Assembly: GCA_964500205.1 (NCBI GenBank) | Contig: CAZCNS010000004.1 | Span: 98,260 to 162,259 of the forward strand | Source of the DNA: an uncultured Chryseobacterium sp. | Lineage (GTDB): Bacteria > Bacteroidota > Bacteroidia > UBA10329 | DNA length: 64,000 nt | Reading direction: 5' to 3' | In this document: piece after piece, positions 1-64,000 of the stretch | Numbering within the stretch: the stretch's first letter is position 1 | Layout: each line of letters opens with the position of its first letter | Position numbers and translations under genes: made by a program | The notes under the pieces: model-generated | Seen by the model: only the letters and a program-made list of their open reading frames with translations | What the model was told of the DNA's origin: nothing | Databases searched by the model: none

Positions 1-826
1 TACAGCACGCGCATTGTGGTTGGCCGTGTTCCTGTCGGTATCCGTTTATGTGGTTTCCTCTTGGTGGAACTGGTACTACGGATCCAGTTTCGGGATGAGG
101 GCCATGATCGACCATCTGCCATTCTTCATGGTGATGATGACGTATCTGCTACGTGCCGTTCCATCCTCCGTGCGGATGTTTCTCATCCCGCTGTCAATGT
201 TGGCCGTGCCGCTCAATTTCATCCAGACCTTTCAGTACAACAAGTTCATTATTCACTGGGATGGCATGGATCGCGAACGGTATTGGAAGGTGTTCTTGCG
301 GACAGCCCCGCATTTCGAGGGCATTTTTTACCGGACCGAGAGCGGACCGTTATTCAATGAGGCCGATGTAGAAAGGGTCCATGTGCTTGCCACCGATCTT
401 GAAGATCTGGGCGATGATTGGGGCACACAGGGAAGGACTGACGCGAGATCATTCTCAGGCCAGTGGTCGAGCCTCATTGGAAAGGACAACCCTTATGGCC
501 CGACCATCGGTGTGCCTTGGGCAAGCGCAGGCAATGAAGAAGGAAAGCGGTTCCTGAAACTGACCATGATGGCTTGGGCTGACAAGGCGTTCTCAAACCT
601 ACAGGTAGCCTATTCTTTCAATGCTGGTGAGCGCCACTACGGTCATAACTACATCGATCTTTCCACGCAACTTACGGACGCAAGGCTGTGGGTGGAGGTG
701 ACGCACATCGCGGAGGTTGCGCCCCCCGGATCGCCTGAGGACGCGTGGATCCTTTATCCCTACACGACCGGCAACAATGACATTTTCGTGGACGACATCA
801 GCTATGAGGTGGTGACGGTGAGGTGA
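1..826 (+). CDS. Hypothetical membrane protein, C-terminal part; the ORF runs off the 5' window edge
   Basis: Frame 2 is open from position 2 with no upstream stop. The N-terminal part is hydrophobic and is followed by a soluble domain. Codon usage is typical of the host. No family recognised. Confidence 0.5.
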   Translation, partial: TARALWLAVFLSVSVYVVSSWWNWYYGSSFGMRAMIDHLPFFMVMMTYLLRAVPSSVRMFLIPLSMLAVPLNFIQTFQYNKFIIHWDGMDRERYWKVFLRTAPHFEGIFYRTESGPLFNEADVERVHVLATDLEDLGDDWGTQGRTDARSFSGQWSSLIGKDNPYGPTIGVPWASAGNEEGKRFLKLTMMAWADKAFSNLQVAYSFNAGERHYGHNYIDLSTQLTDARLWVEVTHIAEVAPPGSPEDAWILYPYTTGNNDIFVDDISYEVVTVR

Positions 827-841
827 CAGCGGACTCGAGAT

Positions 842-2263
842 TCAGAACCAACCTTCCAGCACCTGCATGAGTCCTACGATGAGGACTATCGCCATCAGGT
901 TGACGAGGATGCCTGCCCGCATCATCTGCCCCACGGTGACCCGTCCACTGGCGAAGACCACTGCATTGGGCGGTGTGGAGATGGGCATCATGAAGGCACA
1001 GCTTGCAGCCAACGTGACGGGTATGGCGAGGTAGGCCGCACCGATGTCCGTCTGCTGCGCAATGCCGAACACCACCGGCAGCAGCACAGTGACCAGCGCC
1101 ACATTGCTCATCACCTCGGTGGCAAAAAGGGCCACGGCAGTCAGTCCAAGGCAGAGCAGCAGTGCAGACCCGCTGAAGGAGGATGCCACGTGCTCTCCCA
1201 CCAGCAGGATGATACCCGCCTGTTCCAATCCGCCTGCCATCGCCAGTCCGCCCCCGAACAGGATAAGGATACCCCAAGGCAGCCGAATGGTGCTGCGCCA
1301 GTCGAGGATGAACTCGCCTCTTTTCCATGAAACGGGCACCATGAACATCAGCAGTCCACCGCCCATCGCAATGTTCGTGTTGTTGAGGACTGAAGACCCG
1401 ATGACCGCGTTGATCTGCGGTGCAAAGACCCAGCAGAACACTGTCAGGGCAAACACGGCCAGCACCGAGCCCTCCGCACGCCCCAAACTGCCGAGGCCCT
1501 CCCATTTCCCGTCAAAAAGCTCCTTGAGGCCATCAATACGGACATCCTTCACAGGGAAGACCACTTTCGTCAGAAGCAGGTAGGTGAAAAGGAGCATCCC
1601 CGCGCCCACTGGGATTCCGATGACCAGCCATCTACCGAAGGCGAAATCCTCTCCGAACGCATCGAGCCAGTAGCCCGCGAACACGATGTTGGGCGGGGTG
1701 CCGATCAGCGTCACCATGCCCCCGATGTTGGCCGCATAGGCGATTCCAAGCATCAGCAGGAGGCCGAACCTCTTGACCGTCTTTTCATCCGCGCGACCTT
1801 CCACCACTGCCAGTACCGACAGCGCGATGGGCAGCATCATCACGGCCGTGGCGGTGTTGCTGATCCACATTGCCACCGCTGCGGTAGCCACCATGAAGCC
1901 GAGCACCACACCGTTGAGGCCCGTGCCGGTGAGCCGCACCAGCCCGAAGGCGATGCGTTCGTGAAGCCTGCGCTCTTCCATTGCCAGCGCAATGAGAAAA
2001 CCTCCGAGGAAAAGGAATACGATCGGACTGCCGTAGGGTGCGAAGGTCTCCTTGAGGCTCATGATGCCCAGCGCAGGGAAAAGTACCATCGGCAGCATGG
2101 CGGTGGTATAGATGGGCAGTGCCTCGGTGACCCACCAGACGAGCATCCACGCGGCCACGGCAAGCACACGGGTGGCGAGAACCGTCTGTCCGGGGTCGAG
2201 CAGCAGGACGAGGCCGAATGCCATCGGGCCGAGAATGTAACCGATGCGCCTGATTGCTGTCAT
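842..2263 (-). CDS. Divalent anion:Na+ symporter (DASS/SLC13 family; NadC/SdcS-like)
   Basis: 473 aa polytopic protein. The GTPPN motif appears twice (GTPPNIVFAG and ISTPPNAVVFASG), which is typical of DASS transporters. Confidence 0.8.
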   Translation of the reverse strand: MTAIRRIGYILGPMAFGLVLLLDPGQTVLATRVLAVAAWMLVWWVTEALPIYTTAMLPMVLFPALGIMSLKETFAPYGSPIVFLFLGGFLIALAMEERRLHERIAFGLVRLTGTGLNGVVLGFMVATAAVAMWISNTATAVMMLPIALSVLAVVEGRADEKTVKRFGLLLMLGIAYAANIGGMVTLIGTPPNIVFAGYWLDAFGEDFAFGRWLVIGIPVGAGMLLFTYLLLTKVVFPVKDVRIDGLKELFDGKWEGLGSLGRAEGSVLAVFALTVFCWVFAPQINAVIGSSVLNNTNIAMGGGLLMFMVPVSWKRGEFILDWRSTIRLPWGILILFGGGLAMAGGLEQAGIILLVGEHVASSFSGSALLLCLGLTAVALFATEVMSNVALVTVLLPVVFGIAQQTDIGAAYLAIPVTLAASCAFMMPISTPPNAVVFASGRVTVGQMMRAGILVNLMAIVLIVGLMQVLEGWF

Positions 2264-2394
2264 CAGGAGTGTTTCGTTGGAAAGTAGTCCAATGCCTGTC
2301 CCGATTATTCGGGAGTTTTAACCGTGGGAACCGCGTGGTTTCAGTGATTGCAGGAGAACCGCTTTAACGGTTTGGATTTTTGAAGGAAAAAAAG

Positions 2395-4305
2395 TCAGAG
2401 GCTACGCACGCCTTGTCCGATCGGCAGGAAGGCCGCTGTGCCGCTGCTCTCGCCCACGAGGATCCGCATCTCCTTGGGCCTAACCGATTCCTCGGGCAGG
2501 TCGAAGTGGTCCGCATCGGCATTGCCCACCGCGATGCGGATGCGGTTGCCCTTCGCCACCACGTAGCTTGTAGGGATCAGATTGACCAATGCAGCGCGGA
2601 ATTCCCAAGGTTGCAGCGGTTGGCGGTCCTCCTCCTTGTACGAATGTTGTGGGAAGCGGCATTCATAATCACCTTTCTCGCACACCTTGAGATGCGTGAT
2701 ATCGAGCATCCCCTCGGTGATGTAGCGGCTCGTGCCATCGGGCAGCACCTCCTCCAGATACACGAACAGGTGGCCGTATCCGGTCTCGGTCGCCACGTTG
2801 AGCGTGACAAACGGGTGGCCCGTTATCTCAGTGTCCTCCTCCAGAGCAGGGCTGTCGAACACCACCATCAGCGAATCCTGTGCGTTGCGTGGGCCGTAGA
2901 AGGTGTTCTCGTACTTGTAGAGTACCGTCAGCGAGTTCCAGCGCGTGCCACCGCCCTTGGGGCCGTAGCCCGTGGTGGTGGTGTAATCGCAGTTGTGCAA
3001 CAGGGTGTCCAAGGCGGTTGCCGTAGTGGACAAGGTATTCTTTCCGAAAGGAAATTCCCGCACCTCCACGTTGGCCGGAGGCCAGACGTCTGAGGCCACC
3101 CATTCCTCAGGCCCCATTCTGAAGAAATGCACGGGCGGGTCGGTGTCCAGACCGGTGTCAATACCCTTCACATGGTGGTCGAGAAACCGTAGGATCTCGC
3201 GCTCTACGTGGATGTCCTTCTCCTTTTTTATCCCTGAGAAATTGGAGAAATGCTGGCCCGGGCCATGATCCCAGGGGCCGACCATCACGCGCTTGGTGTT
3301 GGTGGTGTTCCACAGTCCCTTGAACACCGAGTTGGGCAATGCTCCATCGAACCAGCCGCCTATGCGGAAGATAGGCACCCCGCTGGCCTCGATGTCCTCC
3401 TTGCGGGCATGGATGCTGCAATCATCGGCTGTCAGTTCGGCCCCGTAGCCGCGGTCGGGTTCATTGCGCGAATTCACGCGGTACAGCCCTTCGAAGATGT
3501 CGTAGTTGCGCTTGTGCTCGGCCATGGCCTGTTGGAGCAGCACACCGCGCTTGTCGCCATGCACAGGGCTGGGCCATTTCACAAAGGTCTCGACTTTCTT
3601 GCCCAAAGGAGCCAGTGTGTTGAAATCGAGCGAGTTGGTGGTCAGTTTCCAAACTTTCACAAAAGGACTCTGACGGATACCGCCCGGATAGACGATGTCT
3701 GTGTACAGGTCGAAGATGTTGCTGCGCGGAATGGCCGCCTTAAGGGACGGGTGGCGGGTGATCAGAGCCAGCTCGGCCGTGGTGCCGGTATAGGAGATGC
3801 CCGTAGTGGCCGTATTGCCGTCACTCCATGGCTGGCCCACGATCCAGTCGAGCATCTCGCCCATGTCTTGCACCTCCTGCGGGCTGAACTCCATGTCGCG
3901 GTGACCGAACGAGGCACCTGTACCTCGCAGGTCAACGATGGCAACCGCGTAGCCGTGAGAGGTGAGGAATTTGACCTCCTCTTCCGCTACGCTGCCAAAG
4001 GCCGGGTTCTTCAACGGTCGCCAGAATGCCTTGAGCTGGAAGGTGCGCACATAGCGTACGAAATAGACCACGGTCGGCACCTGTTTCCCTTCCTCAAGCT
4101 GTTTCGGGAGGAACACGTCCACAGCCAGCCGCACGCTGTCCGACATCGGCACATAGCTGGAGTTGTAACTGAATCCTTTGTAGGATGGGGTAGGGGAGTA
4201 GTCCTTGCCTAAGGTCTTGGAGGTATTTCCCTTTCCGCCTCCGCCCGCCATCAGCGGGGTGGTCAGCAGCAAGGAGAATAGGAGGGGGAGGAGGTTCATT
4301 CGCAT
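2395..4305 (-). CDS. CocE/NonD family hydrolase (S15 Xaa-Pro dipeptidyl-peptidase-like), secreted
   Basis: 636 aa with an N-terminal signal peptide (MRMNLLPLLFSLLLTTPLMA). Contains the VDLRGTGASFG motif and a GxSYxG nucleophile elbow (GISYTG) characteristic of the CocE/NonD fold. Confidence 0.75.
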   Translation of the reverse strand: MRMNLLPLLFSLLLTTPLMAGGGGKGNTSKTLGKDYSPTPSYKGFSYNSSYVPMSDSVRLAVDVFLPKQLEEGKQVPTVVYFVRYVRTFQLKAFWRPLKNPAFGSVAEEEVKFLTSHGYAVAIVDLRGTGASFGHRDMEFSPQEVQDMGEMLDWIVGQPWSDGNTATTGISYTGTTAELALITRHPSLKAAIPRSNIFDLYTDIVYPGGIRQSPFVKVWKLTTNSLDFNTLAPLGKKVETFVKWPSPVHGDKRGVLLQQAMAEHKRNYDIFEGLYRVNSRNEPDRGYGAELTADDCSIHARKEDIEASGVPIFRIGGWFDGALPNSVFKGLWNTTNTKRVMVGPWDHGPGQHFSNFSGIKKEKDIHVEREILRFLDHHVKGIDTGLDTDPPVHFFRMGPEEWVASDVWPPANVEVREFPFGKNTLSTTATALDTLLHNCDYTTTTGYGPKGGGTRWNSLTVLYKYENTFYGPRNAQDSLMVVFDSPALEEDTEITGHPFVTLNVATETGYGHLFVYLEEVLPDGTSRYITEGMLDITHLKVCEKGDYECRFPQHSYKEEDRQPLQPWEFRAALVNLIPTSYVVAKGNRIRIAVGNADADHFDLPEESVRPKEMRILVGESSGTAAFLPIGQGVRSL

Positions 4306-4379
4306 GATGGCGAAGATAAGCGGCCCGCGTCACCCTCGGAAACTCCCGTATGCCGGAAATGAATTGATAACCTTGACGC

Positions 4380-4577
4380 TCAGCTACCCAGCCGGTGGAT
4401 CATCTTGGCCACTGTGATGGTCATCAGTACCAGCAGCACGCCCAGCACGAAGCTGAACGAGCCTTTGAAGAAATCCGGACGTTTCTTGATGTCCTCTCGA
4501 TACGCGTAAATCATGCCTGCCACGAACACGATGGCGAACACCCCTGCGAAAATCCAATGGCCTTTGGTGACGTTCAT
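4380..4577 (-). CDS. Small membrane protein (2 TM), hypothetical
   Basis: 65 aa with two hydrophobic helices. GC content matches the host. No overlapping larger gene. Confidence 0.4.
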   Translation of the reverse strand: MNVTKGHWIFAGVFAIVFVAGMIYAYREDIKKRPDFFKGSFSFVLGVLLVLMTITVAKMIHRLGS

Positions 4578-4714
4578 TGCTGTGGTTTTCTGACGGCAGC
4601 ACCCCCTCCCGCTCGATGCACCAAAGTTATGGTCTGCCCATGTGTTCAGTCATTTTTTTCGACCATTTGTAACCATTGTCCCGAACTTGGCATCTTCAGT
4701 CTGAGCCGAAGGCC

Positions 4715-5260
4715 ATGGACAGCAGCACACTGACAGACGCATTGCAAAGGGCGGACACGCGGGCGCAGCGATGGCTTTACGACACACATGCGTCCGCACT
4801 CTACGCCATCTGTCTGAGGTACATGCCTGACGAGGCCCGCGCTCAAGACTGTCTTCAGGAGACGTTCATCACCATCTACCGCAAGGTGGGAGAGCTGCGT
4901 GAGGCGGTCGCCCTGGAGGGCTGGATGAGGCGCATTACCGTCAACACCTGCCTGATGGCACTCCGCAAGGACGGTAGGCGTGACCTTGGGCTTGACAACC
5001 TTGGTGTAGATGAGCCAGTGGCAATGGACGCAGATGCGGTGTCGGCCATGTCGGCAGACGAACTTTTTACCACCGTCCGTCAACTACCCGATGGGCTGCG
5101 CGAGGTGTTTAACCTCTTCGCCATAGAGGGCCATCCGCATTCGGAGATAGCCACGATGCTCGGCATCTCAGAGTCTAACTCGAAGGTGCGGCTCAACAGA
5201 GCGAGGAGTATTCTGAAGGAAAAACTGGAAAAAATGGGAGTCACCGCCAGCAGCAGGTGA
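4715..5260 (+). CDS. RNA polymerase sigma-70 factor, ECF subfamily
   Basis: Sigma-70 regions 2 and 4 are recognisable (CLRYMPDEARAQDCLQETFITIY ... EIATMLGISESNSKVRLNRAR). The internal ATG at 4715 is preferred over the ORF-table start at 4676. Confidence 0.8.
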   Translation: MDSSTLTDALQRADTRAQRWLYDTHASALYAICLRYMPDEARAQDCLQETFITIYRKVGELREAVALEGWMRRITVNTCLMALRKDGRRDLGLDNLGVDEPVAMDADAVSAMSADELFTTVRQLPDGLREVFNLFAIEGHPHSEIATMLGISESNSKVRLNRARSILKEKLEKMGVTASSR

Positions 5261-5280
5261 TTCCAAAAGATGAGATCGTC

Positions 5281-6645
5281 ATGGAGAGCAAGAACAGCAC
5301 AGCAGAGGAGCAGATGGCCGCGAAGCTTCGCGGGCACAGCGTGGCCCCGCCCCAGGGGGTCTGGACGGGCATCGAAGACAGGCTCGCAGGTGGGAGCAAG
5401 AAGATAGGGCTGATGTGGCTGCCCGATGCCGGTGCCATGGTGCTCTGGCTTACCATGACAGTGGGCTTCCACACGGGAATGCTCGGTTCCTCCGGGCTGT
5501 CGCACGCGAATGGGCCAGTGACAGCGTCTGCTGTGGAAGCAGAGGTCGGTGAGGCAGTCGAAGCCCCGATTCGCCAGTCCGATTTCTCCAAAAGTGAAAA
5601 GGAGACAACTGGCGCATTGAAAGCAGAGTACGCTGACGGGCTGGTGAAAAGCTCTTATTCAAGTAGAAATGAAGCAGCCAGAACAGCGGAATTACCGAGG
5701 GAGGGCAACACAGCTTCCCATTCGCAACTCGAGGCCTCCAAGTCTCAGATGAAGATTGTGGCCGATGTCCCTGCCATGGCCGAAAAGCTCGATTCGGAGG
5801 GGTCGCTGATAGCGGATGCGGCCATGTCCTCTGCGAAGCAGATGTCGGCAGCAAGTGCTGCCGTGCAGATTGAGAAGACCGCTCCCTCACTCATGGGGTG
5901 GAGGCCCCTCAGCCCGATTTTTTCTGGGGAAAGTCCTTTGGAAGAAATAGTAGAGGATGACATGATGGCGGAGCGGAATCCCTTCGCGAAGGCCCTGAGG
6001 CGGCATCAGTTCTTTCTCGGAATCGGTGGCACGGCCAATCTGGTCTCCATTTTCAACCAGAATAACCGCAATGCCTTTGGAGGCCGTGAGTTGCCATACA
6101 AACCCACGTTCGGCTACGCGGGCTATTTGCGCATTGGCTACCGTTATCGCCATCGCTATGGAGTGGAGACGGGGTTCGTCTTCCATAGCAGGCAGGGCCA
6201 GCACTATGAGGGGCGGATCAACAATGCCGTGGCCACTCGGCAGGTGGACATGACATATATGCAGGTGCCGCTGGTATTGCGTTACACATTTGGCAAGACC
6301 TTCTCTAAGAATATGCCCTCACCTTGGGTCATTGGCATCGGGGCGCAGTTCGGATTCCTGACCGCAGCCTCAGAGCAGTTCGAGGGCAACGAGGCATCGT
6401 TTCAAGGAGAATTCTTCCCGGTAGAAGACTATCGCGCCTATCTGCGGCCGATGGAGGTGGCCGGGGTGCTTACCATCGACAAGGAGTTCTATTTCCACAG
6501 GAACATGTTCGTGTCGGTGGGGCTGCGGACCACCATCGGCAGCGACATCAATGCAGAGGGATCGCCAGCCCCCGATGATTACGGCAAGAGCCACAATTTC
6601 ACCTTCGGACTCAACGTGTCATTCAATGGCTTTCTCGAAAGATGA
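5281..6645 (+). CDS. Putative anti-sigma factor fused to a C-terminal outer-membrane beta-barrel (PorT/OMP_b-brl_2-like) domain
   Basis: Lies immediately downstream of the ECF sigma gene with a 4-bp overlap region. N-terminal cytoplasmic segment, then one TM helix (LMWLPDAGAMVLWLTMTVGF), a long Ser/Ala-rich linker, and a C-terminal ~200 aa with alternating aromatic beta-strand pattern ending in ...FGLNVSFNGFLER. Confidence 0.6.
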   Translation: MESKNSTAEEQMAAKLRGHSVAPPQGVWTGIEDRLAGGSKKIGLMWLPDAGAMVLWLTMTVGFHTGMLGSSGLSHANGPVTASAVEAEVGEAVEAPIRQSDFSKSEKETTGALKAEYADGLVKSSYSSRNEAARTAELPREGNTASHSQLEASKSQMKIVADVPAMAEKLDSEGSLIADAAMSSAKQMSAASAAVQIEKTAPSLMGWRPLSPIFSGESPLEEIVEDDMMAERNPFAKALRRHQFFLGIGGTANLVSIFNQNNRNAFGGRELPYKPTFGYAGYLRIGYRYRHRYGVETGFVFHSRQGQHYEGRINNAVATRQVDMTYMQVPLVLRYTFGKTFSKNMPSPWVIGIGAQFGFLTAASEQFEGNEASFQGEFFPVEDYRAYLRPMEVAGVLTIDKEFYFHRNMFVSVGLRTTIGSDINAEGSPAPDDYGKSHNFTFGLNVSFNGFLER

Positions 6646-6695
6646 ACCATCACTGACCGACCACTCTCGTCCCTCGCCCCTCGCCCCTCGTCCCT

Positions 6696-7688
6696 TCACA
6701 AAAGTCCCTTCTCCATCAGCATCTCCAGGATCTGCACCGAGTTGGTGGCTGCGCCCTTGCGAAGATTATCGGAAACAACCCAAAGGTTGATACTGTTCTC
6801 CTCGCTCTCGTCCTTGCGGATGCGGCCCACGAACACCTCGTCCCGTCCCTCAGCGTTCAGCGGCATGGGATAGATGCTCCTTGCAGGGTCGTCCTGCACA
6901 ATGACACCGGGCGAATCAGCAAGTATCTGACGCACTTGGTCCAAGCTCACAGGTTTCGAGAACCGCGCATTCACCGCCTCGCTGTGACCGCCCGTGACGG
7001 GGACGCGTACCGCTGTGGCCGTCACTTTAAGATTCGGCAGCCCCATGATCTTGCGGCTCTCGTTCACCACCTTCATCTCCTCCTTGGTGTATCCGTTCTC
7101 AAGGAACACATCGCACTGCGGGATCACATTGCGGTGAATCGTGTGTGCATACGGGCTGTCACTCACGGTCTCGCCCGACTGCTCACGGTTCAGGGTGTCC
7201 ATGGCATGTTTGCCCGTACCCGTCACTGACTGGTAGGTGCTCACCACCATGCGCTCAAGTCCGAATGCCTTGTGCAGCGGCCACATGGCGACTACGAGCT
7301 GTATGGTCGAGCAGTTCGGATTGGCGATGATGCGGCTCTCGCTGGTCAGTGCATCAGGGTTCACCTCGGGCACCACAAGCGGAATAGCAGGGTCCATGCG
7401 CCATGCCGATGAGTTGTCGATGACGTATGTGCCCACCTCCGCAAACTTCGGTGCCCATTCCAAACTCGTGCCTCCGCCTGCCGAGAACAGTGCCACATCA
7501 GGCCGCAGCGTCACCGCCTGCTTCATCCCGATCACCGTGTACTCCTTTCCCTTGAAAACGACCTTGCTGCCCGCGCTGCGCTCACTGGCTACGGGTATCA
7601 GTTCAGTGCAGGGAATGTTGCGCTCCTCCAGCACTTGCAGCATGATGCGACCTACCATGCCCGTGGCCCCGACAACAGCTATTCTCAT
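6696..7688 (-). CDS. asd: Aspartate-semialdehyde dehydrogenase
   Basis: 330 aa. N-terminal Rossmann motif MRIAVVGATGMVGR and the catalytic region NPNCSTIQLVVAMWPL typical of Asd. Confidence 0.9.
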   Translation of the reverse strand: MRIAVVGATGMVGRIMLQVLEERNIPCTELIPVASERSAGSKVVFKGKEYTVIGMKQAVTLRPDVALFSAGGGTSLEWAPKFAEVGTYVIDNSSAWRMDPAIPLVVPEVNPDALTSESRIIANPNCSTIQLVVAMWPLHKAFGLERMVVSTYQSVTGTGKHAMDTLNREQSGETVSDSPYAHTIHRNVIPQCDVFLENGYTKEEMKVVNESRKIMGLPNLKVTATAVRVPVTGGHSEAVNARFSKPVSLDQVRQILADSPGVIVQDDPARSIYPMPLNAEGRDEVFVGRIRKDESEENSINLWVVSDNLRKGAATNSVQILEMLMEKGLL

Positions 7689-7827
7689 GTGTTGCTTAAC
7701 AGTTGGTTAATCCCTCGCGGGGCCGCGAAACTACTACATTTACCGCCCTGCCTTGTGCGGTTGGGAGTTACGTATCTGAACGATTCAAGCAAAGCGTTCC
7801 CAATCATCGAAGTGAAAAATTATCCAG

Positions 7828-10533
7828 ATGACCGTGAAGCACTGGTTTGTCAGTTTACTAATGTCCTTTATGCGGAGAAAGGCTCCGCTCTCGTTTGTGG
7901 AGGAACCGAGTAGAAGGGTCATTTTGCCCGCCTCCACCATCTTCCTATTCCTATTTTCCATTTTCCCCTTCCACACCTCTTTCGCCCAGTTCACCGACAG
8001 CTTCACAGACGGTGACTTCACTCAGAACCCCACTTGGACGGGCAACACCGACCGCTTTGAGATAGACGCCCAGAGCCGCCTCTGGCTCAACGCCCCTGCC
8101 GAAGGCGCCACCTCTTACCTCGCCACGGCCAGCCAGGCCATCAACGATGCTTCGTGGGAATTCCTTGCTCGGATGGAGTTCAACCCTTCCAGCAGCAACT
8201 TCGCCCGCGTTTATCTCGTGTCGAGCTCCGATGACCTCACAGGCGACCTCAACGGCTACTTCGTCCGTCTGGGCGGAGAGACCGAGGACCGCATCTCGCT
8301 CTACAGGCAGTCGGGCGCATCCACCTCGCAGCTCATCGCTTCTGCGGACGGACTCCTCAATACCGACCCCGTGGAGGCACGCATCCGCGTCACCCGCGAT
8401 GCCATCGGCAATTGGGAGCTGCTGGCCGATGTGACGGGTGGAACGGACTTCACCTCCATCGGCACCGCCTTTGACGAATCCCATATTCTCAGCTTCCATT
8501 TCGGGGTTTGGTGCCGCTATACCAGCACGCGCAGCGACAAGTTCCGGTTCGATGATTTCTCTGTCACAGGCACGGGCTTCGTGGATGAGGTGACCCCTGT
8601 TCTGAACAGTGTGACAGTCGCCTCACAGACGGAGCTGCTGCTCGCATTTTCAGAGCCGGTGAGTGCTCCCACGGCAGAGAACCCCGCCAATTATGTGGCC
8701 GATGGCGGTCTGGGCAGCCCCGCCACCGCTGCCCGCGAAACGGGTGCTCCTGACCAGGTCCGGCTCACCTTCGGCACGGGCTTCACTGAAGGACAGACCT
8801 ACCAGCTTACCGTCTCTGGCTTAGAGGACCTTGCAGGCAATGCGATGGTCTCTACCACGCTGCCATTCACCTTTGCCATCCCCGTGCCTGCGGAATTCCG
8901 CGACATCGTCATCAACGAGTTCATGGCCGATGAGAACCCCAGTCAGGGACTCCCAGAAACGGAGTACGTGGAGGTCTTCAACACCACTTCCGACAAGTTC
9001 ATCGACCTCACAGGCTGGAAGCTCTGCGACAACAGTGGCTGTGGCACGGTTCAGTCCATCATCATCGGACCGGGGCAGTTCGCGGTGCTTGTGCCCACCT
9101 CAGGGGGAGAGCTGTTCCCGTTCACGCCCAATGTGGTCACGGTCACCTCGTGGGCTTCGCTCAACAATACAGGCGATGACATCGTGCTGCAAGATGCCGA
9201 GGAGAACACCATCGACCAACTCTCCTATACCACTGCCTGGTATGCAGATGAGGATAAGCAGGATGGAGGCTTCAGCATCGAGCAGGTCAACCCGTTCCGC
9301 AGTTGCACCGTGCAGGAGAACTGGCGGGCGTCCGAGAATGCCAATGGCGGAACGCCCGGATTCCCCAATTCCATCCTCGATACCACGCCCGACACCCTCG
9401 GCCCGCAGGTTACAGGTGTGGTCATCATCGCCAACGACCACTTGCAGTTGCTCGTGGACGAACCAGTTGACTTCAATTCAGTCGATGCCGCCAACATCAG
9501 CATCACCCCGGATGTGGGAGTCCTCATCGCATCTGCGGTCGAGCCGGGCCTCACCTCCATCGACATCTTCCTCACCTCACCGCTCGATACGGCAGTCACC
9601 TATCTGCTCACCATCAGCGCACTGGCCGATTGCGAGGGCAACCTGCAGGAGGGTTCGGCCACTGTGGAGGTGGAGCTGGCCTTCGATATCCGTCCGGGCG
9701 ATCTGATCATCAACGAGGTGCTCTTCAACCCCTTCACAGGTGGGCGCGACTATGTGGAGCTGCGCAACGTCAGCGGAAGACCCGTCAACCTGCGCGGCTG
9801 CCACCTCGCCAATTTTGCTGACGACACTGTCAGCTCCCTGCGCCTCATCACCGAGAACAATTACTCCATTCCGCCCGATGGATACGTCTGCCTCACGCAG
9901 GATACGCTCGATGTCATCGGTAAGTACATCAACCACGGCATTGGCAATTTCATTCAGATGACCTCGCTGCCGTCTTACAACAATGGCGAGGGCAACGTCC
10001 TCTTTCTCGGCCCTGATTCCACGCTTTTAGAACGTTTCGACTATGATGAGAAGATGCACTTCCCGCTGCTCAGCGATGTGAAGGGCGTGTCGCTCGAACG
10101 CCTCGACCCTAACCGACCGGTCGAGGACCGTGGCAACTGGACCTCGGCCGCTCAGACCGCAGGCTTCGGCACGCCCGGTCTGCCCAACTCGCAGATCAAC
10201 ATCTCATCAGGTGCAGTAGGGGAGGTGAGCACCGAGCCGGATATATTCTCTCCCGACAGTGACGGCATTCAGGATGTGCTGCTCATCAACTACCGCTTCG
10301 AGACGCCCAATACCGTGGCCACCGTGCGCATCTTCGACTCCAACGGACGGCCTATGCGCCTGCTCGCGGCCAATCAGACCCTCAGCACCGAGGGCACCTT
10401 CACTTGGGACGGCACCCGTGACGATGGCACCAAGGCCCGCATCGGCATCTATGTCATCCTCTTTGAGGCATTCGACCCCAGCGGGAAATCCTACACCCAC
10501 CGCTTGAGCGCGGTGCTCGGAGGCAGATTGTAA
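7828..10533 (+). CDS. Large secreted lamin-tail-domain (LTD) repeat protein with T9SS type-B (CHU_C/SprB-like) C-terminal sorting domain
   Basis: Signal peptide ending ...HTSFAQ. Two LTD-like segments (IVINEFMADENP...YVEVFN and LIINEVLFNPFTGGRDYVELRN). C-terminal FSPDSDGIQDVLLINYRF motif typical of the gliding-associated CTD. An alternative start is the ATG at 7861. Confidence 0.7.
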   Translation: MTVKHWFVSLLMSFMRRKAPLSFVEEPSRRVILPASTIFLFLFSIFPFHTSFAQFTDSFTDGDFTQNPTWTGNTDRFEIDAQSRLWLNAPAEGATSYLATASQAINDASWEFLARMEFNPSSSNFARVYLVSSSDDLTGDLNGYFVRLGGETEDRISLYRQSGASTSQLIASADGLLNTDPVEARIRVTRDAIGNWELLADVTGGTDFTSIGTAFDESHILSFHFGVWCRYTSTRSDKFRFDDFSVTGTGFVDEVTPVLNSVTVASQTELLLAFSEPVSAPTAENPANYVADGGLGSPATAARETGAPDQVRLTFGTGFTEGQTYQLTVSGLEDLAGNAMVSTTLPFTFAIPVPAEFRDIVINEFMADENPSQGLPETEYVEVFNTTSDKFIDLTGWKLCDNSGCGTVQSIIIGPGQFAVLVPTSGGELFPFTPNVVTVTSWASLNNTGDDIVLQDAEENTIDQLSYTTAWYADEDKQDGGFSIEQVNPFRSCTVQENWRASENANGGTPGFPNSILDTTPDTLGPQVTGVVIIANDHLQLLVDEPVDFNSVDAANISITPDVGVLIASAVEPGLTSIDIFLTSPLDTAVTYLLTISALADCEGNLQEGSATVEVELAFDIRPGDLIINEVLFNPFTGGRDYVELRNVSGRPVNLRGCHLANFADDTVSSLRLITENNYSIPPDGYVCLTQDTLDVIGKYINHGIGNFIQMTSLPSYNNGEGNVLFLGPDSTLLERFDYDEKMHFPLLSDVKGVSLERLDPNRPVEDRGNWTSAAQTAGFGTPGLPNSQINISSGAVGEVSTEPDIFSPDSDGIQDVLLINYRFETPNTVATVRIFDSNGRPMRLLAANQTLSTEGTFTWDGTRDDGTKARIGIYVILFEAFDPSGKSYTHRLSAVLGGRL

Positions 10534-10833
10534 AAGTTGTATAGGAGCCACAGAGGCTCATCCCATTACAGGGAGTTCAAAGATGCGGATACTCTCACCG
10601 CATCCACCGCAGCATATTCAGCCCTTTAGGCATGATGCGCACACCGGGTTCGGTAGGGGGCGACATCATCACCATGCTGATCTCTTTGTCGATGGTCACT
10701 TTGCGGATAGTCGGGCGGTTGTAGTTTTTCATGGTGTAAGGTGTACGAAGTTGTAAGGTGCGAGGCTCGGGGTTCATGACACTGACCAACCCGTTGTCTA
10801 TCTCCCCTATTTTTAATTCTTAATTCCTGATTT

Positions 10834-13800
10834 TTAATTGATCACAATCTTCTTGCTCTCCACTCCCTGCTCCGTCTCCACGCGCACCACGTAGATGCCC
10901 GTGGTCACGTTGGTGGCGATGGCCGTGCGTGTGCCGTTCAATGCAGCGGTCTGCACCACGCGGCCCGTCATGTCCATGATGGTCACCGTGCCGCGCTGCT
11001 CCTCGCTCTGGATGATGTTCACGGTGCGGTCGTAGGCGAAAATGTCCGTAGAGACGCGATTCATCGCGTCTCCGTCCATACCCACCACCTGTGCCGAGAA
11101 ATGCAGCACAAAACGGTTCTCGAACGTTCCGCCCTCACTCGTAAAGGTGTAGCTGGGCTCGTTGTCAAGACTTTGGAACGCTCCCGTGCCCAGGTCTTCC
11201 AGCCATGCGCTCACAGGCAGATCGAGCTCTGATGCGTTGATGGTGTACTCGCCTGCGGCCTGCACCCGGATGCCGAGCGGCACACTGGGCTGCGTCTCTG
11301 GGCTGTTGACCCCGTTGATGGCCATGCGCGTGCCCTCCACAATGCTCCAGAGCTGCGGCACCTCGGCAGGGGCCATCTGCTTCTGCGAGTCGTAGAGGTC
11401 GATGCCATTGCTGGCCAGGTCGTTGAAGTGGAGCATCGCCTCATCGGTTTGCGTCCCGTTGGTCAGCGTGAGGCGGATAAGGTCGATCCCATCGCGCAGG
11501 GTCTCGTCAGCGAGGTGGCTGCGCATGTCGTTGTTCATGGCAAGGATGCCCGTGTTGCCATCCTCGTTCACCCGCACCCAGAAGGCCTGCCCGGGGTGGA
11601 CGAACTCCGTTGCGCCCAGCAGCCCTATGCCGATCACGGCATTGTAGGTCGAGAAGACCATGTTGCCGGTCTGCTGCGTGCGGTACCAGATGGTGGGCAG
11701 CAGGTTGATGCTTCCCGCGCTGTAGGCGTCTCCCCAGTTGAGGAAGCTCGGGTAGGGGTTCCCAATGAGGTGGTAACCGCGCTGGCTGTTGGTGGTGCCG
11801 GTGCGGCTCAGGTCTGTGAGGCTCAGGTTGCCTGTGTTGAAGGTGCCGCCTGTGTATTCCACGGTCTCGGTTGCACCGAGGCGGGCGAGGTATCCGCGCA
11901 TGGGGCTTAGGGCGCTCACATCGTCCGTGATCTCGCCCCAGCCGCTGCCGTTGGGCCCGTTGGCCTCGGCCACCTCATCGTGCCCCCAGATGCGGTTGTC
12001 GCCCGCTGCACCGTAGGCCCCGCTGACAGTGCCGCTCACCGTGGGTGCCACGTACCAGTGGCGGCCATCGGGCGTGCCGCCACCGCTGCCCGTCAGGTAC
12101 TGCTGCGCAATGAAGGTGCCGCTGCCGCCCACCGTGCCGAGGGTTATTACGGTGCCGTTGCCCGTGGCATCGCTCTCCAAGGTCATGCTGCCGTTGTTCG
12201 TTACGTTGCCGCTCACCGTCAGCGCCCTGCCCGGCTCTACCACCACCTCGGCCCCCGCATCCACCGTCAGGTTGCGGCATGTGGCAGGGTTCTCCGGTGT
12301 CAGGTCGATGTGTGGCTGGTTCGCGGGGTCGGCTGTGATCAGCACATCATCATCCGCGCCCGGCACCGCGCCCGATGACCAGTTCCCCGCATTGCTCCAG
12401 AGGTTGCTCTCGCTGCCGTCCCAGCCATCGTAGATCCGTACTGTGTAATCCTCCACCTGCCCGAACCCGGAGTTGCCGCACGGGGTATCGTTCGGCCCGA
12501 AGGTCGGGCTGGTGTCATGCAGCCGCACGCGCATCCGGGTGGTGCCTGTGCTCGCATTGGCAGGTATCGCGATCGTGCCCGTGCGCGTGCCCAAGCCCGT
12601 CTGGTCGAACAGCAGCTCGTTCACCTCGTCAAACTCCCCGTCTCCGTTCAGGTCTATCCATATCAGCGTCTGGTCGCTGGAGTATCCGTTGGATATCGTC
12701 ACCGACACAGGATAGCTCGCACCGCGTGCCACCGTGCCTACCAGCCCGGTGTGATTCTCATACCCCCCGGTGGTCGATGTCGTGTTGTCTATTCCCGCGA
12801 ACTGCACCCTGCCTATCTTCTCATACTCGCTGCTGTTCGCACTGGCCGCGCAGTAGCTCACGCACGGGTCGCTGCCTATCGCCACCGCGCCCAGCGAGTG
12901 CCGCAGCGAGCTACGAGGGCCTCCGTCCACCACCGCGTTCATCCGCACCGACTGGCCCTCCGTGAACATGTGCATGCAGCCGTCCACCGTGTAGTCCATG
13001 TAGTTCATGAACATCTCACCGTTGGCATTGCTCCCGCAGGCGTTGTTCGGTCTTCTCGGGAACGCAGGGCAGCCTCCGTTCGATTCCAACTGAGGGGGCG
13101 TGTCGTCCACCAGGTCGTTGCCGCAGGTGGCATCGCCCCAGATATGCCGCAGGTTCAGCCAGTGGCCCACCTCGTGCGTCATCGTCCGGCCCTTGTTGTA
13201 AACAGGGTTGTCGGGGTGGGGCGTCTCTATCGACCCTGTGGTGTAGTACGCGTTCACCACCCCGTCTGTCAGCGCGTTGCCGCCCGGGAACTGCGCATAG
13301 CCCAGCAGGTCATCGCTGGCGTTGAAGCGCACCGTCCACACGTTCAGGTAGTTGTCCCGGTCCCAGATCGTGGCGGGCTTCAGTGTGCTGTTGATCTGCG
13401 TGCGGGTCCAATCCGCCCGGCCCCCGTTCACCCTCACGATCCCGGTCGTGGGCTGGCAGTCGGGCGTGCGCTGCGCCAGAGCGAACTGTATCCTCGTGTT
13501 CGCGGCCGCTGGGGCGAAGGCCCCCGGTATCAGCCCCACATCCGAGTTCAGCAGCGCGAAGTCAGCGTTCATCTGCGCCAGTTGCGCGTGGATGTACACC
13601 TCGTCCAGGTTCTCGCCCGTGCCCACTGCCTGTCCGTTGTGTACGATGTGGAATACCACCGGTATCACCACCACATCCTCCTCGCCCGACCGCTGCGACA
13701 GGTCATACTGTGCCGTGTACTCCTCCAGGTCGTCCAGCACCCGCTGCATGTCCGGGTTCTGCTGCAGTTGCTCTGCCAGTTCCGTCATCGTGCCGCAGGT

Positions 13801-13872
13801 GCGCTGTGCCCAAGCACCGGTCGTCATCAGCAGCAGCAGGAGGGAGGTAAGGGTCCTTTTCATCCTTGTCAT
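10834..13872 (-). CDS. M43 (pappalysin/ulilysin-like) zinc metalloprotease with GEVED domain and T9SS type-A C-terminal sorting domain
   Basis: Metzincin motif HEVGHWLNLRH. GEVED-like GFGQVEDYTVRIYDG. C-terminal GIYVVRVETEQGVESKKIVIN is typical of Por-secretion CTDs. Start chosen at MTRMKRT with signal peptide (13872); the ORF-table start at 14013 lacks a signal peptide. Confidence 0.8.
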   Translation of the reverse strand: MTRMKRTLTSLLLLLMTTGAWAQRTCGTMTELAEQLQQNPDMQRVLDDLEEYTAQYDLSQRSGEEDVVVIPVVFHIVHNGQAVGTGENLDEVYIHAQLAQMNADFALLNSDVGLIPGAFAPAAANTRIQFALAQRTPDCQPTTGIVRVNGGRADWTRTQINSTLKPATIWDRDNYLNVWTVRFNASDDLLGYAQFPGGNALTDGVVNAYYTTGSIETPHPDNPVYNKGRTMTHEVGHWLNLRHIWGDATCGNDLVDDTPPQLESNGGCPAFPRRPNNACGSNANGEMFMNYMDYTVDGCMHMFTEGQSVRMNAVVDGGPRSSLRHSLGAVAIGSDPCVSYCAASANSSEYEKIGRVQFAGIDNTTSTTGGYENHTGLVGTVARGASYPVSVTISNGYSSDQTLIWIDLNGDGEFDEVNELLFDQTGLGTRTGTIAIPANASTGTTRMRVRLHDTSPTFGPNDTPCGNSGFGQVEDYTVRIYDGWDGSESNLWSNAGNWSSGAVPGADDDVLITADPANQPHIDLTPENPATCRNLTVDAGAEVVVEPGRALTVSGNVTNNGSMTLESDATGNGTVITLGTVGGSGTFIAQQYLTGSGGGTPDGRHWYVAPTVSGTVSGAYGAAGDNRIWGHDEVAEANGPNGSGWGEITDDVSALSPMRGYLARLGATETVEYTGGTFNTGNLSLTDLSRTGTTNSQRGYHLIGNPYPSFLNWGDAYSAGSINLLPTIWYRTQQTGNMVFSTYNAVIGIGLLGATEFVHPGQAFWVRVNEDGNTGILAMNNDMRSHLADETLRDGIDLIRLTLTNGTQTDEAMLHFNDLASNGIDLYDSQKQMAPAEVPQLWSIVEGTRMAINGVNSPETQPSVPLGIRVQAAGEYTINASELDLPVSAWLEDLGTGAFQSLDNEPSYTFTSEGGTFENRFVLHFSAQVVGMDGDAMNRVSTDIFAYDRTVNIIQSEEQRGTVTIMDMTGRVVQTAALNGTRTAIATNVTTGIYVVRVETEQGVESKKIVIN

Positions 13873-13966
13873 GGTTGGTTTGCGGTTGCAAAGTGCGGAA
13901 AATTCCATCACAGCACCACGCCATTCCGACAAACCCCACCAAATCACCTCCCGCCACCCGAACCCG

Positions 13967-14182
13967 TCACTGCGAGCGCAGCGAAGCAGTCTCCCCGTTA
14001 CCCTCCTCCGCAACCATCACCCCCTCCGCGCAGTAGTCGCGCAGCACCTCGTTTAGCAGGTCAGCCGTAAGGTCAGTGCTGCCGGCCAGTATGGTGCGGA
14101 ACACCTCCAAGCGGTCATCCACGCTCAGGGTGTTCAGCCTTTCATCATCGCGGAAGAAGGACATGAAGTCGTCTCGGGTCAT
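13967..14182 (-). CDS. Hypothetical small protein (72 aa from ATG; the longer ORF would need a TTG start)
   Basis: GC-rich ORF abutting the low-GC HNH islet, with acidic composition. No recognisable family. Confidence 0.3.
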   Translation of the reverse strand: MTRDDFMSFFRDDERLNTLSVDDRLEVFRTILAGSTDLTADLLNEVLRDYCAEGVMVAEEGNGETASLRSQ

Positions 14183-14223
14183 GGGATAATGGGATGTCAG
14201 TGGAGAATAGCTAAGCCTATGGT

Positions 14224-14478
14224 TCAACTTGCAATTCCGTATGAACTCTTCGTGAAGTGTATCCCTTCAATTGCCACAACTGCTTCATAGCGTGAAAGGG
14301 TCTCTTCATCAGAGGCATACTCTTCTAACAAGGAATCACATATGTAGACCTGAATGGCCTCCAAGGACGTCCTTCCTCTACTGTTGCCAATATGTCTTCC
14401 GTACTTGAAGATCGCGAACAGCGTGAAGCATTCGAGAGTTTTATGGGATGGACGAATGAATCGAGATTTGTTCGTCAT
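14224..14478 (-). CDS. Hypothetical small protein, 4-bp ATGA overlap with upstream HNH gene
   Basis: 84 aa ORF in a low-GC segment. Its start overlaps the HNH stop, which suggests translational coupling. Could equally be a gene remnant. Confidence 0.3.
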   Translation of the reverse strand: MTNKSRFIRPSHKTLECFTLFAIFKYGRHIGNSRGRTSLEAIQVYICDSLLEEYASDEETLSRYEAVVAIEGIHFTKSSYGIAS

Positions 14479-15257
14479 TGTTGAAATCGGTTATCGTAAT
14501 GCTCCTTCAGAAACTCTTTATCAGGCCAAAACTTCTTCGGCTCCTGAATACGCTTTCCTTCATACTGAAAGAATAATTCCTCCAGTTTACTTGGCTCACC
14601 ATAGCCTTTCAACTTGGGTGAGACCTTAATGATGTAGTCAGGCGTGATAGAGATCAGCCCTTGCTCATAGGCTTTGTCATGCAGGGCGTTGATCGCAATG
14701 CCGTTGTGTGGGTTCATCCTGTTCTTCTCATCATCTGCCCAACGCTTGATGTGACCCGCAACCAAGAGTTCAGGTTTGCTGATACCCGTGATGCAGCACG
14801 TGCCATCATAGGCTGAGAGCACCATTTTCCGGAAGAATGACTGATTCACCCGCATCTTCACCACCCTTTCACGCTCCTCTCCTCCTTTACTGAGGATAGC
14901 ATCGAGGTCAGGCTCATCTGCAAGCACATCTTCAATGTTGCGAAGCTCTTTTTGGGCCCGCAGCAGTTCACTCTCAAAGGCTACGCTCTCAATATTACCA
15001 TAGAACTCATCCCATATCTCCCTGTCCAACTTGCTTGCGTTCGTAGCACCTTTTACGCCCCGTGCTTGAAGCATGGGGTCGAAGCTTGCAAGATTCCCCA
15101 GTTTCAACCCAACGGACGAAGGCGTCCTGCCGATCAGGTTGGCAAGTGCGATCACTTCAGAGTTGTTCTTATGAAACTTGCCAAACGGCAGCTTAGAATA
15201 CAGGTTGATTGCCAGTATTAACTCCTCTCTTGTCCAAAGTTTCTGTCCTGCTTTCAT
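14475..15257 (-). CDS. HNH endonuclease (HNH_2 / putative restriction-endonuclease-like family), solitary
   Basis: 260 aa. C-terminal HNH core ...YDGTCCITGISKPELLVAGHIKRW...NPHNGIAINALHDKAYEQGLI. Local GC is roughly 44% versus ~60% for the flanks. Confidence 0.75.
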   Translation of the reverse strand: MKAGQKLWTREELILAINLYSKLPFGKFHKNNSEVIALANLIGRTPSSVGLKLGNLASFDPMLQARGVKGATNASKLDREIWDEFYGNIESVAFESELLRAQKELRNIEDVLADEPDLDAILSKGGEERERVVKMRVNQSFFRKMVLSAYDGTCCITGISKPELLVAGHIKRWADDEKNRMNPHNGIAINALHDKAYEQGLISITPDYIIKVSPKLKGYGEPSKLEELFFQYEGKRIQEPKKFWPDKEFLKEHYDNRFQQ

Positions 15258-15290
15258 TGCTCTTAGCTTGAGGGTGCAATCTACTACTGC

Positions 15291-15626
15291 TCACACTTTC
15301 CCCAACTCCTCAATCAACTCTCTCACCTTGCCCAACTCCTTCTCATACCACTCACGTACCCCGAACACCTCGGCCTTCACCACCTCGTCTCTTCCATTAT
15401 AAAAGGTCATGCCCATGATGGTGCGCACGCCCTCCTCCGAGAACTGCGTGGGGAACTTCGCCAACTGAGGCACTACCTCGTTGCGTTCGTTGGTGGTCAG
15501 TGTCATCGGCCCCACCTGCACGATCAGGTTGCACCGTTCCAGCATCCTGACGCTAAGTGTGCGTTCATAAGCCAATGCTCGCTCTTCAAGTTCTTGCAGG
15601 GTCTGTTCAAGTCTGTGTCTGTCCAT
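15291..15626 (-). CDS. Hypothetical protein
   Basis: About 111 aa from the internal ATG (MDRHRLEQTLQELEER...). Host-like GC. No family recognised. Confidence 0.4.
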   Translation of the reverse strand: MDRHRLEQTLQELEERALAYERTLSVRMLERCNLIVQVGPMTLTTNERNEVVPQLAKFPTQFSEEGVRTIMGMTFYNGRDEVVKAEVFGVREWYEKELGKVRELIEELGKV

Positions 15627-15718
15627 GATGCAAACCAACACCCCCACACCGTAACCTATTTACGGTCTGCGCTGTGGCTGGGTCTGTTGCATGGCCGGGT
15701 GTGGGCCGCTTGGTTCTG

Positions 15719-15955
15719 TCAGCGCGTGCGGATAGGCACGAAGCTTCTTCTTTTCTGCCATCTGCACGTGCAGAAGGGCACAAAGGGTTCCCTTTTATAC
15801 AATCTGCACGTGCGGAAGGGCACAAAGGGTTTCCTTTTATACAATCTGTACTTGCAGAAGGGCACAAAGGGTTTCCTTTTATACAATCTGCACGTGCGGA
15901 AGGACACAAAGGGTTTCCTTTTAAACAATCTGCACGTGCTGATAATCGGAAAGCT
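15719..15955. repeat. Tandem direct repeat array, ~42-bp unit x ~5 (tctgcacgtgcRgaagggcacaaagggtttccttttatacaa)
   Basis: Read directly from the sequence. Four near-identical contiguous copies (15767-15935) plus degenerate partial copies on each side. No spacers, so it is not CRISPR. Each unit contains the CACGTG palindrome. Confidence 0.9.
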
Positions 15956-16227
15956 TTTGCTTTGATATGATATGCACGGGCGGATGGGTAGCAGGTATCT
16001 TTTTCGGGAGAATGGTAGCGTGCGGATGAGGGAGGGCCGGCAGGCCGCCCGCAGGGAAGGTGAACTGATGGTGGAGGAGCAAGAGCTTGTCGGAATCGTG
16101 TAAGGACATCCCGCAGATGGAGATACGTGATACACGTATGTGCAAAAGACGGGCGATAAAGGCAATAAAAGTTACTAAAATAAATGATCCGCAAAAATCT
16201 CGTGTTGATGTATTTCAATATGCAATC

Positions 16228-16236
16228 TATTGTTTG
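16228..16236 (+). promoter_or_regulatory. Bacteroidetes-type -7 promoter element TATTGTTTG (TAnnTTTG consensus), with a TTG about 23 bp upstream
   Basis: Lies 42 bp upstream of the ATG at 16278. Matches the sigma-A -7 consensus known for Bacteroidetes. Confidence 0.4.
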
Positions 16237-16277
16237 CCAGAAATTTGCGACCATGTCTAACCTTAAAAACAAACAAA

Positions 16278-17249
16278 ATGAGCGACACATCCTGGCATTA
16301 CCTGAGCAACCAGTTTGAAACGGCCACGCGGGGCAGTTTCAAGCGGACCAACATCCTGAACAACGACCACCTGAGCAAGCTGAACAGCGAGGCGGCCGAC
16401 CCTGACATGGCGGCCCTGTCAGCCCGAACGGCCCCGCTGAGCGCGGCTTTCAGTGCGGCCTACAGCAACTACATCATGATAAACGGCACCTATAAGGGCC
16501 ACACCCAGCTGGTGGACAACCTGCTGCTTGAACTGAGCAGTCAGAAGATCAAGCAGTGGGACATTCAGGTACAGGTGCAGCATCTGGAGGGCACTCCTAC
16601 TTATATGATGATATTGCCCAACAGGCGCGGGCCTTTTCAGGAAGGCACGAAGGACGACCGTCTGAGTGCGGTGGAGGCTTTGGCCGAGGCACTGCTGGCC
16701 TATCCGGCCCTTGCGGCCACACAGGCTGATGTGGACAGCTTCGCCACGCAGCTTCGCACGGCCCGCGACAACCAGCAGCAGAAGGAGCAGCTCGCGGCCA
16801 TGGCGAGCGACCAGCTGGAAGTGGCACGCAAGGCACTCTGCACCATGATGTACGGCAACCTCGGGGTGCTGATGGACAAGTACCGAGACACGCCCGACAT
16901 GATCGAGAACTTCTGGCAGCTGGACCTGATAAGGCGGACGGGGCAGGGAAACGATGATGACGACCTGCCACAGAACGGCATCCGCATAGCAGGGACGGTG
17001 CGCTCGCAGAACGGCAACATGGGCATTCCCAACGCACTGGTGCGGGCCTACAACGCCATGCAGGGCCCAGGGGCAGGCACCATGGAGGTATTCTCCGGTG
17101 CGGACGGATCATACCTTCTTGCGGTGGATGACCTTCCGGAGGCCATCATGCTGGTGATCGAGGTATCGGCCGCGGGCTATCCGTCTCAGAGCAGGAACCT
17201 GAACGTATCGCCCGGTCAGACCTACGAGGGCGAGGATTTCTATCTCTGA
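16278..17249 (+). CDS. Hypothetical protein with C-terminal carboxypeptidase-regulatory-like beta-sandwich domain
   Basis: Start placed at MSDTSWHY downstream of the -7 motif. No signal peptide. C-terminal GIRIAGTVRSQNGN...GADGSYLL pattern. Confidence 0.5.
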   Translation: MSDTSWHYLSNQFETATRGSFKRTNILNNDHLSKLNSEAADPDMAALSARTAPLSAAFSAAYSNYIMINGTYKGHTQLVDNLLLELSSQKIKQWDIQVQVQHLEGTPTYMMILPNRRGPFQEGTKDDRLSAVEALAEALLAYPALAATQADVDSFATQLRTARDNQQQKEQLAAMASDQLEVARKALCTMMYGNLGVLMDKYRDTPDMIENFWQLDLIRRTGQGNDDDDLPQNGIRIAGTVRSQNGNMGIPNALVRAYNAMQGPGAGTMEVFSGADGSYLLAVDDLPEAIMLVIEVSAAGYPSQSRNLNVSPGQTYEGEDFYL

Positions 17250-17450
17250 AGACAACGCCCTTGTGTGCCCAGAGGGCCGTGCTTCCGAATGGGGGCGCGG
17301 CCTTTTTTCATTTCCACAGGGGCATCAGCGGCCCTCGTCTCTCGTCCCCCGTCCCTTCGTTGAGCGAAGCGAACTCCCGCCCAAGCGGGACACCCAATCG
17401 CAAATCGCAAATCGTTAATCGTTCTTCGCCAATCCCTCGCCCCTCGCCCC

Positions 17451-18245
17451 TCAATCCAAAAACCCCCTCACCGCCCTCATAAAACCCTCCGCATCCTCTG
17501 CGTGCAGCCAGTGGCCCGCCTCCAAGGCGTGGAACTGTGCGTTGGGGAAAAGCTCCCGGATCCCCGCCTCGTCCTCCGGCAGGATGTACCGCGACCGCGT
17601 GCCACGGATGAAGAGGGCCGGCACCTCGCTGCCATGCGGCACCGGCAGACCCATCTCTCCGATGTCCATCGCCAGCACATCGAGGTTGAAACGCCACGCG
17701 TAGCAAGGCTCACCGTCCGCGTTCTTCCCCCGGTAGATGTTCTTGGTGAGGAACAGCACCACATCGCGCTCCTCTATGAACCGCGACAACTCCTCCTCGG
17801 CCTCACTGCGCGAGGCCACGTTCGGCAGGTCTATCGCCTGCATCGAGCGGATGATGAGGTCGTGGTGTATCGGATACGCCTTCACGCCCATGTCGGCCAC
17901 GATGAGCCGGCTCACCAGCTCGGGGTAAGCTGCCGCGAAGCGCATGGCCGTCTTGCCGCCCATGCTGTGGCCTATCACCACCGCGTCCGCGATGTCGTGG
18001 TCTGTGAAGAAGCGGTGCAGGTCCTCTACCATGCCCGCGTAGGTGTGCGTGTCCGTATGGGGCGAGTGCCCGTGGTTGCGCTGGTCCACGGCATAGACGT
18101 GGTAATGCTCGCCCAGCGTTCTGGCAATGCCCGCCCAGTTGTCCAACGACCCGAACAGCCCGTGCAGGATCACCAATGGCCTCCCCGAGCCGTATTCCTT
18201 ATAGTTCAGTGCTACAGTCTCCATGCCCGCAAAGGTCGTGAGCAT
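17451..18245 (-). CDS. Alpha/beta hydrolase (esterase YbfF-like)
   Basis: HGLFGS oxyanion region and GHSMGG nucleophile elbow. Its start overlaps the toxin stop, giving a TGATG coupling sequence. Confidence 0.8.
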   Translation of the reverse strand: MLTTFAGMETVALNYKEYGSGRPLVILHGLFGSLDNWAGIARTLGEHYHVYAVDQRNHGHSPHTDTHTYAGMVEDLHRFFTDHDIADAVVIGHSMGGKTAMRFAAAYPELVSRLIVADMGVKAYPIHHDLIIRSMQAIDLPNVASRSEAEEELSRFIEERDVVLFLTKNIYRGKNADGEPCYAWRFNLDVLAMDIGEMGLPVPHGSEVPALFIRGTRSRYILPEDEAGIRELFPNAQFHALEAGHWLHAEDAEGFMRAVRGFLD

Positions 18246-18598
18246 CAGTCTTCTTCCCGGAAGTACATCGAATCGGGACGCATTCTCGTGGGAAAGAAAT
18301 CAGTCACCTGAACGGTCATGAGTCTGTCATCGGAGAAGTACAAGATTTTCACCTCGAAATGACGAGTCTCTCTATGCAGTATGTATCTGGGTTCAAGTTC
18401 ATCATGCTCAAGGAATGATTCTTTTGCACCCCTATTGGGCATGATGGCAAGAGAGTCCACGTTGTTCAAAATGGACCCGAGTATCTCGACCGCCCGATTC
18501 TCTGAGAAATTCTTTAGCAGATATGGAATGATAGTGTCTCGGAGCCTTGTTCTCGCAGTCTCCGATATCAAGACGCGGTACCTGTCTTGCGTATCCAT
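18245..18598 (-). CDS. Type II toxin, RelE/ParE superfamily (ParE-like)
   Basis: 117 aa, overlapping the upstream small antitoxin gene by about 30 bp. Shows the ParE-like pattern ...AxxDLxxIxxYL ... MPNRGAKE ... RYILHRETRHFEVKILYF. Confidence 0.6.
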   Translation of the reverse strand: MDTQDRYRVLISETARTRLRDTIIPYLLKNFSENRAVEILGSILNNVDSLAIMPNRGAKESFLEHDELEPRYILHRETRHFEVKILYFSDDRLMTVQVTDFFPTRMRPDSMYFREED

Positions 18599-18789
18599 CG
18601 GTCACAGTCTTTTCGCAACTCGTCTAACGTTACAGTTCTACCGTTCGCAATGTCATCGAGTGATTCCTCAAAACGGGCCTGCATCTCAGCCTTCATAAGC
18701 ATCTCATCTATCTGGTCGAGAAGACGTTCGCTTTTCACCGCAAGGACTCGCTGAGAAAGTTCCAGCTGTCGGTTGTTTGTTGCATTCAT
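18568..18789 (-). CDS. Antitoxin, putative addiction-module component (TIGR02574-like)
   Basis: 73 aa from the internal ATG (MNATNNRQLELSQRVLAVKSERLLDQIDEMLMKAEMQARFEESLDD...). Helical, overlaps the toxin gene, and lies in a low-GC segment. Confidence 0.55.
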   Translation of the reverse strand: MNATNNRQLELSQRVLAVKSERLLDQIDEMLMKAEMQARFEESLDDIANGRTVTLDELRKDCDRWIRKTGTAS

Positions 18790-18967
18790 TTGAATCGGAT
18801 AAGCAATACAAAAATACAAAGCCATACTGTGCGCGGTCAGGGTGGAACATGTCACTGCTCAATACCGGTCTCTGTCCTCCGTCCGTTGAACGCAGTGAAA
18901 TCCCGCGTCTGCGGGATCCCTCGTCCCCCGTCCCCCGTCCCTCGTCCCCATCAACAATCAACAATCA

Positions 18968-20407
18968 TCATTTCAAAAACTCCTTGAACCACAGCCCTGT
19001 GTCCTTCAGGATCCGCTGCTGCGTCTCGAAGTCCACATGCACCAGTCCGAAGCGGGTGCGGTAGCCCTCGGCCCACTCGAAGTTGTCGAGCAGCGTCCAG
19101 CAGAAGTAGCCGTTCACGTTCACGCCCTCGCGCTTGGCCCGCAGCACCTCGCGGAGGTAGTCCTGATAGAATTTCGTGCGCTGCGCGTCATGCACCCGGC
19201 CGTTTTCCACCGTGTCGGGGAAGGCGGCACCGTTCTCCGTCACGATGATGTTCTTGATGCCCTCATACTTGTCGAAGTACTTCAGCATCTTGTAGATGCC
19301 CATCGGATGCACCTCCCAGTCCATGTCTGTGATCTCGGGCTGCGGCTTGAGCTTCTTGGGCTTCATGGGCGAACCCTTCACAAAGGGGATGATGCCGTTG
19401 CCCTTCACCACCGAGCGGGTGTAGTTCTGCAGGCCGTAGAAGTCGAAGTCGAACTTCACCTTGTCCATGTCGCCCGGCTGTATCCAGTTCTCCAGCTTGC
19501 GCAGCATCGGCAGGTCGTCTATCGGGTAGCCGAGGCCCTGCGGTGGTTCGATGTACAGGCGGTTGAAGAGCACGTCCAACCTTTTCACCGCCTCATCATG
19601 CACCCGCTTGCCGTTCACCGGCTCTGCCGATGAGCACGAGAAAGTGGTGCCGATGAAGGCGTCAGGCACATTTGCGCGGATGATGCGCCCGCCCTCGGCC
19701 TGGCACAGCGTGGCGTGGTGTACGGTGGGGATGAAGTTCCTCGGCCATTTCTTGCCCGGTGCGTGGATGCCCAGCAGGTAGCCCACTGCCGTGAAGGCCA
19801 TCGGCTCGTTCAGCACCATCCAGTTCTTCACCTTGTCGCCATAGGTCTTGGTCACCAGCTCGGCATACTCGCTGAACCAGCCCACCACATCGCGGTTCTG
19901 CCAGCCGCCCTTGTCCTCCAGTGCCTGTGGCAGGTCCCAGTGGTAGAGCGTGATCCAAGGCTGCACCCCGTTCTCAAGGCAGGTATCGATCACGCGGTGG
20001 TAGAAGTCGATGCCCTTCTGGTTCACCTGACCCGTGCCTTGCGGTATCAGCCGCGACCACGCGGTCGAGAACCGGAACACGTCCATGTTCATCTCCTTCA
20101 CGAAGGCGATGTCCGTGGGGTATCGGTTGTAGAAGTCGCAGCTCACGTCCCCGTTCTCGTTGTTGTCGATCTTGCCGCGCTTGTGCGAGAAGGTGTCCCA
20201 CACCGAGGGGCCTTTGCCGTCAGCATTCCATGCCCCTTCTATCTGATAGGCGGCCGTGGCCACGCCCCAGAGGAAGTCCTTGCCGAAATCGGCAGCCGTG
20301 AAATCGAGTGTCGGCACCGCAAAGGGGTTCATTCCCTTGGCGTAAGGGGCCAGTGCCATACCGGCTGTGGCAAGTCCGAGCCGTTTGAGGTGGTCGCGTC
20401 TGTTCAT
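18968..20407 (-). CDS. GH1 beta-glucosidase with Tat signal
   Basis: Tat-type N-terminus MNRRDHLKRLGLATAGMA. GH1 signatures LNEP (acid/base) and ITENG (nucleophile). Confidence 0.9.
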   Translation of the reverse strand: MNRRDHLKRLGLATAGMALAPYAKGMNPFAVPTLDFTAADFGKDFLWGVATAAYQIEGAWNADGKGPSVWDTFSHKRGKIDNNENGDVSCDFYNRYPTDIAFVKEMNMDVFRFSTAWSRLIPQGTGQVNQKGIDFYHRVIDTCLENGVQPWITLYHWDLPQALEDKGGWQNRDVVGWFSEYAELVTKTYGDKVKNWMVLNEPMAFTAVGYLLGIHAPGKKWPRNFIPTVHHATLCQAEGGRIIRANVPDAFIGTTFSCSSAEPVNGKRVHDEAVKRLDVLFNRLYIEPPQGLGYPIDDLPMLRKLENWIQPGDMDKVKFDFDFYGLQNYTRSVVKGNGIIPFVKGSPMKPKKLKPQPEITDMDWEVHPMGIYKMLKYFDKYEGIKNIIVTENGAAFPDTVENGRVHDAQRTKFYQDYLREVLRAKREGVNVNGYFCWTLLDNFEWAEGYRTRFGLVHVDFETQQRILKDTGLWFKEFLK

Positions 20408-20478
20408 GTGCTTTTATTGAGGAATGCCAAAAATATCCATCCTTGCTCCACGGCATGCCTCCGGCACACATTAACCGC

Positions 20479-22410
20479 CTAATGAATGCAGATGCGCGTG
20501 GACGACACCATGCCGCCCGTCTCGATCAGCAGCAGATACATGCCCGGTGCGTTGCCGCTCAGGTCCAGCTCCATCACCGGGCCGGAGACCGGACGGCTCT
20601 GCAGCAGTCTGCCGGTGAGGTCGGTCAGCAGCAGGGTGCCATTCACCACATCCTCCGCAAAACGCACCGTTACCATGCCCTCGCTCGGATTGGGGAACAC
20701 GCTGAACATGCCCGAGGAGGACTCCTGCACGCTGCTGAGGGCACATTGCGGCTGGCTCACGGTGATCTGCCCGAACTCGAAGTTGAAGGCCGAGCGCACG
20801 GTGTCGGCCCCGTTGGGGAAGAACACCTGGGTCACAGGGTTATCGGTATCGCCATAGATCACCTCGTAGCGCACCACGCATCTGTACTGACCCGAGTTGG
20901 ACTCAGTGGCATTCGCGATGGTCAGTTGAGACGTGGTCTCACCGGGCAGTTCCTCCCCGTTCTTCTCCCACTGGTAGGACACCTCTGTATCGGACTGCAT
21001 GCTGAGCACGATGCTCTCTCCGGGGCATATCACCGTATCGCCCGCACCGATCATCTCAATGTCCGGATAGACGAACCTTCCCAGCGCACACCTGTGGTCG
21101 CTGAACTCGCCCAGTTCCCAGAGTACGGGTTCGAGGCTCCGCATGGTGATGATGTCGTTGGTGGCCTCCAACGCCACCAGGTGTGACCTGTCGCCCCAGG
21201 CGTTGTCAATGATCTTTCCGAACTCTCCATCGAAGGTGGAGTTGTAAAAGCCAATGTGATAGGGAATGTAGGGCCCGATGGAATCGAGCATGGCGGGATA
21301 CAGATTCTCGGGGTGTATGGGCGATACGTTGAAATCGCCACCGAAGATGACCGGCTCACCGTCCGGGATGTTCTGGGCATCAATGAAATCCCTGATCTCA
21401 CCCATCTGCGTCCGCTTGGCAAGGATGTCGTCCTCCTGTCCGCCTGCATCCATGTGGGTGCCGAAGAGATGGTAGCGCTTTCCGAGCTTGTTGACCCTTG
21501 CGTACTTGATACCCTTCGAGGCGAGGCAGTCCTGCGCTGCCTGACCGCAAAGCGTGAAATCGAAGTCGTCCTCGAATTCAATGGGCCAACGGCTGAAGAA
21601 CATCACGCCACCGTTCCAGGGAATGGGTAGGATGGAATTGGTCGGATTCAGCACCTCAGTCCTGTAAGCGAAGCCAGCGGCCTGCATTGCAGGGATCAGC
21701 GCATTCTGACGCGGGCCGTCATCAAACACCTCGCAGTACATCACCACGTCCTGATAAGGCGATATCTGCTCAGGAAGCAGCGATGCGCGGTCACCGGCCT
21801 GGGGCAGACCGCTCACCCCGAAAGGCAACATCTGGATGTTGTAGAACATGGCGTTCATCACATTGGGGTCATTGAAATCCTCCTCGCTTATCTCATAGAT
21901 GGGGAGGTCGTGTATGGTGAAAAAGACATTGCGCTGCTGCTCCGCATCGGAGTTGTCTGCCCGGTACTTGATGACCACGCTCTTCCCCATTAACGTGGTC
22001 TCCAATTCCTGGAAATCCGGGCTGTCGGTCCATGGCTGGGAGAAACCCGGCCCATCTATGGTGAACTGCATGGCGGTGCTGTCCTCAAACCCGATCAGCC
22101 GCATCCGCAGGCGGAGCGTGTCCTGTGCCCCTCTGAGCAGTATCTGGATGACAGCGGTATCACCCTCGGCCACTGCTGCATTGGTGCGGTTGCATGAGAA
22201 CACCTCTACCGGCTGCTGGTCCCACCAGCCGAGTACAGTGTCCGTGAGCAGTTGCCATTCGGATTCAGGGACAAGGGATGTCCCCGCCTGTTGCACTTCG
22301 AGTGTGAAATCCTGCCAAGTACTGTTGCGCACCCTGAATGTGCTTTGCGCTGAGGCCAATGTTGAGCCTATAATGAGGAAGACGGCAGTTGAAATAATTG
22401 TGAATTTCAT
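20479..22410 (-). CDS. Endonuclease/exonuclease/phosphatase (EEP) family protein, sphingomyelinase-C-like, with Ig-like domain and T9SS C-terminal sorting domain
   Basis: Signal peptide present. EEP motifs (GTHMDAGGQEDD, GGDFNV, SDH). C-terminal FSVFPNPSEGMVTVRF...GMYLLLIETGG matches the type-A CTD. Confidence 0.7.
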   Translation of the reverse strand: MKFTIISTAVFLIIGSTLASAQSTFRVRNSTWQDFTLEVQQAGTSLVPESEWQLLTDTVLGWWDQQPVEVFSCNRTNAAVAEGDTAVIQILLRGAQDTLRLRMRLIGFEDSTAMQFTIDGPGFSQPWTDSPDFQELETTLMGKSVVIKYRADNSDAEQQRNVFFTIHDLPIYEISEEDFNDPNVMNAMFYNIQMLPFGVSGLPQAGDRASLLPEQISPYQDVVMYCEVFDDGPRQNALIPAMQAAGFAYRTEVLNPTNSILPIPWNGGVMFFSRWPIEFEDDFDFTLCGQAAQDCLASKGIKYARVNKLGKRYHLFGTHMDAGGQEDDILAKRTQMGEIRDFIDAQNIPDGEPVIFGGDFNVSPIHPENLYPAMLDSIGPYIPYHIGFYNSTFDGEFGKIIDNAWGDRSHLVALEATNDIITMRSLEPVLWELGEFSDHRCALGRFVYPDIEMIGAGDTVICPGESIVLSMQSDTEVSYQWEKNGEELPGETTSQLTIANATESNSGQYRCVVRYEVIYGDTDNPVTQVFFPNGADTVRSAFNFEFGQITVSQPQCALSSVQESSSGMFSVFPNPSEGMVTVRFAEDVVNGTLLLTDLTGRLLQSRPVSGPVMELDLSGNAPGMYLLLIETGGMVSSTRICIH

Positions 22411-22542
22411 GTTACCCGTGCATTAAGAAGTTGCCAAAGTATAAATTGAAGCATTTGGTGAGTGACTGTGCGCTCAGAATAATATCAATTGTCTTTTACG
22501 GGAGGTAAGGTCTATTTTCGCCCGCCTTCAAATCGCGACCGT

Positions 22543-23862
22543 ATGAGACACATTCTCCTCCTTCCACTGCTGATGATCGGTGCCTTGGCCCCGCAGGTCA
22601 AGGCACAGACCGGACCCCACCGCTGCTACACCACACAGGCCACTGACCTGCGCGAACAGCTCCTTCCTGGCTACCGGGCTGCTGTGGACGAGGCTTTCCG
22701 CTCCGCAAAAAGCCATGCCAAGCAGGGCCATAGGAATGATGAGGTTTACGTGATACCCGTGGTGGTGCATGTGGTGTACAACAACCCCGAGCACAACATA
22801 TCCGATGAGGTGATCCAAAGCCAGATCGATGTGCTGAACGAGGATTTCCGCAGGTGGAACCCCGATGCCGACCAGACCCGTGAGGAGTTCCTGCCCGTGG
22901 CGGCCGATGCGGGCATACAGTTCGTCTTCGCCACTGAGGATCCGGATGGCAACCCCACCACGGGCATCACCCGCACCGAGACCACCCGCACCAGCTGGCT
23001 GGGCTTCCCGGAGTTTCTTCCCAATGACATCAAGCGCACCGCAGAGGGCGGCATCGATGCATGGGACACTGAGCGTTACCTCAACATCTGGGTGGGCGAT
23101 CTGTCACTGGCCGGAGCACCGTTCATCCTCGGATTCGCCTATCCTCCTGCAGATCTCGACAACTGGCCTGCCGATAGCGATGCCCCAGAGCCGGGCCTCG
23201 AGGGCGTGGTGGTGCACAATGCAGTTTTCGGACGGAACAGTCCTCTCTCCTCTGACCTGCTTGCCACCAACGACCGTGGCCGCACCTGCACCCACGAGGT
23301 GGGCCATTTCCTCGGCCTGCGCCACACTTGGGGAGATGGGGGCGGTCTCTTCGGTGGCGGGGAAGGCTGCACCGTGGATGATGGAATGGAGGACACGCCT
23401 AACTGCGCGGACGCCCAACAGCAGGAGTGCGACCCGGCCTCCAACACCTGCGTGGACGAACCCATAGACCTCCCCGACCAGATCGAGAACTATATGGACT
23501 ACAGCGATGAGCGTTGCCAGAACATGTTCACCCGTCAGCAGGCCGACCTCATGCGTGCCGTGTTGGAAACAAGCCGCAGTGGACTCGTCACCGCCATTCC
23601 GGCCAGCGTGCCAGAGACAGCGTCTGACCGGGAGATCACCATTTTCCCCAACCCCACCGATGGACTGGTCACCCTGAACTGGGAGAAGGCCACAGAGATG
23701 AACATCACCGTGAGCGATGCCCTCGGGCGTGAGGTGGCAACGCAGTCCGTTACAGCAGCCGGAAAGGCTGAACTCGACCTCAATGGGTTCCCATCAGGCG
23801 TGTACACGGTTTTGCTGCGTTCATCAGATAGGCAGTGGGCTAAGCGGCTGGTGGTGAGGTGA
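22543..23862 (+). CDS. M43 zinc metalloprotease with T9SS C-terminal sorting domain
   Basis: Signal peptide MRHILLLPLLMIGALAPQVKAQ. Metzincin motif HEVGHFLGLRH. C-terminal ITIFPNPTDGLVTLNW...GVYTVLL CTD. Confidence 0.8.
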   Translation: MRHILLLPLLMIGALAPQVKAQTGPHRCYTTQATDLREQLLPGYRAAVDEAFRSAKSHAKQGHRNDEVYVIPVVVHVVYNNPEHNISDEVIQSQIDVLNEDFRRWNPDADQTREEFLPVAADAGIQFVFATEDPDGNPTTGITRTETTRTSWLGFPEFLPNDIKRTAEGGIDAWDTERYLNIWVGDLSLAGAPFILGFAYPPADLDNWPADSDAPEPGLEGVVVHNAVFGRNSPLSSDLLATNDRGRTCTHEVGHFLGLRHTWGDGGGLFGGGEGCTVDDGMEDTPNCADAQQQECDPASNTCVDEPIDLPDQIENYMDYSDERCQNMFTRQQADLMRAVLETSRSGLVTAIPASVPETASDREITIFPNPTDGLVTLNWEKATEMNITVSDALGREVATQSVTAAGKAELDLNGFPSGVYTVLLRSSDRQWAKRLVVR

Positions 23863-23910
23863 TCCGTTGAGAATAGGTCGCACAGGTCGTTCGCTTCTGA
23901 GCAGAAAAAC

Positions 23911-23946
23911 GGTACAGATGTGGGAATCGACTACCGGATTTGTACT
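23911..23946. promoter_or_regulatory. Imperfect 36-bp palindrome GGTACAGAT-N-ATTTGTAC (operator-like), copy 1
   Basis: Read from the sequence. Shares about 80% identity with copy 2 at 24065-24100. Confidence 0.5.
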
Positions 23947-24064
23947 GACCCTGATGCACTGTTGGCCGATCGTCAGATGTTCCAATTCCGATGGCACACA
24001 AGTTTTATTTGAGTGTTCATAGGATTTATGCCCATTTCTGCAATTGTTGTTGAGACTGAGAACT

Positions 24065-24100
24065 GGTACAGATTAGGGAATCAATTCCCATATTTGTACC
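24065..24100. promoter_or_regulatory. Nested 36-bp palindrome GGTACAGATTAGGGAATCAATTCCCATATTTGTACC, copy 2, ending about 12 bp before the ATPase start
   Basis: The outer arms (GGTACA / TGTACC) and inner arms (GGGAAT / ATTCCC) are both reverse-complementary. It overlaps the predicted promoter/RBS zone of the 24112 gene. Confidence 0.55.
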
Positions 24101-24111
24101 AATTTTAGATC

Positions 24112-25272
24112 ATGTCAGTAAGAATAGACCGAGAGATGCTAGGGTCTCTCAGCAACACCGCAGCGCAGTTCAGGGCAGTGATGGTCGTGGGCCCGAGGCA
24201 ATCTGGAAAGACCACCCTTGTGCGAACCACGTTTGCAGACAAGCCCTATGCATCGCTCGAGAATCCTGATGAGCGGCTGCTGGCCGAGCGCGACCCGCGT
24301 GCATTTCTCGGCCGATTCCCTGACGGGGCCGTTCTGGACGAGGTGCAGCGCGCACCGTCCATTCTCAACTATCTACAAGAGATACTCGACAACACAGAGA
24401 AGGACGGGCTTTTCATCCTTACGGGCAGCAACAATATCCTCTTGCAAGAGAATATCAGCCAGACACTTGCGGGGCGGGTGGGCGTGCTTGACCTTCTGCC
24501 CCTGAGTTTTAAGGAACTGAAACAAGCGGGCATCGACATGGGTCTTGACGAGCTGATTCTGAAAGGTGGCTACCCCGAAGTGCATGGCAAGGGCCGTGAC
24601 CCCAAGGCATGGTATCCTGCCTATGTCAGAACCTATGTGGAGCGGGATGTCCGTCAGGTAAAGAACATCGAGAACACGCTGCTTTTTACCCGCTTTCTCC
24701 GTCTGTGCGCGGGCCGTGTTGGTCAGATGCTCAATGCCTCGGCCCTCAGCAACGAGTGCGGCATTGATGTCAAAACAGTCAACGCGTGGCTGTCGGTGCT
24801 TGAAAGCACTTACGTGATAAAGATGCTCACCCCGTTTCACAGGAATTTCAATAAACGCATCACCAAATCCCCCAAGCTGTATTTCGTTGATACCGGGCTG
24901 GCCTGCTCTCTGCTGGGAATACGGAGCGTCAATGAATTGGCACTTTCGCATTTCCGAGGAGCACTGGCGGAGAATCTTGTCGTGGTCGAGGCATGGAAAA
25001 ACGCTCTGAATGCAGGTCGGCACGATGCATTTCACTACTGGCGCGACAACAAAGGAGTGGAGGTGGACCTGATAGTGGACAGCGGGCAGGATTTCATGCC
25101 TATTGAAATAAAGTCTGCCAAGACCTTCTCGGAGGATTTCCTGAAGAACATCAACAAGTTTCAAGAATATGCCGGTGGTTCAGCAGGTACGTTGCTCTAT
25201 GACGGCACTATGGAGTTCACCACCTCCGACAACGTACGTGTGTGCAACTGGAAAACCTTTCTGATGGATTGA
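24112..25272 (+). CDS. AAA+ ATPase, DUF4143 family (COG1373-like)
   Basis: Walker A VVGPRQSGKTTL and Walker B ILDEVQ. C-terminal DUF4143-like region. Lies in a low-GC segment. Confidence 0.8.
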   Translation: MSVRIDREMLGSLSNTAAQFRAVMVVGPRQSGKTTLVRTTFADKPYASLENPDERLLAERDPRAFLGRFPDGAVLDEVQRAPSILNYLQEILDNTEKDGLFILTGSNNILLQENISQTLAGRVGVLDLLPLSFKELKQAGIDMGLDELILKGGYPEVHGKGRDPKAWYPAYVRTYVERDVRQVKNIENTLLFTRFLRLCAGRVGQMLNASALSNECGIDVKTVNAWLSVLESTYVIKMLTPFHRNFNKRITKSPKLYFVDTGLACSLLGIRSVNELALSHFRGALAENLVVVEAWKNALNAGRHDAFHYWRDNKGVEVDLIVDSGQDFMPIEIKSAKTFSEDFLKNINKFQEYAGGSAGTLLYDGTMEFTTSDNVRVCNWKTFLMD

Positions 25273-25445
25273 GAGGGTGGGGTAATGCTTTTGAACCGCA
25301 ATGACAACGAGTTGCATGAAACCTGACATCACTTAACAGGCAGTACATTCGCCCTGCAACAGCGCCAAAACCAGTGTAAATCTTTCATCGTACTCCTTTC
25401 GTCATATCCGCTCCGCATGTGCGGGGTTCCTAATCCGCAACCCAG

Positions 25446-26984
25446 ATGCTTGTAAAAACCTTCGGAAGCGCAGTGTACGGGGTCGATGCCAACCTCATCA
25501 CCATAGAGACCAACATCACGCTGGGCGGGGTCAACTTCTTCATGGTGGGCCTGCCCGACAACGCGGTGAAGGAGAGCCAGCAGCGCATACAGACCGCGCT
25601 CAAGAACAACGGCCTCAAATGGCCCGGCAAGCACATCGTCATCAACATGGCCCCTGCCGATGTGCGCAAGGAAGGCTCGGCCTACGATCTCACCTTGGCC
25701 GTGGGCATCCTCTCTGCATCGGAGCAGATCCCTGCCGATCAGGTCAGCGATTATATGATTATGGGCGAGTTGGCCCTCGATGGCAGTATGAGGCCCATCA
25801 AGGGTGCGCTTCCTATAGCTATCCTTGCCCGCGAGAAAGGTCTGAAGGGCTTTATCCTGCCCAGTGCCAATGCCCGCGAGGCTGCCATTGTAGATGGCAT
25901 AGAGGTTTATGGCGTAGACAACATCACGCAGGTCATCGACTTCTTCAAGGGCGACAGACCTCTGGAACCCACCGTGGTCAATACCCGTGAGGAGTTTTTC
26001 AAGCATCTCTACCAGAGCGATGTCGATTTCAGCGATGTGAAAGGGCAGGAGAACATCAAGCGGGCAATGGAGATAGCCGCTGCGGGTGGGCACAACATCC
26101 TGCTCATCGGCCCACCAGGCGCGGGCAAGACCATGCTGGCCAAAAGGTTGCCCACTGTGCTGCCACCCCTTTCGCTGCGTGAAGCTTTGGAGACCACCAA
26201 GATCCATTCTGTGGTCGGAAACCTCGGCCGCGAGTCTGCCCTCATCTCGCAGCGGCCGTTCCGCTCACCGCACCACACCATCTCTGACGTGGCCCTGGTG
26301 GGCGGAGGGCAGATCCCGCAACCGGGCGAGATCTCATTGGCACACAACGGGGTGCTTTTTCTCGATGAACTGCCCGAGTTCAGCCGAGGGGTGCTGGAGG
26401 TGATGCGTCAGCCCTTGGAAGACCGTAGGGTCACCATCAGCCGTGCGCGGCTCTCGGTGGAATACCCCAGTAGCTTCATGCTGGTGGCGAGCATGAACCC
26501 GTGCCCCTGCGGCTATTACAACCACCCCGACAAGGACTGCGTGTGCGCCCCGGGCGTGGTGCAGAAATACCTGAACAAGATCAGCGGGCCGCTGCTCGAC
26601 CGCATCGACATGCACGTGGAGGTGACGCCCGTGCCCATCAACGAGCTGGCCGATGCCCACAACAGCGAGAAGAGCGAGGAGGTGCGCAAGCGCGTGATCA
26701 GTGCACGGGAGGCGCAGACCGAGCGGTTCAAGGGCACCGACATCCACTGCAATGCGCAGATGGGCGCCAAGACCCTGCGCGAGGTGTGTGCATTGGACGA
26801 TGCGGGCCGTGCCATGCTCAAGAAGGCCACTGACCGCCTCGGACTCAGTGCCCGTGCCTTCGACCGCATCCTCAAGGTGTCGCGCACCATTGCCGATCTC
26901 GATGGCAGCGACCGCATCCTGCCCAACCACCTCGCAGAGGCGATACAGTACAGGAGCTTGGACAGGGCGAACTGGGCGGGGTGA
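25446..26984 (+). CDS. comM: Mg-chelatase-like ATPase YifB/ComM
   Basis: 512 aa. Lon-like N-domain, Walker A GPPGAGKT, and the typical C-terminal ChlI helix bundle. Confidence 0.9.
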   Translation: MLVKTFGSAVYGVDANLITIETNITLGGVNFFMVGLPDNAVKESQQRIQTALKNNGLKWPGKHIVINMAPADVRKEGSAYDLTLAVGILSASEQIPADQVSDYMIMGELALDGSMRPIKGALPIAILAREKGLKGFILPSANAREAAIVDGIEVYGVDNITQVIDFFKGDRPLEPTVVNTREEFFKHLYQSDVDFSDVKGQENIKRAMEIAAAGGHNILLIGPPGAGKTMLAKRLPTVLPPLSLREALETTKIHSVVGNLGRESALISQRPFRSPHHTISDVALVGGGQIPQPGEISLAHNGVLFLDELPEFSRGVLEVMRQPLEDRRVTISRARLSVEYPSSFMLVASMNPCPCGYYNHPDKDCVCAPGVVQKYLNKISGPLLDRIDMHVEVTPVPINELADAHNSEKSEEVRKRVISAREAQTERFKGTDIHCNAQMGAKTLREVCALDDAGRAMLKKATDRLGLSARAFDRILKVSRTIADLDGSDRILPNHLAEAIQYRSLDRANWAG

Positions 26985-27005
26985 GAAGCCAACAAATGGC
27001 TCAGT

Positions 27006-27431
27006 TCATTTGAACATGTCCTCAAATTCTGCTTTGGTCAGAATATTCAGTCGTTTGAACTTTTCTTCGAGACGGGCTTTCTCCTGAAGAATGTGTCTGT
27101 CCCCACTTGTTATAAAGCCGCTGTTGGTCTGGAGGGCAAGGGCGACCACATAATCATCGTCCCTATCGGCAGGGATATACCTTTTGATGGGCGGCTTGAG
27201 TGCGAACGGGATGGTGTTGTCTCGGATGAAGCGCAGTGCATAGCTCCTATTCACACCGTACTTCTCAAGGTGCGGATAAGCGAGCACCCTGCGAATTTCG
27301 GTCAGCAGTTCCTCACAGCAGAAAATTGCAATTCGATGTTCGGCAATGATCTGCAACAGGGTCTCTTCCTGCCTTCCGATGAGGTAACTAACCCATACGT
27401 TTGCATCCAACACGAACCTGTCCTTACGCAT
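27006..27431 (-). CDS. PIN-domain toxin (TIGR00305-like toxin-antitoxin PIN family)
   Basis: About 141 aa from the internal ATG MRKDRFVLDANVWVSYL. Acidic PIN residues are present. Its start overlaps the upstream small gene. Confidence 0.65.
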   Translation of the reverse strand: MRKDRFVLDANVWVSYLIGRQEETLLQIIAEHRIAIFCCEELLTEIRRVLAYPHLEKYGVNRSYALRFIRDNTIPFALKPPIKRYIPADRDDDYVVALALQTNSGFITSGDRHILQEKARLEEKFKRLNILTKAEFEDMFK

Positions 27432-27642
27432 CCGCTTGGCGCGACAGGTGTTTGATACGGTCAATCTCTTCCAATGAAGGCGCGCTCAGACCTTTGGGCA
27501 TAGCTGTTCTGTCAGGGATGCCATCACTCAGGAGCTTCCTCGCACGGAGGCTTATAAGCAGGGCCTGCTGCTGCTCATTGCTCATGGCTTTCAGTTCAAC
27601 CATCAGCTCCTTGAGCATCATATCAGTATCAGAGGTGGGCAT
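27424..27642 (-). CDS. Putative antitoxin partner of the PIN toxin
   Basis: 72 aa small helical protein whose 3' end overlaps the PIN gene start, as is typical for TA operons. No family assigned. Confidence 0.45.
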   Translation of the reverse strand: MPTSDTDMMLKELMVELKAMSNEQQQALLISLRARKLLSDGIPDRTAMPKGLSAPSLEEIDRIKHLSRQADA

Positions 27643-27832
27643 ATCCAGTCAGTTGTCAAGCAAAATTACACAGATTCGTTCTTCAACATCAGACACTGCT
27701 GTCCAGGGCAGGCGAACTGGGTGGGGTGATGTGTACGGAGCACAATTCATAGATGTGGATCACGCGTGCATAATTTGCAACATTCATTTTTCATATATAA
27801 CAGTAAATCAGATGTTAATGTTATTTCAATCC

Positions 27833-27872
27833 CCGTAAATCATCAGTTTAACTGACGATTTACGGGGTTGAA
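27833..27872. promoter_or_regulatory. 36-40-bp palindrome CCCCGTAAATCATCAGTT|AACTGACGATTTACGGGG immediately upstream of the second DUF4143 ATPase gene
   Basis: The arms are reverse-complementary with one mismatch. The element sits at the 5' end of the 27868 ORF, before the alternative start at 27919. Confidence 0.5.
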
Positions 27873-29076
27873 TTTTTCTATCTTTGCGGCCGTCATGGCA
27901 CTAACGAGGATATTTGATATGCGGCTGTTGAAGCTGCTCCGGACCTTCCCGGCTGTGGGCCTGATAGGTCCGAGGCAGGCAGGCAAGACCACGGCTGCCA
28001 AACTGGTGCAGCGTCAACTGAAAAAGCCGGCCATCTATCTCGACCTCGAAAGTCCGTCTGATTTCCGCAGATTCTCCGACCCCGAGCTGTTCCTCACAGA
28101 GCTGGAGGACACCTGCGTCATCATTGACGAGGTGCAGCGGATGCCCGAGCTTTTCCCACTGCTGCGCTCACTGATAGACCGCAACCGTAAGCCCGGACGG
28201 TTCCTGCTGCTGGGTTCGGCCTCGCCTGAGCTGGTAGCGGGCGTGAGCGAGTCGCTGGCGGGGCGTATCAGCTATCTGGAGGCGCATCCCTTCCATATCC
28301 TCGAACTTCCCGACCGTCCGACAACGCAGCGGAAACACTGGTTCCGTGGCGGATTCCCCGATGCGTGGAAGGCCCGCAGCGATGATGCTCGTTTCGAGTG
28401 GACGGACAACTTCGTGCGGACGTTCGTGGAGCGCGACCTCAACATGCTCTTCGGTACATCATTCTCCCCTCAGGTGATGTTCCGCCTCTGGCGAATGTTG
28501 GCACATCACCATGGAGGGGCGTGGAACGCGCAGTCCATCGCCAAGGCACTTGACATGAGCCCGACCACGGTGAACCGCTACGTGGATTTCCTCGAAGGGG
28601 CGTTCATGCTGCGCAGGCTCGCGCCCTACCACGCCAACACCCGCAAACGCCTGAGCAAGACACCGAAGGTCTATGTGCGTGACAGCGGGCTGCTGCACTA
28701 CCTGCTCGACATCAACCGGGCGGCCGATCTGCTCTCGCACCCATCGGTGGGGCATTCGTGGGAAGGGCATGTCATCGAGCAGATCATCGCCCTGCTGCCA
28801 AGGACAATACAACCGTTCTACTACCGCACCCATGACGGGGCGGAAATGGACCTGGTGCTGGTGAAAGGGGTCGCCCCGATAGCCTCCATCGAGGTGAAGC
28901 TGACGCTCTCGCCCACCGTGACGCGCGGGATGCGGGAAAGCATCAAAGACCTGGGCACAGCGCAGAACTTCATCATCACCCCGCAGGATTCGCCTTCCTA
29001 CCCCATCGCTGACGATATCCGTGTATTGGGGCTGCGGGAGTTCGTCACCACGCTGCTCCCGAAGTTGGTGAAATGA
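27868..29076 (+). CDS. AAA+ ATPase, DUF4143 family (second copy; diverged paralogue)
   Basis: Walker A LIGPRQAGKTT and Walker B IIDEVQ. The alternative start MRLLKLL at 27919 lies downstream of the palindrome. Confidence 0.8.
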   Translation: MNFSIFAAVMALTRIFDMRLLKLLRTFPAVGLIGPRQAGKTTAAKLVQRQLKKPAIYLDLESPSDFRRFSDPELFLTELEDTCVIIDEVQRMPELFPLLRSLIDRNRKPGRFLLLGSASPELVAGVSESLAGRISYLEAHPFHILELPDRPTTQRKHWFRGGFPDAWKARSDDARFEWTDNFVRTFVERDLNMLFGTSFSPQVMFRLWRMLAHHHGGAWNAQSIAKALDMSPTTVNRYVDFLEGAFMLRRLAPYHANTRKRLSKTPKVYVRDSGLLHYLLDINRAADLLSHPSVGHSWEGHVIEQIIALLPRTIQPFYYRTHDGAEMDLVLVKGVAPIASIEVKLTLSPTVTRGMRESIKDLGTAQNFIITPQDSPSYPIADDIRVLGLREFVTTLLPKLVK

Positions 29077-29245
29077 TACCGCTGAACAACTTGAAGAGCA
29101 ATCCACAGCGACCGCATCCTGCCAACCACCTCGCGGAGGCGATTCAATATCGGAGTTTGGACAGGGCGAACCGGGCGGGGTGAAAAACAAACCCCGACAC
29201 CGCCTCAAGGACAGGGTCGGGGAAAGTTCTGAATTTTGGCAGCTA

Positions 29246-29587
29246 TCAGGCTGCCTGAAGAGATTGACGGAAGTCCTTCTTGTACGCCCTCCCGATCGGA
29301 ATGCTGAACCTCATGTCGCGCTCCATCATCTCGATATTGTTCCCTCGAACGAAACCTATCTTGTCCAGATTCACGATGAACGACCGGTGCGAACGTGCGA
29401 AACGCTCGGCAGGAAGTTTCTCCTCCAGTTCCTTCATGGTGCAGAGGGTGATGTGTTTGCCAGAGGTGGTCTTGACGATCACATAGTCCGCCAAAGCCTT
29501 GATAAAAAGGATGTCATCGAATGCTACGGACACTGACTCATAGTTTGCACGGATCACGATGCGTTCGCGTTTCATGTCGGTTCTCAT
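29246..29587 (-). CDS. LytTR-family DNA-binding domain protein (stand-alone)
   Basis: 113 aa. The ...DDILFIKALADYVIVKTTSGKHITLCTMKELEEKLPAERFARSHRSFIVNLDKI pattern is a canonical LytTR domain. Confidence 0.8.
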   Translation of the reverse strand: MRTDMKRERIVIRANYESVSVAFDDILFIKALADYVIVKTTSGKHITLCTMKELEEKLPAERFARSHRSFIVNLDKIGFVRGNNIEMMERDMRFSIPIGRAYKKDFRQSLQAA

Positions 29588-29742
29588 GGCATTGGGGCTT
29601 GAGGTTAATTACTGTGAGTGTTTACCCGCTGATGCCGCTGCCGTTCAGAAATTTAGACGAACGACCGCTTTTCTCCGTTGGATATGACCATGGCTTTCGA
29701 TGACCAAGAGCTGCTGATGATGCCCAAAGCGGTTTCATACCT

Positions 29743-31797
29743 TTGCAACCCTTCTTCAGGACGAACGCCATCCGACAACATTTCCATCTGGTCGCATTGA
29801 ATCTCTTGGCGCATCGCATCGCAATTGTTCTGTTTCTGCTCTCAGTGGTCTGGGGAGATGCCTCAGCACAGGGCAAACTCATCATCAACGGACTGGTGAC
29901 CAAGGAGGGTGCACCTCTGGCCGAGGCGGAGATCAAGATCTTCAAGGCCACAGGAGGACTGATGTACTCCTATGCCAACAATGCAGGCAAGTTCCGCACG
30001 TCATTGGGCCTCAACGATGAGTACATCATCAGTGTGACAGAGCCCGGGTACGCTACGCACTCCATGACCATACTTACCGAACTGCCCAATGGAAAGGACG
30101 GCCAGTACGAGCAGAGCATCACCCTCGACCTGCAGCGTATGCGTAAGGACAAGGATGGCAAGGATATCCGTGAGGAGCTGGCAGGGGGCATCATGTTCAA
30201 TGAGGCCACAGGCGACTTCGTGACCGTGACCCGCGACATCAGCCGATTGAAGGAAGATATCGCCATGGCCGAGGAAGCTGCCAAGCGAAGGAAGGAGGCT
30301 CAGGAGAAAGCGATGGCAAGGGCGCGCGAGCAGGCACGCCTCGATTCCATTGCCAACGTGCAGGAACAGGCCCGTCTCGATTCCATCGCCAATGCAGAGC
30401 GTCTGCTTGCAGAGTTGGCAGTCGCCAAGGAGAAGGCACGCCTCGATTCGCTCGCTGCCGTGGAAGCCCATCTTGCCAAGATGAAGGAGAAACTACTGGC
30501 AAAGGAACGCGAGACCAAGGCTGAGCAGGCCAAGCTCGATTCACTGGCCAATGCCGAGCGCGAGCGCAAAAGGATCGAGGCCATGAAAGCAGCTCAGGCC
30601 GATTCGGCATCCCTGGCCGAACAGGCCGCACTTGATGCCGCAGCAACTGCCCGAAAAGCCAGAGAAGACTCCATCGCAGCGGCAAAGGAGGCAGAGAGGC
30701 AGGCCGCCCTGCTCGCCAAGGAAATGGATGCACAGCGCAAGAAGGCCATGGCCGACAGTATTGCGGCAGCCAAGGAGGCTGAAAAACAGGCTGCCCTGCT
30801 TGCCAAAGAGCTGGAAGCACAGCGCAAGAAGGCCGAGGCCGACTCGCTCCTTGCACTCAAGGATGCGGAGAAATATGCCGCAGAAAAGGCCAAAGAGGCC
30901 GAGCAGCAGCGCAAACAGGCCATTGCCGACAGCCTTGCGGCTATCAAGGAAGCTGAGAGACAGGCCGCACTCCTCGCCAAGGAATTGGAGGCACAGCGTA
31001 AGAAGGCGGAAGCCGACTCTCTCCTCGCTGTGAAGGAAGCAGAGAAAGCTGCGGCCAACAAGGCAAGAGAACTTGAGGAGCAACGTAAGAAAGCAGTCGC
31101 TGACAGTTTGGCCGCCATCAAGGAGGCAGAGAGGCAGGCCGCACTCCTCGCCAAGGAACTTGAGAACCAGCGGAAGAAGGTGGTTGCGGACAGCATTGCA
31201 GCAGTGCGTGAGGCAGAGCGCTTGGCCAAGGAGCAGGAACGCCTCGCCATTGAGGCGCAGAAAAAAGCCGTTGCAGACAGCGTGGCCGCTGTAAGAGAAG
31301 CAGAAAGGCTTGCACAAGAGGAGCTCAGGCTTGCGGCAGAGGCTCGCAGGAAGGCTGTGGCTGACAGTATAGCCGAAGCCGCCCGTCAGCTACAAATGGC
31401 AGAGCAGGCGCAAGCCGATTCCATTGCACAGGCTCGTGAAACAGCGAGGCTGGAACGTCTTCGAGAACAGGAGGAGGCTGAGAAGGCGGCAGCCGAGGCC
31501 GAGCGGCAGCGCAAGGAGGCCATCGCGGCAGAGCGCAAGGCTGAGGAACAACGCGTTCGTGAGCAGCGAAAGGTCAACTCCATCCGTGAAAAGACCACCA
31601 CTGAACCCAATGGTCGTATCACGGTAGTGACCCAAACCGACATCTATGGTGTCAAGGCTACCTACAAGCGGGTCACTCAGAGTTGGGGCGAGACCTACTA
31701 CTACAAGGGCGAGGCCATCATCTCCGAGGGTATATACCGCACAGAGCTGGAGACGGCAAGGGCAGAGGTCAACCCCGAGAACATCATCGTAGAGTGA
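29743..31797 (+). CDS. Secreted/anchored protein with N-terminal CarbopepD_reg-like domain and a long coiled-coil built from ~9 tandem 29-aa repeats (ADSIAAxKEAERQAALLAKELEAQRKKA)
   Basis: Signal-like hydrophobic N-terminus. The repeat unit is 87 bp at DNA level and is tandemly repeated across about 30290-31450. A C-terminal beta-rich domain follows. Confidence 0.65.
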   Translation: MQPFFRTNAIRQHFHLVALNLLAHRIAIVLFLLSVVWGDASAQGKLIINGLVTKEGAPLAEAEIKIFKATGGLMYSYANNAGKFRTSLGLNDEYIISVTEPGYATHSMTILTELPNGKDGQYEQSITLDLQRMRKDKDGKDIREELAGGIMFNEATGDFVTVTRDISRLKEDIAMAEEAAKRRKEAQEKAMARAREQARLDSIANVQEQARLDSIANAERLLAELAVAKEKARLDSLAAVEAHLAKMKEKLLAKERETKAEQAKLDSLANAERERKRIEAMKAAQADSASLAEQAALDAAATARKAREDSIAAAKEAERQAALLAKEMDAQRKKAMADSIAAAKEAEKQAALLAKELEAQRKKAEADSLLALKDAEKYAAEKAKEAEQQRKQAIADSLAAIKEAERQAALLAKELEAQRKKAEADSLLAVKEAEKAAANKARELEEQRKKAVADSLAAIKEAERQAALLAKELENQRKKVVADSIAAVREAERLAKEQERLAIEAQKKAVADSVAAVREAERLAQEELRLAAEARRKAVADSIAEAARQLQMAEQAQADSIAQARETARLERLREQEEAEKAAAEAERQRKEAIAAERKAEEQRVREQRKVNSIREKTTTEPNGRITVVTQTDIYGVKATYKRVTQSWGETYYYKGEAIISEGIYRTELETARAEVNPENIIVE

Positions 31798-31809
31798 TGG
31801 AGGGCGCGA

Positions 31810-32658
31810 TCAGCATCGCGCCAGCATCCATTCGGTCAGCAGTTGGAATACCTGCGTCTGCTCTGGTTCGTTGTGACATTCGTGGAAAAGACCTTCCCAG
31901 GAGTGCCATGTCACATCGCCTTTCACTTTTGAGGCAAACTCCTTCGATGCATCGTGCGATGTGAGCCTGTCGGCAGTGCCGTGGTAAATGAGAAGCGGCA
32001 GTTCCATTCTGCCTGCGTTGTCGAGTGCCCATTGGGCTGCATCCTCTATCTCCACGAAGAAACCCGGAGTGATGCGGCCATGGACCAACGGGTCTTTCAG
32101 GTAGGTGTCAACCACGGCCTTGTCTCGGCTTATGGCGGTAGCATCGAGGTTGGTGGGCTGCCCCAGCGATGGCAGCAGTCCTTTCACCAATCTTGCAAGC
32201 TTCACCTGAATAGCAGGTGGGGTGAACGCCAACCGCAGATAGGGGGCCGATGCGATGATTCCGTTCACCTTGGGCTTGCGGATGAGCGCATGGTTCAGCA
32301 CCACGTTGCCGCCCATGCTGTGGCCCATCAGGAACTTCGGTGCTGAGGGTGCGAGTCTGGACATCTCATCCAACAACTGGTCTACACCGTCCAGCAGATG
32401 CCCTACGGAAGGAGTATGACCCCGCTGCCCAGTGCTCCTGCCATGGCCGCGATGGTCGTAAGCCACCACGCTGATGCCTGCTGCGTTCATGGCTTCGGCC
32501 ACATGAGCATAGCGGCTGCTGTGCTCTCCCATGCCGTGTACTATACCGAGCACGTCCTTGGGCTCATTCACGGTCCAAGATTGGGCGAATAGGGTAAGTC
32601 CCTCACGGGTCTTCCATTGGGTGGTGCTGTGTGCCATGCGCTTCGAGGTTTTGCCCAA
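31810..32658 (-). CDS. Alpha/beta hydrolase (lysophospholipase/monoacylglycerol-lipase-like)
   Basis: HGMGEHSSRY, GHSMGG nucleophile elbow, and C-terminal His region. Confidence 0.8.
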   Translation of the reverse strand: MGKTSKRMAHSTTQWKTREGLTLFAQSWTVNEPKDVLGIVHGMGEHSSRYAHVAEAMNAAGISVVAYDHRGHGRSTGQRGHTPSVGHLLDGVDQLLDEMSRLAPSAPKFLMGHSMGGNVVLNHALIRKPKVNGIIASAPYLRLAFTPPAIQVKLARLVKGLLPSLGQPTNLDATAISRDKAVVDTYLKDPLVHGRITPGFFVEIEDAAQWALDNAGRMELPLLIYHGTADRLTSHDASKEFASKVKGDVTWHSWEGLFHECHNEPEQTQVFQLLTEWMLARC

Positions 32659-32689
32659 AAATAGGCTGAACGAAGGCTATCTTCGCCCC

Positions 32690-32839
32690 ATGTCTATCTG
32701 GCGCGTACTGCTGTGTATCATCTTCCCGCCCCTTGCGGTCATTGACAAGGGCTGCGGCTCTGTGCTCATCGTGGTGCTGCTCACCCTCGCGGGCTGGGTG
32801 CCGGGCGTCATTGGTGCGCTGGTCATCAACAAGAAGTAG
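32690..32839 (+). CDS. YqaE/Pmp3 (UPF0057) family small stress-responsive membrane protein
   Basis: 49 aa from the internal ATG: MSIWRVLLCIIFPPLAVIDKGCGSVLIVVLLTLAGWVPGVIGALVINKK, a textbook Pmp3 signature. Confidence 0.75.
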   Translation: MSIWRVLLCIIFPPLAVIDKGCGSVLIVVLLTLAGWVPGVIGALVINKK

Positions 32840-32869
32840 AGGCCCGTTGCCGGCCCGTACCTTTGCCGC

Positions 32870-33526
32870 ATGTGGCAGCACGTGCGTACCCTATTTCTCA
32901 AGGAATTCCGTTTGGAGCTGCGCAACCGGTATGCGCTCAACGGCATTCTGCTCTATGTGGTGAGCACCGTTTTTGTCTGCTATCTCAGCTTCAAGCAGGT
33001 CGTTAGCGCACCCGTTTGGAATGCGCTTTTCTGGGTCATCATGCTGTTCGCTGCGCTGAATGCCGTGGGGCGGTCGTTCGTGCAGGAGGGCCGTGGGCGG
33101 ATGCTCTACTACTATTCCGTCATCGGGCCGCAGGCGTTCGTGCTGGCCAAGATGCTCTACAATGCCCTGCTGATGGCTGTCATCGGGGTGCTGGCCTACG
33201 TCATCTATGCGTGGTGGATAGGCGACATGGTGCAGGACCACGGCATGTTCGTCCTCGCGCTGGTGTTGGGCAGCGTGGGCTTCGCGGGGATCCTCACGCT
33301 CATGTCGGCCATCGCGGCCAAGACGGACAACAACCTCAGCCTGATGGCCATTCTCAGCTTCCCTGTGCAGCTGCCGTTCCTGCTCACCCTCATCAAACTC
33401 TCGAAGAACGCGGTCGATGGCCTCGAACCTTCTGTCAGCTACCCGCTCATCGGGATCCTTGCGCTGCTGCTGGTGATCATCATCACCCTCAGCCTGCTGT
33501 TGTTCCCGTACCTTTGGCGGGATTGA
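32870..33526 (+). CDS. ccmB: Heme exporter protein B (CcmB), ABC permease
   Basis: 218 aa with six TM helices, followed by ccmC, ccmD, ccmE and ccmF. Confidence 0.75.
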   Translation: MWQHVRTLFLKEFRLELRNRYALNGILLYVVSTVFVCYLSFKQVVSAPVWNALFWVIMLFAALNAVGRSFVQEGRGRMLYYYSVIGPQAFVLAKMLYNALLMAVIGVLAYVIYAWWIGDMVQDHGMFVLALVLGSVGFAGILTLMSAIAAKTDNNLSLMAILSFPVQLPFLLTLIKLSKNAVDGLEPSVSYPLIGILALLLVIIITLSLLLFPYLWRD

Positions 33527-33644
33527 TTGTGAAGTGATTTTTTAGCATTTAAGGATGAAGGAAATGGGACGGGGGACGAGGGACGAAGGACGAGAGTGCG
33601 CGGTACGAACCATTTTCAATTTTCAATTTTCCATTCACTGAGTT

Positions 33645-34316
33645 TTGTTCAACGCAAGAATCCTCGGCCTTCATTGGTGGAAATGGCTTGCCATTCTCCT
33701 CATCCTCTTCTCGCTGACAGCGGGGATGCTCATTGATGTGCCTGAACTTCCCATCCTCAACGAGAGCATCCGTAACCTGTTCTACCACGTCACGCAGTGG
33801 TTCGGGATGATGATCATCCTGACGGCATCATTGGTCTATAGCGTCATCCACCTGGTGAAGGGCGACATGCGCAGCGACCGCATCGCAGCAGAGAGCATCA
33901 ATGTGGCCCTGTTCATGGGCGTGCTGGGCATCCTCACGGGCAGCCTGTGGGCCAAGTTCACTTGGGGTGGATGGTGGACCAACGACCCCAAGCTCAACGG
34001 GGTGGCGATGGGAATGCTCGTCTATCTGGCGTACATCGTGCTGCGCGGCAGCATGGACGAGGAGCAGAAGCGCGCCCGCGTGGCGGCCGTCTACAACATC
34101 TTCGCTTACGTGATGTTCATGGTGTTCATCATGGTGCTACCAAGGCTCACGGACAGTCTGCACCCTGGCAACGGGGGCAATCCCGGCTTCGGGGGCTACG
34201 ACCTGAATGACAACATGAAACTGGTGTTCTACCCTGCCATCATCGGGTGGACCCTGCTGGGGGTGTGGCTGGTGAATCTGAGAGTGAGACTCGTAAACTT
34301 GAAAGAGGAAATATGA
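33645..34316 (+). CDS. ccmC: Heme exporter protein C (CcmC)
   Basis: WWD-type tryptophan-rich motif WGGWWTNDPKLNG. Confidence 0.85.
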   Translation: MFNARILGLHWWKWLAILLILFSLTAGMLIDVPELPILNESIRNLFYHVTQWFGMMIILTASLVYSVIHLVKGDMRSDRIAAESINVALFMGVLGILTGSLWAKFTWGGWWTNDPKLNGVAMGMLVYLAYIVLRGSMDEEQKRARVAAVYNIFAYVMFMVFIMVLPRLTDSLHPGNGGNPGFGGYDLNDNMKLVFYPAIIGWTLLGVWLVNLRVRLVNLKEEI

Positions 34317-34555
34317 AAGCTGAAAGTGCGTATCTTTCTGTGAGACAGGGAAAATTGAAAATGGTGTGGAGTCTGCTGGCGTTGCTGATGCCTGTGGTCT
34401 CGTTTGCGCAAGGCGTTGACATGGCAGAGACCATGCGCAGCGAAGGCAAGATATATGTAGTGGTGGGTGTCATCGCCATCATCTTCATGGGTCTGGCTTT
34501 CTACCTCATCGCTCTCGACAGACGCATCTCGAAAATGGAGAATCGTAAACGGTGA
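34313..34555 (+). CDS. ccmD: CcmD-like small membrane protein
   Basis: Small single-TM protein between ccmC and ccmE. The start could be 34313 (4-bp overlap with ccmC) or 34361. Confidence 0.5.
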   Translation: MKAESAYLSVRQGKLKMVWSLLALLMPVVSFAQGVDMAETMRSEGKIYVVVGVIAIIFMGLAFYLIALDRRISKMENRKR

Positions 34556-34658
34556 AACTGAAACTGAAAGATGGGAATAGGGTTGGAAATCACTGGATAT
34601 TTTCTGCTCCCCTTGCCCCATTCGTAAATTCGACCCGCACGTGCGGGACTCGTAATTC

Positions 34659-35075
34659 GTGAATAAAGTGAAACGTACACACATCATCGGCATCATCGTC
34701 ATCGCCATCGCCATCGGAGCCATCATGAGCACGGTGGCAGACAGCAGCACCTACGCCTCATTCGCAGAGGCCATTGATAACCCCGGAAAGGAATACCACG
34801 TGGTGGGCCAGCTGAACAAGGAGGCTGAAATGACCTACAACCCTCAGGTGGACGCGAACCTGTTCTCGTTCTACATGTTGGACAACGAGGGCCGCGAGGA
34901 GCAGGTGCATTTCCATGGGAGCAAGCCGCAGGACTTTGAGCGTTCGGAGCAGGTGGTGCTGGTTGGCCGCTACAATGGTGAGATTTTCGAGGCGAATAAA
35001 ATCCTGATGAAATGCCCCTCCAAGTACGAGGATGGACAGCCGGGCGAGATGAAGGAATTCACGGCTGAGGGCTGA
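34659..35075 (+). CDS. ccmE: Cytochrome c-type biogenesis protein CcmE (heme chaperone)
   Basis: N-terminal TM anchor followed by an OB-fold-sized domain, in position between ccmD and ccmF. Confidence 0.75.
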   Translation: MNKVKRTHIIGIIVIAIAIGAIMSTVADSSTYASFAEAIDNPGKEYHVVGQLNKEAEMTYNPQVDANLFSFYMLDNEGREEQVHFHGSKPQDFERSEQVVLVGRYNGEIFEANKILMKCPSKYEDGQPGEMKEFTAEG

Positions 35076-35108
35076 ACCTAACAACCCATTAAGGGTTAAA
35101 TCTTTTCG

Positions 35109-37517
35109 ATGGAAATCAACTACATAGGTGAACAACTGATGCCCGGCAAGCTCGGGCATTTCTTTATCGTGCTGGGCTTCGTGTCGGCACTGGTGGCGGC
35201 CATCGCTTACTATTTCGGGGCGAAGGATGATGCCGAGTCGAATGGCTGGCGCAAGATGGGCCGTGTGGCGTTCGGCATCCATTCGTTCTCTGTGCTCAGT
35301 GTGGTAGGCATATTGCTCGGACTATTGGCCAACCATCGCTTCGAATACCATTACATCTGGCAGCACTCGAATACCGAGATGCCCATGGAATATATTCTTT
35401 CCAGCTTCTGGGAAGGGCAGGAGGGCAGTTTCTTGCTGTGGTTGTTCTGGCATGTGGTGCTGGGTCTCATCCTGATGTTCTCGGCCAAGAAATGGGAATC
35501 GCCCGTGATGGCGGTGTTCGCGCTGGTGCAGGCATTCCTCGTGTCGATGCTGCTGGGCACGCAGCTCGGTGATTTCCGTCTCGGCAGCAACCCGTTCGTG
35601 CTGCTGCGAGACCATCCCGATTTTATGAATCTGCCTTTCCTTCAGAACGCGAGCTACCTCACCAATCTGGACGGTCGCGGCCTCAACCCGCTGCTCCAGA
35701 ACTACTGGATGACTATCCACCCACCCACGCTGTTCTTAGGTTTTGCCAGTACGCTCGTGCCGTTTGCCTTCGCGATAGCGGGCCTTTGGAAAAAGCAGTA
35801 CACCGAATGGCTGAAGCCCGCCCTGCCTTGGACGTTCTTCGGTATCATGATTCTCGGCACGGGCATCCTTATGGGAGGTGCATGGGCCTACGAGGCATTG
35901 AGTTTCGGAGGATTCTGGGCTTGGGACCCCGTGGAGAATGCCAGCCTTGTACCGTGGATCACACTCGTTGGCGCGGCCCACGTCATGGTGATTCAGAAGA
36001 ACAAGGGGCAGTCGCTTATCATCACGTTCGTGCTCACGCTCATCACGTTCATCCTCATCCTTTACTCCACCTTCCTTACGCGGAGCGGGGTGCTCGGTGA
36101 GACAAGCGTGCACGCCTTCACCGACCTCGGCATGTCGGGCCAGCTGTTGGTCTATCTGCTATCTTTCCTGTTTCTGGCGATGCTGCTGCTGGCCGTGCGT
36201 TGGAAGGAACTGCCCAAGGCTGCTGAGGAGGAGAGTCTATACAGCCGCGAGTTCTGGATGTTCGTGGGTGCGATGGTGCTCAGCATTTCAGCCTTCCAGA
36301 TCAGTTTCAGCACCAGCATACCGGTCATCAACAAGGTGCTGGGCACGAACATCGCCCCACCCCTCGACCCCATTTCGCACTACAACAGTTGGCAGCTGCC
36401 GCTGGCGATCATCGTGGCGCTGCTCATTGCGGTGACTCAGTACCTCAAGTATCGCAAGACCGAGCCGAGGAAGTTCTACTCCGCGCTGGCGATTCCGTTC
36501 GGAGTTGCGCTGGTGCTGACCGTAGCGATTGCGGTGGCGATGAAATACACCCATTTCATGTATCTGCTGATGCTGTTCGCCACGCTCTTCACAGTGACAG
36601 CCAATCTCGGCTACTGGATTCAGATTCTGAAAGGGAAAATGGCTGTGGCGGGCGCATCGGTGGCGCACGTAGGATTCGGACTCATACTGCTGGGCGCATT
36701 CCTCAGTACCTCCAAGACTCAGACCATCAGCATGAACACAAGCGGTCTGGACGTCTCCAGCCTCGGGACCGACTACTCCAACCGCGAGAACATCCTGCTG
36801 ATGAAGGGCGACACGCTGCGGATGGCTGAGTATTTCGTCACCTACAAGGGGCGCAACAAGGAGGGAGTGAATATCTTCTACGAGGTGGAATACATGACGC
36901 AGCCCGCCCCTGGGCAGTACGAGACGGCCTTCACGCTCTACCCACGCGTGCAGACCAACCCGCGCATGGGCAACGTGGCCGAGCCTGACACGCGCCATTT
37001 CCTACACAAGGACATCTACACCTTCGTGACCTACGCGGAGATTGAGAAGCCCGATGTGAAGCCCGAGGACTTCAAGAACACCACCACCAAGGCACTGGCC
37101 GTGGGCGACACGCTCTTTGCGGGCAATGCCATCATCACCTTCGATGGTTTCGACCGCAATGTGGACAAGGCAGAACTCGGTCTGAAGGATGCGGATATTG
37201 CAGTGGGCGCCAAATTCACAGCGGTTGACATCAACAGCACGCGACATACGGCCATGCCCGTCTATGCGCTGCGCGATGCCTACGCCATCCCCGTGGAGGC
37301 GGAGATCGAACAGCTTGGCCTGAAATTCCGCATCAAGCGGCTCATACCTGAAGAGGGAAAAGTGGAGGTGGAACTCTACGAACGGGCCGACAACTACCGC
37401 GAGTTCATCGTGCTGAAAGCCCTTGTCTTCCCATGGATCAACATCCTGTGGGCGGGCTGCGTCATCATGGTCATCGGGACGGTGATGGCGATAAGGAGGA
37501 GGGTGAGGTTGGGGTAA
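35109..37517 (+). CDS. ccmF: Cytochrome c-type biogenesis protein CcmF (heme lyase component)
   Basis: 802 aa polytopic protein with the WWD motif WAYEALSFGGFWAWDPVENASLVPW. Confidence 0.9.
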   Translation: MEINYIGEQLMPGKLGHFFIVLGFVSALVAAIAYYFGAKDDAESNGWRKMGRVAFGIHSFSVLSVVGILLGLLANHRFEYHYIWQHSNTEMPMEYILSSFWEGQEGSFLLWLFWHVVLGLILMFSAKKWESPVMAVFALVQAFLVSMLLGTQLGDFRLGSNPFVLLRDHPDFMNLPFLQNASYLTNLDGRGLNPLLQNYWMTIHPPTLFLGFASTLVPFAFAIAGLWKKQYTEWLKPALPWTFFGIMILGTGILMGGAWAYEALSFGGFWAWDPVENASLVPWITLVGAAHVMVIQKNKGQSLIITFVLTLITFILILYSTFLTRSGVLGETSVHAFTDLGMSGQLLVYLLSFLFLAMLLLAVRWKELPKAAEEESLYSREFWMFVGAMVLSISAFQISFSTSIPVINKVLGTNIAPPLDPISHYNSWQLPLAIIVALLIAVTQYLKYRKTEPRKFYSALAIPFGVALVLTVAIAVAMKYTHFMYLLMLFATLFTVTANLGYWIQILKGKMAVAGASVAHVGFGLILLGAFLSTSKTQTISMNTSGLDVSSLGTDYSNRENILLMKGDTLRMAEYFVTYKGRNKEGVNIFYEVEYMTQPAPGQYETAFTLYPRVQTNPRMGNVAEPDTRHFLHKDIYTFVTYAEIEKPDVKPEDFKNTTTKALAVGDTLFAGNAIITFDGFDRNVDKAELGLKDADIAVGAKFTAVDINSTRHTAMPVYALRDAYAIPVEAEIEQLGLKFRIKRLIPEEGKVEVELYERADNYREFIVLKALVFPWINILWAGCVIMVIGTVMAIRRRVRLG

Positions 37518-37866
37518 GTCGGGCTGATTGCCCCTCGTTTTATTGGCGCAAAGTGCCCGTTTCAATGCTGTTTTGGGATTCCCTCATATTTCTTGGTGAC
37601 TCGGATGCCATGCGTTCAGATAAGAATATTCCTGCGGGCTGGAATTTATTAAGTACATGAAAAATTCTATTGTTTCTTTTCTGGCAATCGTACTCGGGAA
37701 CATTTTGTGTGCTAAATACTATCACACTCAAAGCGGTTTTAGATTTTTATCATTGCTAGGGCTTTTTATGGTTTTGGCATCAATTTTTTCCTTCTGAGCA
37801 AATTTTTCGAGGCTTTTTCGCAGCAGTAATGAACAACGTATTTCTGAAGAGAAATCTGTAACTATT

Positions 37867-38175
37867 ATGGCGATTGTTTTGGTGGTGTTAATTGTGCTAC
37901 AGGTGTTTGGGATGGTATTTTTTGATGATCATCAGAACAGATTACTTGAAGAACATGGACAATTTACAGAAACCATAGTTGTGAATAAAACGCGGGAAAG
38001 GCGCGGAAGAGGTGCCGCAGGCTACTACATACATTATATTTTCACTTACAATGGAAAGGAGTATAAACACGATGCAGAAATTGACTCTGTCGAAATTGGT
38101 GATACGATAGAAATTAAGTTTTATCCTGAGAACCCTGAAAACCACCGAGTCTTAACGAAAGGCTCGAATCGTTAA
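37867..38175 (+). CDS. DUF3592-like small membrane-anchored protein
   Basis: 102 aa with an N-terminal TM helix, then a beta-rich region with the IEIKFYPENPENHRVL pattern. Lies in an AT-rich segment. Confidence 0.5.
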   Translation: MAIVLVVLIVLQVFGMVFFDDHQNRLLEEHGQFTETIVVNKTRERRGRGAAGYYIHYIFTYNGKEYKHDAEIDSVEIGDTIEIKFYPENPENHRVLTKGSNR

Positions 38176-38344
38176 TAATTCAGTCTTAATCGTATGGCTG
38201 CTGCTTTTGTTTTGATTCGCTGTTAGTTCTCAGGAGGGGGTGTTATTGTGGTCTCTTTGCGATTTCATTAGCGTAGTAATTGTGATAGTTTGAAGTTGTC
38301 GTGAGCCGATTAGCAGGGTTATTCGGCTCACGATTCGGTCATTT

Positions 38345-38470
38345 ATGAGCCGATTGCAGCGTAGTGCATCCAAGGCCACCGCCACCCGCGACCTGCAAGA
38401 CCTTTCGGAAAAAGGGATTCTTACCGTGTCGGGCGGAGGAAGAAGCACGGGGTATCAGGTGAATCTCTGA
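38345..38470 (+). pseudogene. Remnant of the C-terminal winged-helix domain of a Fic/DOC-family protein
   Basis: The 41-codon ORF MSRLQRSASKATATRDLQDLSEKGILTVSGGGRSTGYQVNL matches the conserved C-terminal wHTH tail of Fic proteins. No Fic core lies upstream. Confidence 0.45.
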
Positions 38471-38550
38471 ATGTTCGGAGGGGATGCGTCATCGTGGTCA
38501 TCGGTACGGTGATGGCGATACGAAGGAGGGTGAGGTCGGGTTGACCTAAC

Positions 38551-40032
38551 TTGCGGCCTGAGATGGCTGCTTTCCTGAAAATGCGGGTGATACTGTCCTT
38601 GTCGACCATCGCTGTGTTGTTGGTCTTCTCCTTTTTCCGATTCTCTGCCTATCATTATCCCTTTCTTGATTCTGACATGGCCATCCATGTGCTCATGGCG
38701 CGTGGGTTCGAGTTTTACCATAATCTCTACTACTGGGGACAGACCCGCTTGGGCAGTCTTCTGCCGCTGGTGGCATTCTTTCCCTGGAAAGTCGGGCTGA
38801 ACCCGCTGAAGGCAGTTTCGCTGGCGCAGTGCGGCATGGTCGTGGTCACACTGGGCGGTTTTTTTCTTTTGGAAAGAAAGTGGTTGGGGTCGGTCGTGCT
38901 GGCCGCACTGTTCCTGCTTCCCCCACCGGCATTGGTGTACACGCTGATGCCCGGTCATCCTGCGTTGCCGCACATCATGCTCACGGTGCTCGGTGCGTAT
39001 GCCGTGATGAGGGTAGGTGCAGGCGATGCCCGTGCAGACAGTTTTTGGTTCTTGACCGGTTGGCTTTGCGCACTGATGGCGGTCTGGGTGTCCGATCTTG
39101 CCATGGTCACCGCACCTGCGCTGTGGGTCTGGATGGTGGTTCGGGTCAGGATTCGGTCGGGAGCTGACACATCGGTCCGGATATCGGTGGCTGTCGTCCT
39201 TGCCACTCTTTCACTTCCGTTGTGGGTGGCATGGCTCAAGAGCGGAAGGGTCGATTATTCGGGTTATGATGAGCAATCTGTTGCAGGGCTAATGATGGCT
39301 GGGAAGGGGCTGACAGCCCACCTTTATTCTCTTCTTGAGACGCTTATGATGAAGGATGGTTTCAGGTGGTCGGGGCTGTGGGCGGGTTTCATGGCACTGG
39401 CAACGGGTCTTGGTGTGCATGTACTGGTCGGTGATGCAAGGAGACGAGGCATGGCCGATACCCTGACGCATCCCTCGTTGCTGTTTTTGCTGCTTGCTGC
39501 GTTGACGTATGCCGCTACTATGATGAGCGGATGGGCCGCACTCAATGGCTACGATTCGCGTTACCTGGCAGTGCCGGTCGTGTTTCTCATGATGTCGCTC
39601 TGCATGATGTTAACGAACGAACGGCCACGGATGCCACTCGTCTTGACGCTGGTCATCGCTGCCATCGCCTCTGGATTGTCTTTCGGGGAGCAGGTGCCGC
39701 ACCCTGATAGGTTTCAAGTGAACGATGACGCTCGTGACCGCTTGCGTGCCATGCGGTCGGCCACCATTTTGGGCGACTACTGGTTCTGTTATGCCATGGC
39801 CTCGTACAATGCGGATGAGATTATTCCGATGCCGTTCGGGGAGGATTTTTACCGTAACGGACATCAGATAGAGGCAGCTTTTCTCAGCGATTCCATTTTC
39901 GTTTGCACTTCGACCAAGTATCCTCAGCTAAGTGACACATTGCATCAGCATGGTCGGATGCTACTGAAGACCGGTGAACCGCATTTCCAAGTCGGGAATG
40001 CTGTTTTGGCCAGGTATACCGTCCAACTCTAA
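38551..40032 (+). CDS. Polytopic integral membrane protein (GT-C/ArnT-like fold suspected), hypothetical
   Basis: 493 aa (start ambiguous, 38551-38581) with more than 10 predicted TM helices. Function unknown. Confidence 0.5.
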   Translation: MRPEMAAFLKMRVILSLSTIAVLLVFSFFRFSAYHYPFLDSDMAIHVLMARGFEFYHNLYYWGQTRLGSLLPLVAFFPWKVGLNPLKAVSLAQCGMVVVTLGGFFLLERKWLGSVVLAALFLLPPPALVYTLMPGHPALPHIMLTVLGAYAVMRVGAGDARADSFWFLTGWLCALMAVWVSDLAMVTAPALWVWMVVRVRIRSGADTSVRISVAVVLATLSLPLWVAWLKSGRVDYSGYDEQSVAGLMMAGKGLTAHLYSLLETLMMKDGFRWSGLWAGFMALATGLGVHVLVGDARRRGMADTLTHPSLLFLLLAALTYAATMMSGWAALNGYDSRYLAVPVVFLMMSLCMMLTNERPRMPLVLTLVIAAIASGLSFGEQVPHPDRFQVNDDARDRLRAMRSATILGDYWFCYAMASYNADEIIPMPFGEDFYRNGHQIEAAFLSDSIFVCTSTKYPQLSDTLHQHGRMLLKTGEPHFQVGNAVLARYTVQL

Positions 40033-41300
40033 AAACTCCACTTCAGCCTGAGAAACACGCTGTTGCTCAGGTTCTGGTAGCGGCTCACGAGCGCACCATC
40101 CTCAATTTCGGGGAATTCTGAGAAGAACAGCTGGCCCGTCAGCAGCAGGTCGATGTTCGTGGAGGCCGACCACGTGAGCGTGGGGTTCAGCAGCAGCAGG
40201 TGCGGGCCGAAGCCGTAGATAGCAGCAAAGCTGGCGTTGATGAGCGGGGTGATGGGGTAACTCACGGTCACAAAGGCGTTGTAGCGCGTGGGCATCAGGT
40301 TCTTCGCGCTCAGGACGGCCCCGCTGAAGAACGTGGCGAGCTTGGCGGGGTCAGAATCATCAATGCCGTTGCTGTTGAAGAGCACCGATCCGTTGAGGTA
40401 GAGCGAGTTGCGGAACGCATAGTCCACTGTCAGTGCGGCCGTAACGGTGTGGGTGCTGTCGGCAAAGCCCTCGAACGGCCCGAACCACTGCGCCTCGCCC
40501 TTGAAACCCGCGTTGCGGATGTTGCCCGCCCAGCCGATGCCAGCCGTCACATCGCGCCTGAACTGCCCTGCGATGAACTGGAGGTCATAGCCCCGCGCAT
40601 TCATCTTGTACATCACCGCTGCGGTCGATTCGTCCCAGCGTTCGCGGGGGGCCACCGCAATCTCGAAACCGCTCATGTTCTTCGCGAAATACTGGAACCG
40701 TACCGCGTCCGCACCAGGCCGTTCCTCATAGTCGAAGTCGATGAAGTTGTAGGCGTTGAAGATGTCGTTGGGGTTCCACGCGAGGTTCACGCCCCAGTTG
40801 ATGCGCTGGCGGCCCGCACGGATGTCCACCCTGCTGTTGCCCCAGCCTACGTACAGGCGGTCGAGGGAGGTGTTGAGCAGCACCGCTTCGTTGTTCCCGA
40901 TGTTCCACGTCATGTCCACGAGGCCATCATCCGCTTCGAGCATGTCGCGAGAGGCGGGGGTGGTCACCGTCCGTCCTGCATAGAAGAGGCGCGTGCGCAG
41001 CTCTGCTGCTACTGTGAAACCCGCGCTTGGGGTGATGCGCAAGTTCAGGCGGTTGTGGATGAAGTTCTCTGTGCTGTTACCGATGAGCGGGTTGCCTGAT
41101 AGCGACACGATGTTGAGGTTCTTCACATAGCCCCGCAGTTGCACGATGTCGGAGAATTTCGGACGCGGGGCGGAGGTGGTGTCGGATTCCTGAGCGTTCG
41201 CGATGCTGATCATCAACAGAGTGGTTGCGGCCACCCACCACCCCTTAGAGACGCGATTAATCGCGTCTCTACACGCCCATCGGAATGCCCTGTTAACCAT
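40029..41300 (-). CDS. Outer-membrane beta-barrel protein, hypothetical, first gene of the Lol-like ABC cluster
   Basis: Signal peptide, alternating beta-strand pattern and C-terminal aromatic residue (…LRLKWSF). 4-bp overlap with the downstream membrane protein gene. Confidence 0.55.
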   Translation of the reverse strand: MVNRAFRWACRDAINRVSKGWWVAATTLLMISIANAQESDTTSAPRPKFSDIVQLRGYVKNLNIVSLSGNPLIGNSTENFIHNRLNLRITPSAGFTVAAELRTRLFYAGRTVTTPASRDMLEADDGLVDMTWNIGNNEAVLLNTSLDRLYVGWGNSRVDIRAGRQRINWGVNLAWNPNDIFNAYNFIDFDYEERPGADAVRFQYFAKNMSGFEIAVAPRERWDESTAAVMYKMNARGYDLQFIAGQFRRDVTAGIGWAGNIRNAGFKGEAQWFGPFEGFADSTHTVTAALTVDYAFRNSLYLNGSVLFNSNGIDDSDPAKLATFFSGAVLSAKNLMPTRYNAFVTVSYPITPLINASFAAIYGFGPHLLLLNPTLTWSASTNIDLLLTGQLFFSEFPEIEDGALVSRYQNLSNSVFLRLKWSF

Positions 41301-41319
41301 TCTCTATTATCCGTTAACC

Positions 41320-42000
41320 CTACCGCCTCTCATCACTCACAACCCTTCCATCTTCCAGAACGATTACCCTGCGCGCACGGTCTATCACGCGCTGGTCGTG
41401 GGTCGAGAAGATGAACGTGATGCCCTCCTCCGCGTTGAGCCGCGCCATGATGTCGAGCAGGTTGAAGGCGCTCTTGCTGTCGAGGTTGGCGGTGGGTTCA
41501 TCGGCCAGCACGAAATCGGGCTTGGAGGCCAGTGCCCGTGCCACGGCCACGCGCTGCTGCTGGCCACCTGAGAGCTGGGTTGGACGCTTGTCCATCTGGT
41601 CTGCCAGACCCACTTCTCGAAGCAGTTGCTCCACACGGGCATCACGTTCGGCCTTGGGCACGTTCTGAAGGAGCATGATGAACTCCGCGTTCTCGCGGGC
41701 CGTGAGTACGGGGATGAGGTTGTAGCTCTGAAACACGAACCCGATGTGCCGCAGGCGGAAGTCTATCAGTTCGCTGTCCGTGAGGCCCGTCAGCTCCTTG
41801 CCGTTCACTTGGATACTGCCCGAAGTCGGACGGTCGAGACCACCGATCATGTTCAGCAGCGTGGTCTTGCCACTGCCCGAAGGCCCGATGACAGCGGTGA
41901 ATTCATTGTCCTCGATGGTCAGATCGACCTTCTTCACCGCATGAACGGGCACTACCCCTTCGTAGGTCTTGGTAAGCTGTTTTGTCTCAATTACGTTCAT
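41320..42000 (-). CDS. ABC transporter ATP-binding protein (LolD/MacB-type)
   Basis: Walker A GPSGSGKTT, ABC signature LSGGQQQRV, and Walker B FVLADEPT. Confidence 0.9.
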   Translation of the reverse strand: MNVIETKQLTKTYEGVVPVHAVKKVDLTIEDNEFTAVIGPSGSGKTTLLNMIGGLDRPTSGSIQVNGKELTGLTDSELIDFRLRHIGFVFQSYNLIPVLTARENAEFIMLLQNVPKAERDARVEQLLREVGLADQMDKRPTQLSGGQQQRVAVARALASKPDFVLADEPTANLDSKSAFNLLDIMARLNAEEGITFIFSTHDQRVIDRARRVIVLEDGRVVSDERR

Positions 42001-42009
42001 GGCAATTGC

Positions 42010-43224
42010 TCATTGGTTTCTTATTGCTTCAACAGGATTTAATCCCAACGCCTTTCTCGCTGGGTAAACGGCCGCAAGCACCGCCATTACCGCCACCATC
42101 CCCGCCACCTCGAAGTAGGATTTCGTGTCGAGGTGCGGATGGATGATGTTCGAGAAGCCGAGGTCTGCGTATGCGGCCGAGCCGAGGTCGATGCCTACCT
42201 CCCCGAAATAGGTGACAAACGCCCACGACAGCAGCAGCCCCAGCGGCCCGCCTATCATGGTGAGCATGACGGTCTCCAGCAGTATCATGCTGAACACCCG
42301 CGCCTTGCCCATGCCCACGGCCATCAGCACGCCTATCTCGCGCACCCGCTCCAATACGGCCATCAGCATGGTGTTGAGGATGCTGAACAGCAGCGCCACC
42401 AGTATGATGCCCACGATGAAATAGACGTACACCCCGATGACCTCCACCATGTAGCGCATGCCCGTGGCGAGGTCGAGCCAGAGCAGCACCTCCAGTTCGG
42501 GGTGCGCCTCCTGATACTTGGCGGCCAGCGGCTCGGCCAGGTCGTGGTCGCGCAGGGCCACGGCTATCTGATGCACGCCCGATTCGATGTGAAGCAGGTT
42601 GCGAAGATCCTGCTGACGCACGTAGAGCTGCATCTCATCGAACATGCCGTTGCCCGACTCGAAGATGCCCACCACACGGAATGCGCCCGCGATTATTTCA
42701 CCCTCCACGTCCTGCACAGTCAGCACCAATTTGGATCGCAGTTCCACGCCATACTTGTCCGCCACCTTGCGGCTGATATAGACGGGCGTGCGGCCCTCAT
42801 CGCTCAGGTATTCACCATCGGTCACCTTGGCATCGATGCCCGTGACAGCCGCCTCGTCAGTAGGATTCACGCCCACGATGCGGATGGCCCCCGATTGCCT
42901 TGCCGAGGCTACCATGCCCATGCTCACCAGCCGTCCTGATACGCCTGCCACCGCTGGCTCCTCAAGCACTTCGGCCATGATGCCGTCTGCGTTCGGAATG
43001 TAGAGCTTCGTCAGGAACTCATCCTTGAACCCTGGCACATGGAACTGGAAGTCGCTGTATTCCAGTTTGATGACGCTTTCCACCTTCTGCACCATCATGC
43101 CCTGCACAAACGCAGATGCGAATACCCCCGCCAACAGTCCGATGGCAATGGCCATGATGACCACGAGGCTGCGGGTACGGTTGCGCCAGATGTTGCGCCA
43201 AGCGATTTTTATAAGCATAGCCAT
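42010..43224 (-). CDS. ABC transporter permease, FtsX/LolC-E family
   Basis: N-terminal TM helix, large periplasmic domain and C-terminal three-TM FtsX domain. Start taken at MAMLIKIAW. Confidence 0.8.
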   Translation of the reverse strand: MAMLIKIAWRNIWRNRTRSLVVIMAIAIGLLAGVFASAFVQGMMVQKVESVIKLEYSDFQFHVPGFKDEFLTKLYIPNADGIMAEVLEEPAVAGVSGRLVSMGMVASARQSGAIRIVGVNPTDEAAVTGIDAKVTDGEYLSDEGRTPVYISRKVADKYGVELRSKLVLTVQDVEGEIIAGAFRVVGIFESGNGMFDEMQLYVRQQDLRNLLHIESGVHQIAVALRDHDLAEPLAAKYQEAHPELEVLLWLDLATGMRYMVEVIGVYVYFIVGIILVALLFSILNTMLMAVLERVREIGVLMAVGMGKARVFSMILLETVMLTMIGGPLGLLLSWAFVTYFGEVGIDLGSAAYADLGFSNIIHPHLDTKSYFEVAGMVAVMAVLAAVYPARKALGLNPVEAIRNQ

Positions 43225-43352
43225 TCGCTTTTCGCCTTTCGCTCTTCGCGGAAAAGGCACTGGTTTTTCGGTTGTGCTTCTGCAAACATTTTTCTTCGAA
43301 TCTCTGTGTGCTCAATGGTTCGGTGGCGAACAGTGAACAGCGAACGGCTTTC

Positions 43353-44579
43353 TCATCCCCTCATCGCATCAATCGCCTTCAACCTTGCAATCCTCATCAT
43401 AGGATACAGTGCAATCAAGCTGGTGATAATGGCAACCACAATGGCCTGCGTGGCAAACACCTCCAAGTCGATCGAGGCCTGCAGGACGGGTTCGAGGCCG
43501 TATTCCTCAAACATCTTGGCGAAGTCCTCGCCCTCACCGAACGTGATGGGGAAATAATAGAACCAGCCGCAGACGGGCAGCGCGCCCAACATGCCGAGCA
43601 GCGAGCCGAGCAGGGCCAGCAGCAGCACTTCGAGCCAGAAGATGACGGCCAGTTTCCAGCGTTTCATGCCCACGGCCACCAGCACCCCGAACTCGTGCAT
43701 CCGCTCGGCCAGCATCATCAGCATGGTGCCGAAGATGCCGAACGCGATGACCAGATATAGGATGAACATGAAGACGTAGCCCTCCACGCGGTCGGTCTCG
43801 ATCATGTTCTTGAGGTCGGGCGAGAGGACTTCCCAGTCGTGGGCCACGAGGCCGCTCGGGAGGCTTCCGCTGAGGTCGGCCGAGATGCTGCCCGAACGGT
43901 CGGGATTGGCCGTCTGCACCACGATGTTGGTACACAGGCCCTCCGCCCCGAAGAGCCACTGCGCCTCTTTCAGGGGCATCACCACCAACTGCTTGCTCAG
44001 CTCTGGCGACCCGAACGTGAGCAGGCCCTTCACCGCGTACTTGCCCGCTGCGGTGCTGCCCCGATAGCCCATGCCCATCAGTACGATGGTGTCGCCCACG
44101 CCCAGACGGAGGTACTTGCCAAGCCCCGAGCCGAGCAGCACCGAGCGGTCATCGGCCTTGAGGTATTCGCCCTCGCTCACGCGCTGGTCCATGCCACTGT
44201 GGCCGCGCTCGCGTTCTGGGTCTATGCCCACCACCATCGCGCCCCGCGTCAGCTCATCAGATGCCGACAGCGCGAAGCTCTCGATGCGCGGTGCGTAGCC
44301 TGTTACGCCCCGCGTGGACATGATGATTTCCCCGAGGCCGTCCGACATCGGCAGGGCATCGTCCAGCGAACGGTCGGGCAGGTATTCCTCTGCCTGCACC
44401 TGCACGAAGCCCGTGAACGACCCTATCATCGATTCCATCATGCGGTTGTACATTCCCTCCTTGATACTCATCATGAGGGTGGAGAGTATCACCGCGAAGA
44501 ACACCGACATCAGGTTGATGGCCGTTCTGCGCTTGTTGCGCCAGATGTTGCGGTAGGCGAGGCGGATCAGCATGGCCAC
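43353..44579 (-). CDS. ABC transporter permease, FtsX/LolC-E family (paralogue)
   Basis: Same architecture as the 42010 gene, with N-terminus MAMLIRLAYRNIWRNKRRT. Confidence 0.8.
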   Translation of the reverse strand: MAMLIRLAYRNIWRNKRRTAINLMSVFFAVILSTLMMSIKEGMYNRMMESMIGSFTGFVQVQAEEYLPDRSLDDALPMSDGLGEIIMSTRGVTGYAPRIESFALSASDELTRGAMVVGIDPERERGHSGMDQRVSEGEYLKADDRSVLLGSGLGKYLRLGVGDTIVLMGMGYRGSTAAGKYAVKGLLTFGSPELSKQLVVMPLKEAQWLFGAEGLCTNIVVQTANPDRSGSISADLSGSLPSGLVAHDWEVLSPDLKNMIETDRVEGYVFMFILYLVIAFGIFGTMLMMLAERMHEFGVLVAVGMKRWKLAVIFWLEVLLLALLGSLLGMLGALPVCGWFYYFPITFGEGEDFAKMFEEYGLEPVLQASIDLEVFATQAIVVAIITSLIALYPMMRIARLKAIDAMRG

Positions 44580-44760
44580 AAGCTTTTAGCTGCAAGCCGC
44601 AAGCGGGAGGAAGCTTCAAGCTTCAAGCTTCTGGCTTCAAGCGATGGGCGCATGTTACATTCGTTTCTTGATGAACGGCTTATCATGGGTGCTTGGTGTC
44701 TTGCTTGTAGCTTGAGGCTAAAGGCTTGCAGCTACATATTTGAAGCTAACGGCTTGCAGC

Positions 44761-45138
44761 TTACTTGTTTTTAATGTCACGGTTGATGGTGGCGATGAGA
44801 CCGCTAATCATGCGCTGTTCCTCCTCGATGGCTGCAAGGGCCTTGTCAATCGATCCTTCGGGACTGTTCGGGGCAAGTTCAAGCTCTTTAATAATGAGCA
44901 ACTGGGTCTCCAGTTCAAATGCGCTGCCAAGGCTTATCTCAAGGAAACGCCTGTAGTCGGGGTCGCTGAACCTGCTGCTGCCCTCCGCGATGTTGGACGG
45001 AATGGAGACGGCTGCCCGAGTCATCTGCGACCTCAGTCCATATCTCTCCTCATCAGGCAGGAACCGAGATACAGCATAAACCTGTTTCACAATACCCATC
45101 CCCTGCTTCCAGATCTTGAGTTGCTTGAAGTTTTTCAT
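44761..45138 (-). CDS. Four-helix-bundle protein (TIGR02436 family)
   Basis: 125 aa helical protein with the ...AVSIPSNIAEGSSR... signature of this family. Local GC is lower than the flanks, and the gene is flanked by GCTTGCAGC-type repeats. Confidence 0.7.
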   Translation of the reverse strand: MKNFKQLKIWKQGMGIVKQVYAVSRFLPDEERYGLRSQMTRAAVSIPSNIAEGSSRFSDPDYRRFLEISLGSAFELETQLLIIKELELAPNSPEGSIDKALAAIEEEQRMISGLIATINRDIKNK

Positions 45139-45254
45139 GTTTCGATGATTTAGAGTTGTTCAACAAATGTATTTCCCCCACCACATTACCCTTGCGGTCT
45201 TCGCTTCGCTTCACGTGGCGCTTGAAGCTTGCGGCTTATGGCTTGCAGCTTCGC

Positions 45255-46070
45255 TCACTTCACATTCTTCATATTGGACGTACTGAAAAACGAATCCTCA
45301 ATCGGTTTGTCGAATTCGATCGAGGTTATCTCCATCATCGTCTTGTTGCCTGGCTTATCGACTGGGATCATCTCCATCTTGGACGCCAGCTTTTTCCCAC
45401 CCAATTCCTTGATGTCTGATGAGTTGAGGATGTTGATGAGGTAGCCGTCCTCGTCATACATCTCGCTGCGGAGCTGGATGAAGTCGGCTTTGTCGATGAA
45501 GAGGATGATGCGGCCCCAGACCACGGCTGCATCGGGCTTGGGGTCGAGTTGGATTTTCCAGCAGTTGCGTCCGAGAATGGTGCTGTCGCCCACGATGCTG
45601 TGGGTGTAGTCGTTGAGGGTCGATGATTCGCGCACGAGGTCATCGTTGGTGAAGTCGGTGCCCATCCAGCTCTGCATCATCATGCTGGGCGGCAGTTTGA
45701 TGGTGCGCTCAATGCTGGGCATCCAGTTCCATATCTCCTTCTCGCGCTTGAGGAATGCCGTTCCCCTGTCCTTCGCGGGCGAACGGACGACCGAGAGGCT
45801 GAAATCCTCCCCCTTGCTCCAACTCTTAAGAGTCATCTCGCGGGTCCACTTGGGACGCACGGTGGTGATGGTCATCTCGGTGATGGCCGATTTGGTGCCG
45901 CGCATCTTCTGGTCGGCCATCTCGATGATTTCGCGGACGGTTTGAGCTTGAGCTGCAAGCTGTACGCTACAAGCCACAAGCACGAGGAGCGGCAAGCGAT
46001 AAGCCACAAGCCGCGAGCGCGATTTGAATAGCGCAGGAGTGAGGGTTAGGATGGTTTGATTTTTTGTCAT
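45255..46070 (-). CDS. Outer-membrane lipoprotein-sorting (LolA-like, DUF4292-type) protein
   Basis: Signal peptide, about 250 aa of beta-rich sequence, and context with the LolCDE-like ABC genes. Confidence 0.55.
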   Translation of the reverse strand: MTKNQTILTLTPALFKSRSRLVAYRLPLLVLVACSVQLAAQAQTVREIIEMADQKMRGTKSAITEMTITTVRPKWTREMTLKSWSKGEDFSLSVVRSPAKDRGTAFLKREKEIWNWMPSIERTIKLPPSMMMQSWMGTDFTNDDLVRESSTLNDYTHSIVGDSTILGRNCWKIQLDPKPDAAVVWGRIILFIDKADFIQLRSEMYDEDGYLINILNSSDIKELGGKKLASKMEMIPVDKPGNKTMMEITSIEFDKPIEDSFFSTSNMKNVK

Positions 46071-46209
46071 CTTATTTTGAGCTAAATGCTAATGGCTACG
46101 TTCCTATATCTATCTGCTTGTGGCCCCGCTCTGCGGGATTTCGCTTCTCTCAACTTGCTGCTTATGGCTTTCATTGCTTGCGGCTTGTAGCTAATGGCTT
46201 GCGGCTTTC

Positions 46210-46785
46210 TTAAGCGAACTGCTCTATCACCATCTGTTTCACTTTTTCCACGGGAAAATTGTCGGGGTCGAGGAGGGCGTGCATCTGCACCCCATCGAGC
46301 ACGGCATTGTAGTAGCGCATCATGGTCACAGGGTCTTCATAGCCTTTGGCGTGGAAATACTGCGACATGCTCATCATAAAGGGCGTCACCTTGGGCAGCA
46401 TGGTCTCCATCAGTAACGGGGTCACATCGGGCTGGAACGCCAGCGACATGTAGAGTTTCCACCGTTGGGGTTCTTGCACGGCAATATCGATGCTCACTTC
46501 GATGATCTCAATGAACCGTTCCCGGGTCAACTCTTCGCCCGGGGTGATTCTGAGCAACCCTACCACAACATCGAACAGGTCGTTCACCAACGTGAGCAAC
46601 ACCTGCTCCTTGCTCTCGAAATAGTTGTACATCAATCCCTTGCTCACGCCCGCCTCCTTGGCGATCATGCTGACCGAGGCCGAGTGGTAGCCGTTGTTGG
46701 CAAACACCGTCAGTGCTGCATCAAGGATGGCCTGCCTGCGGTCTTTGCGGAGGTCTTCGAACTGCTGCTTGGTGCGTGGCGACAT
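46210..46785 (-). CDS. TetR/AcrR family transcriptional regulator
   Basis: N-terminal HTH ...SVSMIAKEAGVSKGLMYNYFESKE... Confidence 0.85.
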   Translation of the reverse strand: MSPRTKQQFEDLRKDRRQAILDAALTVFANNGYHSASVSMIAKEAGVSKGLMYNYFESKEQVLLTLVNDLFDVVVGLLRITPGEELTRERFIEIIEVSIDIAVQEPQRWKLYMSLAFQPDVTPLLMETMLPKVTPFMMSMSQYFHAKGYEDPVTMMRYYNAVLDGVQMHALLDPDNFPVEKVKQMVIEQFA

Positions 46786-46880
46786 TGTTTATGACTGAAC
46801 GGTCGGTCAAAGGAATGGAAAGTTTTTGAATGAACGGGTGGTCAGTGAAAAATATTTTGCGACAGACCCGCTGGTCTTGC

Positions 46881-47777
46881 TCAGAGATGTGCGGCAATTT
46901 CCCGCGCCATCAGCCTTGCCGCCAACGGATGATGCCGCAGCCACAGCTCAGGCTCTATCAGTTCCAGCTCGGTGAGTGCCGACCTGCCATCATTGTCTCG
47001 GATGATGTCCGCACGGGCATAGACCGGTGCAATGCTGCAGGCGGCAACAGCGTTCTCAGCGAATTCAATCTCTTCCGAAGTCGGCTCGTAAGTCATGGCC
47101 GTCCCCCCGAAATCATCCTGCACCCGGAAGTCGCCCGCCTTGGCCCGCTTCAACACCGCATGGGAGTATTTCCCCCCGATGACCATCAGGCTCATCTCGC
47201 CTTGTTCTACCACGTTGTGTTGGAAAGGCTGCAACAACATGGCCTCGTTGCGGGTCAGTTCGTGGAAGATGGCATCGTGCATTCCCAGATTGTTCTGGTT
47301 CAATCGGTAGGTGTGCCGCGCAGCCCCAGCGATGGCGGGTTTCAGAACGGTCTCCGTCCAACCTGTCCGAGCGTGTATTCCTAGCAATGATTCCTCCGTC
47401 CCAGCCTCGATGAACAGCGTCTCAGGAATGTGGATACCGCGTTGGTTCAGGTCGCGGAGGTAGTGCTTGTCCCAGTTCCAACGGATAAGTGCGGGCGGAT
47501 TCACAAGCTTTGTTCTCTGCTCCACCATCGCCAACCAATCCCTGAACTCAGCGAAACGGTTGAAGTAGTCCCACGTGGTGCGGAACACGGCCATTTGCGT
47601 GCTTCCCCAGTCGAAATCGGGGTCTGCCCAGTCCTTCCTCATCACGCGGAGGCCCAGTTTCTCCAACTCGGCCGTGAGCAATGCGTCATCCTCCAGAATC
47701 TGACGGGCGTACCAGTCTGGGTTTACGGGGTTGACGTAGCGAGACTCGGTGAGGAAGACGATATCGAATTCGGGCAT
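46881..47777 (-). CDS. ATP-grasp family protein (RimK/GshB-like)
   Basis: 298 aa with a central ATP-grasp pattern (LVLKPAIAGAARHTYRL ... MVIGGKYSHAV). Confidence 0.6.
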   Translation of the reverse strand: MPEFDIVFLTESRYVNPVNPDWYARQILEDDALLTAELEKLGLRVMRKDWADPDFDWGSTQMAVFRTTWDYFNRFAEFRDWLAMVEQRTKLVNPPALIRWNWDKHYLRDLNQRGIHIPETLFIEAGTEESLLGIHARTGWTETVLKPAIAGAARHTYRLNQNNLGMHDAIFHELTRNEAMLLQPFQHNVVEQGEMSLMVIGGKYSHAVLKRAKAGDFRVQDDFGGTAMTYEPTSEEIEFAENAVAACSIAPVYARADIIRDNDGRSALTELELIEPELWLRHHPLAARLMAREIAAHL

Positions 47778-47825
47778 CAGAAAAATGGAAGGTTGAAAAT
47801 AGTGTGGCCGATATGTGGCTTTGTA

Positions 47826-47864
47826 CGAATTCCCCCTCTCCTTGGGAGAGGGGTCAGGGGAGAG
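47826..47864. repeat. 39-bp element GAATTCCCCCTCTCCTTGGGAGAGGGGTCAGGGGAGAGG; its inverted-orientation copy is at ~48720-48758
   Basis: The two copies match exactly as reverse complements. Each contains the 9-bp-stem hairpin CCCCTCTCC-TTG-GGAGAGGGG. Together they flank the 47868-48617 hydrolase gene. Confidence 0.85.
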
Positions 47865-47867
47865 GTC

Positions 47868-48617
47868 TCACACCCTCTCCTCCAACCAAGGCCCCAGCAG
47901 CCTGTTGAACTCCTCGGGGTGCTCCATCATGGGCGCGTGGCCGCACTTGTCAATCCAGAAAAGGGACGAATCAGGCAGCAGCTGGTGAAACTCCTCGGCC
48001 ACCTCGGGCGGGGTCACCGTGTCGTTGCGGCCCCAGATGAGGCACACAGGGATGGTGATGCTCGGTAGCTCATCGCGCATGTTGTGGCGGATGGCCGATT
48101 TCGCGATGGCCAGAATGCGGAACAGCTTCGACTTGTCGTTGATGATGCCGAACACCTCCTCCACCAGCTCGTCCGTGGCGTTGGCGGGGTCGTAGAAAGT
48201 GGTCTCCACCTTGTTGCGGATGTAGCTCCTGTCCTCCCTGCGCGGGAACGAACCCCCGAACGCATTCTCATACAGCCCCGAACTGCCCGTGAGGATCAAT
48301 GCCCGCACCATCTTCGGGTGCTTCACGGTATAGACCAGTGAAACGTGCCCGCCCAGCGAGTTGCCCAGCAGCGTCACGTCCTTGTAGCCACGGTCGTTGA
48401 TGAACGTGTGGATGTAATCGGCCAGTGCTGGGACGTTCGTCCTTTTCAAGGGAAGGTCATAGATGGGCATGAGCGGGATAACCACTCTGTAGCGCTGGGA
48501 GAAATGCCCCAGCACATGGGTGAAGTTACTCAGCGCACCGAACAGCCCGTGTAGCACGATAAGCACTGGCCCCTCGCCCTGCTCAATGAATCTGTGCTGT
48601 CCCTGTTCCTGTATCAC
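47868..48617 (-). CDS. Alpha/beta hydrolase
   Basis: HGLFGA and GNSLGG motifs. GTG start. Flanked by the inverted 39-bp elements. Confidence 0.75.
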   Translation of the reverse strand: MIQEQGQHRFIEQGEGPVLIVLHGLFGALSNFTHVLGHFSQRYRVVIPLMPIYDLPLKRTNVPALADYIHTFINDRGYKDVTLLGNSLGGHVSLVYTVKHPKMVRALILTGSSGLYENAFGGSFPRREDRSYIRNKVETTFYDPANATDELVEEVFGIINDKSKLFRILAIAKSAIRHNMRDELPSITIPVCLIWGRNDTVTPPEVAEEFHQLLPDSSLFWIDKCGHAPMMEHPEEFNRLLGPWLEERV

Positions 48618-48719
48618 TGCTCCTGTTTATGGACTTCAAAATTAGAAAGCCGTTCTGCGCCCCTGTTGGCTTTTATCAATGAAAGGAAAGGTTCTCGGAA
48701 GGATAATGTTCAAAGTTGA

Positions 48720-48758
48720 CCTCTCCCCTGACCCCTCTCCCAAGGAGAGGGGGAATTC
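48720..48758. repeat. Inverted copy of the 39-bp hairpin-containing element
   Basis: Exact reverse complement of 47826-47864. Confidence 0.85.
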
Positions 48759-48805
48759 GGGGCGCGCCATTCGCCATATTCGTACCCATTCGAAATTAGC
48801 AACCA

Positions 48806-50467
48806 TCAAAAACTGAAGTGAAGCCCCGCAATGAAACTGAACCGCTGTGACGGATACCTGTCCCAAAGCTCATAGCGCATCGCACCGATGTTGCGGAAGT
48901 CCACGAACGCGCCCAGCCATTTCTTGTAGCGGTATTCCACCCCGAGGTTCGCATCCACGAAGGCATCCAGCCCGATCTTGGTATAGCGTTCCCCGAACGG
49001 GGTGACCTCATAACCCCGCGCCACCCGCTGACTCTGCGCCACGATACCCGCCTTGAAGATGAACTTGTCATTCAGGTTGTAATTGGCCCCGAACTGGAAC
49101 CTGAACGGTGCCTCGTGCCACGGGGCGATGCTGTCGCTCGGCATGGTGAAGAAGCGGTAGTCCGCCTGCGCCACCAGTTGCAGCTTCTCTTTCAGGTGGT
49201 AGCTCAGCTCACCGCTGATGCTCGTCACCATCACATCGTGATACTCTGGCGTGAAGCGGTTGCCCACCCCGTCACTCCAGTCGTTGACCCAGAACAGCTG
49301 CTGGCCCGTGATTACCTGCGCCACGCTGATGTCGTAGGCCAGCCCTCGGAAGATGATACCCTTGAAACCGCCCCACACGTTCAGTCGCTCCCAACTGTTG
49401 CTCAGCGTCAGGTCGGTGAGGGCGAAGGGGTTCACCTGCGAGATGGTGCGCAGGCCGTTGCGCTGCACCCCGCCCTTGGCCCCCGCATAGAAGCGGAAGA
49501 TGTCCTGCACCAGGAAATAGTGGAAGTCCAGCACGGGGAACACCATCACCTGGGTCGTGGTGTCGTTGATGTCGAGCGAGAGGTTGGCGCCCACCGCAAT
49601 GCCCCACCGCTTGCGCACCGCACGGAACTCAGGCTCGAAGCCGATGACCCCGTTGTTCAGCGACTGCGTGGGCATGTCGTTGCGCCAGTAGTCGCCCGTG
49701 ATGCGGCCGTAGAGCTTCTCCTTCTTGATGTTGAACACCAGTTCCACATCGGCCTTGGCGTGATGCTCGCGGCTGGCGAAGCGGTCGGTGGTGAAACCGT
49801 AGCCGATGCCCGCGCGGTTCAGGTGGCGCAGCTTCTTGCCGTCCTGCATGGCCGCGAGGTCCATGCTCACACCGATGTGGTGGAACGACTGGCGGATGTC
49901 ATTGTCGGCAAAGGCCGTGTCCTCTGGGTTGTAGCCGTAGAAGAAATTGCCATCATGGTCGTAGGTGATGCGCTCGGTGAGGGTGTGGCCCTTGAAGAAC
50001 TTCTTGCCGAAGAGGTCAACGCCCGCATCGGTGAAGCCGAACGGACGGCCGTCAAGCTCTGCGAACGAGGCGTGGTAGCGCGCAAACCCGCCCGCTTGGA
50101 ACGACTTGCTGCGCAGGCTGCCGAAGCTCGCCTCGAAGAACGGCATGGTGTAGTTGCCGAAGCCCACCTTGAGGTGGCCGCTGCGCAGCTTGGTCAGCGG
50201 CTCGTTGGCCAGCTGGGCCGCGTTCAGGGGCTGGGTCTCGTACTTCAGCTCCTGCCGCACGGGCAGCACCGAGTACTCCATCTCGGGCAGGGCGGCCGTG
50301 TCCGTAGGCACTTCGGGTGCGGGGATGATGCGCTGTGCATCCCGCGCCACGGGGCGGTACTCCTTCCTGATGGTGAACCGCAGACTGTCGGGCAGGGTCT
50401 GCTGGGCCACCACGGGCAGCGTGAGCAGCATCGCTCCGAGGGTCAGTATGCGGGGTAGTTGCTTCAT
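48806..50467 (-). CDS. Outer-membrane beta-barrel protein (putative porin), hypothetical
   Basis: Signal peptide MKQLPRILTLGAMLLTLPVVAQ. 553 aa with amphipathic beta-strands and a C-terminal ...GLHFSF. Confidence 0.55.
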   Translation of the reverse strand: MKQLPRILTLGAMLLTLPVVAQQTLPDSLRFTIRKEYRPVARDAQRIIPAPEVPTDTAALPEMEYSVLPVRQELKYETQPLNAAQLANEPLTKLRSGHLKVGFGNYTMPFFEASFGSLRSKSFQAGGFARYHASFAELDGRPFGFTDAGVDLFGKKFFKGHTLTERITYDHDGNFFYGYNPEDTAFADNDIRQSFHHIGVSMDLAAMQDGKKLRHLNRAGIGYGFTTDRFASREHHAKADVELVFNIKKEKLYGRITGDYWRNDMPTQSLNNGVIGFEPEFRAVRKRWGIAVGANLSLDINDTTTQVMVFPVLDFHYFLVQDIFRFYAGAKGGVQRNGLRTISQVNPFALTDLTLSNSWERLNVWGGFKGIIFRGLAYDISVAQVITGQQLFWVNDWSDGVGNRFTPEYHDVMVTSISGELSYHLKEKLQLVAQADYRFFTMPSDSIAPWHEAPFRFQFGANYNLNDKFIFKAGIVAQSQRVARGYEVTPFGERYTKIGLDAFVDANLGVEYRYKKWLGAFVDFRNIGAMRYELWDRYPSQRFSFIAGLHFSF

Positions 50468-50497
50468 TAAATTAAATCACATTCTTGCCTTGTTGAA

Positions 50498-51592
50498 CTA
50501 TAGTCTTATTTCTGATGACACATCCTCTAGGAGTTGTATGAAATCTCTTAACATAGATGTATTCAGTTTTTTCGGATTATGCACCAAATCGTTTCTAAAT
50601 CTTCGTAAACTATCGAGTTTGGCTGCCATCCCTGAATCAATCTTTTCCGCACGACTAACAGTTCGAATTGCTTCGAGCATCGTGGGGTTGCGACTGGTAG
50701 AATCTCCCACATGACTTATGAGCTTCTCTTCCAACTCAGCCCACTTCTGCAAAAACTCACCAACATCACCCGTCTGGAGTCCCTTATCCGCGAGGTCTTT
50801 TATTTCCTTACATAAATGAAAAATTGGGTCGTTGTCAGGATACAAGGACAATTTTGGGATTGGGTCAAAGCCATCACCCCAAAACGACTTATTAGTTGGA
50901 ATCTGGAACTTCGCCACTAGTCTTCGGTTAAAGTCCAATTCTGTTTTGTGCTCGTAATTGTAAGTGATTTCATCAGTTCCTGCCAAGTAACCTTCTTGAA
51001 AGTACGGTCTTAACGCAGTTGGGGGGCAAATGGACAGCAGTCTTATGTTGACCAAATCATGTTCAGAATTTATCGTTATTCTATTTGTTAGATAAGGTAG
51101 CCCAAATACAAATATGTATGCACTATCACCTTCATTTCCCATTGTAGCAAATGAGCATGCTACTCTCAGCGAATGGGTGAAATCGAGATATGGTGTATCA
51201 CAAACCTCATAGTGCTGAAGAACACTCCATTGCACCGCTTTTCTTCTCTTCAACTCCTTGAAGCCTTCAATTTCTTTCTGTTCAAACAGCTCAACAAGTG
51301 CTCTACTTGCACCCTCCAAAACATCGAATTTTCTTCGCATGTCTCGATGAAGGACGTATTCACCACGGTAGATGCTTGGATAAAAAGTAGAACTACCTGC
51401 CTTATTTCTATAGTCCTTGGATTGTCCCCTGTAGAAAAGCAGATGGTCTTTATTCTTAAAAGAAAGCTTCGCAGTTTGTTCCACCAGTTCACGGAAGGTC
51501 TTCACCTGATACGCATCAGACGAACCAACCTTGGTGTTTTCACCAAAGTGACTCAGTAACTCCTCCGTAAGTGTTGGCTGAATGTCTCGCAT
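50498..51592 (-). CDS. FRG-domain protein with C-terminal HEPN-like (Rx4H) domain; candidate defence/abortive-infection effector
   Basis: The FRG signature LLFYRGQSKDY...FYPSIYRG ... LQHYEVCDTPYLDFTHSLRVACSFA is read directly. The C-terminal helical region carries LRRFRNDLVHN, matching the HEPN R-x4-H motif. The gene is about 40% GC, 14 bp downstream of the TPR gene stop, with an internal ATG (MRDIQPTL) preferred as start. Confidence 0.6.
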   Translation of the reverse strand: MRDIQPTLTEELLSHFGENTKVGSSDAYQVKTFRELVEQTAKLSFKNKDHLLFYRGQSKDYRNKAGSSTFYPSIYRGEYVLHRDMRRKFDVLEGASRALVELFEQKEIEGFKELKRRKAVQWSVLQHYEVCDTPYLDFTHSLRVACSFATMGNEGDSAYIFVFGLPYLTNRITINSEHDLVNIRLLSICPPTALRPYFQEGYLAGTDEITYNYEHKTELDFNRRLVAKFQIPTNKSFWGDGFDPIPKLSLYPDNDPIFHLCKEIKDLADKGLQTGDVGEFLQKWAELEEKLISHVGDSTSRNPTMLEAIRTVSRAEKIDSGMAAKLDSLRRFRNDLVHNPKKLNTSMLRDFIQLLEDVSSEIRL

Positions 51593-51605
51593 TACTTCAC
51601 ATACA

Positions 51606-54600
51606 TTATTCCTCCTCCACTTCCTCAACCCCCTCAAAAAGCTTCGCATCGCGTTGCCGTTCCTGCTCAAATTCCACCTCGAACGATGAACCGTCCTGCC
51701 GTTCCTGTAGGCGCGGCTGCGCGGCATTGATGGCGTCCAGCTTCTTCTGCGCATCCTCCTTGAGCACACCGAGGTAGTTGTCCACCACGTTCTGCAATGT
51801 GAGCTTGGCCTGGAAGAGGTCGCCCTGCTTCTCGTAGCTGTCGGCCAGCAGGATGAACGCCTTGGCTATCCACACCTTGTAGTTGGGGAAGATGTTGACC
51901 ATCTCGAACACCATGCGCTCGGTCTCCTCATAGTTGCCGCTGAGGAACTGGATGCGCGCGAGGTTGTACATGGCCTCGGCCCCCATCTCGCTGTTGCTGC
52001 GCAGCAGGGTCTCCTGAAAACGGGCCTCGGCCATCCGCAGGTCGTTCTGCGCCAGCGCGCACTTGGCGGATATGAGGTGGGCCTCGCTCACCAGTTCCTG
52101 CGGGGCGCGGTCGGCACGGATCACCTTCTGGGCATACTCCTCGGCCTGCCCGAAACTGTTGAGTGCAAAGTGGCTGCGCATCAGTCCCGCGCGGGCCTCC
52201 AGCAGGTTGTCCGCCCGCTCGGCCAGCTCCTCCAGCATGGTGAAGCGCAGCATGGCCTCCTGGTGCCGCTGCTGTGCGGTGTAGATGCGCCCAGCGGCCA
52301 GCAGCGACCGCTCGGTGAAGCCGTTCTTGGCGAAACTCAGCACCTTGTCGTAGCCGCGCAGGGCATCGTCATACATCCTGAGCTGGTTGGCGGCCTCGGC
52401 CTGATAGAAGTGCGCGTTGAGGGCGAAATACCCGTTGGGGAAGCGGTCGAGGTAGCCGCCCAGCTCCTTGATGGCGTTGCTGAGGTCGCCCCTTACGTAG
52501 CGCAGCTCCGCAGCCTGATAGTAGGAGGTGTCGAGCGCGCCCTTGGTGATGTCCGGGAAGTCCTTGGAGGCCATGTAAGTTTCAAACCCAGCCACATCGG
52601 TGTTCTCGATGTATATCTTCTGAATCTTCATCAGCGCCTCCTTGGCCTCGGGCGTGGCGGGGTGGTTCTCGGCCACATCCTTGAAGACGGGCAGGGCGCG
52701 GTCGTCATCGCTCTGGTTGTAGAAGATGAGGCCACGGTTGAGCTTCGCCCTGCGCATGTAGCTGCTGTTGGGGTGCTCGGCAATGATGCGGTCGAACCAA
52801 GCGAGGGCATCGGTGGTGTTGTCCATGAAGAAATAGGTCTCGCCTATCTCGTATTTCGCGTCAGCGGCAAATCCCGTCCTGGGGTAGTTGTCGAGCATGG
52901 CCTTGAGCGTCTCGACCTTGCTGGCCGACTTGCCCTGAATGCCGTAGCACACGGCTATCTGGAAGATGGCGTAGTCGGCATCGGGCCGCTGCATCCGCAG
53001 GGCGCGGTCGTAGAATTCGATGGCGAGGCCAGGGTTGCGCTGCAGATAGTAGCAGTCGCCTGTGCGCATGTGGGCATCGCTGATGCGGGCGCTGTCCTGC
53101 CCCGTCAGCTCGGTGAACCTGCGGAACCACGATGCGGCCTCGGTGTAGTTCTCCTGGTCGAAATAGAGGTAGCCCATGCCGTAGTGCGCCATGCCGTACT
53201 CAGGCAGGCGGATGGCCCCTGGCGACTCGATGAAACTCGTGTAGTACTCCTGCGCGGCCTTCGGCTTTTTCATGCGGGCATACGCCTCAGCCTTCCAGAA
53301 ACGGCCCTGCGCAAGGGTGTGCTGGTCGATGGGATATTTCTCGGCAAGGTGGAAGAAATGCACCGCCCGCTCGAACTTGAGGTCGTGCATCAGCTCGGTG
53401 CCACGGGTGTAGGCCACGCGCTGATAGGTGCGCTGCAATTCGGGGTCCTTCTTCTTGATGCGCTCGATGGCATCGATGGCGGCCTCGTAGTTGCGGGTCA
53501 CCAAGTAGATTTGGAGCAGGAAGCTGTACGATTCGTCAATCCGCTCGCTCTCTGGGTGGCTGGCGATGTACTCGCTGAACGCCTGCACGGCCTCGTTATA
53601 GGGGTCGAAGCTGAGTTTGTAGGCCAGCTTCGCGAAGTTGAACAACGCGTCCTCCTGCAGTTTCTCATTGAACGAGAGGCGCGATGCGGAACGGAAGGCG
53701 TTACGGGCCTGCATCTTCTGCCCGTCCTTGAGGTGGCAGTCGCCCATGTGGTAGTACGACAGTTGGGCCATGGCGTCCTGCTCACGCACTACCTGACTGA
53801 AATAGTTGACGGCCTTGGTGCAGTCGCCCGCGCGGTAGCTGGCATAGCCGAGCTTGTAGCGGTCATCGCGGTTGCCGCCCAGTTCGGCCACGGCCTGTTC
53901 GAGGTGCGGCACGGCCTTGGCGTAGCGTTCGAGGCTGTAGTTGGCCTCACCGAGAATGCGATGCACCTCGCCCGTCTTGCCCTTGGCGAAGTCCTTCTTC
54001 AAAAGGGCCTCTCCGTAAGTAATGACCTCCTCGTTGTTCTGCTGGCGGTAGAGTATCTGCAGGATGTAGAACGGCACGGTGCTGCCGAACAGCGCATCGT
54101 CCTCCAACTCGCGGAAACCCTTGAGGGCCATCTCGTTGTTGCCTTTCCGATAAAGGATGTAGGAATTGTAATAGATGGCGGGCGAGCGGTATTTCTTGCC
54201 GCCTTTCATCACGTGGGCCAGCGCGTCCTGCGCCTCGGGGTACTGCTCCTGCTGGAAATGCGCGTAGCCTTTCTTGAAGTAGAATTCCTCCAGATAGGAG
54301 TCGTCCAGCTCGTGGGGGTCCACCTTGGCGAACGCATCCGTCACAGCTTTGAACTTTTTCCTGTGGAAATGGCTGCGTCCGAGATGGAAATGCGCGTCCA
54401 CCGACTTGGGATGCTCTGGGTGCGAGGCCACGAAGCCTTCCATCATCGGCTCACCATCGGGGTTGAAGAGTTCCAGCGCATCGAGGGCGGAGTAGAACCC
54501 GCTGTTCTCCACGATGATGGAGGGCAGTTCGTCCCTGCGCTGCAAGGCACGGTCGAAGTGGTGCTGCGCCACGGAGTATTTCTGTTTCTGCTGATGCTCC

Positions 54601-54716
54601 AAGGCCACGTTGTACTCCCGCATCGGGCCGTAGTCGTTGGCCACGCGCTGGGCGAGGGCATCTGAGACGGTAATGATTGCGACCGCAAATGCCAGCACAG
54701 CAGTGCGGGAAAGCAT
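51606..54716 (-). CDS. Tetratricopeptide-repeat protein (about 1036 aa), secreted/lipoprotein-like
   Basis: Signal peptide MLSRTAVLAFAVAIITVSDALAQ, followed by TPR-like helical repeats throughout and an acidic C-terminus. Confidence 0.75.
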   Translation of the reverse strand: MLSRTAVLAFAVAIITVSDALAQRVANDYGPMREYNVALEHQQKQKYSVAQHHFDRALQRRDELPSIIVENSGFYSALDALELFNPDGEPMMEGFVASHPEHPKSVDAHFHLGRSHFHRKKFKAVTDAFAKVDPHELDDSYLEEFYFKKGYAHFQQEQYPEAQDALAHVMKGGKKYRSPAIYYNSYILYRKGNNEMALKGFRELEDDALFGSTVPFYILQILYRQQNNEEVITYGEALLKKDFAKGKTGEVHRILGEANYSLERYAKAVPHLEQAVAELGGNRDDRYKLGYASYRAGDCTKAVNYFSQVVREQDAMAQLSYYHMGDCHLKDGQKMQARNAFRSASRLSFNEKLQEDALFNFAKLAYKLSFDPYNEAVQAFSEYIASHPESERIDESYSFLLQIYLVTRNYEAAIDAIERIKKKDPELQRTYQRVAYTRGTELMHDLKFERAVHFFHLAEKYPIDQHTLAQGRFWKAEAYARMKKPKAAQEYYTSFIESPGAIRLPEYGMAHYGMGYLYFDQENYTEAASWFRRFTELTGQDSARISDAHMRTGDCYYLQRNPGLAIEFYDRALRMQRPDADYAIFQIAVCYGIQGKSASKVETLKAMLDNYPRTGFAADAKYEIGETYFFMDNTTDALAWFDRIIAEHPNSSYMRRAKLNRGLIFYNQSDDDRALPVFKDVAENHPATPEAKEALMKIQKIYIENTDVAGFETYMASKDFPDITKGALDTSYYQAAELRYVRGDLSNAIKELGGYLDRFPNGYFALNAHFYQAEAANQLRMYDDALRGYDKVLSFAKNGFTERSLLAAGRIYTAQQRHQEAMLRFTMLEELAERADNLLEARAGLMRSHFALNSFGQAEEYAQKVIRADRAPQELVSEAHLISAKCALAQNDLRMAEARFQETLLRSNSEMGAEAMYNLARIQFLSGNYEETERMVFEMVNIFPNYKVWIAKAFILLADSYEKQGDLFQAKLTLQNVVDNYLGVLKEDAQKKLDAINAAQPRLQERQDGSSFEVEFEQERQRDAKLFEGVEEVEEE

Positions 54717-54901
54717 CGTGGAGTCGGGCTTTATGTGGCGCGTCATGTCTCGGCTAAAGTAGCGGGATGCCATTCGTGGCATTTTTCGCCACTGGCGTAC
54801 TTATGAACGCGGAAGTGTTGAAATTATTGGCAACATGACATATCGAAGTCAAGGCGCATCCGTCTGCCAGAATGAGAAGCAAGCCGTCTGAAAATCGAGG
54901 C

Positions 54902-56515
54902 TTAGTTACCTTCGAGTACGCTCAGCGCCTCAAGCACCGTGCTGTCGGTCTCGTTCATCACGCTGTGGTAGCCGTCACCGTTCCAGACCGAGCGGGCCAC
55001 AAGTGCCCTCACGTTCCTAAGTATTCCGCGTTTGGCGTGGTTCACCTGTTCGGGTGTGGCCTTGATGCCCCGCTCCCTTCCAAGGGTTATCAGGCGTTCG
55101 AGCTCGCTGTCGCTAACTTGGAATTTCTTCTTGAACTCGTCCACACCACTGAATGACCCGAGTTCCTGTTTCCGCTCTGTGGCCAGTTCCAAGGCGAACT
55201 CACGCAACAGTCCGTTGCTTATGAGGCGGTTGTGGAAGGTTGAGTAGTCTGAGGTATCGAGGGGTATGAAGATGTCGGGCACGATACCACCTCCGCCATA
55301 GACCACCTTACCGCTCGGAGTGGTGTAGCGGTCTTCCTCGTTCACCTTAATGCTGTCTGCCTCATAGAGTTCTCCTTGGTCAAGGCGGTGGAAGAAATCA
55401 CCGAAATACTCCTCGTTGTTGTCGTAAGGTTTCTGTATGCAACGTCCTGTGGGGGTGTAGTACCGGGCAATGGTGAGTCGCACTGCCGACCCATCGGGCA
55501 GTTCGGCCTGCTCTTGCACCAGTCCTTTGCCAAAGGATCTGCGGCCAATGACCGTGCCCCGGTCGTTGTCCTGAATGGCTCCTGCTACTATCTCGCTGGC
55601 AGAGGCCGACCCTTCGTCTATCAGCACCACCACTTCCACATCTTGCAGGTCGCCCTTGGAGGTGGCAAAACTCTCTTGTCGGGCACGTGCTTTGCCTTCG
55701 GTGTAAACGATCAGTTTCCCTTTGGTCAGGAACTCATCGCTGATGGCGATGGCCGCATTGAGATAGCCGCCCGGATTGCCCCGTAGGTCGAGGATGAGGC
55801 TCTTCATACCCTGTTTTTTCAGGGAAAGTATTTTCTCACGGAACTCATCATGGGTTGTGGCGGCAAAACGGCTAACCTTCACGTAGCCGATACCGGGTCG
55901 CATCATCAGGCCAGCGTCAACACTGTAAATGGGAATCTTGTCGCGGGTGATGGTGAAATCGAGCAGTTCGCGCTGCCCCCTGCGGGAAATGCCCACGCGT
56001 ACCTTGGTGCCGCGCAGCCCTCGTAGTTTGCTGATCACGTCCTCGTTGCGGATGCCGATGCCTGCCACGGTGGTATCTTCGATGGTTACGATGCGGTCGC
56101 CTGCCATGATGCCGAGCTTTTCGGACGGCCCACCTGAAATAGGTGCAACCACCACGATTGTGTCTCGGATGATGTTGAACTCTACCCCGATACCATCGAA
56201 ATTACCTTGAAGTGGCTGGTTCATGGCCTCGAGGTCCTGTGCTGGGATGTAGCCTGAATGTGGGTCGAGCTGGTTCAGCAGGCTGATGATGGCGTCCTCC
56301 GTGAGGCCGTCCATATCGATGCTGTCCACGTATTGCTCGGCCACGTAGTTAAGCAGGTTGGTGATCTTGCGGGCATTGTCATTGGCCCCACCTACATTGA
56401 TGGTATAGCTGGGAGCAGCAGGTTGCAGGTAGGCTCCGAGCCAGATACCGCCTGCGAGAATCATTGCGAAGACGATAGGCAGATAGATGAAAGGTCTCAA
56501 TCGTCCGTTACTCAT
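54902..56515 (-). CDS. ctpA: Carboxyl-terminal processing protease (S41, CtpA/Prc-like)
   Basis: PDZ domain plus the S41 catalytic region (GSASASEIVAGA ... K). Confidence 0.85.
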   Translation of the reverse strand: MSNGRLRPFIYLPIVFAMILAGGIWLGAYLQPAAPSYTINVGGANDNARKITNLLNYVAEQYVDSIDMDGLTEDAIISLLNQLDPHSGYIPAQDLEAMNQPLQGNFDGIGVEFNIIRDTIVVVAPISGGPSEKLGIMAGDRIVTIEDTTVAGIGIRNEDVISKLRGLRGTKVRVGISRRGQRELLDFTITRDKIPIYSVDAGLMMRPGIGYVKVSRFAATTHDEFREKILSLKKQGMKSLILDLRGNPGGYLNAAIAISDEFLTKGKLIVYTEGKARARQESFATSKGDLQDVEVVVLIDEGSASASEIVAGAIQDNDRGTVIGRRSFGKGLVQEQAELPDGSAVRLTIARYYTPTGRCIQKPYDNNEEYFGDFFHRLDQGELYEADSIKVNEEDRYTTPSGKVVYGGGGIVPDIFIPLDTSDYSTFHNRLISNGLLREFALELATERKQELGSFSGVDEFKKKFQVSDSELERLITLGRERGIKATPEQVNHAKRGILRNVRALVARSVWNGDGYHSVMNETDSTVLEALSVLEGN

Positions 56516-56972
56516 TGCCCACTTTCACATCTGCTATCTGTACCACTTCCACCCCGGCCTTTTCAAGGAAATCGATTCCAGAGCAATCCTTGTATCCATT
56601 GATGTAAACCAGCCTCCTGATGCCCGCCTGATGGACAAGCTTGCTACAGTCCTTGCATGGCGACATGGTGAGATACAACGTGGAATCCTTGGCACTGTTC
56701 ATCGACCGGGCCACTTTCATGATGGCGTTGGCCTCTGCATGCAGGACATACCAATGGGTATTGCCATCGCAGTCCTCGCAGGTGTTGTCGAATCCGGATG
56801 GCGTGCCATTGTAGCCATCTGCGATGATCTGTCCGTCCTTCACGATGAGTGCGCCCACCTGCCTCCGTCTGCAATGCGATAGCTTGGCCCACTCCAAGGC
56901 CATGCGCAGGTATGCACGGTCGTAGCGTTCCTGTTTCTGGGGGTCGTCATATTTGATGAACACATTCTCCAT
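56508..56972 (-). CDS. dCMP deaminase (ComEB-type)
   Basis: Zinc-binding HAEANAI and PCKDC motifs. Start overlaps the ctpA stop. Confidence 0.85.
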   Translation of the reverse strand: MENVFIKYDDPQKQERYDRAYLRMALEWAKLSHCRRRQVGALIVKDGQIIADGYNGTPSGFDNTCEDCDGNTHWYVLHAEANAIMKVARSMNSAKDSTLYLTMSPCKDCSKLVHQAGIRRLVYINGYKDCSGIDFLEKAGVEVVQIADVKVGNE

Positions 56973-57107
56973 GTGGCCGCGAAGCTACGGGAAGAAGTGA
57001 GTAGAGGTGGCGCAGGGTGTGGTGAACAGAAACTTGCTTTTCACTTGATGCATGATTTTTTTACCCAAGACTTCAATACATAAGAAACTAATGTATATGT
57101 TTGCAGC

Positions 57108-57461
57108 ATGTATTCGCAAGAGCTCTTGAAGGGAACCCTCCAGATCATCGTCCTCAGCCTGCTGGCCGAGAAGGAGAAGATGTACGGCTATGAGATCACC
57201 CAACACGTCAAGGAACGTACAGAGGGGAAGATCCAACTGACCGAGGGGGCGCTGTATCCCACCCTGCACAAACTGGAGGCCGAGGGGCTGCTCACCACCG
57301 AGAAGGTGAGCATCGGAAAGCGGGTGCGCAAGTACTACCGCCTCACCGAGCGTGGCAACGTGCAGGCCAACGACCGCGTGGAGGAGTTCCGTAGTTTCTC
57401 GCAGACCATGAATGCATTGCTCAATCCCTTTATCCCACAACCCCAACTGTCATGGAGCTGA
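57108..57461 (+). CDS. PadR-family transcriptional regulator
   Basis: The sequence LKGTLQIIVLSLLAEKEKMYGYEITQHVKERTEGKIQLTEGALYPTLHKLEAEGLL is a canonical PadR wHTH. Confidence 0.85.
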   Translation: MYSQELLKGTLQIIVLSLLAEKEKMYGYEITQHVKERTEGKIQLTEGALYPTLHKLEAEGLLTTEKVSIGKRVRKYYRLTERGNVQANDRVEEFRSFSQTMNALLNPFIPQPQLSWS

Positions 57462-58714
57462 ATGAAACGCAGATAGAACTTATCAGTGCCTACATCCAAC
57501 AGAACGGGGTGGCACAGGCCGAGCTGCACGATGACCTGCTTGACCACATCTGCACGGCAATAGAAAACAGAATTCAACAAGGCGACTCGTTTGAGGACGC
57601 TTTTCTACATACAGTCAGGCTCTTTGGTCCGGGGGGCTTGATGCAGGTTCAGCAGGACACCTTTCAATTACTAACCGAAATAAATGCAACCATGAAAAAG
57701 GTAACATTCACTTTCGGGCTGACTTCAACATTTCTTCTCTTGGCGGGGACGATCTTCAAACTCATGCATTGGCCTGGTGCCAGCATCATGATAGTTCTGG
57801 GCTCAGGACTGTTGGTGCTGGCCTACCTACCGCTCATTCTGCACTATAAGCTGAAAGAATCGCCCAGCAGCGAATATGTCATGCACATAGCAGGCTGGGT
57901 GGGCCTCTCGTTCACGGTGCTTGGAGTGCTTTTCAAGGTGATGCACTGGCCCGGTGCAGGGATCATATTGCTGGGAGGCATATCGGTGATGGCCTTTCTT
58001 TATGTCCCCATCTACTTCTACAAGCAATACCGCACCTCAGTGAACAGACCCATCACGCTGTCCACATCTCTGGTGGCAATGACCTGCCTGATTCTTGTGT
58101 TCGCACTTTCGCGAATTAACCCCAGTATCAACTATGAGATGGGTTCAACGATGATTGATGATGAGTTGCGCCAATCTGCGTCTGCTGCTTCATCCAACCA
58201 ACTGCTCTATGCCGACCTCGTTGGCAACACTTCAGCACAGACGCTGCAAGCGCGAACCAATGCGGTTTTCGGTTACATAGATGACCTGAAGGCGACCGTG
58301 GTCATGGAAGCGGAAGGTGTGAGTGAGACTGAGGCCCGCACGATGCCGATGTCGCAGATGCGGAACAAGGCCAATTTCGATGCGACCACCCGTTTGATGT
58401 TCATGGTAGAAAAGCCGGACCGCTATCATCACACAGAATTGGTAAAAGAACTGGAAGGGCTGCGCAAAACGCTGCTTGCCACCTATCCTCCCCACTTGTA
58501 TGACCGGATGGCAGCCACTTTCCCGTACGACCTTGGCAGGTCGTACGAGAAGCACGGGGAACAACTGGACTGGGCGCACTACCACTTTTACCACGTGCCG
58601 CTGGTGGGTGTGGTATCGTACCTCTCCAAACTTCAGAACGACATCAGACAGGCCGAGAATCAGGCACTTGTCTACCTGCTAAGTCAGCCCGAGGTCTCAA
58701 ACCCGCCAAGTTGA
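57452..58714 (+). CDS. PadR-associated membrane protein, hypothetical
   Basis: Overlaps the padR stop by 10 bp. Central four-TM region with a duplicated KLMHWPGA / KVMHWPGAG motif. Confidence 0.5.
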   Translation: MELNETQIELISAYIQQNGVAQAELHDDLLDHICTAIENRIQQGDSFEDAFLHTVRLFGPGGLMQVQQDTFQLLTEINATMKKVTFTFGLTSTFLLLAGTIFKLMHWPGASIMIVLGSGLLVLAYLPLILHYKLKESPSSEYVMHIAGWVGLSFTVLGVLFKVMHWPGAGIILLGGISVMAFLYVPIYFYKQYRTSVNRPITLSTSLVAMTCLILVFALSRINPSINYEMGSTMIDDELRQSASAASSNQLLYADLVGNTSAQTLQARTNAVFGYIDDLKATVVMEAEGVSETEARTMPMSQMRNKANFDATTRLMFMVEKPDRYHHTELVKELEGLRKTLLATYPPHLYDRMAATFPYDLGRSYEKHGEQLDWAHYHFYHVPLVGVVSYLSKLQNDIRQAENQALVYLLSQPEVSNPPS

Positions 58715-58807
58715 GACCAAGGCAAGACCCCTGTCAGCCTAAGGCGGCAGGGGTCAAAAATTACAAGGAAGCCCTGACCTCCAAAACGGTGGTCAGGGCT
58801 TCTGATG

Positions 58808-58889
58808 TACCGAAGGCCGGGATCGAACCGGCACGCCTTGCGGCACACGAGTTTGAGTCGTGCGCGTCTACCAATTCCGCCACTTCGGC
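58808..58889 (-). tRNA. tRNA-Leu (anticodon CAA)
   Basis: Folded by hand. Acceptor stem GCCGAAG/CTTCGGT (G1-U72), D-loop AATTGGTAGA, anticodon loop CT-CAA-AC, long variable arm and T-loop GGTTCGATCC. Length 82 nt. CCA is not encoded. Confidence 0.8.
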
Positions 58890-58900
58890 AAAGCGGGCCG

Positions 58901-58908
58901 CAAATATA
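58901..58908 (-). promoter_or_regulatory. Bacteroidetes -7 element TATATTTG about 12 bp upstream of the tRNA-Leu 5' end
   Basis: Reverse complement of caaatata. Matches the TAnnTTTG consensus. Confidence 0.4.
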
Positions 58909-59048
58909 AAGGCAGAGGAGCCATGATCGGCTTTTTCATTAGCCAACCATCAGCAAAAATGCCCGTCTGAAACCTGTGTGCATGCACGGACAGAGGCGCA
59001 CCCGCATTTTGCGTAAAATTGTGACCCTCGAAACGGCCTTTTCATCCT

Positions 59049-62000
59049 ATGTCCCGTCTGATCTCCCTCGTAGCCATCTTGCTGACCGTGCTTTCGGCAT
59101 GGGGGCAGGAGTGCGGTTACATTTATGTCACCCCGAATGGTGCTTCCGGAGCAGGCGCAGGTACGCGCTCTAATCCGGCATCTTTTGCCCACGCCATGAC
59201 GATGGCCGCCAGTGGTGGACATCTGCGTATCGCCCACGGGACCTATCCTTTGGACAACACGGTGGACATCCCTTCCGGCATCACCATGGAAGGAGGATTC
59301 ATTGCAGGCTCGTGGCGCAAAAGCAATGTGGACTCCACGCGTTTCATCCGCAGCTCGGCCAATTATGATGAGCAGAACAAGGCGTTGATCGGATTCCGTG
59401 CATTAGGGCAGTCAGATTTCCGAGTGCAGGACATTGTATTGAGGGTGGGAGACGCTCCGGACAGCGGGGTATCGGTTTACGGCATGTATTTTTCTGGATG
59501 CTCGGAATATGTGGTCTCGCGTTGCCTTGTTTTGACTGGAAACGGCTCGGATGGTATCGATGGGGAGGAAGGCGAGCCCGGAATGGACGGGGCAGCAGGT
59601 GAGGACGGTGAAACGGGCATAGACGAGGGAAATTGCTGCCGAACGGGCGGAAATGGTGCGGGAGGTTCTTTTCTCGGAAGCAATGGCGGAGGCCGAGGTG
59701 GTGATGGTGGCGAGTGGGGCGGATTTGAGGTCCAAGAGGTGTGCGTGCCTATCATCAACCTCTGCCAATGGATCATCACTCCCGGAAGTGAATTCACCAA
59801 TCCCGGCAGCAATGGACTTCCAGGTCAGGGTTCTGGAGCCGGAATGGGCGGTCAGCGGGGAGTGGGCGTTTGCGAGATCACTTATGCGGTGCAGACCTGC
59901 CCAGCGCAGCCGATCAACTACGGAAAGCCCGGCACGCCCGGCTTCGAGGGAATTGACGGAGGGCCGGGCCCACAGGGTTTTGCCAGCATCGTGGGAGGCT
60001 TCTACACTCCCGGTATAGGTGGACAGGGAGACCCTGGACAGACACATGGTTCCGGTGGTGGCGGAGGCGGAGGCGGTGGTGGCAAGGGCTGCGAGCCTGC
60101 TGCGCTGCAGCCCTACATCCCCACCAATGGTCCTGCTCCCTATGCTGGCGACACGGTTTACAACACTGCCGGATCCGGTGGCGGTGGAGGAGGTGGTGGC
60201 GAAGGCGGACAGTTCGGACTTGGTGGTCTCGGAGGCCACGGTGGTGGTGGCTCTTTCTGCATTTTTGTTCATGATAATGGTGATAATGGCATTGTTCAGG
60301 ACTGCCGTCTCACGCCCGGTCTCGGTGGCGCAGGCGGGCAAGGAGGTGCCGGTGGTGCAGGTGGACAGGGAGGTGCCGGGGGTCTTGGCGGTTTCCTTGG
60401 GGACAATGGTCCCGTGAACAGTTGCAACATCGGCAAAGGAGGTGATGGCGGACAAGGTGGCCCCGGAGGCAACGGTGGCCCCGGTGGCAAAGGCTCTGAT
60501 GGCATCAGGCGCGGTCTCTATCAGGTGGAGGGTCAACCCGTGCTCGACCCGAACATTTATAACCCATGGGAACCCAAGATCACGGTCGAGTATTTCGGTT
60601 GTACCAACTCGGACGTGGCAGTTTCGACAGATGCCACGGGAAACCTCACTTGGATATTCGGTTTCGGGGCTACACCTCAGAACAGCACCTCGGCAAGCGA
60701 CACCGTGCAGTACAGCGGTCAGCTCGGCTCGCGCAACCTGACGCTCATTGTTGACGGTGTGCCCTATTTCTACGCCAACTATCTGATTGTGGGCACCGAC
60801 TTCGATCCTCCGGTGATCAGCGCCACCCGCAATACCATCTGCGCTGGCGAGAGCACGGATCTCTCCACCACGTTTGACGGACTGTCCTATGATTGGGTGA
60901 TACCTGGTGGTTCCATTACCTCATCCACGCAGCAAAACCCGGGGCAGGTCAGTTTCGCACAGCCGGGTGAGTATGTTGTGCAGCTCACAGTGACCAGCTG
61001 CTGTGGCACATCGCGTACCACCGATACCATTTATGTTCTGGATCAAGTGGAGGTCGATCTGGGCGAGGATCTCCGTGCTTGTTTCCTCGGGGGGGCACCC
61101 GTGTTGAACGCGGGAGGTAATCCCGGGGCCACGTACGCATGGACGCTGAACGGAAACTCCTACGGAGGAACTGCCCGCACGCAGTCCACGCTGATCACGG
61201 GGACCTACGGTGTCACGATGAGCTATGGTCCCGGTTGCTCAGGCACAGACGATGTTTTCGTGGAGATCTACACCATCACCCCCGTAGACCTCGGCCCCGA
61301 CCAGGCCATTTGCCCCAACAGTCCGCTGCCAGTGCTTAATGCCGGGGTTGAAGAGGCCAGTTACAACTGGACTTTAAATGGGAACCCCATCGGTACCGAT
61401 TTCCCAGAACTGGAGGTGAGCCTGCCCGGGGTTTATGCCGTCAATGTGACCGAAAGCTCAGGCTGCTCTGGTAACGACCAGCTCAATGTACTGGTGAGCG
61501 AGCCCGCTGTGTTCCTCGGTGCAGACATAAGCGTGTGCGCCAATGCTGCTTTTCCAGTGCTTGATGCCAGCAATTCCGGAGCTTCGTTCCAATGGTTTCG
61601 TGATGGGCAGGAGATAACAGGAGCGACCCAGCAGACCTACCAGCCTACGCAAGGGGGCACGTTCACGGTGGTGATGACCAATATCTACGGCTGTCAGGCC
61701 ACGGACGACCTTGTAGTTTCCACTTTCCCGACCCTCAACGCTGGCTTCAATGCACCGCTCAATGCCGAACTGGGTCAGCCGGTGCAGTTCGTGGACGTGA
61801 CCACCCCTGCACCCACAGGCTGGGCATGGAATTTCGGTGATGGTTCGGCTGTTGTCAATGCGCAGAACCCAACTCACACGTTCCAAGCGGTTGGGGAGAG
61901 GCCTGTGTTCATGATCGCCAGCAACAGCATCTGTTCCGACACTGCCTATGCGGTCGTGGACGTCCTTTACAACTGCGCAACGCTCGGACTCACCGCTGAC

Positions 62001-62510
62001 TTCTCCATGACCCCCGACCCGGTCACACTTTCTGCTGCGGGTACGGTCACCACCACCAACCTCAGCACCAACGCCACTCAGTTTCTGTGGACCTTCGGTG
62101 ACGGATTGCCAGCTAATCCCAATGTGAGCCCGATTCATGCCTACACCGAGGTGGGTACTTATGAGGTGACGCTCACGGCCATCAATTACAACTGTACCAC
62201 CAGCACCTCGCAGAGTATCAATGTGGTGGAGTTCGGTGTCGGTATCGATGAGGTGGCATTGGATGGTAGTCTTTTGGTTTACCCCAATCCCAACAACGGA
62301 CAGTTCAACGTCACGCTCGACCTTGAGTCGGCCTCGCATGTGACCGTGGAGCTCACCAATGCCCTCGGTCAGCGGGTATTTGCCGAAGACCTGGGCACCC
62401 GCAGGTTCTGGCAGCGCGATTTCGACCTCGCATCCTTTGTGAGCGGGGTGTATGTACTGCGCGTCACCACAGGAAGTGGCGTCATCGTCAGGCGCATCGT
62501 GGTGGGCTGA
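59049..62510 (+). CDS. Large T9SS cargo protein with beta-helix-like N-terminus, collagen-like/poly-Gly region, PKD-like repeats and type-A C-terminal sorting domain
   Basis: Signal peptide present. G-x-y triplets (GEPGMDGAAGEDGETG, GKPGTPGFEGIDGGPGPQG) and Gly runs. Several W-x-FGDG PKD-like modules. C-terminal LLVYPNPNNGQFNV...GVYVLRVTTGSG CTD. Confidence 0.75.
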   Translation: MSRLISLVAILLTVLSAWGQECGYIYVTPNGASGAGAGTRSNPASFAHAMTMAASGGHLRIAHGTYPLDNTVDIPSGITMEGGFIAGSWRKSNVDSTRFIRSSANYDEQNKALIGFRALGQSDFRVQDIVLRVGDAPDSGVSVYGMYFSGCSEYVVSRCLVLTGNGSDGIDGEEGEPGMDGAAGEDGETGIDEGNCCRTGGNGAGGSFLGSNGGGRGGDGGEWGGFEVQEVCVPIINLCQWIITPGSEFTNPGSNGLPGQGSGAGMGGQRGVGVCEITYAVQTCPAQPINYGKPGTPGFEGIDGGPGPQGFASIVGGFYTPGIGGQGDPGQTHGSGGGGGGGGGGKGCEPAALQPYIPTNGPAPYAGDTVYNTAGSGGGGGGGGEGGQFGLGGLGGHGGGGSFCIFVHDNGDNGIVQDCRLTPGLGGAGGQGGAGGAGGQGGAGGLGGFLGDNGPVNSCNIGKGGDGGQGGPGGNGGPGGKGSDGIRRGLYQVEGQPVLDPNIYNPWEPKITVEYFGCTNSDVAVSTDATGNLTWIFGFGATPQNSTSASDTVQYSGQLGSRNLTLIVDGVPYFYANYLIVGTDFDPPVISATRNTICAGESTDLSTTFDGLSYDWVIPGGSITSSTQQNPGQVSFAQPGEYVVQLTVTSCCGTSRTTDTIYVLDQVEVDLGEDLRACFLGGAPVLNAGGNPGATYAWTLNGNSYGGTARTQSTLITGTYGVTMSYGPGCSGTDDVFVEIYTITPVDLGPDQAICPNSPLPVLNAGVEEASYNWTLNGNPIGTDFPELEVSLPGVYAVNVTESSGCSGNDQLNVLVSEPAVFLGADISVCANAAFPVLDASNSGASFQWFRDGQEITGATQQTYQPTQGGTFTVVMTNIYGCQATDDLVVSTFPTLNAGFNAPLNAELGQPVQFVDVTTPAPTGWAWNFGDGSAVVNAQNPTHTFQAVGERPVFMIASNSICSDTAYAVVDVLYNCATLGLTADFSMTPDPVTLSAAGTVTTTNLSTNATQFLWTFGDGLPANPNVSPIHAYTEVGTYEVTLTAINYNCTTSTSQSINVVEFGVGIDEVALDGSLLVYPNPNNGQFNVTLDLESASHVTVELTNALGQRVFAEDLGTRRFWQRDFDLASFVSGVYVLRVTTGSGVIVRRIVVG

Positions 62511-62616
62511 TCCCCACTTGCCCAGACCGGTTCATCAAGACCGTCAGACTGTCCGGATTCTATATTTGCCACAAGGGCATTCTGAGCATGGAATGTTCCG
62601 ACAAAACAATTTTGCC

Positions 62617-64000
62617 ATGACAGAAGTTTCCGAAGCCGCAGCTCCGTCCATCACCAAGGACGAGTTTACCAGAGAGGTGCTCCACGATTTTCGCATCGCC
62701 AACGAGAGCCGCCAGGCCAGCCTCTTGGGGCGCAAGGAAGTGCTCACCGGAAAGGCCAAGTTCGGCATTTTTGGAGACGGCAAGGAGGTGGCGCAGATCG
62801 CCATGGCGAAGGCGTTCCGAAACGGTGACTGGCGTTCGGGTTACTATCGTGACCAGACCTTCATGATGGCATCTGGGCTGCTCACCGTGCAGGAATTCTT
62901 CGCACAGCTCTATGCCCACCCCGACCTCGCTGCCGACCCATCGAGCGCGGGCCGCAGCATGAACGGACATTTCAGCACGCGCAGCATCAACGCGGACGGT
63001 TCGTGGAAAAACCTCGTGGAGCAGAAGAACAGCGCTGCCGACCTCTCACCTACCGCAGGGCAGGTGCCGCGTTTGCTGGGGCTGGCACAGGCCAGCAAGT
63101 TCTTCCGTGAGAATGAGACTTTGCACGGCATGACGCAGTTCTCCCGCAAGGGCGATGAGGTGGCGTTCGGCACCATTGGCGATGCCAGCACCAGCGAGGG
63201 CCATTTCTGGGAAACACTGAATGCCGCGAGTGTGCTGCAAGTACCGCTGGTGCTTTCTGTTTGGGACGATGGCTACGGCATTTCCGTGCCCAAGAAATTC
63301 CAGACGGTGAAGGAGAGCATCAGCGAGGCGCTGAAAGGATTTCAGGCCGAGGAAGGCAAGCCCGGGCTGCACATCTTCAAGACCAAAGGATGGGATTACG
63401 CCCATCTCGTGCAAACCTATGCCAAGGCCGCTGCAATGAGCCGCGAGAAGCATGTGCCCTGCCTCATCCACGTGGAAGAGGTTACGCAGCCACAGGGTCA
63501 CAGCACCAGCGGATCGCACGAGCGCTACAAGAACTCGGAACGATTGGAGTGGGAGGCAGAGTTCGACTGCATCCGCCAGATGCGACTTTTCATCGTGGAG
63601 AAAGGCATCGCCACCGAAGAGGAGTGCGATGGTATTGAGAATGAGGCGAAGAAGAACGTCCGCGAGCAACAGAAGGCGGCCTGGGCGGCTTTCGTGGGCA
63701 GCATCAAGGCCGAGATAGCCGAGTTGCAGACCTTATTGAACAACCTGGGCGCGGCCACGGGCACCGAGGCCATGAACGCCCTTTCCAACGGGCTGGACAA
63801 GGCCATCGACCCGCTGCGCAAGGAACTGATGGAGACCGCCCGCGAGGCATTGTTGCTGGTGGCCGGTAACACTTCCGAGGAAGCGGTGGAATTGCGGGAA
63901 TGGCTCCGCAGGATGGAGAAGTTGAACCACGACCGCTTCAATTCGCACCTCTACAGCGAGGGGCCGAACAGCGGCATGAACATCGCGCCCGTTGCCCCGC
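62617..64000 (+). CDS. 2-oxoacid dehydrogenase E1 component (TPP-dependent, alpha/beta-fused type), N-terminal part; ORF runs off the 3' window edge
   Basis: Translated by hand. TPP-binding region GDASTSEGHFWE and an E1-alpha-like fold. No stop codon before the window end. Confidence 0.65.
   Translation, partial: MTEVSEAAAPSITKDEFTREVLHDFRIANESRQASLLGRKEVLTGKAKFGIFGDGKEVAQIAMAKAFRNGDWRSGYYRDQTFMMASGLLTVQEFFAQLYAHPDLAADPSSAGRSMNGHFSTRSINADGSWKNLVEQKNSAADLSPTAGQVPRLLGLAQASKFFRENETLHGMTQFSRKGDEVAFGTIGDASTSEGHFWETLNAASVLQVPLVLSVWDDGYGISVPKKFQTVKESISEALKGFQAEEGKPGLHIFKTKGWDYAHLVQTYAKAAAMSREKHVPCLIHVEEVTQPQGHSTSGSHERYKNSERLEWEAEFDCIRQMRLFIVEKGIATEEECDGIENEAKKNVREQQKAAWAAFVGSIKAEIAELQTLLNNLGAATGTEAMNALSNGLDKAIDPLRKELMETAREALLLVAGNTSEEAVELREWLRRMEKLNHDRFNSHLYSEGPNSGMNIAPVAP

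What the first reader, a model, noticed from the sequence alone, without database searches (positions are those of the whole stretch)
37459..38544. Second case of the same architecture: ccmF 3' terminus duplicated 1 kb downstream around an AT-rich islet
37459-37517 (end of ccmF) and 38486-38544 are 59-bp direct repeats with ~86% identity. Both retain an open frame encoding …VIGTVMAIRRRVR-x-G followed by a stop. The ~970 bp between them is far lower in GC than the flanks. It carries a DUF3592-like gene, a possible 46-codon hydrophobic peptide ORF (~37657-37797), a 10-bp-stem hairpin at ~38292-38325, and a 41-codon remnant of a Fic-family C-terminal wHTH. Finding this twice in one window (comM and ccmF) points to a recurrent mechanism in this genome that targets the 3' ends of conserved genes.
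Basis: seen in the sequence. Interest (0 to 1): 0.65.

Follow-up and report, generated by a model that had tools for sequence, protein, structure and literature searches.

The report
Leftover ccmF gene end beside imported islet
The last ~60 bases of the cytochrome-maturation gene ccmF really are present twice, about 1 kb apart, around a patchwork of foreign DNA; this most likely marks where DNA from related bacteria recombined in and left the old gene end stranded, a known kind of genome scar.

Summary
ccmF's last 60-64 nt (37454-37517) recur at 38481-38544 with 90% identity. Five independent metagenome contigs confirm this: three identical to the window and two strain variants. The comM case is also real and in fact has three copies. 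These are the only two cases in the window. About 1.8 Mb of related loci gave none of this kind.

Differences between copies are mostly synonymous (ccmF 5 of 7 differing codons, comM 6 of 7). So the copies diverged as working gene ends in separate lineages. That rules out slippage or an in-place duplication.

The islet is a stack of three pieces:
- a low-GC block holding one DUF3592 gene split by a nonsense codon (the "46-codon ORF" is its N-terminus);
- the stem-loop block that follows ccmF directly in the closest relative;
- a 41-codon wHTH gene-end remnant ("Fic" is only a database label).

No recombinase gene exists in the 64 kb. The two repeat pairs share no core. Remnant lengths vary.

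A distant relative (L088) shows the same footprint made purely from two chromosomal haplotypes. ccmF and its flank are also recombination mosaics.

Best reading (~0.5): homology-anchored import with an illegitimate far joint (HFIR-like 3' displacement). Rival (~0.3): decayed integrase-type islands (CIME-like, as e14 at icd). Both mechanisms are known; interest is moderate to low.

The parts
35109..37517 (+). ccmF (802 aa), the anchoring conserved gene, last gene of ccmB-C-(D)-E-F
   Evidence: Pfam Cytochrom_C_asm and CcmF_C. 94% aa identity to L004. Nucleotide identity to L004 is 99-100% for about nt 40-416 and 80-93% after that.
37454..37517 (+). c1: the proximal, in-use ccmF 3' end (21 codons plus stop)
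   Evidence: Repeat family D11. 92% identical to L004's ccmF end, against 81% for c2.
37518..38217 (+). Low-GC block (about 700 bp) inserted directly after the ccmF stop codon. No terminal repeats, no ccmF-end copy on its right side.
   Evidence: GC 0.35-0.40. L004 goes from the ccmF stop to the sequence that starts at window ~38218 within 6 nt. No inverted or direct terminal repeats. No internal ccmF-end copy. No match in plasmids or phages. Only 3 differences from L147 within the block; the wider tract 37401-38300 has 4.
37657..37797 (+). N-terminal fragment (46 codons, hydrophobic) of the DUF3592 gene, ended by a nonsense codon TGA at 37795-37797
   Evidence: P0122 in L147 is a single 172-aa ORF covering this ORF, a linker and the DUF3592 ORF. 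The window has G37796 where L147 has C.
37867..38175 (+). DUF3592-domain ORF (102 aa), the C-terminal part of the split 172-aa gene
   Evidence: Pfam PF12158, 27.5 bits vs cut-off 25.3. Exact copies in L001-L003. No detectable relatives in the word-indexed search.
38218..38354 (+). Stem-loop block: the sequence that natively follows ccmF in relative L004 (stem-loop at 38300-38332, probably the ccmF terminator)
   Evidence: Window 38289-38354 matches L004 5177-5242 at 89%, with a weaker extension back to about 38218. RNA fold -27.5 kcal/mol, z -5.4. No Rfam family.
38345..38470 (+). 41-codon 3'-terminal remnant of a wHTH-ending gene (labelled 'Fic family' by JGI; Fic domain not verified)
   Evidence: PF22168 E 1.8e-4, below cut-off. 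52 homologs, all 39-71 aa. Strongly diverged between the window and L147 (39 differences in 200 nt) but similar in L150.
38481..38544 (+). c2: the displaced distal copy of the ccmF 3' end, now a non-functional remnant
   Evidence: D11. Present in L001-L003, L147 and L150. In L150 it has picked up nonsynonymous changes. No ccmF similarity upstream of 38481.
38563..40032 (+). 489-aa membrane protein gene that begins 18 nt after c2; probably the original downstream neighbour of ccmF in this lineage
   Evidence: Gene call in L001. No Pfam, NCBIfam or PADLOC family. Absent from the ccmF flanks of all other species.
26908..26993 (+). comM case: the proximal, in-use comM 3' end (comM is 25446-26984)
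   Evidence: D7. 79 nt at 90% against the copy at 29106-29183. Pfam Mg_chelatase family.
27006..27642 (-). comM islet A: PIN_3 toxin (27009-27431) and upstream antitoxin-like ORF (27427-27642)
   Evidence: Pfam PIN_3. TIGR00305. Confirmed in L148 and L149. Relatives L144 and L145 hold a different PIN_3/DUF6364 pair in the same slot, with no BLASTP similarity to this one.
27700..27730 (+). Short middle copy (~25-30 nt) of the comM end
   Evidence: 19 nt at 95%, E 8e-4. Read directly from the sequence.
27919..29076 (+). comM islet B: AAA_14/DUF4143 ATPase (PADLOC candidate defence protein PDC-S01)
   Evidence: Pfam. PADLOC PDC-S01, E 6e-86.
29108..29192 (+). Distal displaced copy of the comM 3' end (about 85 nt, with a 1-nt deletion)
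   Evidence: D7. Of 7 differing codons, 6 are synonymous and 1 is not.

Best explanation
The two ccmF ends are not a duplication made in place. They are two alleles of the same gene end from different lineages.

Proposed mechanism (inferred): DNA from a related bacterium, consisting of the 3' part of ccmF plus whatever lay downstream of it in the donor, paired with the resident ccmF by homology on its left side. This is homology-facilitated illegitimate recombination (HFIR), also described as sequential 3' displacement.

The result is a working ccmF with the donor's end (c1), followed by donor flank DNA, followed by the stranded last 64 nt of the old ccmF (c2) and the old neighbour gene.

Repeated events anchored in the same gene would then stack up, each overwriting the left part of what was there before and leaving only a right-hand (3') remnant:
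- first, an event that brought in a wHTH-ending gene and left c2;
- then one that brought the ccmF-plus-stem-loop haplotype and left the 41-codon wHTH remnant;
- then one that brought the low-GC DUF3592 block and joined just past the stop codon, so it left no remnant.

The comM locus (PIN toxin/antitoxin, a ~30-nt remnant, the PDC-S01 ATPase, an 85-nt remnant) is read the same way.

What is shown: the repeats, the coding-constrained divergence, the composite make-up of the islet, the absence of recombinase genes in the window, the haplotype junction in L088, and the mosaic patterns.

What is inferred: the recombination route itself, the order of events, and the ultimate origin of the low-GC block.
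For: 1. Copies diverged under coding constraint. In ccmF, 5 synonymous vs 2 nonsynonymous differing codons (P=0.012). In comM, 6 vs 1 (P=3e-4). In L088, Ser is TCA in one copy and AGC in the other.
2. Similarity between copies stops at or just after the stop codon.
3. The islet contains the native ccmF downstream sequence of relative L004: stem-loop block, 89% identity, collinear with c1 (92%). L004 has no second ccmF end.
4. L088 shows the same footprint built only from chromosomal haplotypes. A type-B ccmF end plus its native ccmF-DUF2520 spacer, up to ~13 nt before DUF2520, is joined to the last ~36 nt of a type-A ccmF and the type-A flank.
5. Remnant lengths differ between events: ccmF 64 nt, L088 ~36 nt, comM 85 and ~30 nt.
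6. The low-GC block has no repeat on its right side.
7. No integrase or transposase in any large ORF of the window. No XerD-like ORF in 1.8 Mb of flanks, though this is a weak test.
8. The ccmF and comM repeats share no core.
9. Recombination mosaics. The window vs L004 has 100% identical blocks within an ~87% background, with one breakpoint inside ccmF. The window, L147 and L150 show three-way incongruence across 2 kb.
10. The slot after ccmF is variable across the family, with gaps to DUF2520 from -4 nt to 2.6 kb. Two unrelated PIN pairs occupy the slot after comM.
11. Precedent for the model: PMC5361080; definition of HFIR in PMC3240628.
Against: - No donor genome was found, so the illegitimate joints cannot be checked for microhomology.
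- HFIR is reported to be orders of magnitude rarer than ordinary homologous recombination (PMC5361080), yet two or more footprints lie within 64 kb.
- The 100% blocks shared with L004 could be a chimeric co-assembly contig and not real exchange.
- The low-GC block (35-40% GC) cannot have started as chromosomal flank of a close 57%-GC relative, so its first arrival needs another step.
- The cargo (toxin-antitoxin pair, candidate defence ATPase, wHTH gene) is what mobile islands typically carry.
- The comM array looks like tandem accretion at an attachment site.
- c1 resembles the relatives' native ends more than c2 does. This fits the model only if the donor was L004-like.
Confidence: 0.5

Rival explanations
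1. Scars of site-specific integrative elements (tyrosine or serine recombinase). An island whose attachment site carried a replacement copy of the gene's 3' end integrated into ccmF (and others into comM), as prophage e14 does at icd. The integration genes later decayed, leaving CIME-like islets flanked by attL and attR. Further elements integrated in tandem (accretion).
For: - The architecture matches. Direct repeats flank the islet, one of them is the in-use gene end, and both copies can code, with synonymous differences, as for icd/icdC around e14 (PMC13626634).
- 3' ends of housekeeping genes are common targets. CIMEs and tandem accretion are documented (PMC5704250).
- comM has three copies separating two unrelated cargo modules.
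- The cargo is typical of islands: PIN toxin-antitoxin, PDC-S01 ATPase, wHTH remnant.
- The low-GC composition of one block.
- comM c1 and c3 start with a perfect 17-nt run that could be a crossover core (output).
Against: - No integrase, excisionase, relaxase or transposase gene or remnant in the islets or anywhere in the 64 kb.
- No intact element at these sites in ~137 ccmF and 5 comM loci of relatives.
- No hits to either core in IMG/VR.
- The tandem copies at comM differ in length (85 vs ~30 nt), which a fixed crossover core does not predict.
- The low-GC block lacks a right-hand repeat.
- Part of the 'element' is the native ccmF flank of L004, which itself has no displaced copy.
- L088's insert is pure chromosomal spacer.
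- The two sites share no core, so at least two separate recombinases would be needed.
Confidence: 0.3
2. Campbell-type (single-crossover) homologous integration of circular DNA that carried a fragment of the ccmF or comM 3' end. Examples would be a circle excised from a relative's chromosome between direct repeats, or a non-replicating plasmid. Such an event gives chimeric direct repeats around the insert.
For: - It produces direct repeats of a gene segment around foreign DNA without any recombinase.
- It is compatible with the synonymous-difference pattern and with the evident recombination in the population.
Against: - It needs a circular intermediate carrying only ~60-85 nt of ~87-90% identical homology, which is very inefficient.
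- It does not explain why similarity ends at the stop codon in every case.
- It does not explain why the other leftovers (wHTH remnant, ~30-nt comM copy) are all 3' ends of differing length.
- It does not explain L088, where the insert ends inside a chromosomal spacer.
Confidence: 0.08
3. A local duplication made in place (replication slippage or tandem duplication), or an assembly artefact, followed by decay. The islet would be an unrelated later insertion.
For: The copies are short, direct and close together. Species-level relatives lack them.
Against: - Five independent assemblies carry the structure.
- The differences are biased to synonymous sites (P=0.012 and 3e-4), whereas a dead duplicate should decay neutrally.
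- c2 shares states with other species' alleles: CGN at the Arg codon as in L006 and L093, and GGGTTGA as in L005.
- The same footprint occurs at comM and in L088.
Confidence: 0.03

Closest known systems
Sequential 3' displacement by homology-facilitated illegitimate recombination (V. cholerae T6SS effector-immunity arrays; Rhs 'C-terminal displacement'; orphan CDI/Rhs 3' ends), PMC5361080
   Same: A conserved upstream sequence anchors the incoming DNA. The new module lands next to the anchor and pushes older material downstream, leaving strings of orphaned 3' pieces. No integrase is involved. The locus is a recombination mosaic.
   Different: Here the anchors are housekeeping genes (ccmF, comM), not toxin genes with a variable C-terminus. 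What is left behind is a 30-85 nt gene end, not a toxin tip with its immunity gene. The cargo is small defence-type or membrane genes. No selective reason for keeping the remnants is apparent.
Prophage e14 (and phage 21) at icd in E. coli: icd extends into the element and an icdC C-terminal pseudogene lies at the far end (PMC13626634; Hill et al. 1989, as cited there)
   Same: A protein gene's 3' end is present twice in direct orientation around inserted DNA. The proximal copy is in use. The copies differ mostly by synonymous or conservative changes.
   Different: e14 is ~15 kb, encodes its own integrase and excises. The islets here are 0.7-1.4 kb with no recombinase, have a composite origin that includes a relative's chromosomal flank, and leave remnants of unequal length.
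CIMEs and tandem accretion of ICE/IME-type elements at 3' ends of housekeeping genes (PMC5704250)
   Same: Islets without integration genes are bounded by repeats that include the target gene's end. Several modules can sit in tandem at one gene end (comM).
   Different: By definition a CIME keeps functional attL and attR of a known ICE/IME family. No cognate element or integrase was found here, and the repeat lengths at comM are unequal.
Genomic islands in tandem at ssrA in Dehalococcoides, each bounded by a repeat of the gene's 3' end (PMC3146451; abstract only, seen)
   Same: Repeated copies of a conserved gene's 3' end delimit successive islands.
   Different: Those islands are associated with site-specific integration at a fixed short repeat. 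I did not read this paper beyond the abstract.

Membership tests
HFIR-type / sequential 3' displacement footprint | One-sided homology anchor: the recombination tract starts inside the conserved gene | tested here: inconclusive
   Identity to L004 drops sharply from 100% to ~87% at ccmF nt ~416. Divergence from L147 is patchy in the last 400 nt of ccmF. A chimeric L004 contig cannot be excluded, and the tract cannot be assigned to a specific event.
HFIR-type / sequential 3' displacement footprint | The inserted DNA is the donor's own chromosomal flank, collinear with the imported gene end | tested here: met
   Window 38218-38354 is L004's native post-ccmF sequence. L088's spacer is the native type-B ccmF-DUF2520 intergenic region. 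This is not shown for the low-GC block.
HFIR-type / sequential 3' displacement footprint | Far-end joint at a non-homologous site, position variable between events, usually with microhomology | tested here: inconclusive
   Variable positions are met: 64, ~36, 85 and ~30 nt before the stop, and +6 after it. Microhomology cannot be tested without donor sequences.
HFIR-type / sequential 3' displacement footprint | The displaced piece is a former functional allele (diverged under purifying selection) | tested here: met
   Synonymous bias: ccmF 5 vs 2 differing codons, comM 6 vs 1, L088 3 vs 2 including TCA/AGC for Ser. L088's distal copy and its flank equal the native ends of L009, L010 and L090.
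Integrase-type integrative element / CIME | [quoted passage not shown] | tested here: met
Integrase-type integrative element / CIME | A site-specific recombinase gene in the island or, for a CIME, a related intact element using the same attachment site | tested here: not met
   No recombinase in any large window ORF. None next to ccmF or comM in relatives. No core matches in IMG/VR. The rest of the genome was not available.
Integrase-type integrative element / CIME | Fixed crossover core, so repeats in a tandem array have equal extent | tested here: not met
   The comM copies are 85 nt and ~30 nt. The low-GC block at ccmF has no right-hand copy.
Integrase-type integrative element / CIME | Excision to a circle, with precise empty sites in the population | not testable with these tools
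   No reads were available, and no empty-site contig was recovered.
Diversity-generating retroelement (VR at the gene's 3' end, TR downstream) | Mismatches confined to adenines of the template repeat; a reverse transcriptase gene nearby | tested here: not met
   The mismatches are C/A, A/G, G/T, A/C, G/A and T/C. No RT among the window ORFs.
Integron cassette array | An IntI integrase with attI, and cassettes separated by attC sites with imperfect dyad symmetry | tested here: not met
   No integrase was found. The separating repeats are gene ends with no notable dyad symmetry (self vs reverse-complement scores 11 and 15, comparable to the ~12.5-13 shuffle means of the cross-comparisons in the same call).
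DUF3592 family (cargo gene) | Pfam PF12158 above its gathering score | tested here: met
   27.5 bits vs 25.3. The gene is split by a nonsense codon in the window.
Fic family (the 41-codon remnant) | Fic/DOC domain (PF02661), or demonstrable homology to the C-terminus of Fic-domain proteins | tested here: not met
   Only a sub-threshold wHTH match (PF22168). All 52 homologs are 39-71 aa with no Fic domain. 'Fic family protein' is a JGI label. No NCBIfam hit.

The most novel reading that the evidence does not exclude
This lineage might have a dedicated route, independent of classical integrases, that places small defence or toxin-antitoxin cassettes exactly at the stop codons of conserved genes. 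Each cassette would travel with a replacement copy of the gene's last 20-30 codons, for example as mini-cassettes mobilised in trans by an unlinked recombinase or a recombination system that reads gene ends. This would explain two sites in 64 kb, against none of this kind in 1.8 Mb of related loci, and the exact placement of the low-GC block after the ccmF stop.
Probability: 0.1. Interest if true: 0.7.

Novelty: new member of a known kind. Interest (0 to 1): 0.35.

Why it matters
If the homology-anchored reading is right, these loci are natural footprints of one-sided recombination at ordinary housekeeping genes. They would show how small defence and toxin-antitoxin genes get wedged between conserved genes in uncultured freshwater Flavobacteriales without any mobile-element machinery. 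Stranded gene ends could then serve as a dated record of successive imports.

On the practical side, short displaced gene ends like c2 can be mistaken for attachment sites of mobile elements, or cause contig breaks and mis-annotation in metagenome-assembled genomes.

If the integrase reading is right, the finding is simply two more decayed islands at two new target genes.

Tried and rejected
- DGR (VR/TR): mismatches are not adenine-specific and there is no RT.
- Slippage or in-place duplication: rejected on the synonymous bias and the independent contigs.
- Shared core between the ccmF and comM repeats: alignment scores sit at the shuffle mean.
- Transposon-like ends on the low-GC block: no terminal inverted repeats or target-site duplication.
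- Known RNA in the islet or hairpin: nothing in Rfam, at gathering or permissive thresholds.
- attP-like copies of either core in IMG/VR: none.
- Low-GC block DNA in plasmids and the full-length 172-aa DUF3592 protein (P0122) in phages: no match.
- Homologs of the DUF3592 protein: only itself, so the cargo's origin could not be traced.
- Exact CcmF look-up: not on record.
- Empty-site or strain variants through the exact 489-aa protein: only the same Logan contigs.
- Partial ccmF-end copy inside the islet: best score equals the null mean.
- XerD-bait HMM screen of 2,742 ORFs from the window and about 1.8 Mb of fetched loci: no hit. The bait was written from memory and there was no positive control, so this negative is weak.
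- Simple inversion model for the ccm operon. The Pmp3 gene lies upstream of ccmB here but downstream of ccmF in L004 and L006, and L004's upstream neighbour lies at window ~62.6 kb. The model fits the gene order, but it does not explain c2 and could not be resolved further.
- Bulk Pfam screen of 313 downstream ORFs: prepared but not run, because the summary output would hide rare families. Ten representative ORFs were scanned instead.

Full report
1. THE OBSERVATION

The repeat is real. Positions 37454-37513 and 38481-38540 are 60 nt at 90% identity (family D11). A blastn-short search of ccmF's last 130 nt against the next 8 kb gives 52 nt at 92%, E 2e-16. Read in frame, both copies are open to a stop codon.

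ccmF (35109-37517) is confirmed by Pfam and follows ccmB, ccmC and ccmE. GC falls to 0.35-0.40 between 37600 and 38300, against 0.55-0.60 in the flanks.

The structure is not an assembly artefact. Three Logan contigs are 100% identical across 37383-40500. Two JGI contigs from other samples, L147 (96.6%) and L150 (94.5%), carry the same distal copy.

The comM case is also real: 71-79 nt at 86-90%.

A systematic scan of every ORF end in the window finds only these two cases. The same scan on about 1.8 Mb of fetched loci (1,893 ORF ends) finds three hits. All three align over essentially the whole 110-nt query, as tandem paralogs would.

2. WHAT THE ISLET IS MADE OF

The ~960 bp between the copies is a composite of three pieces.

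(a) 37518 to about 38217 is the low-GC block. Its two ORFs are one gene. In L147 a single 172-aa ORF (P0122) spans the '46-codon peptide', a linker and the DUF3592 domain. The window has TGA where L147 has TCA, at position 37796. The DUF3592 match passes Pfam's cut-off. The block has no terminal inverted or direct repeats, no ccmF-end copy on its right side, and no match in plasmids or phages.

(b) About 38218-38354 is the sequence that follows ccmF directly in the closest species-level relative, L004 (CcmF 94% aa identity). Window 38289-38354 matches L004 5177-5242 at 89%, with a weaker extension back to ~38218. That extension begins 6 nt after the ccmF stop codon in L004. It contains a very stable stem-loop at 38300-38332 (-27.5 kcal/mol, z -5.4). 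The stem-loop has no Rfam family and is probably the ccmF terminator. That role is inferred.

(c) 38345-38470 is a 41-codon 3' remnant ending in a winged-helix motif. Pfam gives only a sub-threshold PF22168 hit. All 52 database homologs are 39-71 aa. 'Fic family protein' is a JGI label on some of them, and no Fic domain was seen. The Fic attribution is therefore unverified.

The distal ccmF end (c2) follows 10 nt later. A 489-aa membrane-protein gene starts 18 nt after c2.

3. COMPARATIVE EVIDENCE

The window comes from an uncultured Flavobacteriales lineage.

No other species shows the duplication. Among 79 species-representative ccmF loci and 57 metagenome loci, none has a second ccmF end within 8-10 kb, apart from one short case, L088 (positive control). 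None has the DUF3592, wHTH, 489-aa or neighbouring 423-aa genes near ccmF. c2 therefore exists only in this species-level lineage. Because it is shared by strains 3-5% apart, it is older than their split. In L150, c2 has picked up nonsynonymous changes, as a dead remnant should.

The slot after ccmF is variable. In most of the family, ccmF is followed by a DUF2520 gene. The gap ranges from -4 nt to 2.6 kb and sometimes holds cargo genes.

The slot after comM is variable too. The 95% relative L142 goes from comM straight to mgtE. The 90% relatives L144 and L145 have a PIN_3/DUF6364 pair in exactly the window's position, but it shows no BLASTP similarity to the window's pair.

4. THE COPIES ARE TWO ALLELES, NOT A DECAYED DUPLICATE

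Differences between copies fall mainly at synonymous sites.
- ccmF: 5 synonymous and 2 nonsynonymous among 7 differing codons within the repeat (P=0.012).
- comM: 6 and 1 (P=3e-4).
- L088: one Ser codon is TCA in one copy and AGC in the other.

Both copies must therefore have served as working gene ends while they diverged. It is expected both for an element-borne replacement end (as in e14 at icd, PMC13626634) and for an allele from another lineage.

5. WHICH MECHANISM

Two known mechanisms produce this architecture:
- integration by a site-specific recombinase whose attachment site mimics the gene end, followed by decay to CIME-like islets and tandem accretion (PMC5704250);
- homology-facilitated illegitimate recombination (HFIR), in which incoming DNA is anchored by homology on one side and joined illegitimately on the other (PMC3240628). 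This has been proposed to create stacks of displaced 3' pieces at T6SS and Rhs loci (PMC5361080).

Several results favour HFIR.

(i) L088. Its proximal ccmF end and the ~95-nt spacer are collinear with the ccmF end and native ccmF-DUF2520 intergenic region of L084, L085 and L086, up to ~13 nt before DUF2520. There the sequence switches to the last ~36 nt of ccmF and the downstream flank of the other haplotype, seen as the sole end in L009, L010, L090 and L007. That is a joint between two chromosomal haplotypes with no element DNA.

(ii) In the window, c1 and the stem-loop block form the same collinear unit as in L004, at similar divergence (92% and 89%). L004 has no displaced copy.

(iii) Remnant lengths differ between events (64, ~36, 85 and ~30 nt), and the low-GC block joins 6 nt past the stop and leaves no remnant. 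A fixed crossover core would not give this.

(iv) Every leftover is a 3' end, including the wHTH remnant. This is expected if each event overwrites from the left.

(v) No recombinase or transposase was found in any large ORF of the window. None lies beside ccmF or comM in relatives. An XerD-bait screen of the flanks was also negative, but it lacked a positive control. Neither core occurs in IMG/VR.

(vi) The ccmF and comM repeats share no core.

(vii) The locus is a recombination mosaic.
- Against L004 there are blocks of 100.0% identity (33186-34185 and 35148-35524) in an ~87% background. One breakpoint lies inside ccmF.
- The window, L147 and L150 give conflicting relationships in adjacent segments. 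The window and L150 share the wHTH remnant type. L147 and L150 share the downstream gene. The window and L147 share the low-GC block.

Against the HFIR reading:
- no donor was identified, so microhomology at the joints is untested;
- HFIR is reported to be rare;
- the L004 blocks might be a co-assembly chimera;
- the low-GC block cannot have originated as flank of a close relative;
- the cargo (PIN toxin-antitoxin; DUF4143 ATPases matching PADLOC candidate PDC-S01 at E 6e-86 and 3e-101) and the three-copy comM array are what integrative islands look like.

I put the homology-anchored model at about 0.5, the decayed integrative-element model at about 0.3, Campbell-type integration of a circle at under 0.1, and in-place duplication or artefact at about 0.03.

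6. PROPOSED HISTORY (INFERRED)

ccmF was once followed directly by the 489-aa gene, with c2 as the original gene end. Successive imports anchored in ccmF then brought:
- a wHTH-ending gene, with the joint 64 nt before the old stop;
- next an L004-like ccmF end with its stem-loop, with the joint inside the wHTH gene, leaving 41 codons;
- finally the low-GC DUF3592 gene, with the joint 6 nt after the stop.

The DUF3592 gene has since acquired a nonsense codon in the window strain.

At comM, one event left the 85-nt remnant and brought the PDC-S01 ATPase. A later event left the ~30-nt remnant and brought the PIN pair.

7. COMPARISON WITH WHAT IS KNOWN, AND NOVELTY

Both candidate mechanisms are established, so the finding is a new member of a known kind. 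What is somewhat unusual is the setting:
- short stranded ends of housekeeping genes flank very small defence-type islets;
- this happens twice within 11 kb;
- it is in an uncultured freshwater Flavobacteriales lineage with evident inter-lineage recombination.

The inference of a process that targets gene ends through a shared recombinase is not.

8. VERDICT

The feature is real and well confirmed, and its parts are now resolved. It is most likely a recombination scar and not a new system. Interest is moderate to low (0.35). About a tenth of the probability remains for a dedicated cassette-insertion route that reads gene ends.

Noticed in passing
window 23863-25445 (gene 24112-25272, +): A second AAA_14/DUF4143 ATPase (PADLOC PDC-S01, E 3e-101) sits between the M43 peptidase gene and comM. 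In the 95% relative L142 those two genes are only 47 bp apart, so this is another single-gene insertion, on the 5' side of comM, with no flanking repeat detected.
   Followed up: partly
window 32886-37517 vs L004 581-5134: Identity between the ccm operons is a patchwork. There are two blocks with zero mismatches (33186-34185 and 35148-35524) inside ~87% identical sequence. This is either recent gene-conversion-like exchange between lineages or a chimeric co-assembly contig.
   Followed up: partly
window 32691-32839 (+); L004 5278-5430 (-); L006 2534-2689: A small Pmp3/YqaE-type membrane protein gene lies just upstream of ccmB in the window. In L004 and L006 it lies just downstream of ccmF and converges on it. 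L004's gene upstream of ccmB maps to window ~62635-63102 on the opposite strand. This fits an inversion of the ccm operon relative to its flanks plus ~24 kb of non-syntenic DNA (38.5-62.6 kb).
   Followed up: partly
L088 10925-11355: The ccmF-DUF2520 spacer in several relatives is a ~95-nt hairpin-forming sequence (aacacagat...atctgtgtt). L088 also has an IS66-family transposase fragment (11086-11355, -) just beyond its displaced ccmF end.
   Followed up: partly
homologs of window 38345-38467 (P0123-P0174): All 52 detected homologs of the wHTH remnant are short ORFs of 39-71 aa from diverse sources (Nitrospira, Gelidibacter and many metagenomes). They could be a family of small stand-alone wHTH proteins, or 3' fragments of one gene family that are repeatedly stranded.
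   Followed up: no
L001-L003, L148/L149 and L150 contig ends (window ~26856, ~33059, 37383/37448, 38289): Independent short-read contigs break ~130 nt before the stop codons of both comM and ccmF, and L150 starts exactly at the left edge of the stem-loop block. This suggests that co-occurring haplotypes diverge at these junctions in the sampled populations.
   Followed up: no
L150 3114-3491, 4616-5116, 6429-7442 vs window 40029-44579: The related strain L150 has extra small genes (a DUF559 endonuclease-like gene, a 166-aa ORF and a 337-aa ORF) wedged between the outer-membrane, ABC and FtsX genes, which are contiguous in the window. This is more single-gene insertion polymorphism in the same lineage.
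   Followed up: no
window 42010-44579 (-): Two tandem paralogous MacB/FtsX permease genes give direct repeats at a spacing of 1355 nt (families D14, D15, D17). These are ordinary paralogs, not gene-end duplicates.
   Followed up: yes
window 14001-16300 and 48800-52000: Other low-GC patches (0.48-0.53) hold an HNH endonuclease gene (14475-15257, -), a 42-nt tandem repeat array (15685-16020), an FRG-domain protein matching PADLOC candidate PDC-S15 (50498-51769, -) and a 553-aa protein with no known family. These may be further small defence islets.
   Followed up: no
window 29743-31797 (+): A 684-aa protein has an N-terminal CarboxypepD_reg-like domain and a long Ala/Glu/Lys-rich region built from 87-nt (29-aa) tandem repeats (30646-31217).
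   Followed up: no
window 57452-58889: A 420-aa ORF combines GldL N-terminal and GldM N-terminal domain matches (gliding/T9SS components). It lies next to the window's only tRNA gene, tRNA-Leu(CAA), on the minus strand. There is no integrase beside the tRNA.
   Followed up: no

What the first reader, a model, noticed from the sequence alone, without database searches (positions are those of the whole stretch)
47826..48758. Perfect 39-bp inverted repeats, each with an internal 9-bp-stem hairpin, bracket a single alpha/beta-hydrolase gene
GAATTCCCCCTCTCCTTGGGAGAGGGGTCAGGGGAGAGG at 47826-47864 and its exact reverse complement at ~48720-48758 flank the 750-bp hydrolase gene. Each copy lies within ~100 bp of the gene end. 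Perfect identity over 39 bp implies recent copying or gene conversion. The geometry (IR-gene-IR) is that of an invertible segment or a minimal composite element. Alternatively both are copies of a palindromic terminator/REP-like element placed in opposite orientations.
Basis: seen in the sequence. Interest (0 to 1): 0.55.

Follow-up and report, generated by a model that had tools for sequence, protein, structure and literature searches.

The report
Triplex-prone intergenic repeats flanking a hydrolase
The two perfect inverted repeats are copies of a known kind of short intergenic repeat (BoxC/"intrastrand triplex motif") sitting in the spacers either side of an ordinary, conserved hydrolase gene; they mark an unstable stretch of chromosome, not an invertible switch or a transposon.

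Summary
The arms are 42 nt long, 100% complementary (47826-47867 and 48718-48759), and are the only two copies in the 64-kb window.

Each arm has three blocks: CCCCTCTCC, loop TTG, GGAGAGGGG, loop TCA, GGGGAGAGG. The third block is the exact mirror image of the second. This is the class II purine-motif "intrastrand triplex" architecture, known as BoxC, PIT or TM (Holder et al. 2015). It is known from E. coli and many other bacteria, is always intergenic, shows no strand bias, often occurs as inverted pairs, and is linked to local hypervariability.

The hydrolase is a conserved core gene of uncultured Flavobacteriales. In all 15 related loci it has the same position and orientation relative to its upstream neighbour, including loci that lack the repeats. 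No recombinase or transposase was found among 47 window ORFs scanned.

Close relatives show every combination at the two spacers: a single motif, an inverted doublet, a MITE-like insert, a toxin-antitoxin pair, or nothing. Orthologous motifs differ by changes that keep all three blocks matched.

Verdict: a new member of a known kind. The invertible or composite-element reading is not supported. The "REP-like element in opposite orientations" alternative is supported. Interest is low.

The parts
47826..47867 (+). Left arm, one 42-nt repeat unit with the motif read on the + strand. Head CGAATTC 47826-47832; pyrimidine block CCCCTCTCC 47833-47841; loop TTG 47842-47844; purine block GGAGAGGGG 47845-47853; loop TCA 47854-47856; mirror purine block GGGGAGAGG 47857-47865; tail TC 47866-47867. 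It abuts the hydrolase stop codon (47868-47870).
48718..48759 (-). Right arm, the identical 42-nt unit with the motif read on the - strand. Mirror block 48720-48728; loop 48729-48731; purine block 48732-48740; loop 48741-48743; pyrimidine block 48744-48752; head 48753-48759. It lies 46 nt after the stop codon of the 553-aa gene and 100 nt before the hydrolase start.
47868..48617 (-). Alpha/beta-hydrolase gene (249 aa, GTG start). A conserved core gene of uncultured Flavobacteriales, not cargo.
48637..48644 (-). TAATTTTG, matching the Bacteroidota -7 promoter box TAnnTTTG, 19 nt upstream of the hydrolase start. It lies inside the segment bounded by the arms and is conserved in relatives with and without the repeat. 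This is an inference from the published consensus.
   Evidence: sequence; consensus from general knowledge
48760..48805 (-). Spacer with CGAAT / ACGAAT short repeats between the stop of the 553-aa gene and the right arm. The head of the repeat unit (CGAATT) looks like the last unit of this array. The same array is present in L002, L008, L010, L011 and L127.
47873..47883 (-). Last codons of the hydrolase (GGAGGAGAGGG). They resemble the purine block and can pair with the outer block of the left arm, forming a second hairpin in the mRNA.
48806..50467 (-). Upstream neighbour, a 553-aa protein with no Pfam hit. It is always directly upstream of, and co-directional with, the hydrolase in relatives.
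46881..47777 (-). Downstream neighbour, an ATP-grasp (RimK/DcsG_N-like) gene. The spacer to the hydrolase holds the left arm.

Best explanation
Each arm is one copy of a roughly 42-nt G/C-rich intergenic repeat of the BoxC / PIT / 'triplex motif' class. The unit is a pyrimidine block, a 3-nt loop, the complementary purine block, a 3-nt loop, and a mirror copy of the purine block.

Shown here: the sequence architecture, its intergenic position, its occurrence elsewhere, and the hypervariability of both spacers among relatives.

Inferred from published work on the E. coli members: when the G-rich strand is single-stranded (during replication, repair or transcription) it can fold into a 9-bp hairpin with the third block laid on as a reverse-Hoogsteen strand, giving 9 G*G.C / A*A.T triads. 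Such structures stall polymerases and provoke slippage, deletion and repair-associated change, which makes the spacers unstable.

The two copies occupy two separate 'safe' spacers. One lies after the stop of the 553-aa gene and before the hydrolase promoter. The other lies right after the hydrolase stop. Their inverted orientation is the usual one for paired motifs of this class, here spread 850 nt apart by the gene between them.

Their 42/42 identity most likely reflects recent gene conversion, or re-copying of one copy from the other, in this lineage (inferred). The hydrolase is a bystander. Nothing is inverted or mobilised as a unit.
For: Architecture: perfect class II motif with 9 triads and loops of 3 and 3 at both arms, the only two in the window, and 0 in 100 shuffles.

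Published definition and properties of the class (PMC4666352): intergenic, no strand bias, 5 inverted pairs among 23 copies in E. coli K-12, flanks hypervariable between strains, no mobility genes nearby.

Direct comparison with an E. coli K-12 pair in the hrpB-mrcB spacer: TTCTCCCTCTCCC-TGT-GGGAGAGGG-CCG-GGGTGAGGG plus an inverted partner, starting 13 nt after a stop codon.

Same family elsewhere: 111 stretches with the 18-nt tail, about half carrying the matching hairpin, from at least six phyla. These include Flavobacteriales MAG copies 96-98% identical to the window unit at unrelated loci. There is no hydrolase homologue near any of them and no orientation bias relative to flanking ORFs.

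Three-block covariation: T/C in block 1, A/G in block 2 and A/G at the mirrored position of block 3 go together (Fisher p = 1.7e-4). At the orthologous upstream site the window has the TCTCC/GGAGA/AGAGG form, whereas L010 and L127 have TCCCC/GGGGA/AGGGG.

Inverted doublets of two class II motifs occur at the same site in L008 and L010, and in a Chryseobacterium MAG.

Hypervariability: within each of two subclades (93-97% identity within, about 85% between) the upstream spacer holds a single motif, a doublet or a roughly 300-nt MITE-like insert. The downstream spacer holds a motif, a degraded motif, a toxin-antitoxin pair or nothing.
Against: Only two copies occur in 64 kb, both next to one gene, and the relatives' roughly 80 kb of flanks hold motifs only at these two spacers. 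A dispersed multi-copy family has therefore not been demonstrated in this organism.

Triplex formation in double-stranded chromosomal DNA was not detected in vivo even for the E. coli members. The structural mechanism therefore remains an inference.

The literal E. coli pattern CCCTCNCCC...GGGNGAGGG is not matched. Homology between sequences this short and low in complexity cannot be proven, and convergence is possible.

The covariation counts include related sequences and are not independent.
Confidence: 0.75

Rival explanations
1. REP/REPIN-type selfish repeat. The unit, or an inverted doublet of it, is mobilised in trans by a RAYT-like (Y1/HUH) transposase encoded elsewhere in the genome. 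The two arms are recent insertions from one master copy.
For: It is a short extragenic palindromic unit with a conserved non-palindromic head and tail. Inverted doublets about 45-75 nt apart occur in L008, L010 and L068, resembling REPINs. Copies nearly identical to the window unit sit at unrelated loci in another Flavobacteriales MAG. The 42/42 identity fits recent copying.
Against: No Y1 transposase or other transposase was found among 47 window ORFs scanned. No recurrent neighbouring gene appears across 111 loci. Copy number is low: at most 5-6 exact tails in any species-representative genome and 2 in the Flavobacteriales MAG. No mobility gene was found near the E. coli members either. A hairpin-recognising transposase does not explain the mirror-repeat rule for block 3.
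Confidence: 0.1
2. RNA-level element. The 9-bp GC hairpin acts in the transcript as a terminator or 3'-end stabiliser after the 553-aa gene and after the hydrolase. Alternatively, the two arms pair over 42 bp in a polycistronic RNA and form an RNase III site that excises the hydrolase message.
For: Both arms sit just downstream of stop codons, 46 nt and 0 nt away. The hairpins are stable in RNA, with a 70-nt context of -35 kcal/mol and z = -2.7 for the left arm. In L002 the two arms also keep complementary ends of 18 and 11 nt.
Against: There is no U-tract, and the terminator scan does not call either arm. The arms are in opposite orientation relative to transcription, yet their asymmetric head and tail are conserved, which points to DNA-level constraint. 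According to the paper, PIT elements showed no promoter or terminator activity in E. coli, and purine-motif triplexes do not form in RNA. There is no orientation bias in other genomes. There is no Rfam match; the best is whalefall-1 at 15 bits against a threshold of 37.
Confidence: 0.08
3. G-quadruplex / hairpin / duplex switch, the reading of Kaplan et al. 2016 for the same E. coli elements. The G-rich half folds into a G4 that competes with the hairpin and regulates transcription of neighbouring genes.
For: The relatives' variants GGGGAGGGG-TCA-GGGGAGGGG have four G4 tracts with loops of 1, 3 and 1 nt (L010, L127). The E. coli units were shown to switch between G4 and hairpin in vitro (PMC5100583).
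Against: The window variant has interrupted tracts (GGG, GGGG, GGGG, GG) and fails the four-tract G3+ rule, as does L002. It nevertheless keeps a perfect mirror (triplex) rule. What is conserved across variants is therefore the three-block match rather than G4 potential.
Confidence: 0.05
4. Invertible segment or minimal composite element. The arms are recombination sites that flip or mobilise the hydrolase.
For: The geometry is IR-gene-IR, and 42 bp of perfect identity is long enough for occasional homologous recombination.
Against: The orientation and position are the same in 15 related loci, including repeat-free ones. No recombinase was found in the window. No target-site duplication is present. 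The gene carries its own promoter inside the segment, so inversion would have no switching effect.
Confidence: 0.02

Closest known systems
BoxC / PIT (potential intrastrand triplex) / TM_ECO elements of E. coli and other bacteria (Holder et al. 2015, NAR 43:10126, PMC4666352; earlier Hoyne/Maher 2000 and Bachellier, as cited there)
   Same: Both have three blocks: a C-rich 9-mer, a 3-6-nt loop, the complementary G-rich 9-mer, a 3-nt loop, and a second G-rich 9-mer that forms reverse-Hoogsteen triads. Both are strictly intergenic, with either strand used. Both have inverted pairs and near-identical copies. Both have flanking DNA that is hypervariable between close strains, and no associated mobility gene. 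The core sequence is very similar (CCCTCTCC / GGAGAGGG).
   Different: The register and loops differ: CCCCTCTCC-TTG-GGAGAGGGG-TCA-GGGGAGAGG here, against CCCTCTCCC-TGT-GGGAGAGGG-TTA/CCG-GGGTGAGGG in E. coli. The literal TM_ECO pattern is therefore not matched. The third block here is all purine and an exact mirror. The host is an uncultured Flavobacteriales bacterium. The unit carries a CGAATT head. The inverted pair is 850 nt apart with a whole gene between, instead of tens of nt. Copy number in this genome is unknown and appears low.
HPGQ groups 1 and 2, the 'G-quadruplex-hairpin-duplex switch' of E. coli (Kaplan et al. 2016, PMC5100583)
   Same: These are the same E. coli elements seen from the G4 side: a G-rich block preceded by a conserved C-rich block, intergenic, near 3' ends, and often paired on opposite strands.
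   Different: The window copies lack four runs of three or more Gs. Only some relatives' variants qualify.
REP / BIME / REPIN elements mobilised by RAYT transposases
   Same: These are short extragenic palindromes, often in inverted doublets, placed after stop codons.
   Different: No RAYT was found. Copy number is low. The element is defined by a mirror-repeat third block, which REPs lack.
H-DNA / mirror-repeat non-B DNA hotspots
   Same: Both have a homopurine-homopyrimidine mirror repeat that can form a triplex and is associated with instability.
   Different: Here all three strands come from one strand (an intrastrand triplex on a hairpin), not from fold-back of a duplex mirror repeat.

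Membership tests
Class II purine-motif intrastrand triplex repeat (BoxC/PIT/TM sensu Holder 2015) | 5' pyrimidine block, loop of 1-6 nt, complementary purine block, loop of 1-6 nt, and a 3' block giving G*G.C / A*A.T triads (mirror of the purine block); stems 6-15 nt with at most 1 mismatch | tested here: met
   Both arms have 9 of 9 triads and loops of 3 and 3. There are 2 such loci in the window and 0 in 100 shuffles.
Class II purine-motif intrastrand triplex repeat (BoxC/PIT/TM sensu Holder 2015) | Intergenic location with no strand bias; inverted pairs occur | tested here: met
   Both arms are intergenic and on opposite strands. Inverted doublets occur in L008, L010 and L068. There is no orientation bias in other genomes. 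An E. coli pair was inspected directly.
Class II purine-motif intrastrand triplex repeat (BoxC/PIT/TM sensu Holder 2015) | Several dispersed, nearly identical copies per genome | tested here: inconclusive
   There are two copies in 64 kb, both beside one gene, and the source genome is not available. A Flavobacteriales MAG has 2 copies at unrelated sites, and an Anaerolineaceae MAG has at least 5.
Class II purine-motif intrastrand triplex repeat (BoxC/PIT/TM sensu Holder 2015) | Flanking DNA more variable between close strains than ordinary spacers | tested here: met
   There are three alleles upstream and four downstream among loci whose flanking genes are 84-96% identical, and these are shared across two subclades. 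No matched control spacers were analysed.
Class II purine-motif intrastrand triplex repeat (BoxC/PIT/TM sensu Holder 2015) | Literal TM_ECO pattern CCCTCNCCC N3-6 GGGNGAGGG N3 GGGNGAGGG | tested here: not met
   The window unit reads CCCCTCTCC TTG GGAGAGGGG TCA GGGGAGAGG, against the pattern quoted. It is a sister variant, not TM_ECO itself.
Class II purine-motif intrastrand triplex repeat (BoxC/PIT/TM sensu Holder 2015) | Forms a stable intrastrand triplex as a single strand in vitro | not testable with these tools
   The folding tools model only Watson-Crick hairpins.
REP/REPIN with RAYT | A RAYT (Y1/HUH transposase) gene in the genome, typically flanked by its REPs; tens to hundreds of copies | tested here: not met
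   No such domain was found in 47 window ORFs scanned. No recurrent neighbouring gene appears in 111 loci. The whole genome could not be tested.
Site-specific invertible segment | Both orientations exist; invertase nearby; inversion changes expression | tested here: not met
   There is one orientation in 15 related loci. No recombinase was found in the window. A complete gene and its promoter box lie inside the segment. Read-level data could not be tested.
Composite transposon / MITE carrying the gene | Terminal repeats with target-site duplication; presence or absence of the whole unit between relatives | tested here: not met
   There is no duplication at the junctions. The hydrolase is present at the same site in relatives without repeats (L001, L004-7, L009, L125, L126, L128).
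Intrinsic terminator | GC-rich hairpin followed by a U-tract | tested here: not met
   Neither arm is called by the terminator scan, and there is no T-run after either orientation.
Canonical G-quadruplex motif (G3+ x4) | Four runs of at least three G separated by 1-7 nt | tested here: not met
   The window unit has runs of 3, 4, 4 and 2 G. L010 and L127 meet the rule.

The most novel reading that the evidence does not exclude
The motifs at these two spacers may be kept by selection rather than being junk. They persist at orthologous positions across lineages about 15% diverged, with three-way compensated changes that preserve triplex-forming potential. In this genome they have been homogenised to a perfect 42-bp inverted pair. 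The pair could act as a functional non-B-DNA or long-range RNA device. Examples would be a replication or transcription insulator bracketing the hydrolase, or a recombination hotspot pair that promotes allelic exchange of the hydrolase cassette between strains. That would give a first functional role to a repeat class which has had none since the 1990s.
Probability: 0.07. Interest if true: 0.55.

Novelty: new member of a known kind. Interest (0 to 1): 0.2.

Why it matters
It removes a false lead: this is not a phase-variable or mobile hydrolase.

It extends the BoxC / intrastrand-triplex repeat class to uncultured Flavobacteriales. It also gives a tidy natural experiment. Two spacers beside one core gene carry, in closely related strains, a single motif, an inverted doublet, a degraded motif, a MITE-like insert, a toxin-antitoxin pair or nothing. 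That supports the published link between these motifs and local genome instability.

The three-way compensated changes at an orthologous site are modest comparative evidence that the third (mirror) block matters, rather than the hairpin alone.

How such motifs are copied, and why nearly the same 33-nt sequence occurs in at least six phyla, remains unexplained.

Tried and rejected
- Exact-protein look-up of the window hydrolase found nothing on record. Homologues were used instead.
- Rfam at gathering thresholds and at E up to 10 gave only chance-level matches: Pab91 at 21 bits against 71, and whalefall-1 at 15 bits against 37.
- A literature search for the literal sequence returned only unrelated eukaryotic primer hits.
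- The first metagenome scan, using the GAATT head and a variable gap, found 0 matches. The second, using the fixed 33-mer, found only two near-identical contigs and was uninformative.
- A search for a gene recurrently next to the motif across 111 loci found none.
- My crude ORF-based orientation analysis put 29 of 61 scored motifs 'inside' long stop-to-stop ORFs of GC-rich genomes. Only the remainder were used, so the absence of orientation bias is weakly supported.
- The terminator and promoter scans called neither arm.
- I considered an attC / integron cassette, a dif/Xer site and a CRISPR repeat. All were rejected from the sequence: there is no R'/R'' core, no 28-bp dif-like site and no array.
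- I searched the window for the relatives' MITE-like element (CGCAAAGGRCGCAGAG) and found no convincing copy.

Full report
**Observation**

It has no mismatches and never appears in shuffled sequence.

The repeat finder extends the perfect inverted repeat to 42 nt, 47826-47867 and 48718-48759, with 850 nt between the arms. Each arm contains a 9-bp stem (CCCCTCTCC/GGAGAGGGG) with a 3-nt loop.

The enclosed ORF, 47868-48617 on the minus strand, is an alpha/beta hydrolase. The left arm touches its stop codon. The right arm lies 100 nt upstream of its GTG start and 46 nt downstream of the stop codon of the preceding 553-aa gene. All three genes (553-aa, hydrolase, ATP-grasp) are on the minus strand.

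**Anatomy**

The unit is CGAATTC | CCCCTCTCC | TTG | GGAGAGGGG | TCA | GGGGAGAGG | TC. The last 9-mer is the exact mirror image of the second 9-mer.

That is the signature of a class II purine-motif intrastrand triplex: a pyrimidine block, a loop, the Watson-Crick purine block, a loop, and a reverse-Hoogsteen block. I wrote a scanner for this architecture (stems of 8 or more, loops 1-7, at most 1 mismatch, both strands). It finds only these two loci in 64 kb, each with 9 of 9 triads, and none in 100 first-order Markov shuffles.

**Is the hydrolase mobile or invertible?**

The hydrolase has thousands of close homologues in uncultured Flavobacteriales. I fetched 15 related loci with 84-97% protein identity.

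- In every one where the upstream gene is visible, the 553-aa gene is directly upstream and co-directional.
- This includes loci with no repeat at all: L001, L004-7, L009, L125, L126 and L128.
- Pfam scans of 47 of the 53 window ORFs of 90 aa or more found no transposase, invertase, integrase or Y1/HUH protein.
- No target-site duplication flanks either arm.
- A sequence matching the Bacteroidota -7 promoter box (TAATTTTG, 48637-48644, minus strand) lies inside the bounded segment. It is conserved in relatives with and without repeats. Inversion would therefore move a self-sufficient gene and switch nothing.

The invertible or composite-element reading is not supported.

**What relatives show at the two spacers**

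By identity of the 553-aa gene the close relatives fall into two subclades. One holds the window, L001 and L008 (93-96%). The other holds L002, L009 and L010 (95-97%). Identity between them is about 85%.

The upstream spacer holds one of three states:
- A single motif, in the window, L002/L003, L011 and L127.
- An inverted doublet of two class II motifs, in L008 and L010.
- A roughly 300-nt MITE-like insert with no motif, in L001 and L009.

Each of the two subclades contains all three states; L003, L011 and L127 were not placed in that comparison.

The downstream spacer holds one of four states:
- A motif, in the window and in L002/L003. In L002/L003 the hydrolase ORF reads into it, ends ...GPLP and uses loop 2 (TGA) as its stop.
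- A partly deleted motif that still forms a hairpin, in L011.
- A 66-aa plus zeta-toxin-like gene pair, in L001, L008 and L010.
- Nothing, in L009 and L127.

More distant relatives (L004-7, L125, L126, L128) have short spacers with no motif. Both spacers are therefore hotspots of structural variation, with alleles shared across subclades.

**Compensated variation**

The orthologous upstream motifs read as follows:
- Window: CCCCTCTCC/GGAGAGGGG/GGGGAGAGG
- L010: CCCCTCCCC/GGGGAGGGG/GGGGAGGGG
- L127: CCCCTCCC/GGGAGGGG/GGGGAGGG
- L002: CCCCTCC/GGAGGGG/GGGGAGG

A T-to-C change in block 1 is matched by A-to-G in block 2 and by A-to-G at the mirrored position of block 3.

The same association appears in the cross-phylum set, where 12+15 concordant cases stand against 1+4 discordant ones (Fisher p = 1.7e-4). 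The sequences are not independent, so this is supportive only.

The window variant fails the canonical four-tract G-quadruplex rule yet keeps the mirror rule perfectly. What is conserved is therefore the three-block match rather than G4 potential.

**Distribution**

I scanned one genome per species for the 18-nt tail GGGGTCAGGGGAGRGGTC and found 111 stretches. About half carry the matching (TT)CCCCTCYCC hairpin immediately upstream. They come from Cyanobacteria, Chloroflexota, Bacteroidota, Alpha-, Gamma- and Delta-proteobacteria, Binatota and Gemmatimonadota.

A Flavobacteriales MAG has two copies with the same GAATT head, 96-98% identical to the window unit, at loci otherwise unrelated to the window. 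A Chryseobacterium MAG has an inverted doublet.

None of the 113 motif-bearing loci encodes a homologue of this hydrolase, and no gene recurs next to the motif. Copy number per genome is low, at most 5-6 exact tails.

**Identification**

A literature search led to Holder et al. 2015 (PMC4666352). That paper describes 'intrastrand triplex motifs', earlier called BoxC and PIT elements. The E. coli pattern is CCCTCNCCC-N3-6-GGGNGAGGG-N3-GGGNGAGGG.

As reported there, these elements are:
- always intergenic, with no strand bias;
- present as 23 copies in K-12, including five inverted pairs;
- remarkably conserved in sequence;
- not associated with mobility genes, and without promoter or terminator activity in earlier tests;
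- stable triplexes in vitro as single strands, but not detected in vivo;
- flanked by significantly hypervariable DNA among 56 strains.

I inspected one K-12 pair directly, in the hrpB-mrcB spacer. It shows the same layout and starts 13 nt after a stop codon. Kaplan et al. 2016 (PMC5100583) describe the same E. coli elements as a G-quadruplex/hairpin/duplex switch.

The window unit fits the class definition and behaviour. It does not fit the literal E. coli pattern, because the register and loops differ. It is a sister variant in a different phylum.

**Mechanism**

Shown here: the architecture, intergenic placement, inverted pairing, cross-lineage occurrence, lack of linkage to the hydrolase, and hypervariable spacers.

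Inferred from the E. coli work: transient hairpin or triplex folding of the G-rich strand during replication or repair causes stalling, slippage and error-prone repair. That would generate the observed deletions, replacements and insertions.

Also inferred: the 42/42 identity of the two window copies reflects recent gene conversion or re-copying between them. The corresponding copies in L002 and L011 differ from each other.

One detail may have helped the motif settle at this junction. The hydrolase's own last codons (GGAGGAGAGGG) resemble the purine block and can pair with the outer block of the left arm.

**Rivals**

- REP/REPIN-RAYT mobilisation: doublets exist, but there is no RAYT, copy number is low, and it does not explain the mirror rule.
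- RNA-level terminator, stabiliser or RNase III stem: the position after stop codons fits. However, there is no U-tract, the arms lie in opposite orientations yet keep conserved asymmetric ends, and E. coli tests were negative.
- G4 switch: the window variant fails the G3+ rule.
- Inversion or composite element: refuted as far as assemblies can tell.

**Verdict**

The feature is real and the two arms are not a chance match. It is a new member of a known class of non-B-DNA-prone intergenic repeats, and the hydrolase is a bystander. Interest is low.

Two points remain unexplained, as they are for the whole class: how such motifs are copied, and why nearly the same sequence recurs across phyla.

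Noticed in passing
window 6666-6695, 17332-17452, 18917-18967, 33566-33635, 43220-43345, 44611-44642: Many intergenic spacers are filled with short tandem arrays of 7-nt units (CTCGCCC, CCCTCGT, AATCGCA, TCCCCCG, GGGACGA, AAGCTTC and others). The ACGAAT-type repeats next to the right arm belong to the same style.
   Followed up: partly
window 44611-45255: A 23S_rRNA_IVP (four-helix-bundle) gene, 44761-45138 (-), is bracketed on both sides by AAGCTTC / GCTTGCA-type heptamer arrays, like a small inserted cassette.
   Followed up: no
window 14475-16290: A low-GC patch (0.50 against about 0.58 elsewhere) holds an HNH_2 endonuclease ORF (14475-15257) and a 42-nt unit repeated 4.3 times in tandem at 15760-15939 with 92% matches. 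Its function is unknown.
   Followed up: no
window 50498-51769: An FRG-domain ORF sits in a low-GC patch between the TPR gene and the 553-aa gene. Relatives have nothing there (L004) or other genes (L001: 506 aa plus an ASCH-like ORF; L002: 431 plus 261 aa). This is a second variable slot in the same neighbourhood.
   Followed up: partly
L001 6772-6972, L008 2159-2756, L010 2282-3095: A 66-aa ORF, followed in L010 by a 200-aa ORF with a weak Zeta_toxin hit and in L008 by a truncated 129-aa ORF of unknown family, occupies exactly the spacer that holds the downstream motif in the window; in L001 only the 66-aa ORF was called.
   Followed up: partly
L001 5596-5900; L009 2592-2900: A roughly 300-nt MITE-like element, with terminal inverted repeats built from CGCAAAGGRCGCAGAG units and an internal hairpin, replaces the ACGAAT array plus triplex motif upstream of the hydrolase. 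No convincing copy occurs in the window.
   Followed up: partly
L002 5004-5018 (and L003): The hydrolase ORF runs into the downstream motif, gains a GPLP C-terminal extension and uses the motif's loop-2 TGA as its stop codon. C-termini of close homologues differ (…ERV, …ERVG, …ERVGPLP, …ERVGIAS, …ERVVSRE), which marks a breakpoint right at the stop codon.
   Followed up: yes
window 24112-25272 and 27868-29076: Two paralogous AAA_14/DUF4143 ATPase genes flank a Mg-chelatase-like gene and a PIN-domain ORF (27006-27464). This may be a small defence or toxin-antitoxin neighbourhood.
   Followed up: no
L016, L020, L075, L106 (Anaerolineae and other MAGs): In some genomes the 12-nt unit GGGGAGGGGTCA is repeated several times in tandem after the hairpin, and the motifs sit at contig ends. 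This suggests they break short-read assemblies.
   Followed up: no

Follow-up and report, generated by a model that had tools for sequence, protein, structure and literature searches.

An FRG-HEPN fusion gene inserted between a TPR gene and a putative outer-membrane protein gene of an uncultured Chryseobacterium, and its candidate role as a single-protein conflict effector

The window, that is, the whole stretch of 64,000 nucleotides that was analysed, carries on its minus strand a complete coding sequence for an FRG-HEPN fusion protein (50498..51592; 364 aa plus stop). By its open reading frame and translation, it begins with the ATG at 51592 and ends with the TAG at 50498-50500. A longer reading frame, starting from a GTG at 51769, was dropped; because this extension overlaps the TPR gene upstream, and because the orthologue on a metagenome contig (L027; 92% identical) uses the same ATG, we took the ATG at 51592 as the start. 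The signatures FYRGQ (aa 53-57), YPSIYRG, LQHYEVCDTPYLDFTHSLRVACSFA and RRFRNDLVHN (aa 330-339) can all be read in the protein. The first-pass annotation of this DNA had the coordinates and the strand of the gene right.

The fusion gene interrupts a pair of genes lying on the same strand. The first of the pair encodes a 1058-aa TPR protein (51606..54782, minus strand), recognized by Pfam TPR families; its stop codon, at 51606-51608, is separated from the inserted gene by a spacer of 13 nt (51593..51605), and this position is kept in L027. The second encodes a 553-aa product (48806..50467, minus strand) and starts with an ATG at 50467, after a spacer of 30 nt that follows the stop codon of the inserted gene (50468..50497). 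The distance of about 30 bp initially reported on the downstream side is therefore correct, while the 14 bp reported after the TPR stop should read 13. No Pfam or NCBIfam family matched the 553-aa product, which has a signal-peptide-like N-terminus and F as its C-terminal residue. We designate it a putative outer-membrane protein; the label 'porin' goes beyond these data.

No sigma-70-like promoter was seen in the 13-nt spacer, by a scan that does not model Bacteroidota promoters, and no terminator-like site in the interval 50300-51900. This makes co-transcription with the neighbours the simplest reading, and the inserted gene would then be expressed as part of the TPR operon. No Rfam match indicated a non-coding RNA near the gene. 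An antisense reading frame within the gene (51173..51559, 128 aa, in a 134-codon open frame) was considered as a hidden overlapping antitoxin and rejected, as it is missing from the 86%-identical L027 orthologue.

The gene differs in composition from its surroundings. Its GC content is 41.8%, compared to a mean of 0.57 for the whole window. Relative to other 1.1-kb stretches of the window it stands at z = -4.4, below every one that does not overlap the gene. At third codon positions the GC fraction (GC3) is 0.405, compared to 0.846 for the TPR gene and 0.874 for the downstream gene. The copies of the window and of L027 have GC3 values of 0.37 to 0.41, and the gene is AT-rich in both lineages. 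The low-GC, foreign character attributed to the gene at first reading is thus borne out.

Insertion into an existing operon had also been proposed, a view that orthologues at the same site in all relatives would contradict. Relatives of the downstream gene were sought in one genome per species, and all three proteins were located at each locus. In all 19 loci having both flanks, which belong to Flavobacteriales/Bacteroidia metagenome-assembled genomes (MAGs), the TPR gene was directly followed by the outer-membrane gene, and no FRG match was present anywhere in these loci. The identity of the outer-membrane protein was 51 to 80%, and the aligned TPR and outer-membrane segments were 18 to 318 nt apart. 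Two relatives, L006 and L007, had a junction that aligned cleanly; there, the stop codon of the TPR gene overlaps the start of the next gene or lies right against it. The same order as in the window, TPR-FRG-outer-membrane, was found on contig L027, with nucleotide identities of 89%, 86% and 88%, respectively, so the insertion is older than the split of at least two lineages. Given the foreign GC3, the 19 empty loci and the close relative that shares the insertion, we conclude that the FRG-HEPN gene is accessory and inserted. Comparison of the window and L027 copies gave a dN/dS of 0.066 at a dS of 0.74 (dS of the flanking fragments: 0.28 to 0.42); with such a ratio, the gene is under strong purifying selection.

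The ends of the insert were then inspected. Flanking inverted or direct repeats were not found at these ends. TAATG occurs at both window junctions, but it is not conserved in L027; it was treated as chance or microhomology rather than as a target-site duplication. A transposon or an integron cassette was rejected as well: the insert shows neither inverted repeats nor an attC-like hairpin or terminator, and its flanks do not resemble those around other copies. What was transferred is in essence a bare open reading frame. It reached its place, between two presumably co-transcribed envelope genes, by horizontal transfer, the donor probably being a low-GC member of the Bacteroidota.

The N-terminal module (aa 1-270; 50783..51592, minus strand) matches the Pfam family FRG (PF08867) over aa 52-153 (51134..51439), with E = 8.2e-9 and 36.7 bits for a gathering cutoff of 25, and so do all 35 aligned homologues. 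The FRG assignment made from the signature is therefore sound. Within the F-R-G signature, R55 is invariant and G56 and Q57 are at least 90% conserved or invariant, in sets of 55 to 78 diverse sequences. Residues invariant in both the fused and the stand-alone forms of the family are R55, Q57, W122, Q126-H127-Y128, P134, D137, S141, R143, R195-P196 and Q199.

A first AF2 model, built with 35 close homologues, was poor over aa 168-219, and its structure matches were with HEPN only. Since this region was unreliable, a deeper N-terminal alignment was needed; it combined cluster representatives with sequences from a second search of databases, and aa 1-270 were modelled alone. The resulting model has a pLDDT of 94 and a pTM of 0.91. 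Used in a fold search, it retrieved ADP-ribosyltransferase (ART) toxins almost exclusively, the closest folds being toxins of the R-S-E type: TreX/TreTu Rhs toxins, heat-labile enterotoxin, pertussis-like PltA/S1, TccC3 and Scabin. The Foldseek ranking agreed (TreTu, PltA, pierisin, ParT, Arr), with only TreTu near significance (E = 0.03). No sequence-based path from the FRG module to a solved FRG structure was found. Based on this model, the N-terminal 270 aa are predicted to adopt an ART fold, in agreement with the Aravind laboratory, which had assigned Frg to the ART superfamily by computation.

Candidate catalytic residues could be proposed by position on the model. The F-Y-R-G-Q segment (aa 53-57; 51422..51436, minus strand) lies on predicted strand beta1 (aa 51-57), and its R55, invariant like Q57 in 78 diverse sequences, is the candidate catalytic arginine. 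T139-H140-S141 (51170..51178, minus strand), just after the predicted strand 136-139, may be an S-T-S-like motif: S141, like D137, is invariant, with T139 at least 90% conserved. Q199-E200 (50993..50998, minus strand), just before the predicted strand 201-205, would supply the catalytic Gln/Glu, with Q199 invariant and E200 at least 90% conserved. In ARTs, strands 1, 2 and 5 carry the catalytic residues, and the targets of ART toxins are proteins or RNAs (PMC13617354); R55, T139-x-S141 and Q199-E200 would fit this layout as a candidate triad of the R-S-E type, the mapping being positional.

The first-pass annotation had described FRG domains as uncharacterised. This stands in so far as the searchable literature yielded no experiment on any FRG protein. 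Computational work has, however, assigned the domain to the ART superfamily, as one of its clades, and suggested that it serves as an antiviral effector or NADase (PMC9503650, PMC12522546); Frg is used by prokaryotic immune systems and is rare in viruses (PMC9503650). It is also covered by the PADLOC candidate PDC-S15, ten models of which match the window protein, over aa 28-232 only, with E-values from 5e-10 (best 5.4e-10) to 1e-3. PDC-S15 is a defence prediction with candidate status.

The C-terminal part of the protein (aa ~272-364; 50501..50779, minus strand) was modelled as an all-helical, HepT-like domain with the HEPN fold. It contains R333-N-D-L-V-H338 (50579..50596, minus strand), an Rx4H HEPN RNase motif that aligns with the RNxxVH of HepT structures. 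In 35 full-length homologues of 54 to 92% identity, R330, R333, N334 and H338 of the RxFRNxLVH stretch never change, unlike the helices around them; in the same alignment the N-terminal module is far better conserved than the C-terminal one. Over the last ~60 aa of the window protein, matches to the HEPN clan were weak: HepT-like, E = 0.006; DUF4145, 0.014; HepT-like_2, 0.07; NCBIfam HepT_toxin, 2e-4. They stay below the curated cutoffs, with 16.7 bits compared to 23.5 for PF01934, and 21.2 compared to 60 for HepT_toxin. Yet 25 of the 35 homologues match HepT-like at E <= 0.01 (best 2e-6), 15 match DUF4145, and two match HEPN_RiboL-PSP. We therefore call the domain HepT-like and do not file it as a member of the HepT family. 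A profile search of PDB sequences ranked HepT toxins first, with the RNxxVH motif aligned, at weak E-values of 0.1 to 0.4. The HEPN proposal made at first reading is thus upheld by the fold, the motif and the homologues, although not by the Pfam and NCBIfam cutoffs for the window protein itself. To judge from its sequence, the HEPN domain is real and its Rx4H motif intact, and both domains are present in one chain.

The family is large. At E <= 1e-3, a full-length search returned 1829 cluster representatives. Of these, the best 120 were mostly 345 to 387 aa long, except for three truncated proteins of 269 to 271 aa, and included proteins of Sphingobacterium, Maribacter and Pontibacter; full-length homologues of 364 to 380 aa had 52 to 92% identity. 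When 1.84 billion representatives (clusters at 50% identity) were searched exhaustively with a profile, 1010 matched at E <= 1e-3. Two main forms were encountered, namely fused proteins of ~360-410 aa and many stand-alone proteins of ~270-290 aa that cover profile positions ~18-267 only. A few members have other C-termini, such as a DpnII C-terminal part in P0195. Since FRG can stand by itself or be followed by a different C-terminus, HEPN is a swappable add-on. The motif R[NDHQSTK]xxxH is kept in 174 of the 194 fetched members of 340 to 420 aa; in some members its H is replaced by Y or S, the catalytic His being lost in P0032, P0134 and P0143. With about 10% of the long members lacking the Rx4H His or having unrelated C-termini, RNase activity would not be essential to the family. 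What stays constant across these sequences is thus the FRG module; HEPN is added to it frequently and is usually intact.

Homologues were found in diverse contexts: a CTnDOT-type integrative and conjugative element (ICE), beside Tra genes and ArdA; as singletons amid housekeeping genes, in Maribacter, in Pontibacter and on a 6.4-Mb chromosome; adjoining a DDE transposase and an antisense group II intron; in an array in which five group II introns alternate with short genes; in an island with PIN, PemK and DUF4258 toxins, together with group II introns; and 3 kb away from an AbiJ/Abi_C gene. Neighbourhood conservation of FRG-HEPN fusions, entertained in the first-pass annotation, was not observed, as no conserved neighbour gene was present beside the homologues examined. 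In particular, no MNT nucleotidyltransferase gene adjoins the window gene or any of the homologues at nine loci. A phage origin was rejected, since tblastn of 50,697 phage records gave no match; plasmid records gave one, limited to the N-terminal module. We conclude that the family is mobile and that the protein is stand-alone, without a partner gene.

What, then, may this protein do? It most likely acts as an abortive-infection or toxin protein with two effectors in a single polypeptide, and probably as a stand-alone anti-phage one. The conclusions above on structure and evolution have good support; we infer the biological role from analogy, from context and from the listing among defence candidates, and the catalytic activity of either domain is likewise a prediction. 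The protein would be cytoplasmic and kept inactive in uninfected cells, and phage infection or a comparable stress would be the trigger. Once triggered, the FRG module would use NAD+, either by hydrolysis, as an NADase, or by transferring ADP-ribose to a protein or nucleic acid. HEPN RNases dimerise to form their active site; the HEPN domain would do so here, and would then cut RNA. RNA cutting, together with NAD+ consumption or ADP-ribose transfer, would lead to cell arrest, that is, abortive infection. On balance we lean towards such a self-contained conflict effector, in which an NAD+-using ART-fold module and a HEPN RNase stay silent until triggered and then arrest the cell. Several observations count against it: the window copy lies outside any defence island, its neighbours being conserved envelope and housekeeping genes; the Pfam HEPN scores of the window protein are under the gathering cutoff; and the family can do without the Rx4H His, as in the 10% or so of long members described above. 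It is also of note that one protein would hold two potentially toxic domains without an antitoxin.

The FRG module might, alternatively, be the sole effector, with HEPN as a non-catalytic module for dimerisation, RNA binding or the sensing of a phage or stress signal, which would switch on the ART or NADase. That the FRG module is autonomous in many proteins of ~270-290 aa, that its C-terminus is swappable, that fused proteins such as P0032, P0134 and P0143 do without the catalytic His, and that the N-terminal module is conserved far more than the C-terminal one are all consistent with this possibility. On the other hand, in the subfamily of the window gene, 35 sequences with identities as low as 54% all have R330, R333, N334 and H338 in a HEPN domain otherwise free to vary, which is the pattern expected for a catalytic motif, and the motif is retained in 174 of 194 long members. 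We consider a non-catalytic HEPN domain unlikely, if still the most credible departure from a dual effector. It is a variant of the dual-effector explanation and not an exclusive alternative to it.

Less probable again is a gene unrelated to phage defence, either a selfish toxin or addiction gene or what is left of a type VII HepT-MntA toxin-antitoxin module. HepT toxins are indeed what the C-terminal domain matches best, in sequence as in structure, and homologues occur on an ICE and among toxin-antitoxin genes. MntA AMPylates a tyrosine near the Rx4H motif of HepT; this tyrosine is absent from the window protein (VHNPKK). Moreover, neither an MNT nucleotidyltransferase nor a small partner is encoded in the window, where the spacers are of 13 and 30 nt, or conserved beside homologues; the antisense frame inside the gene has no counterpart in the 86%-identical orthologue; and a lone toxin cannot make an addiction module.

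A housekeeping enzyme of RNA processing or repair, combining an ART of the KptA/Tpt1-like, NAD+-dependent RNA 2'-phosphotransferase type with an RNase and domesticated into the envelope operon, is improbable: the same site is empty in 19 relatives, the distribution is patchy, the contexts are mobile, the composition is foreign, and the nearest folds are R-S-E toxins, not KptA. Least probable by far is a decaying, non-functional passenger of a past insertion, for which the lack of an own promoter, partner gene or mobile-element hallmarks could be invoked; with an intact reading frame, every family-invariant residue retained and a dN/dS of 0.066 at dS 0.74, it is effectively refuted by the selection signal.

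In a further reading, the two domains could act one after the other on the same substrate. HEPN would bind or cleave RNA, and the FRG ART would then ADP-ribosylate that RNA or its new ends, causing unrepairable damage; or HEPN would merely guide an RNA-directed ART. We hold this to be a long shot. If true, either version would be a class of immune effector not described before, made of one chain, dependent on NAD+ and aimed at RNA, and would give the FRG domain its first biochemical function.

Each of the two domains is already known, and so is the principle of fusing defence effectors; the FRG-HEPN architecture is conserved, common and uncharacterised. In keeping with the earlier remark, which could name no described system of such an architecture, neither a paper on FRG-HEPN fusions nor such a system was found in the searchable literature, although the papers first describing Frg (NAR 2015; J Bacteriol 2020) may mention fusions. 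What is new here is a confident model of the N-terminal 270 aa that matches ADP-ribosyltransferase toxins. FRG is widespread, with the 1010 representatives reported above, and is a predicted NAD+-using immune effector. The FRG-HEPN subfamily offers a compact test case, with 364 aa, no partner gene and candidate catalytic residues that fall into two sets, each separable from the other; it could reveal the function of FRG, whether ART and HEPN work together, and the way in which a lone two-toxin protein is silenced. The locus itself is a clean natural case of a bare, promoterless, foreign reading frame in a translationally tight operon, strongly selected and without compositional amelioration.

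Several known systems share parts of this organization. RES-domain NAD+-degrading toxins and other NAD+-depleting effectors (TIR, SIR2) are one term of comparison; the window protein has no RES Pfam match and no Xre-type antitoxin, and the NADase role of FRG is only predicted. RES and Frg have been grouped as ART-superfamily clades of prokaryotic immune systems, possibly NADases (PMC9503650). With the R-S-E ADP-ribosyltransferase toxins, the FRG module may share, by position, an aromatic-Arg motif on strand 1, a Ser-containing motif after strand 2, and a Gln/Glu before a later strand. HepT of the type VII HepT-MntA system (DUF86/PF01934; PDB 5yep, 6m6w, 7ae2) is free-standing, whereas the HEPN domain of the window protein is fused to a 270-aa ART-fold module; the window gene has no MntA partner, and its product lacks the Tyr that follows the motif in HepT. 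Abi2/AbiD-AbiF HEPN proteins and the RNA-ADP-ribosylating toxin CmdT provide cases where one polypeptide or toxin arrests translation or RNA metabolism upon infection; no relationship in sequence to them was seen, and none of these is known to have an ART fold and HEPN in one chain. Stand-alone FRG proteins (PF08867; PDC-S15) have the same module as the N-terminal 270 aa, with shared invariant residues; they end at ~270-290 aa, whereas the window protein adds a HEPN domain.

In the window, the FRG-HEPN gene (50498-51592, minus strand) lies between the genes for a 1058-aa TPR protein (51606..54782, minus strand) and a 553-aa putative outer-membrane protein (48806-50467, minus strand). In two relatives that lack the insert, the TPR stop codon overlaps or abuts the beginning of the outer-membrane gene (L006:5640-5690, GAATGATGAAG; L007:5975-6010, AATGAGAAA), and the insertion therefore split two genes that were probably translationally coupled. 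The 553-aa product, which the first-pass annotation had called a porin, had no match among Pfam and NCBIfam families. In Flavobacteriales MAGs it is conserved at 51 to 80% identity, and its gene invariably follows that of the 1058-aa TPR protein, for which a weak, sub-threshold match to PorW/SprE (T9SS) was obtained. The two genes are a conserved envelope pair that is as yet uncharacterised. The insert is not tRNA-adjacent, the tRNA gene at window positions 58808-58889 (minus strand; Rfam RF00005, 54.7 bits) being approximately 7 kb away.

The inserted gene has retained a GC3 of 0.37 to 0.41 in two lineages, that of the window (50498-51592) and that of L027, a metagenome contig with the same gene order (L027:350-1444). 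The divergence of these lineages corresponds to a dS of about 0.7, and the GC3 of the surrounding genomes is about 0.8 to 0.87. Selection on AT-richness or codon usage is one possible explanation for this non-amelioration, later recombinational replacement another. Outside the FRG gene, the lowest GC content over 1.1 kb is 0.434, near window position 37551. Besides the FRG gene, patches of reduced GC (0.48 to 0.49 per kb) are located at 37001-38000, 14001-15000 and 27001-28000; such patches could be additional foreign genes.

Elsewhere in the family, a homologue with 68 to 69% identity is carried as cargo by a CTnDOT-type conjugative element of Sphingobacterium paludis (SNZV01000005.1; L001:1-11400). 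The element encodes TraG, TraJ, TraM, TraO and TraQ, and 1.7 kb separate the homologue from an ArdA anti-restriction gene. An element of this type is a plausible vehicle for the spread of the gene among Bacteroidota. In the 'MRNIVP' subclade, a DUF5677 (PF18928) gene directly adjoins the FRG-HEPN gene on two unrelated contigs (L035:7136-7945 and L005:9328-9933), upstream in one and downstream in the other; no DUF5677 gene is present in the window. DUF5677 could be a subclade-specific partner of FRG-HEPN, or a separate defence gene.

The NCBI name for the homologues is 'FRG domain-containing protein' only. Four of them (P0030, P0046, P0090 and P0103) are named 'uncharacterized protein YutE (UPF0331/DUF86 family)' in the JGI annotation, so the HEPN/DUF86 half of some homologues has already been recognised by automated pipelines.

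An identical layout around homologue P0002 (75 member sequences) was seen in six metagenome samples (L028-L033, JGI 33000422xx): a DDE transposase, a small OMP_b-brl protein and a 139-aa ORF upstream of the FRG-HEPN gene, and a GC-rich stem-loop and a group II intron reverse transcriptase in antisense orientation downstream. On another contig (L034, ENA ERZ21831104 ctg97413l, region 1-17131), a gene for a 431-aa group II intron reverse transcriptase occurs at least five times on the minus strand, alternating with short plus-strand genes, namely an unknown gene (244 aa), HNH (247 aa), FRG-HEPN (homologue P0113, 376 aa, 8001-9131), 255 plus 133 aa, and AAA_21 (443 aa). Rfam identified five full D1-D4 group II intron RNAs, and the FRG-HEPN stop codon is only a few bases from the start of intron sequence. 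The locus resembles a cassette-type array of small conflict genes into which introns that target terminators or attC sites (class C-like) have spread.
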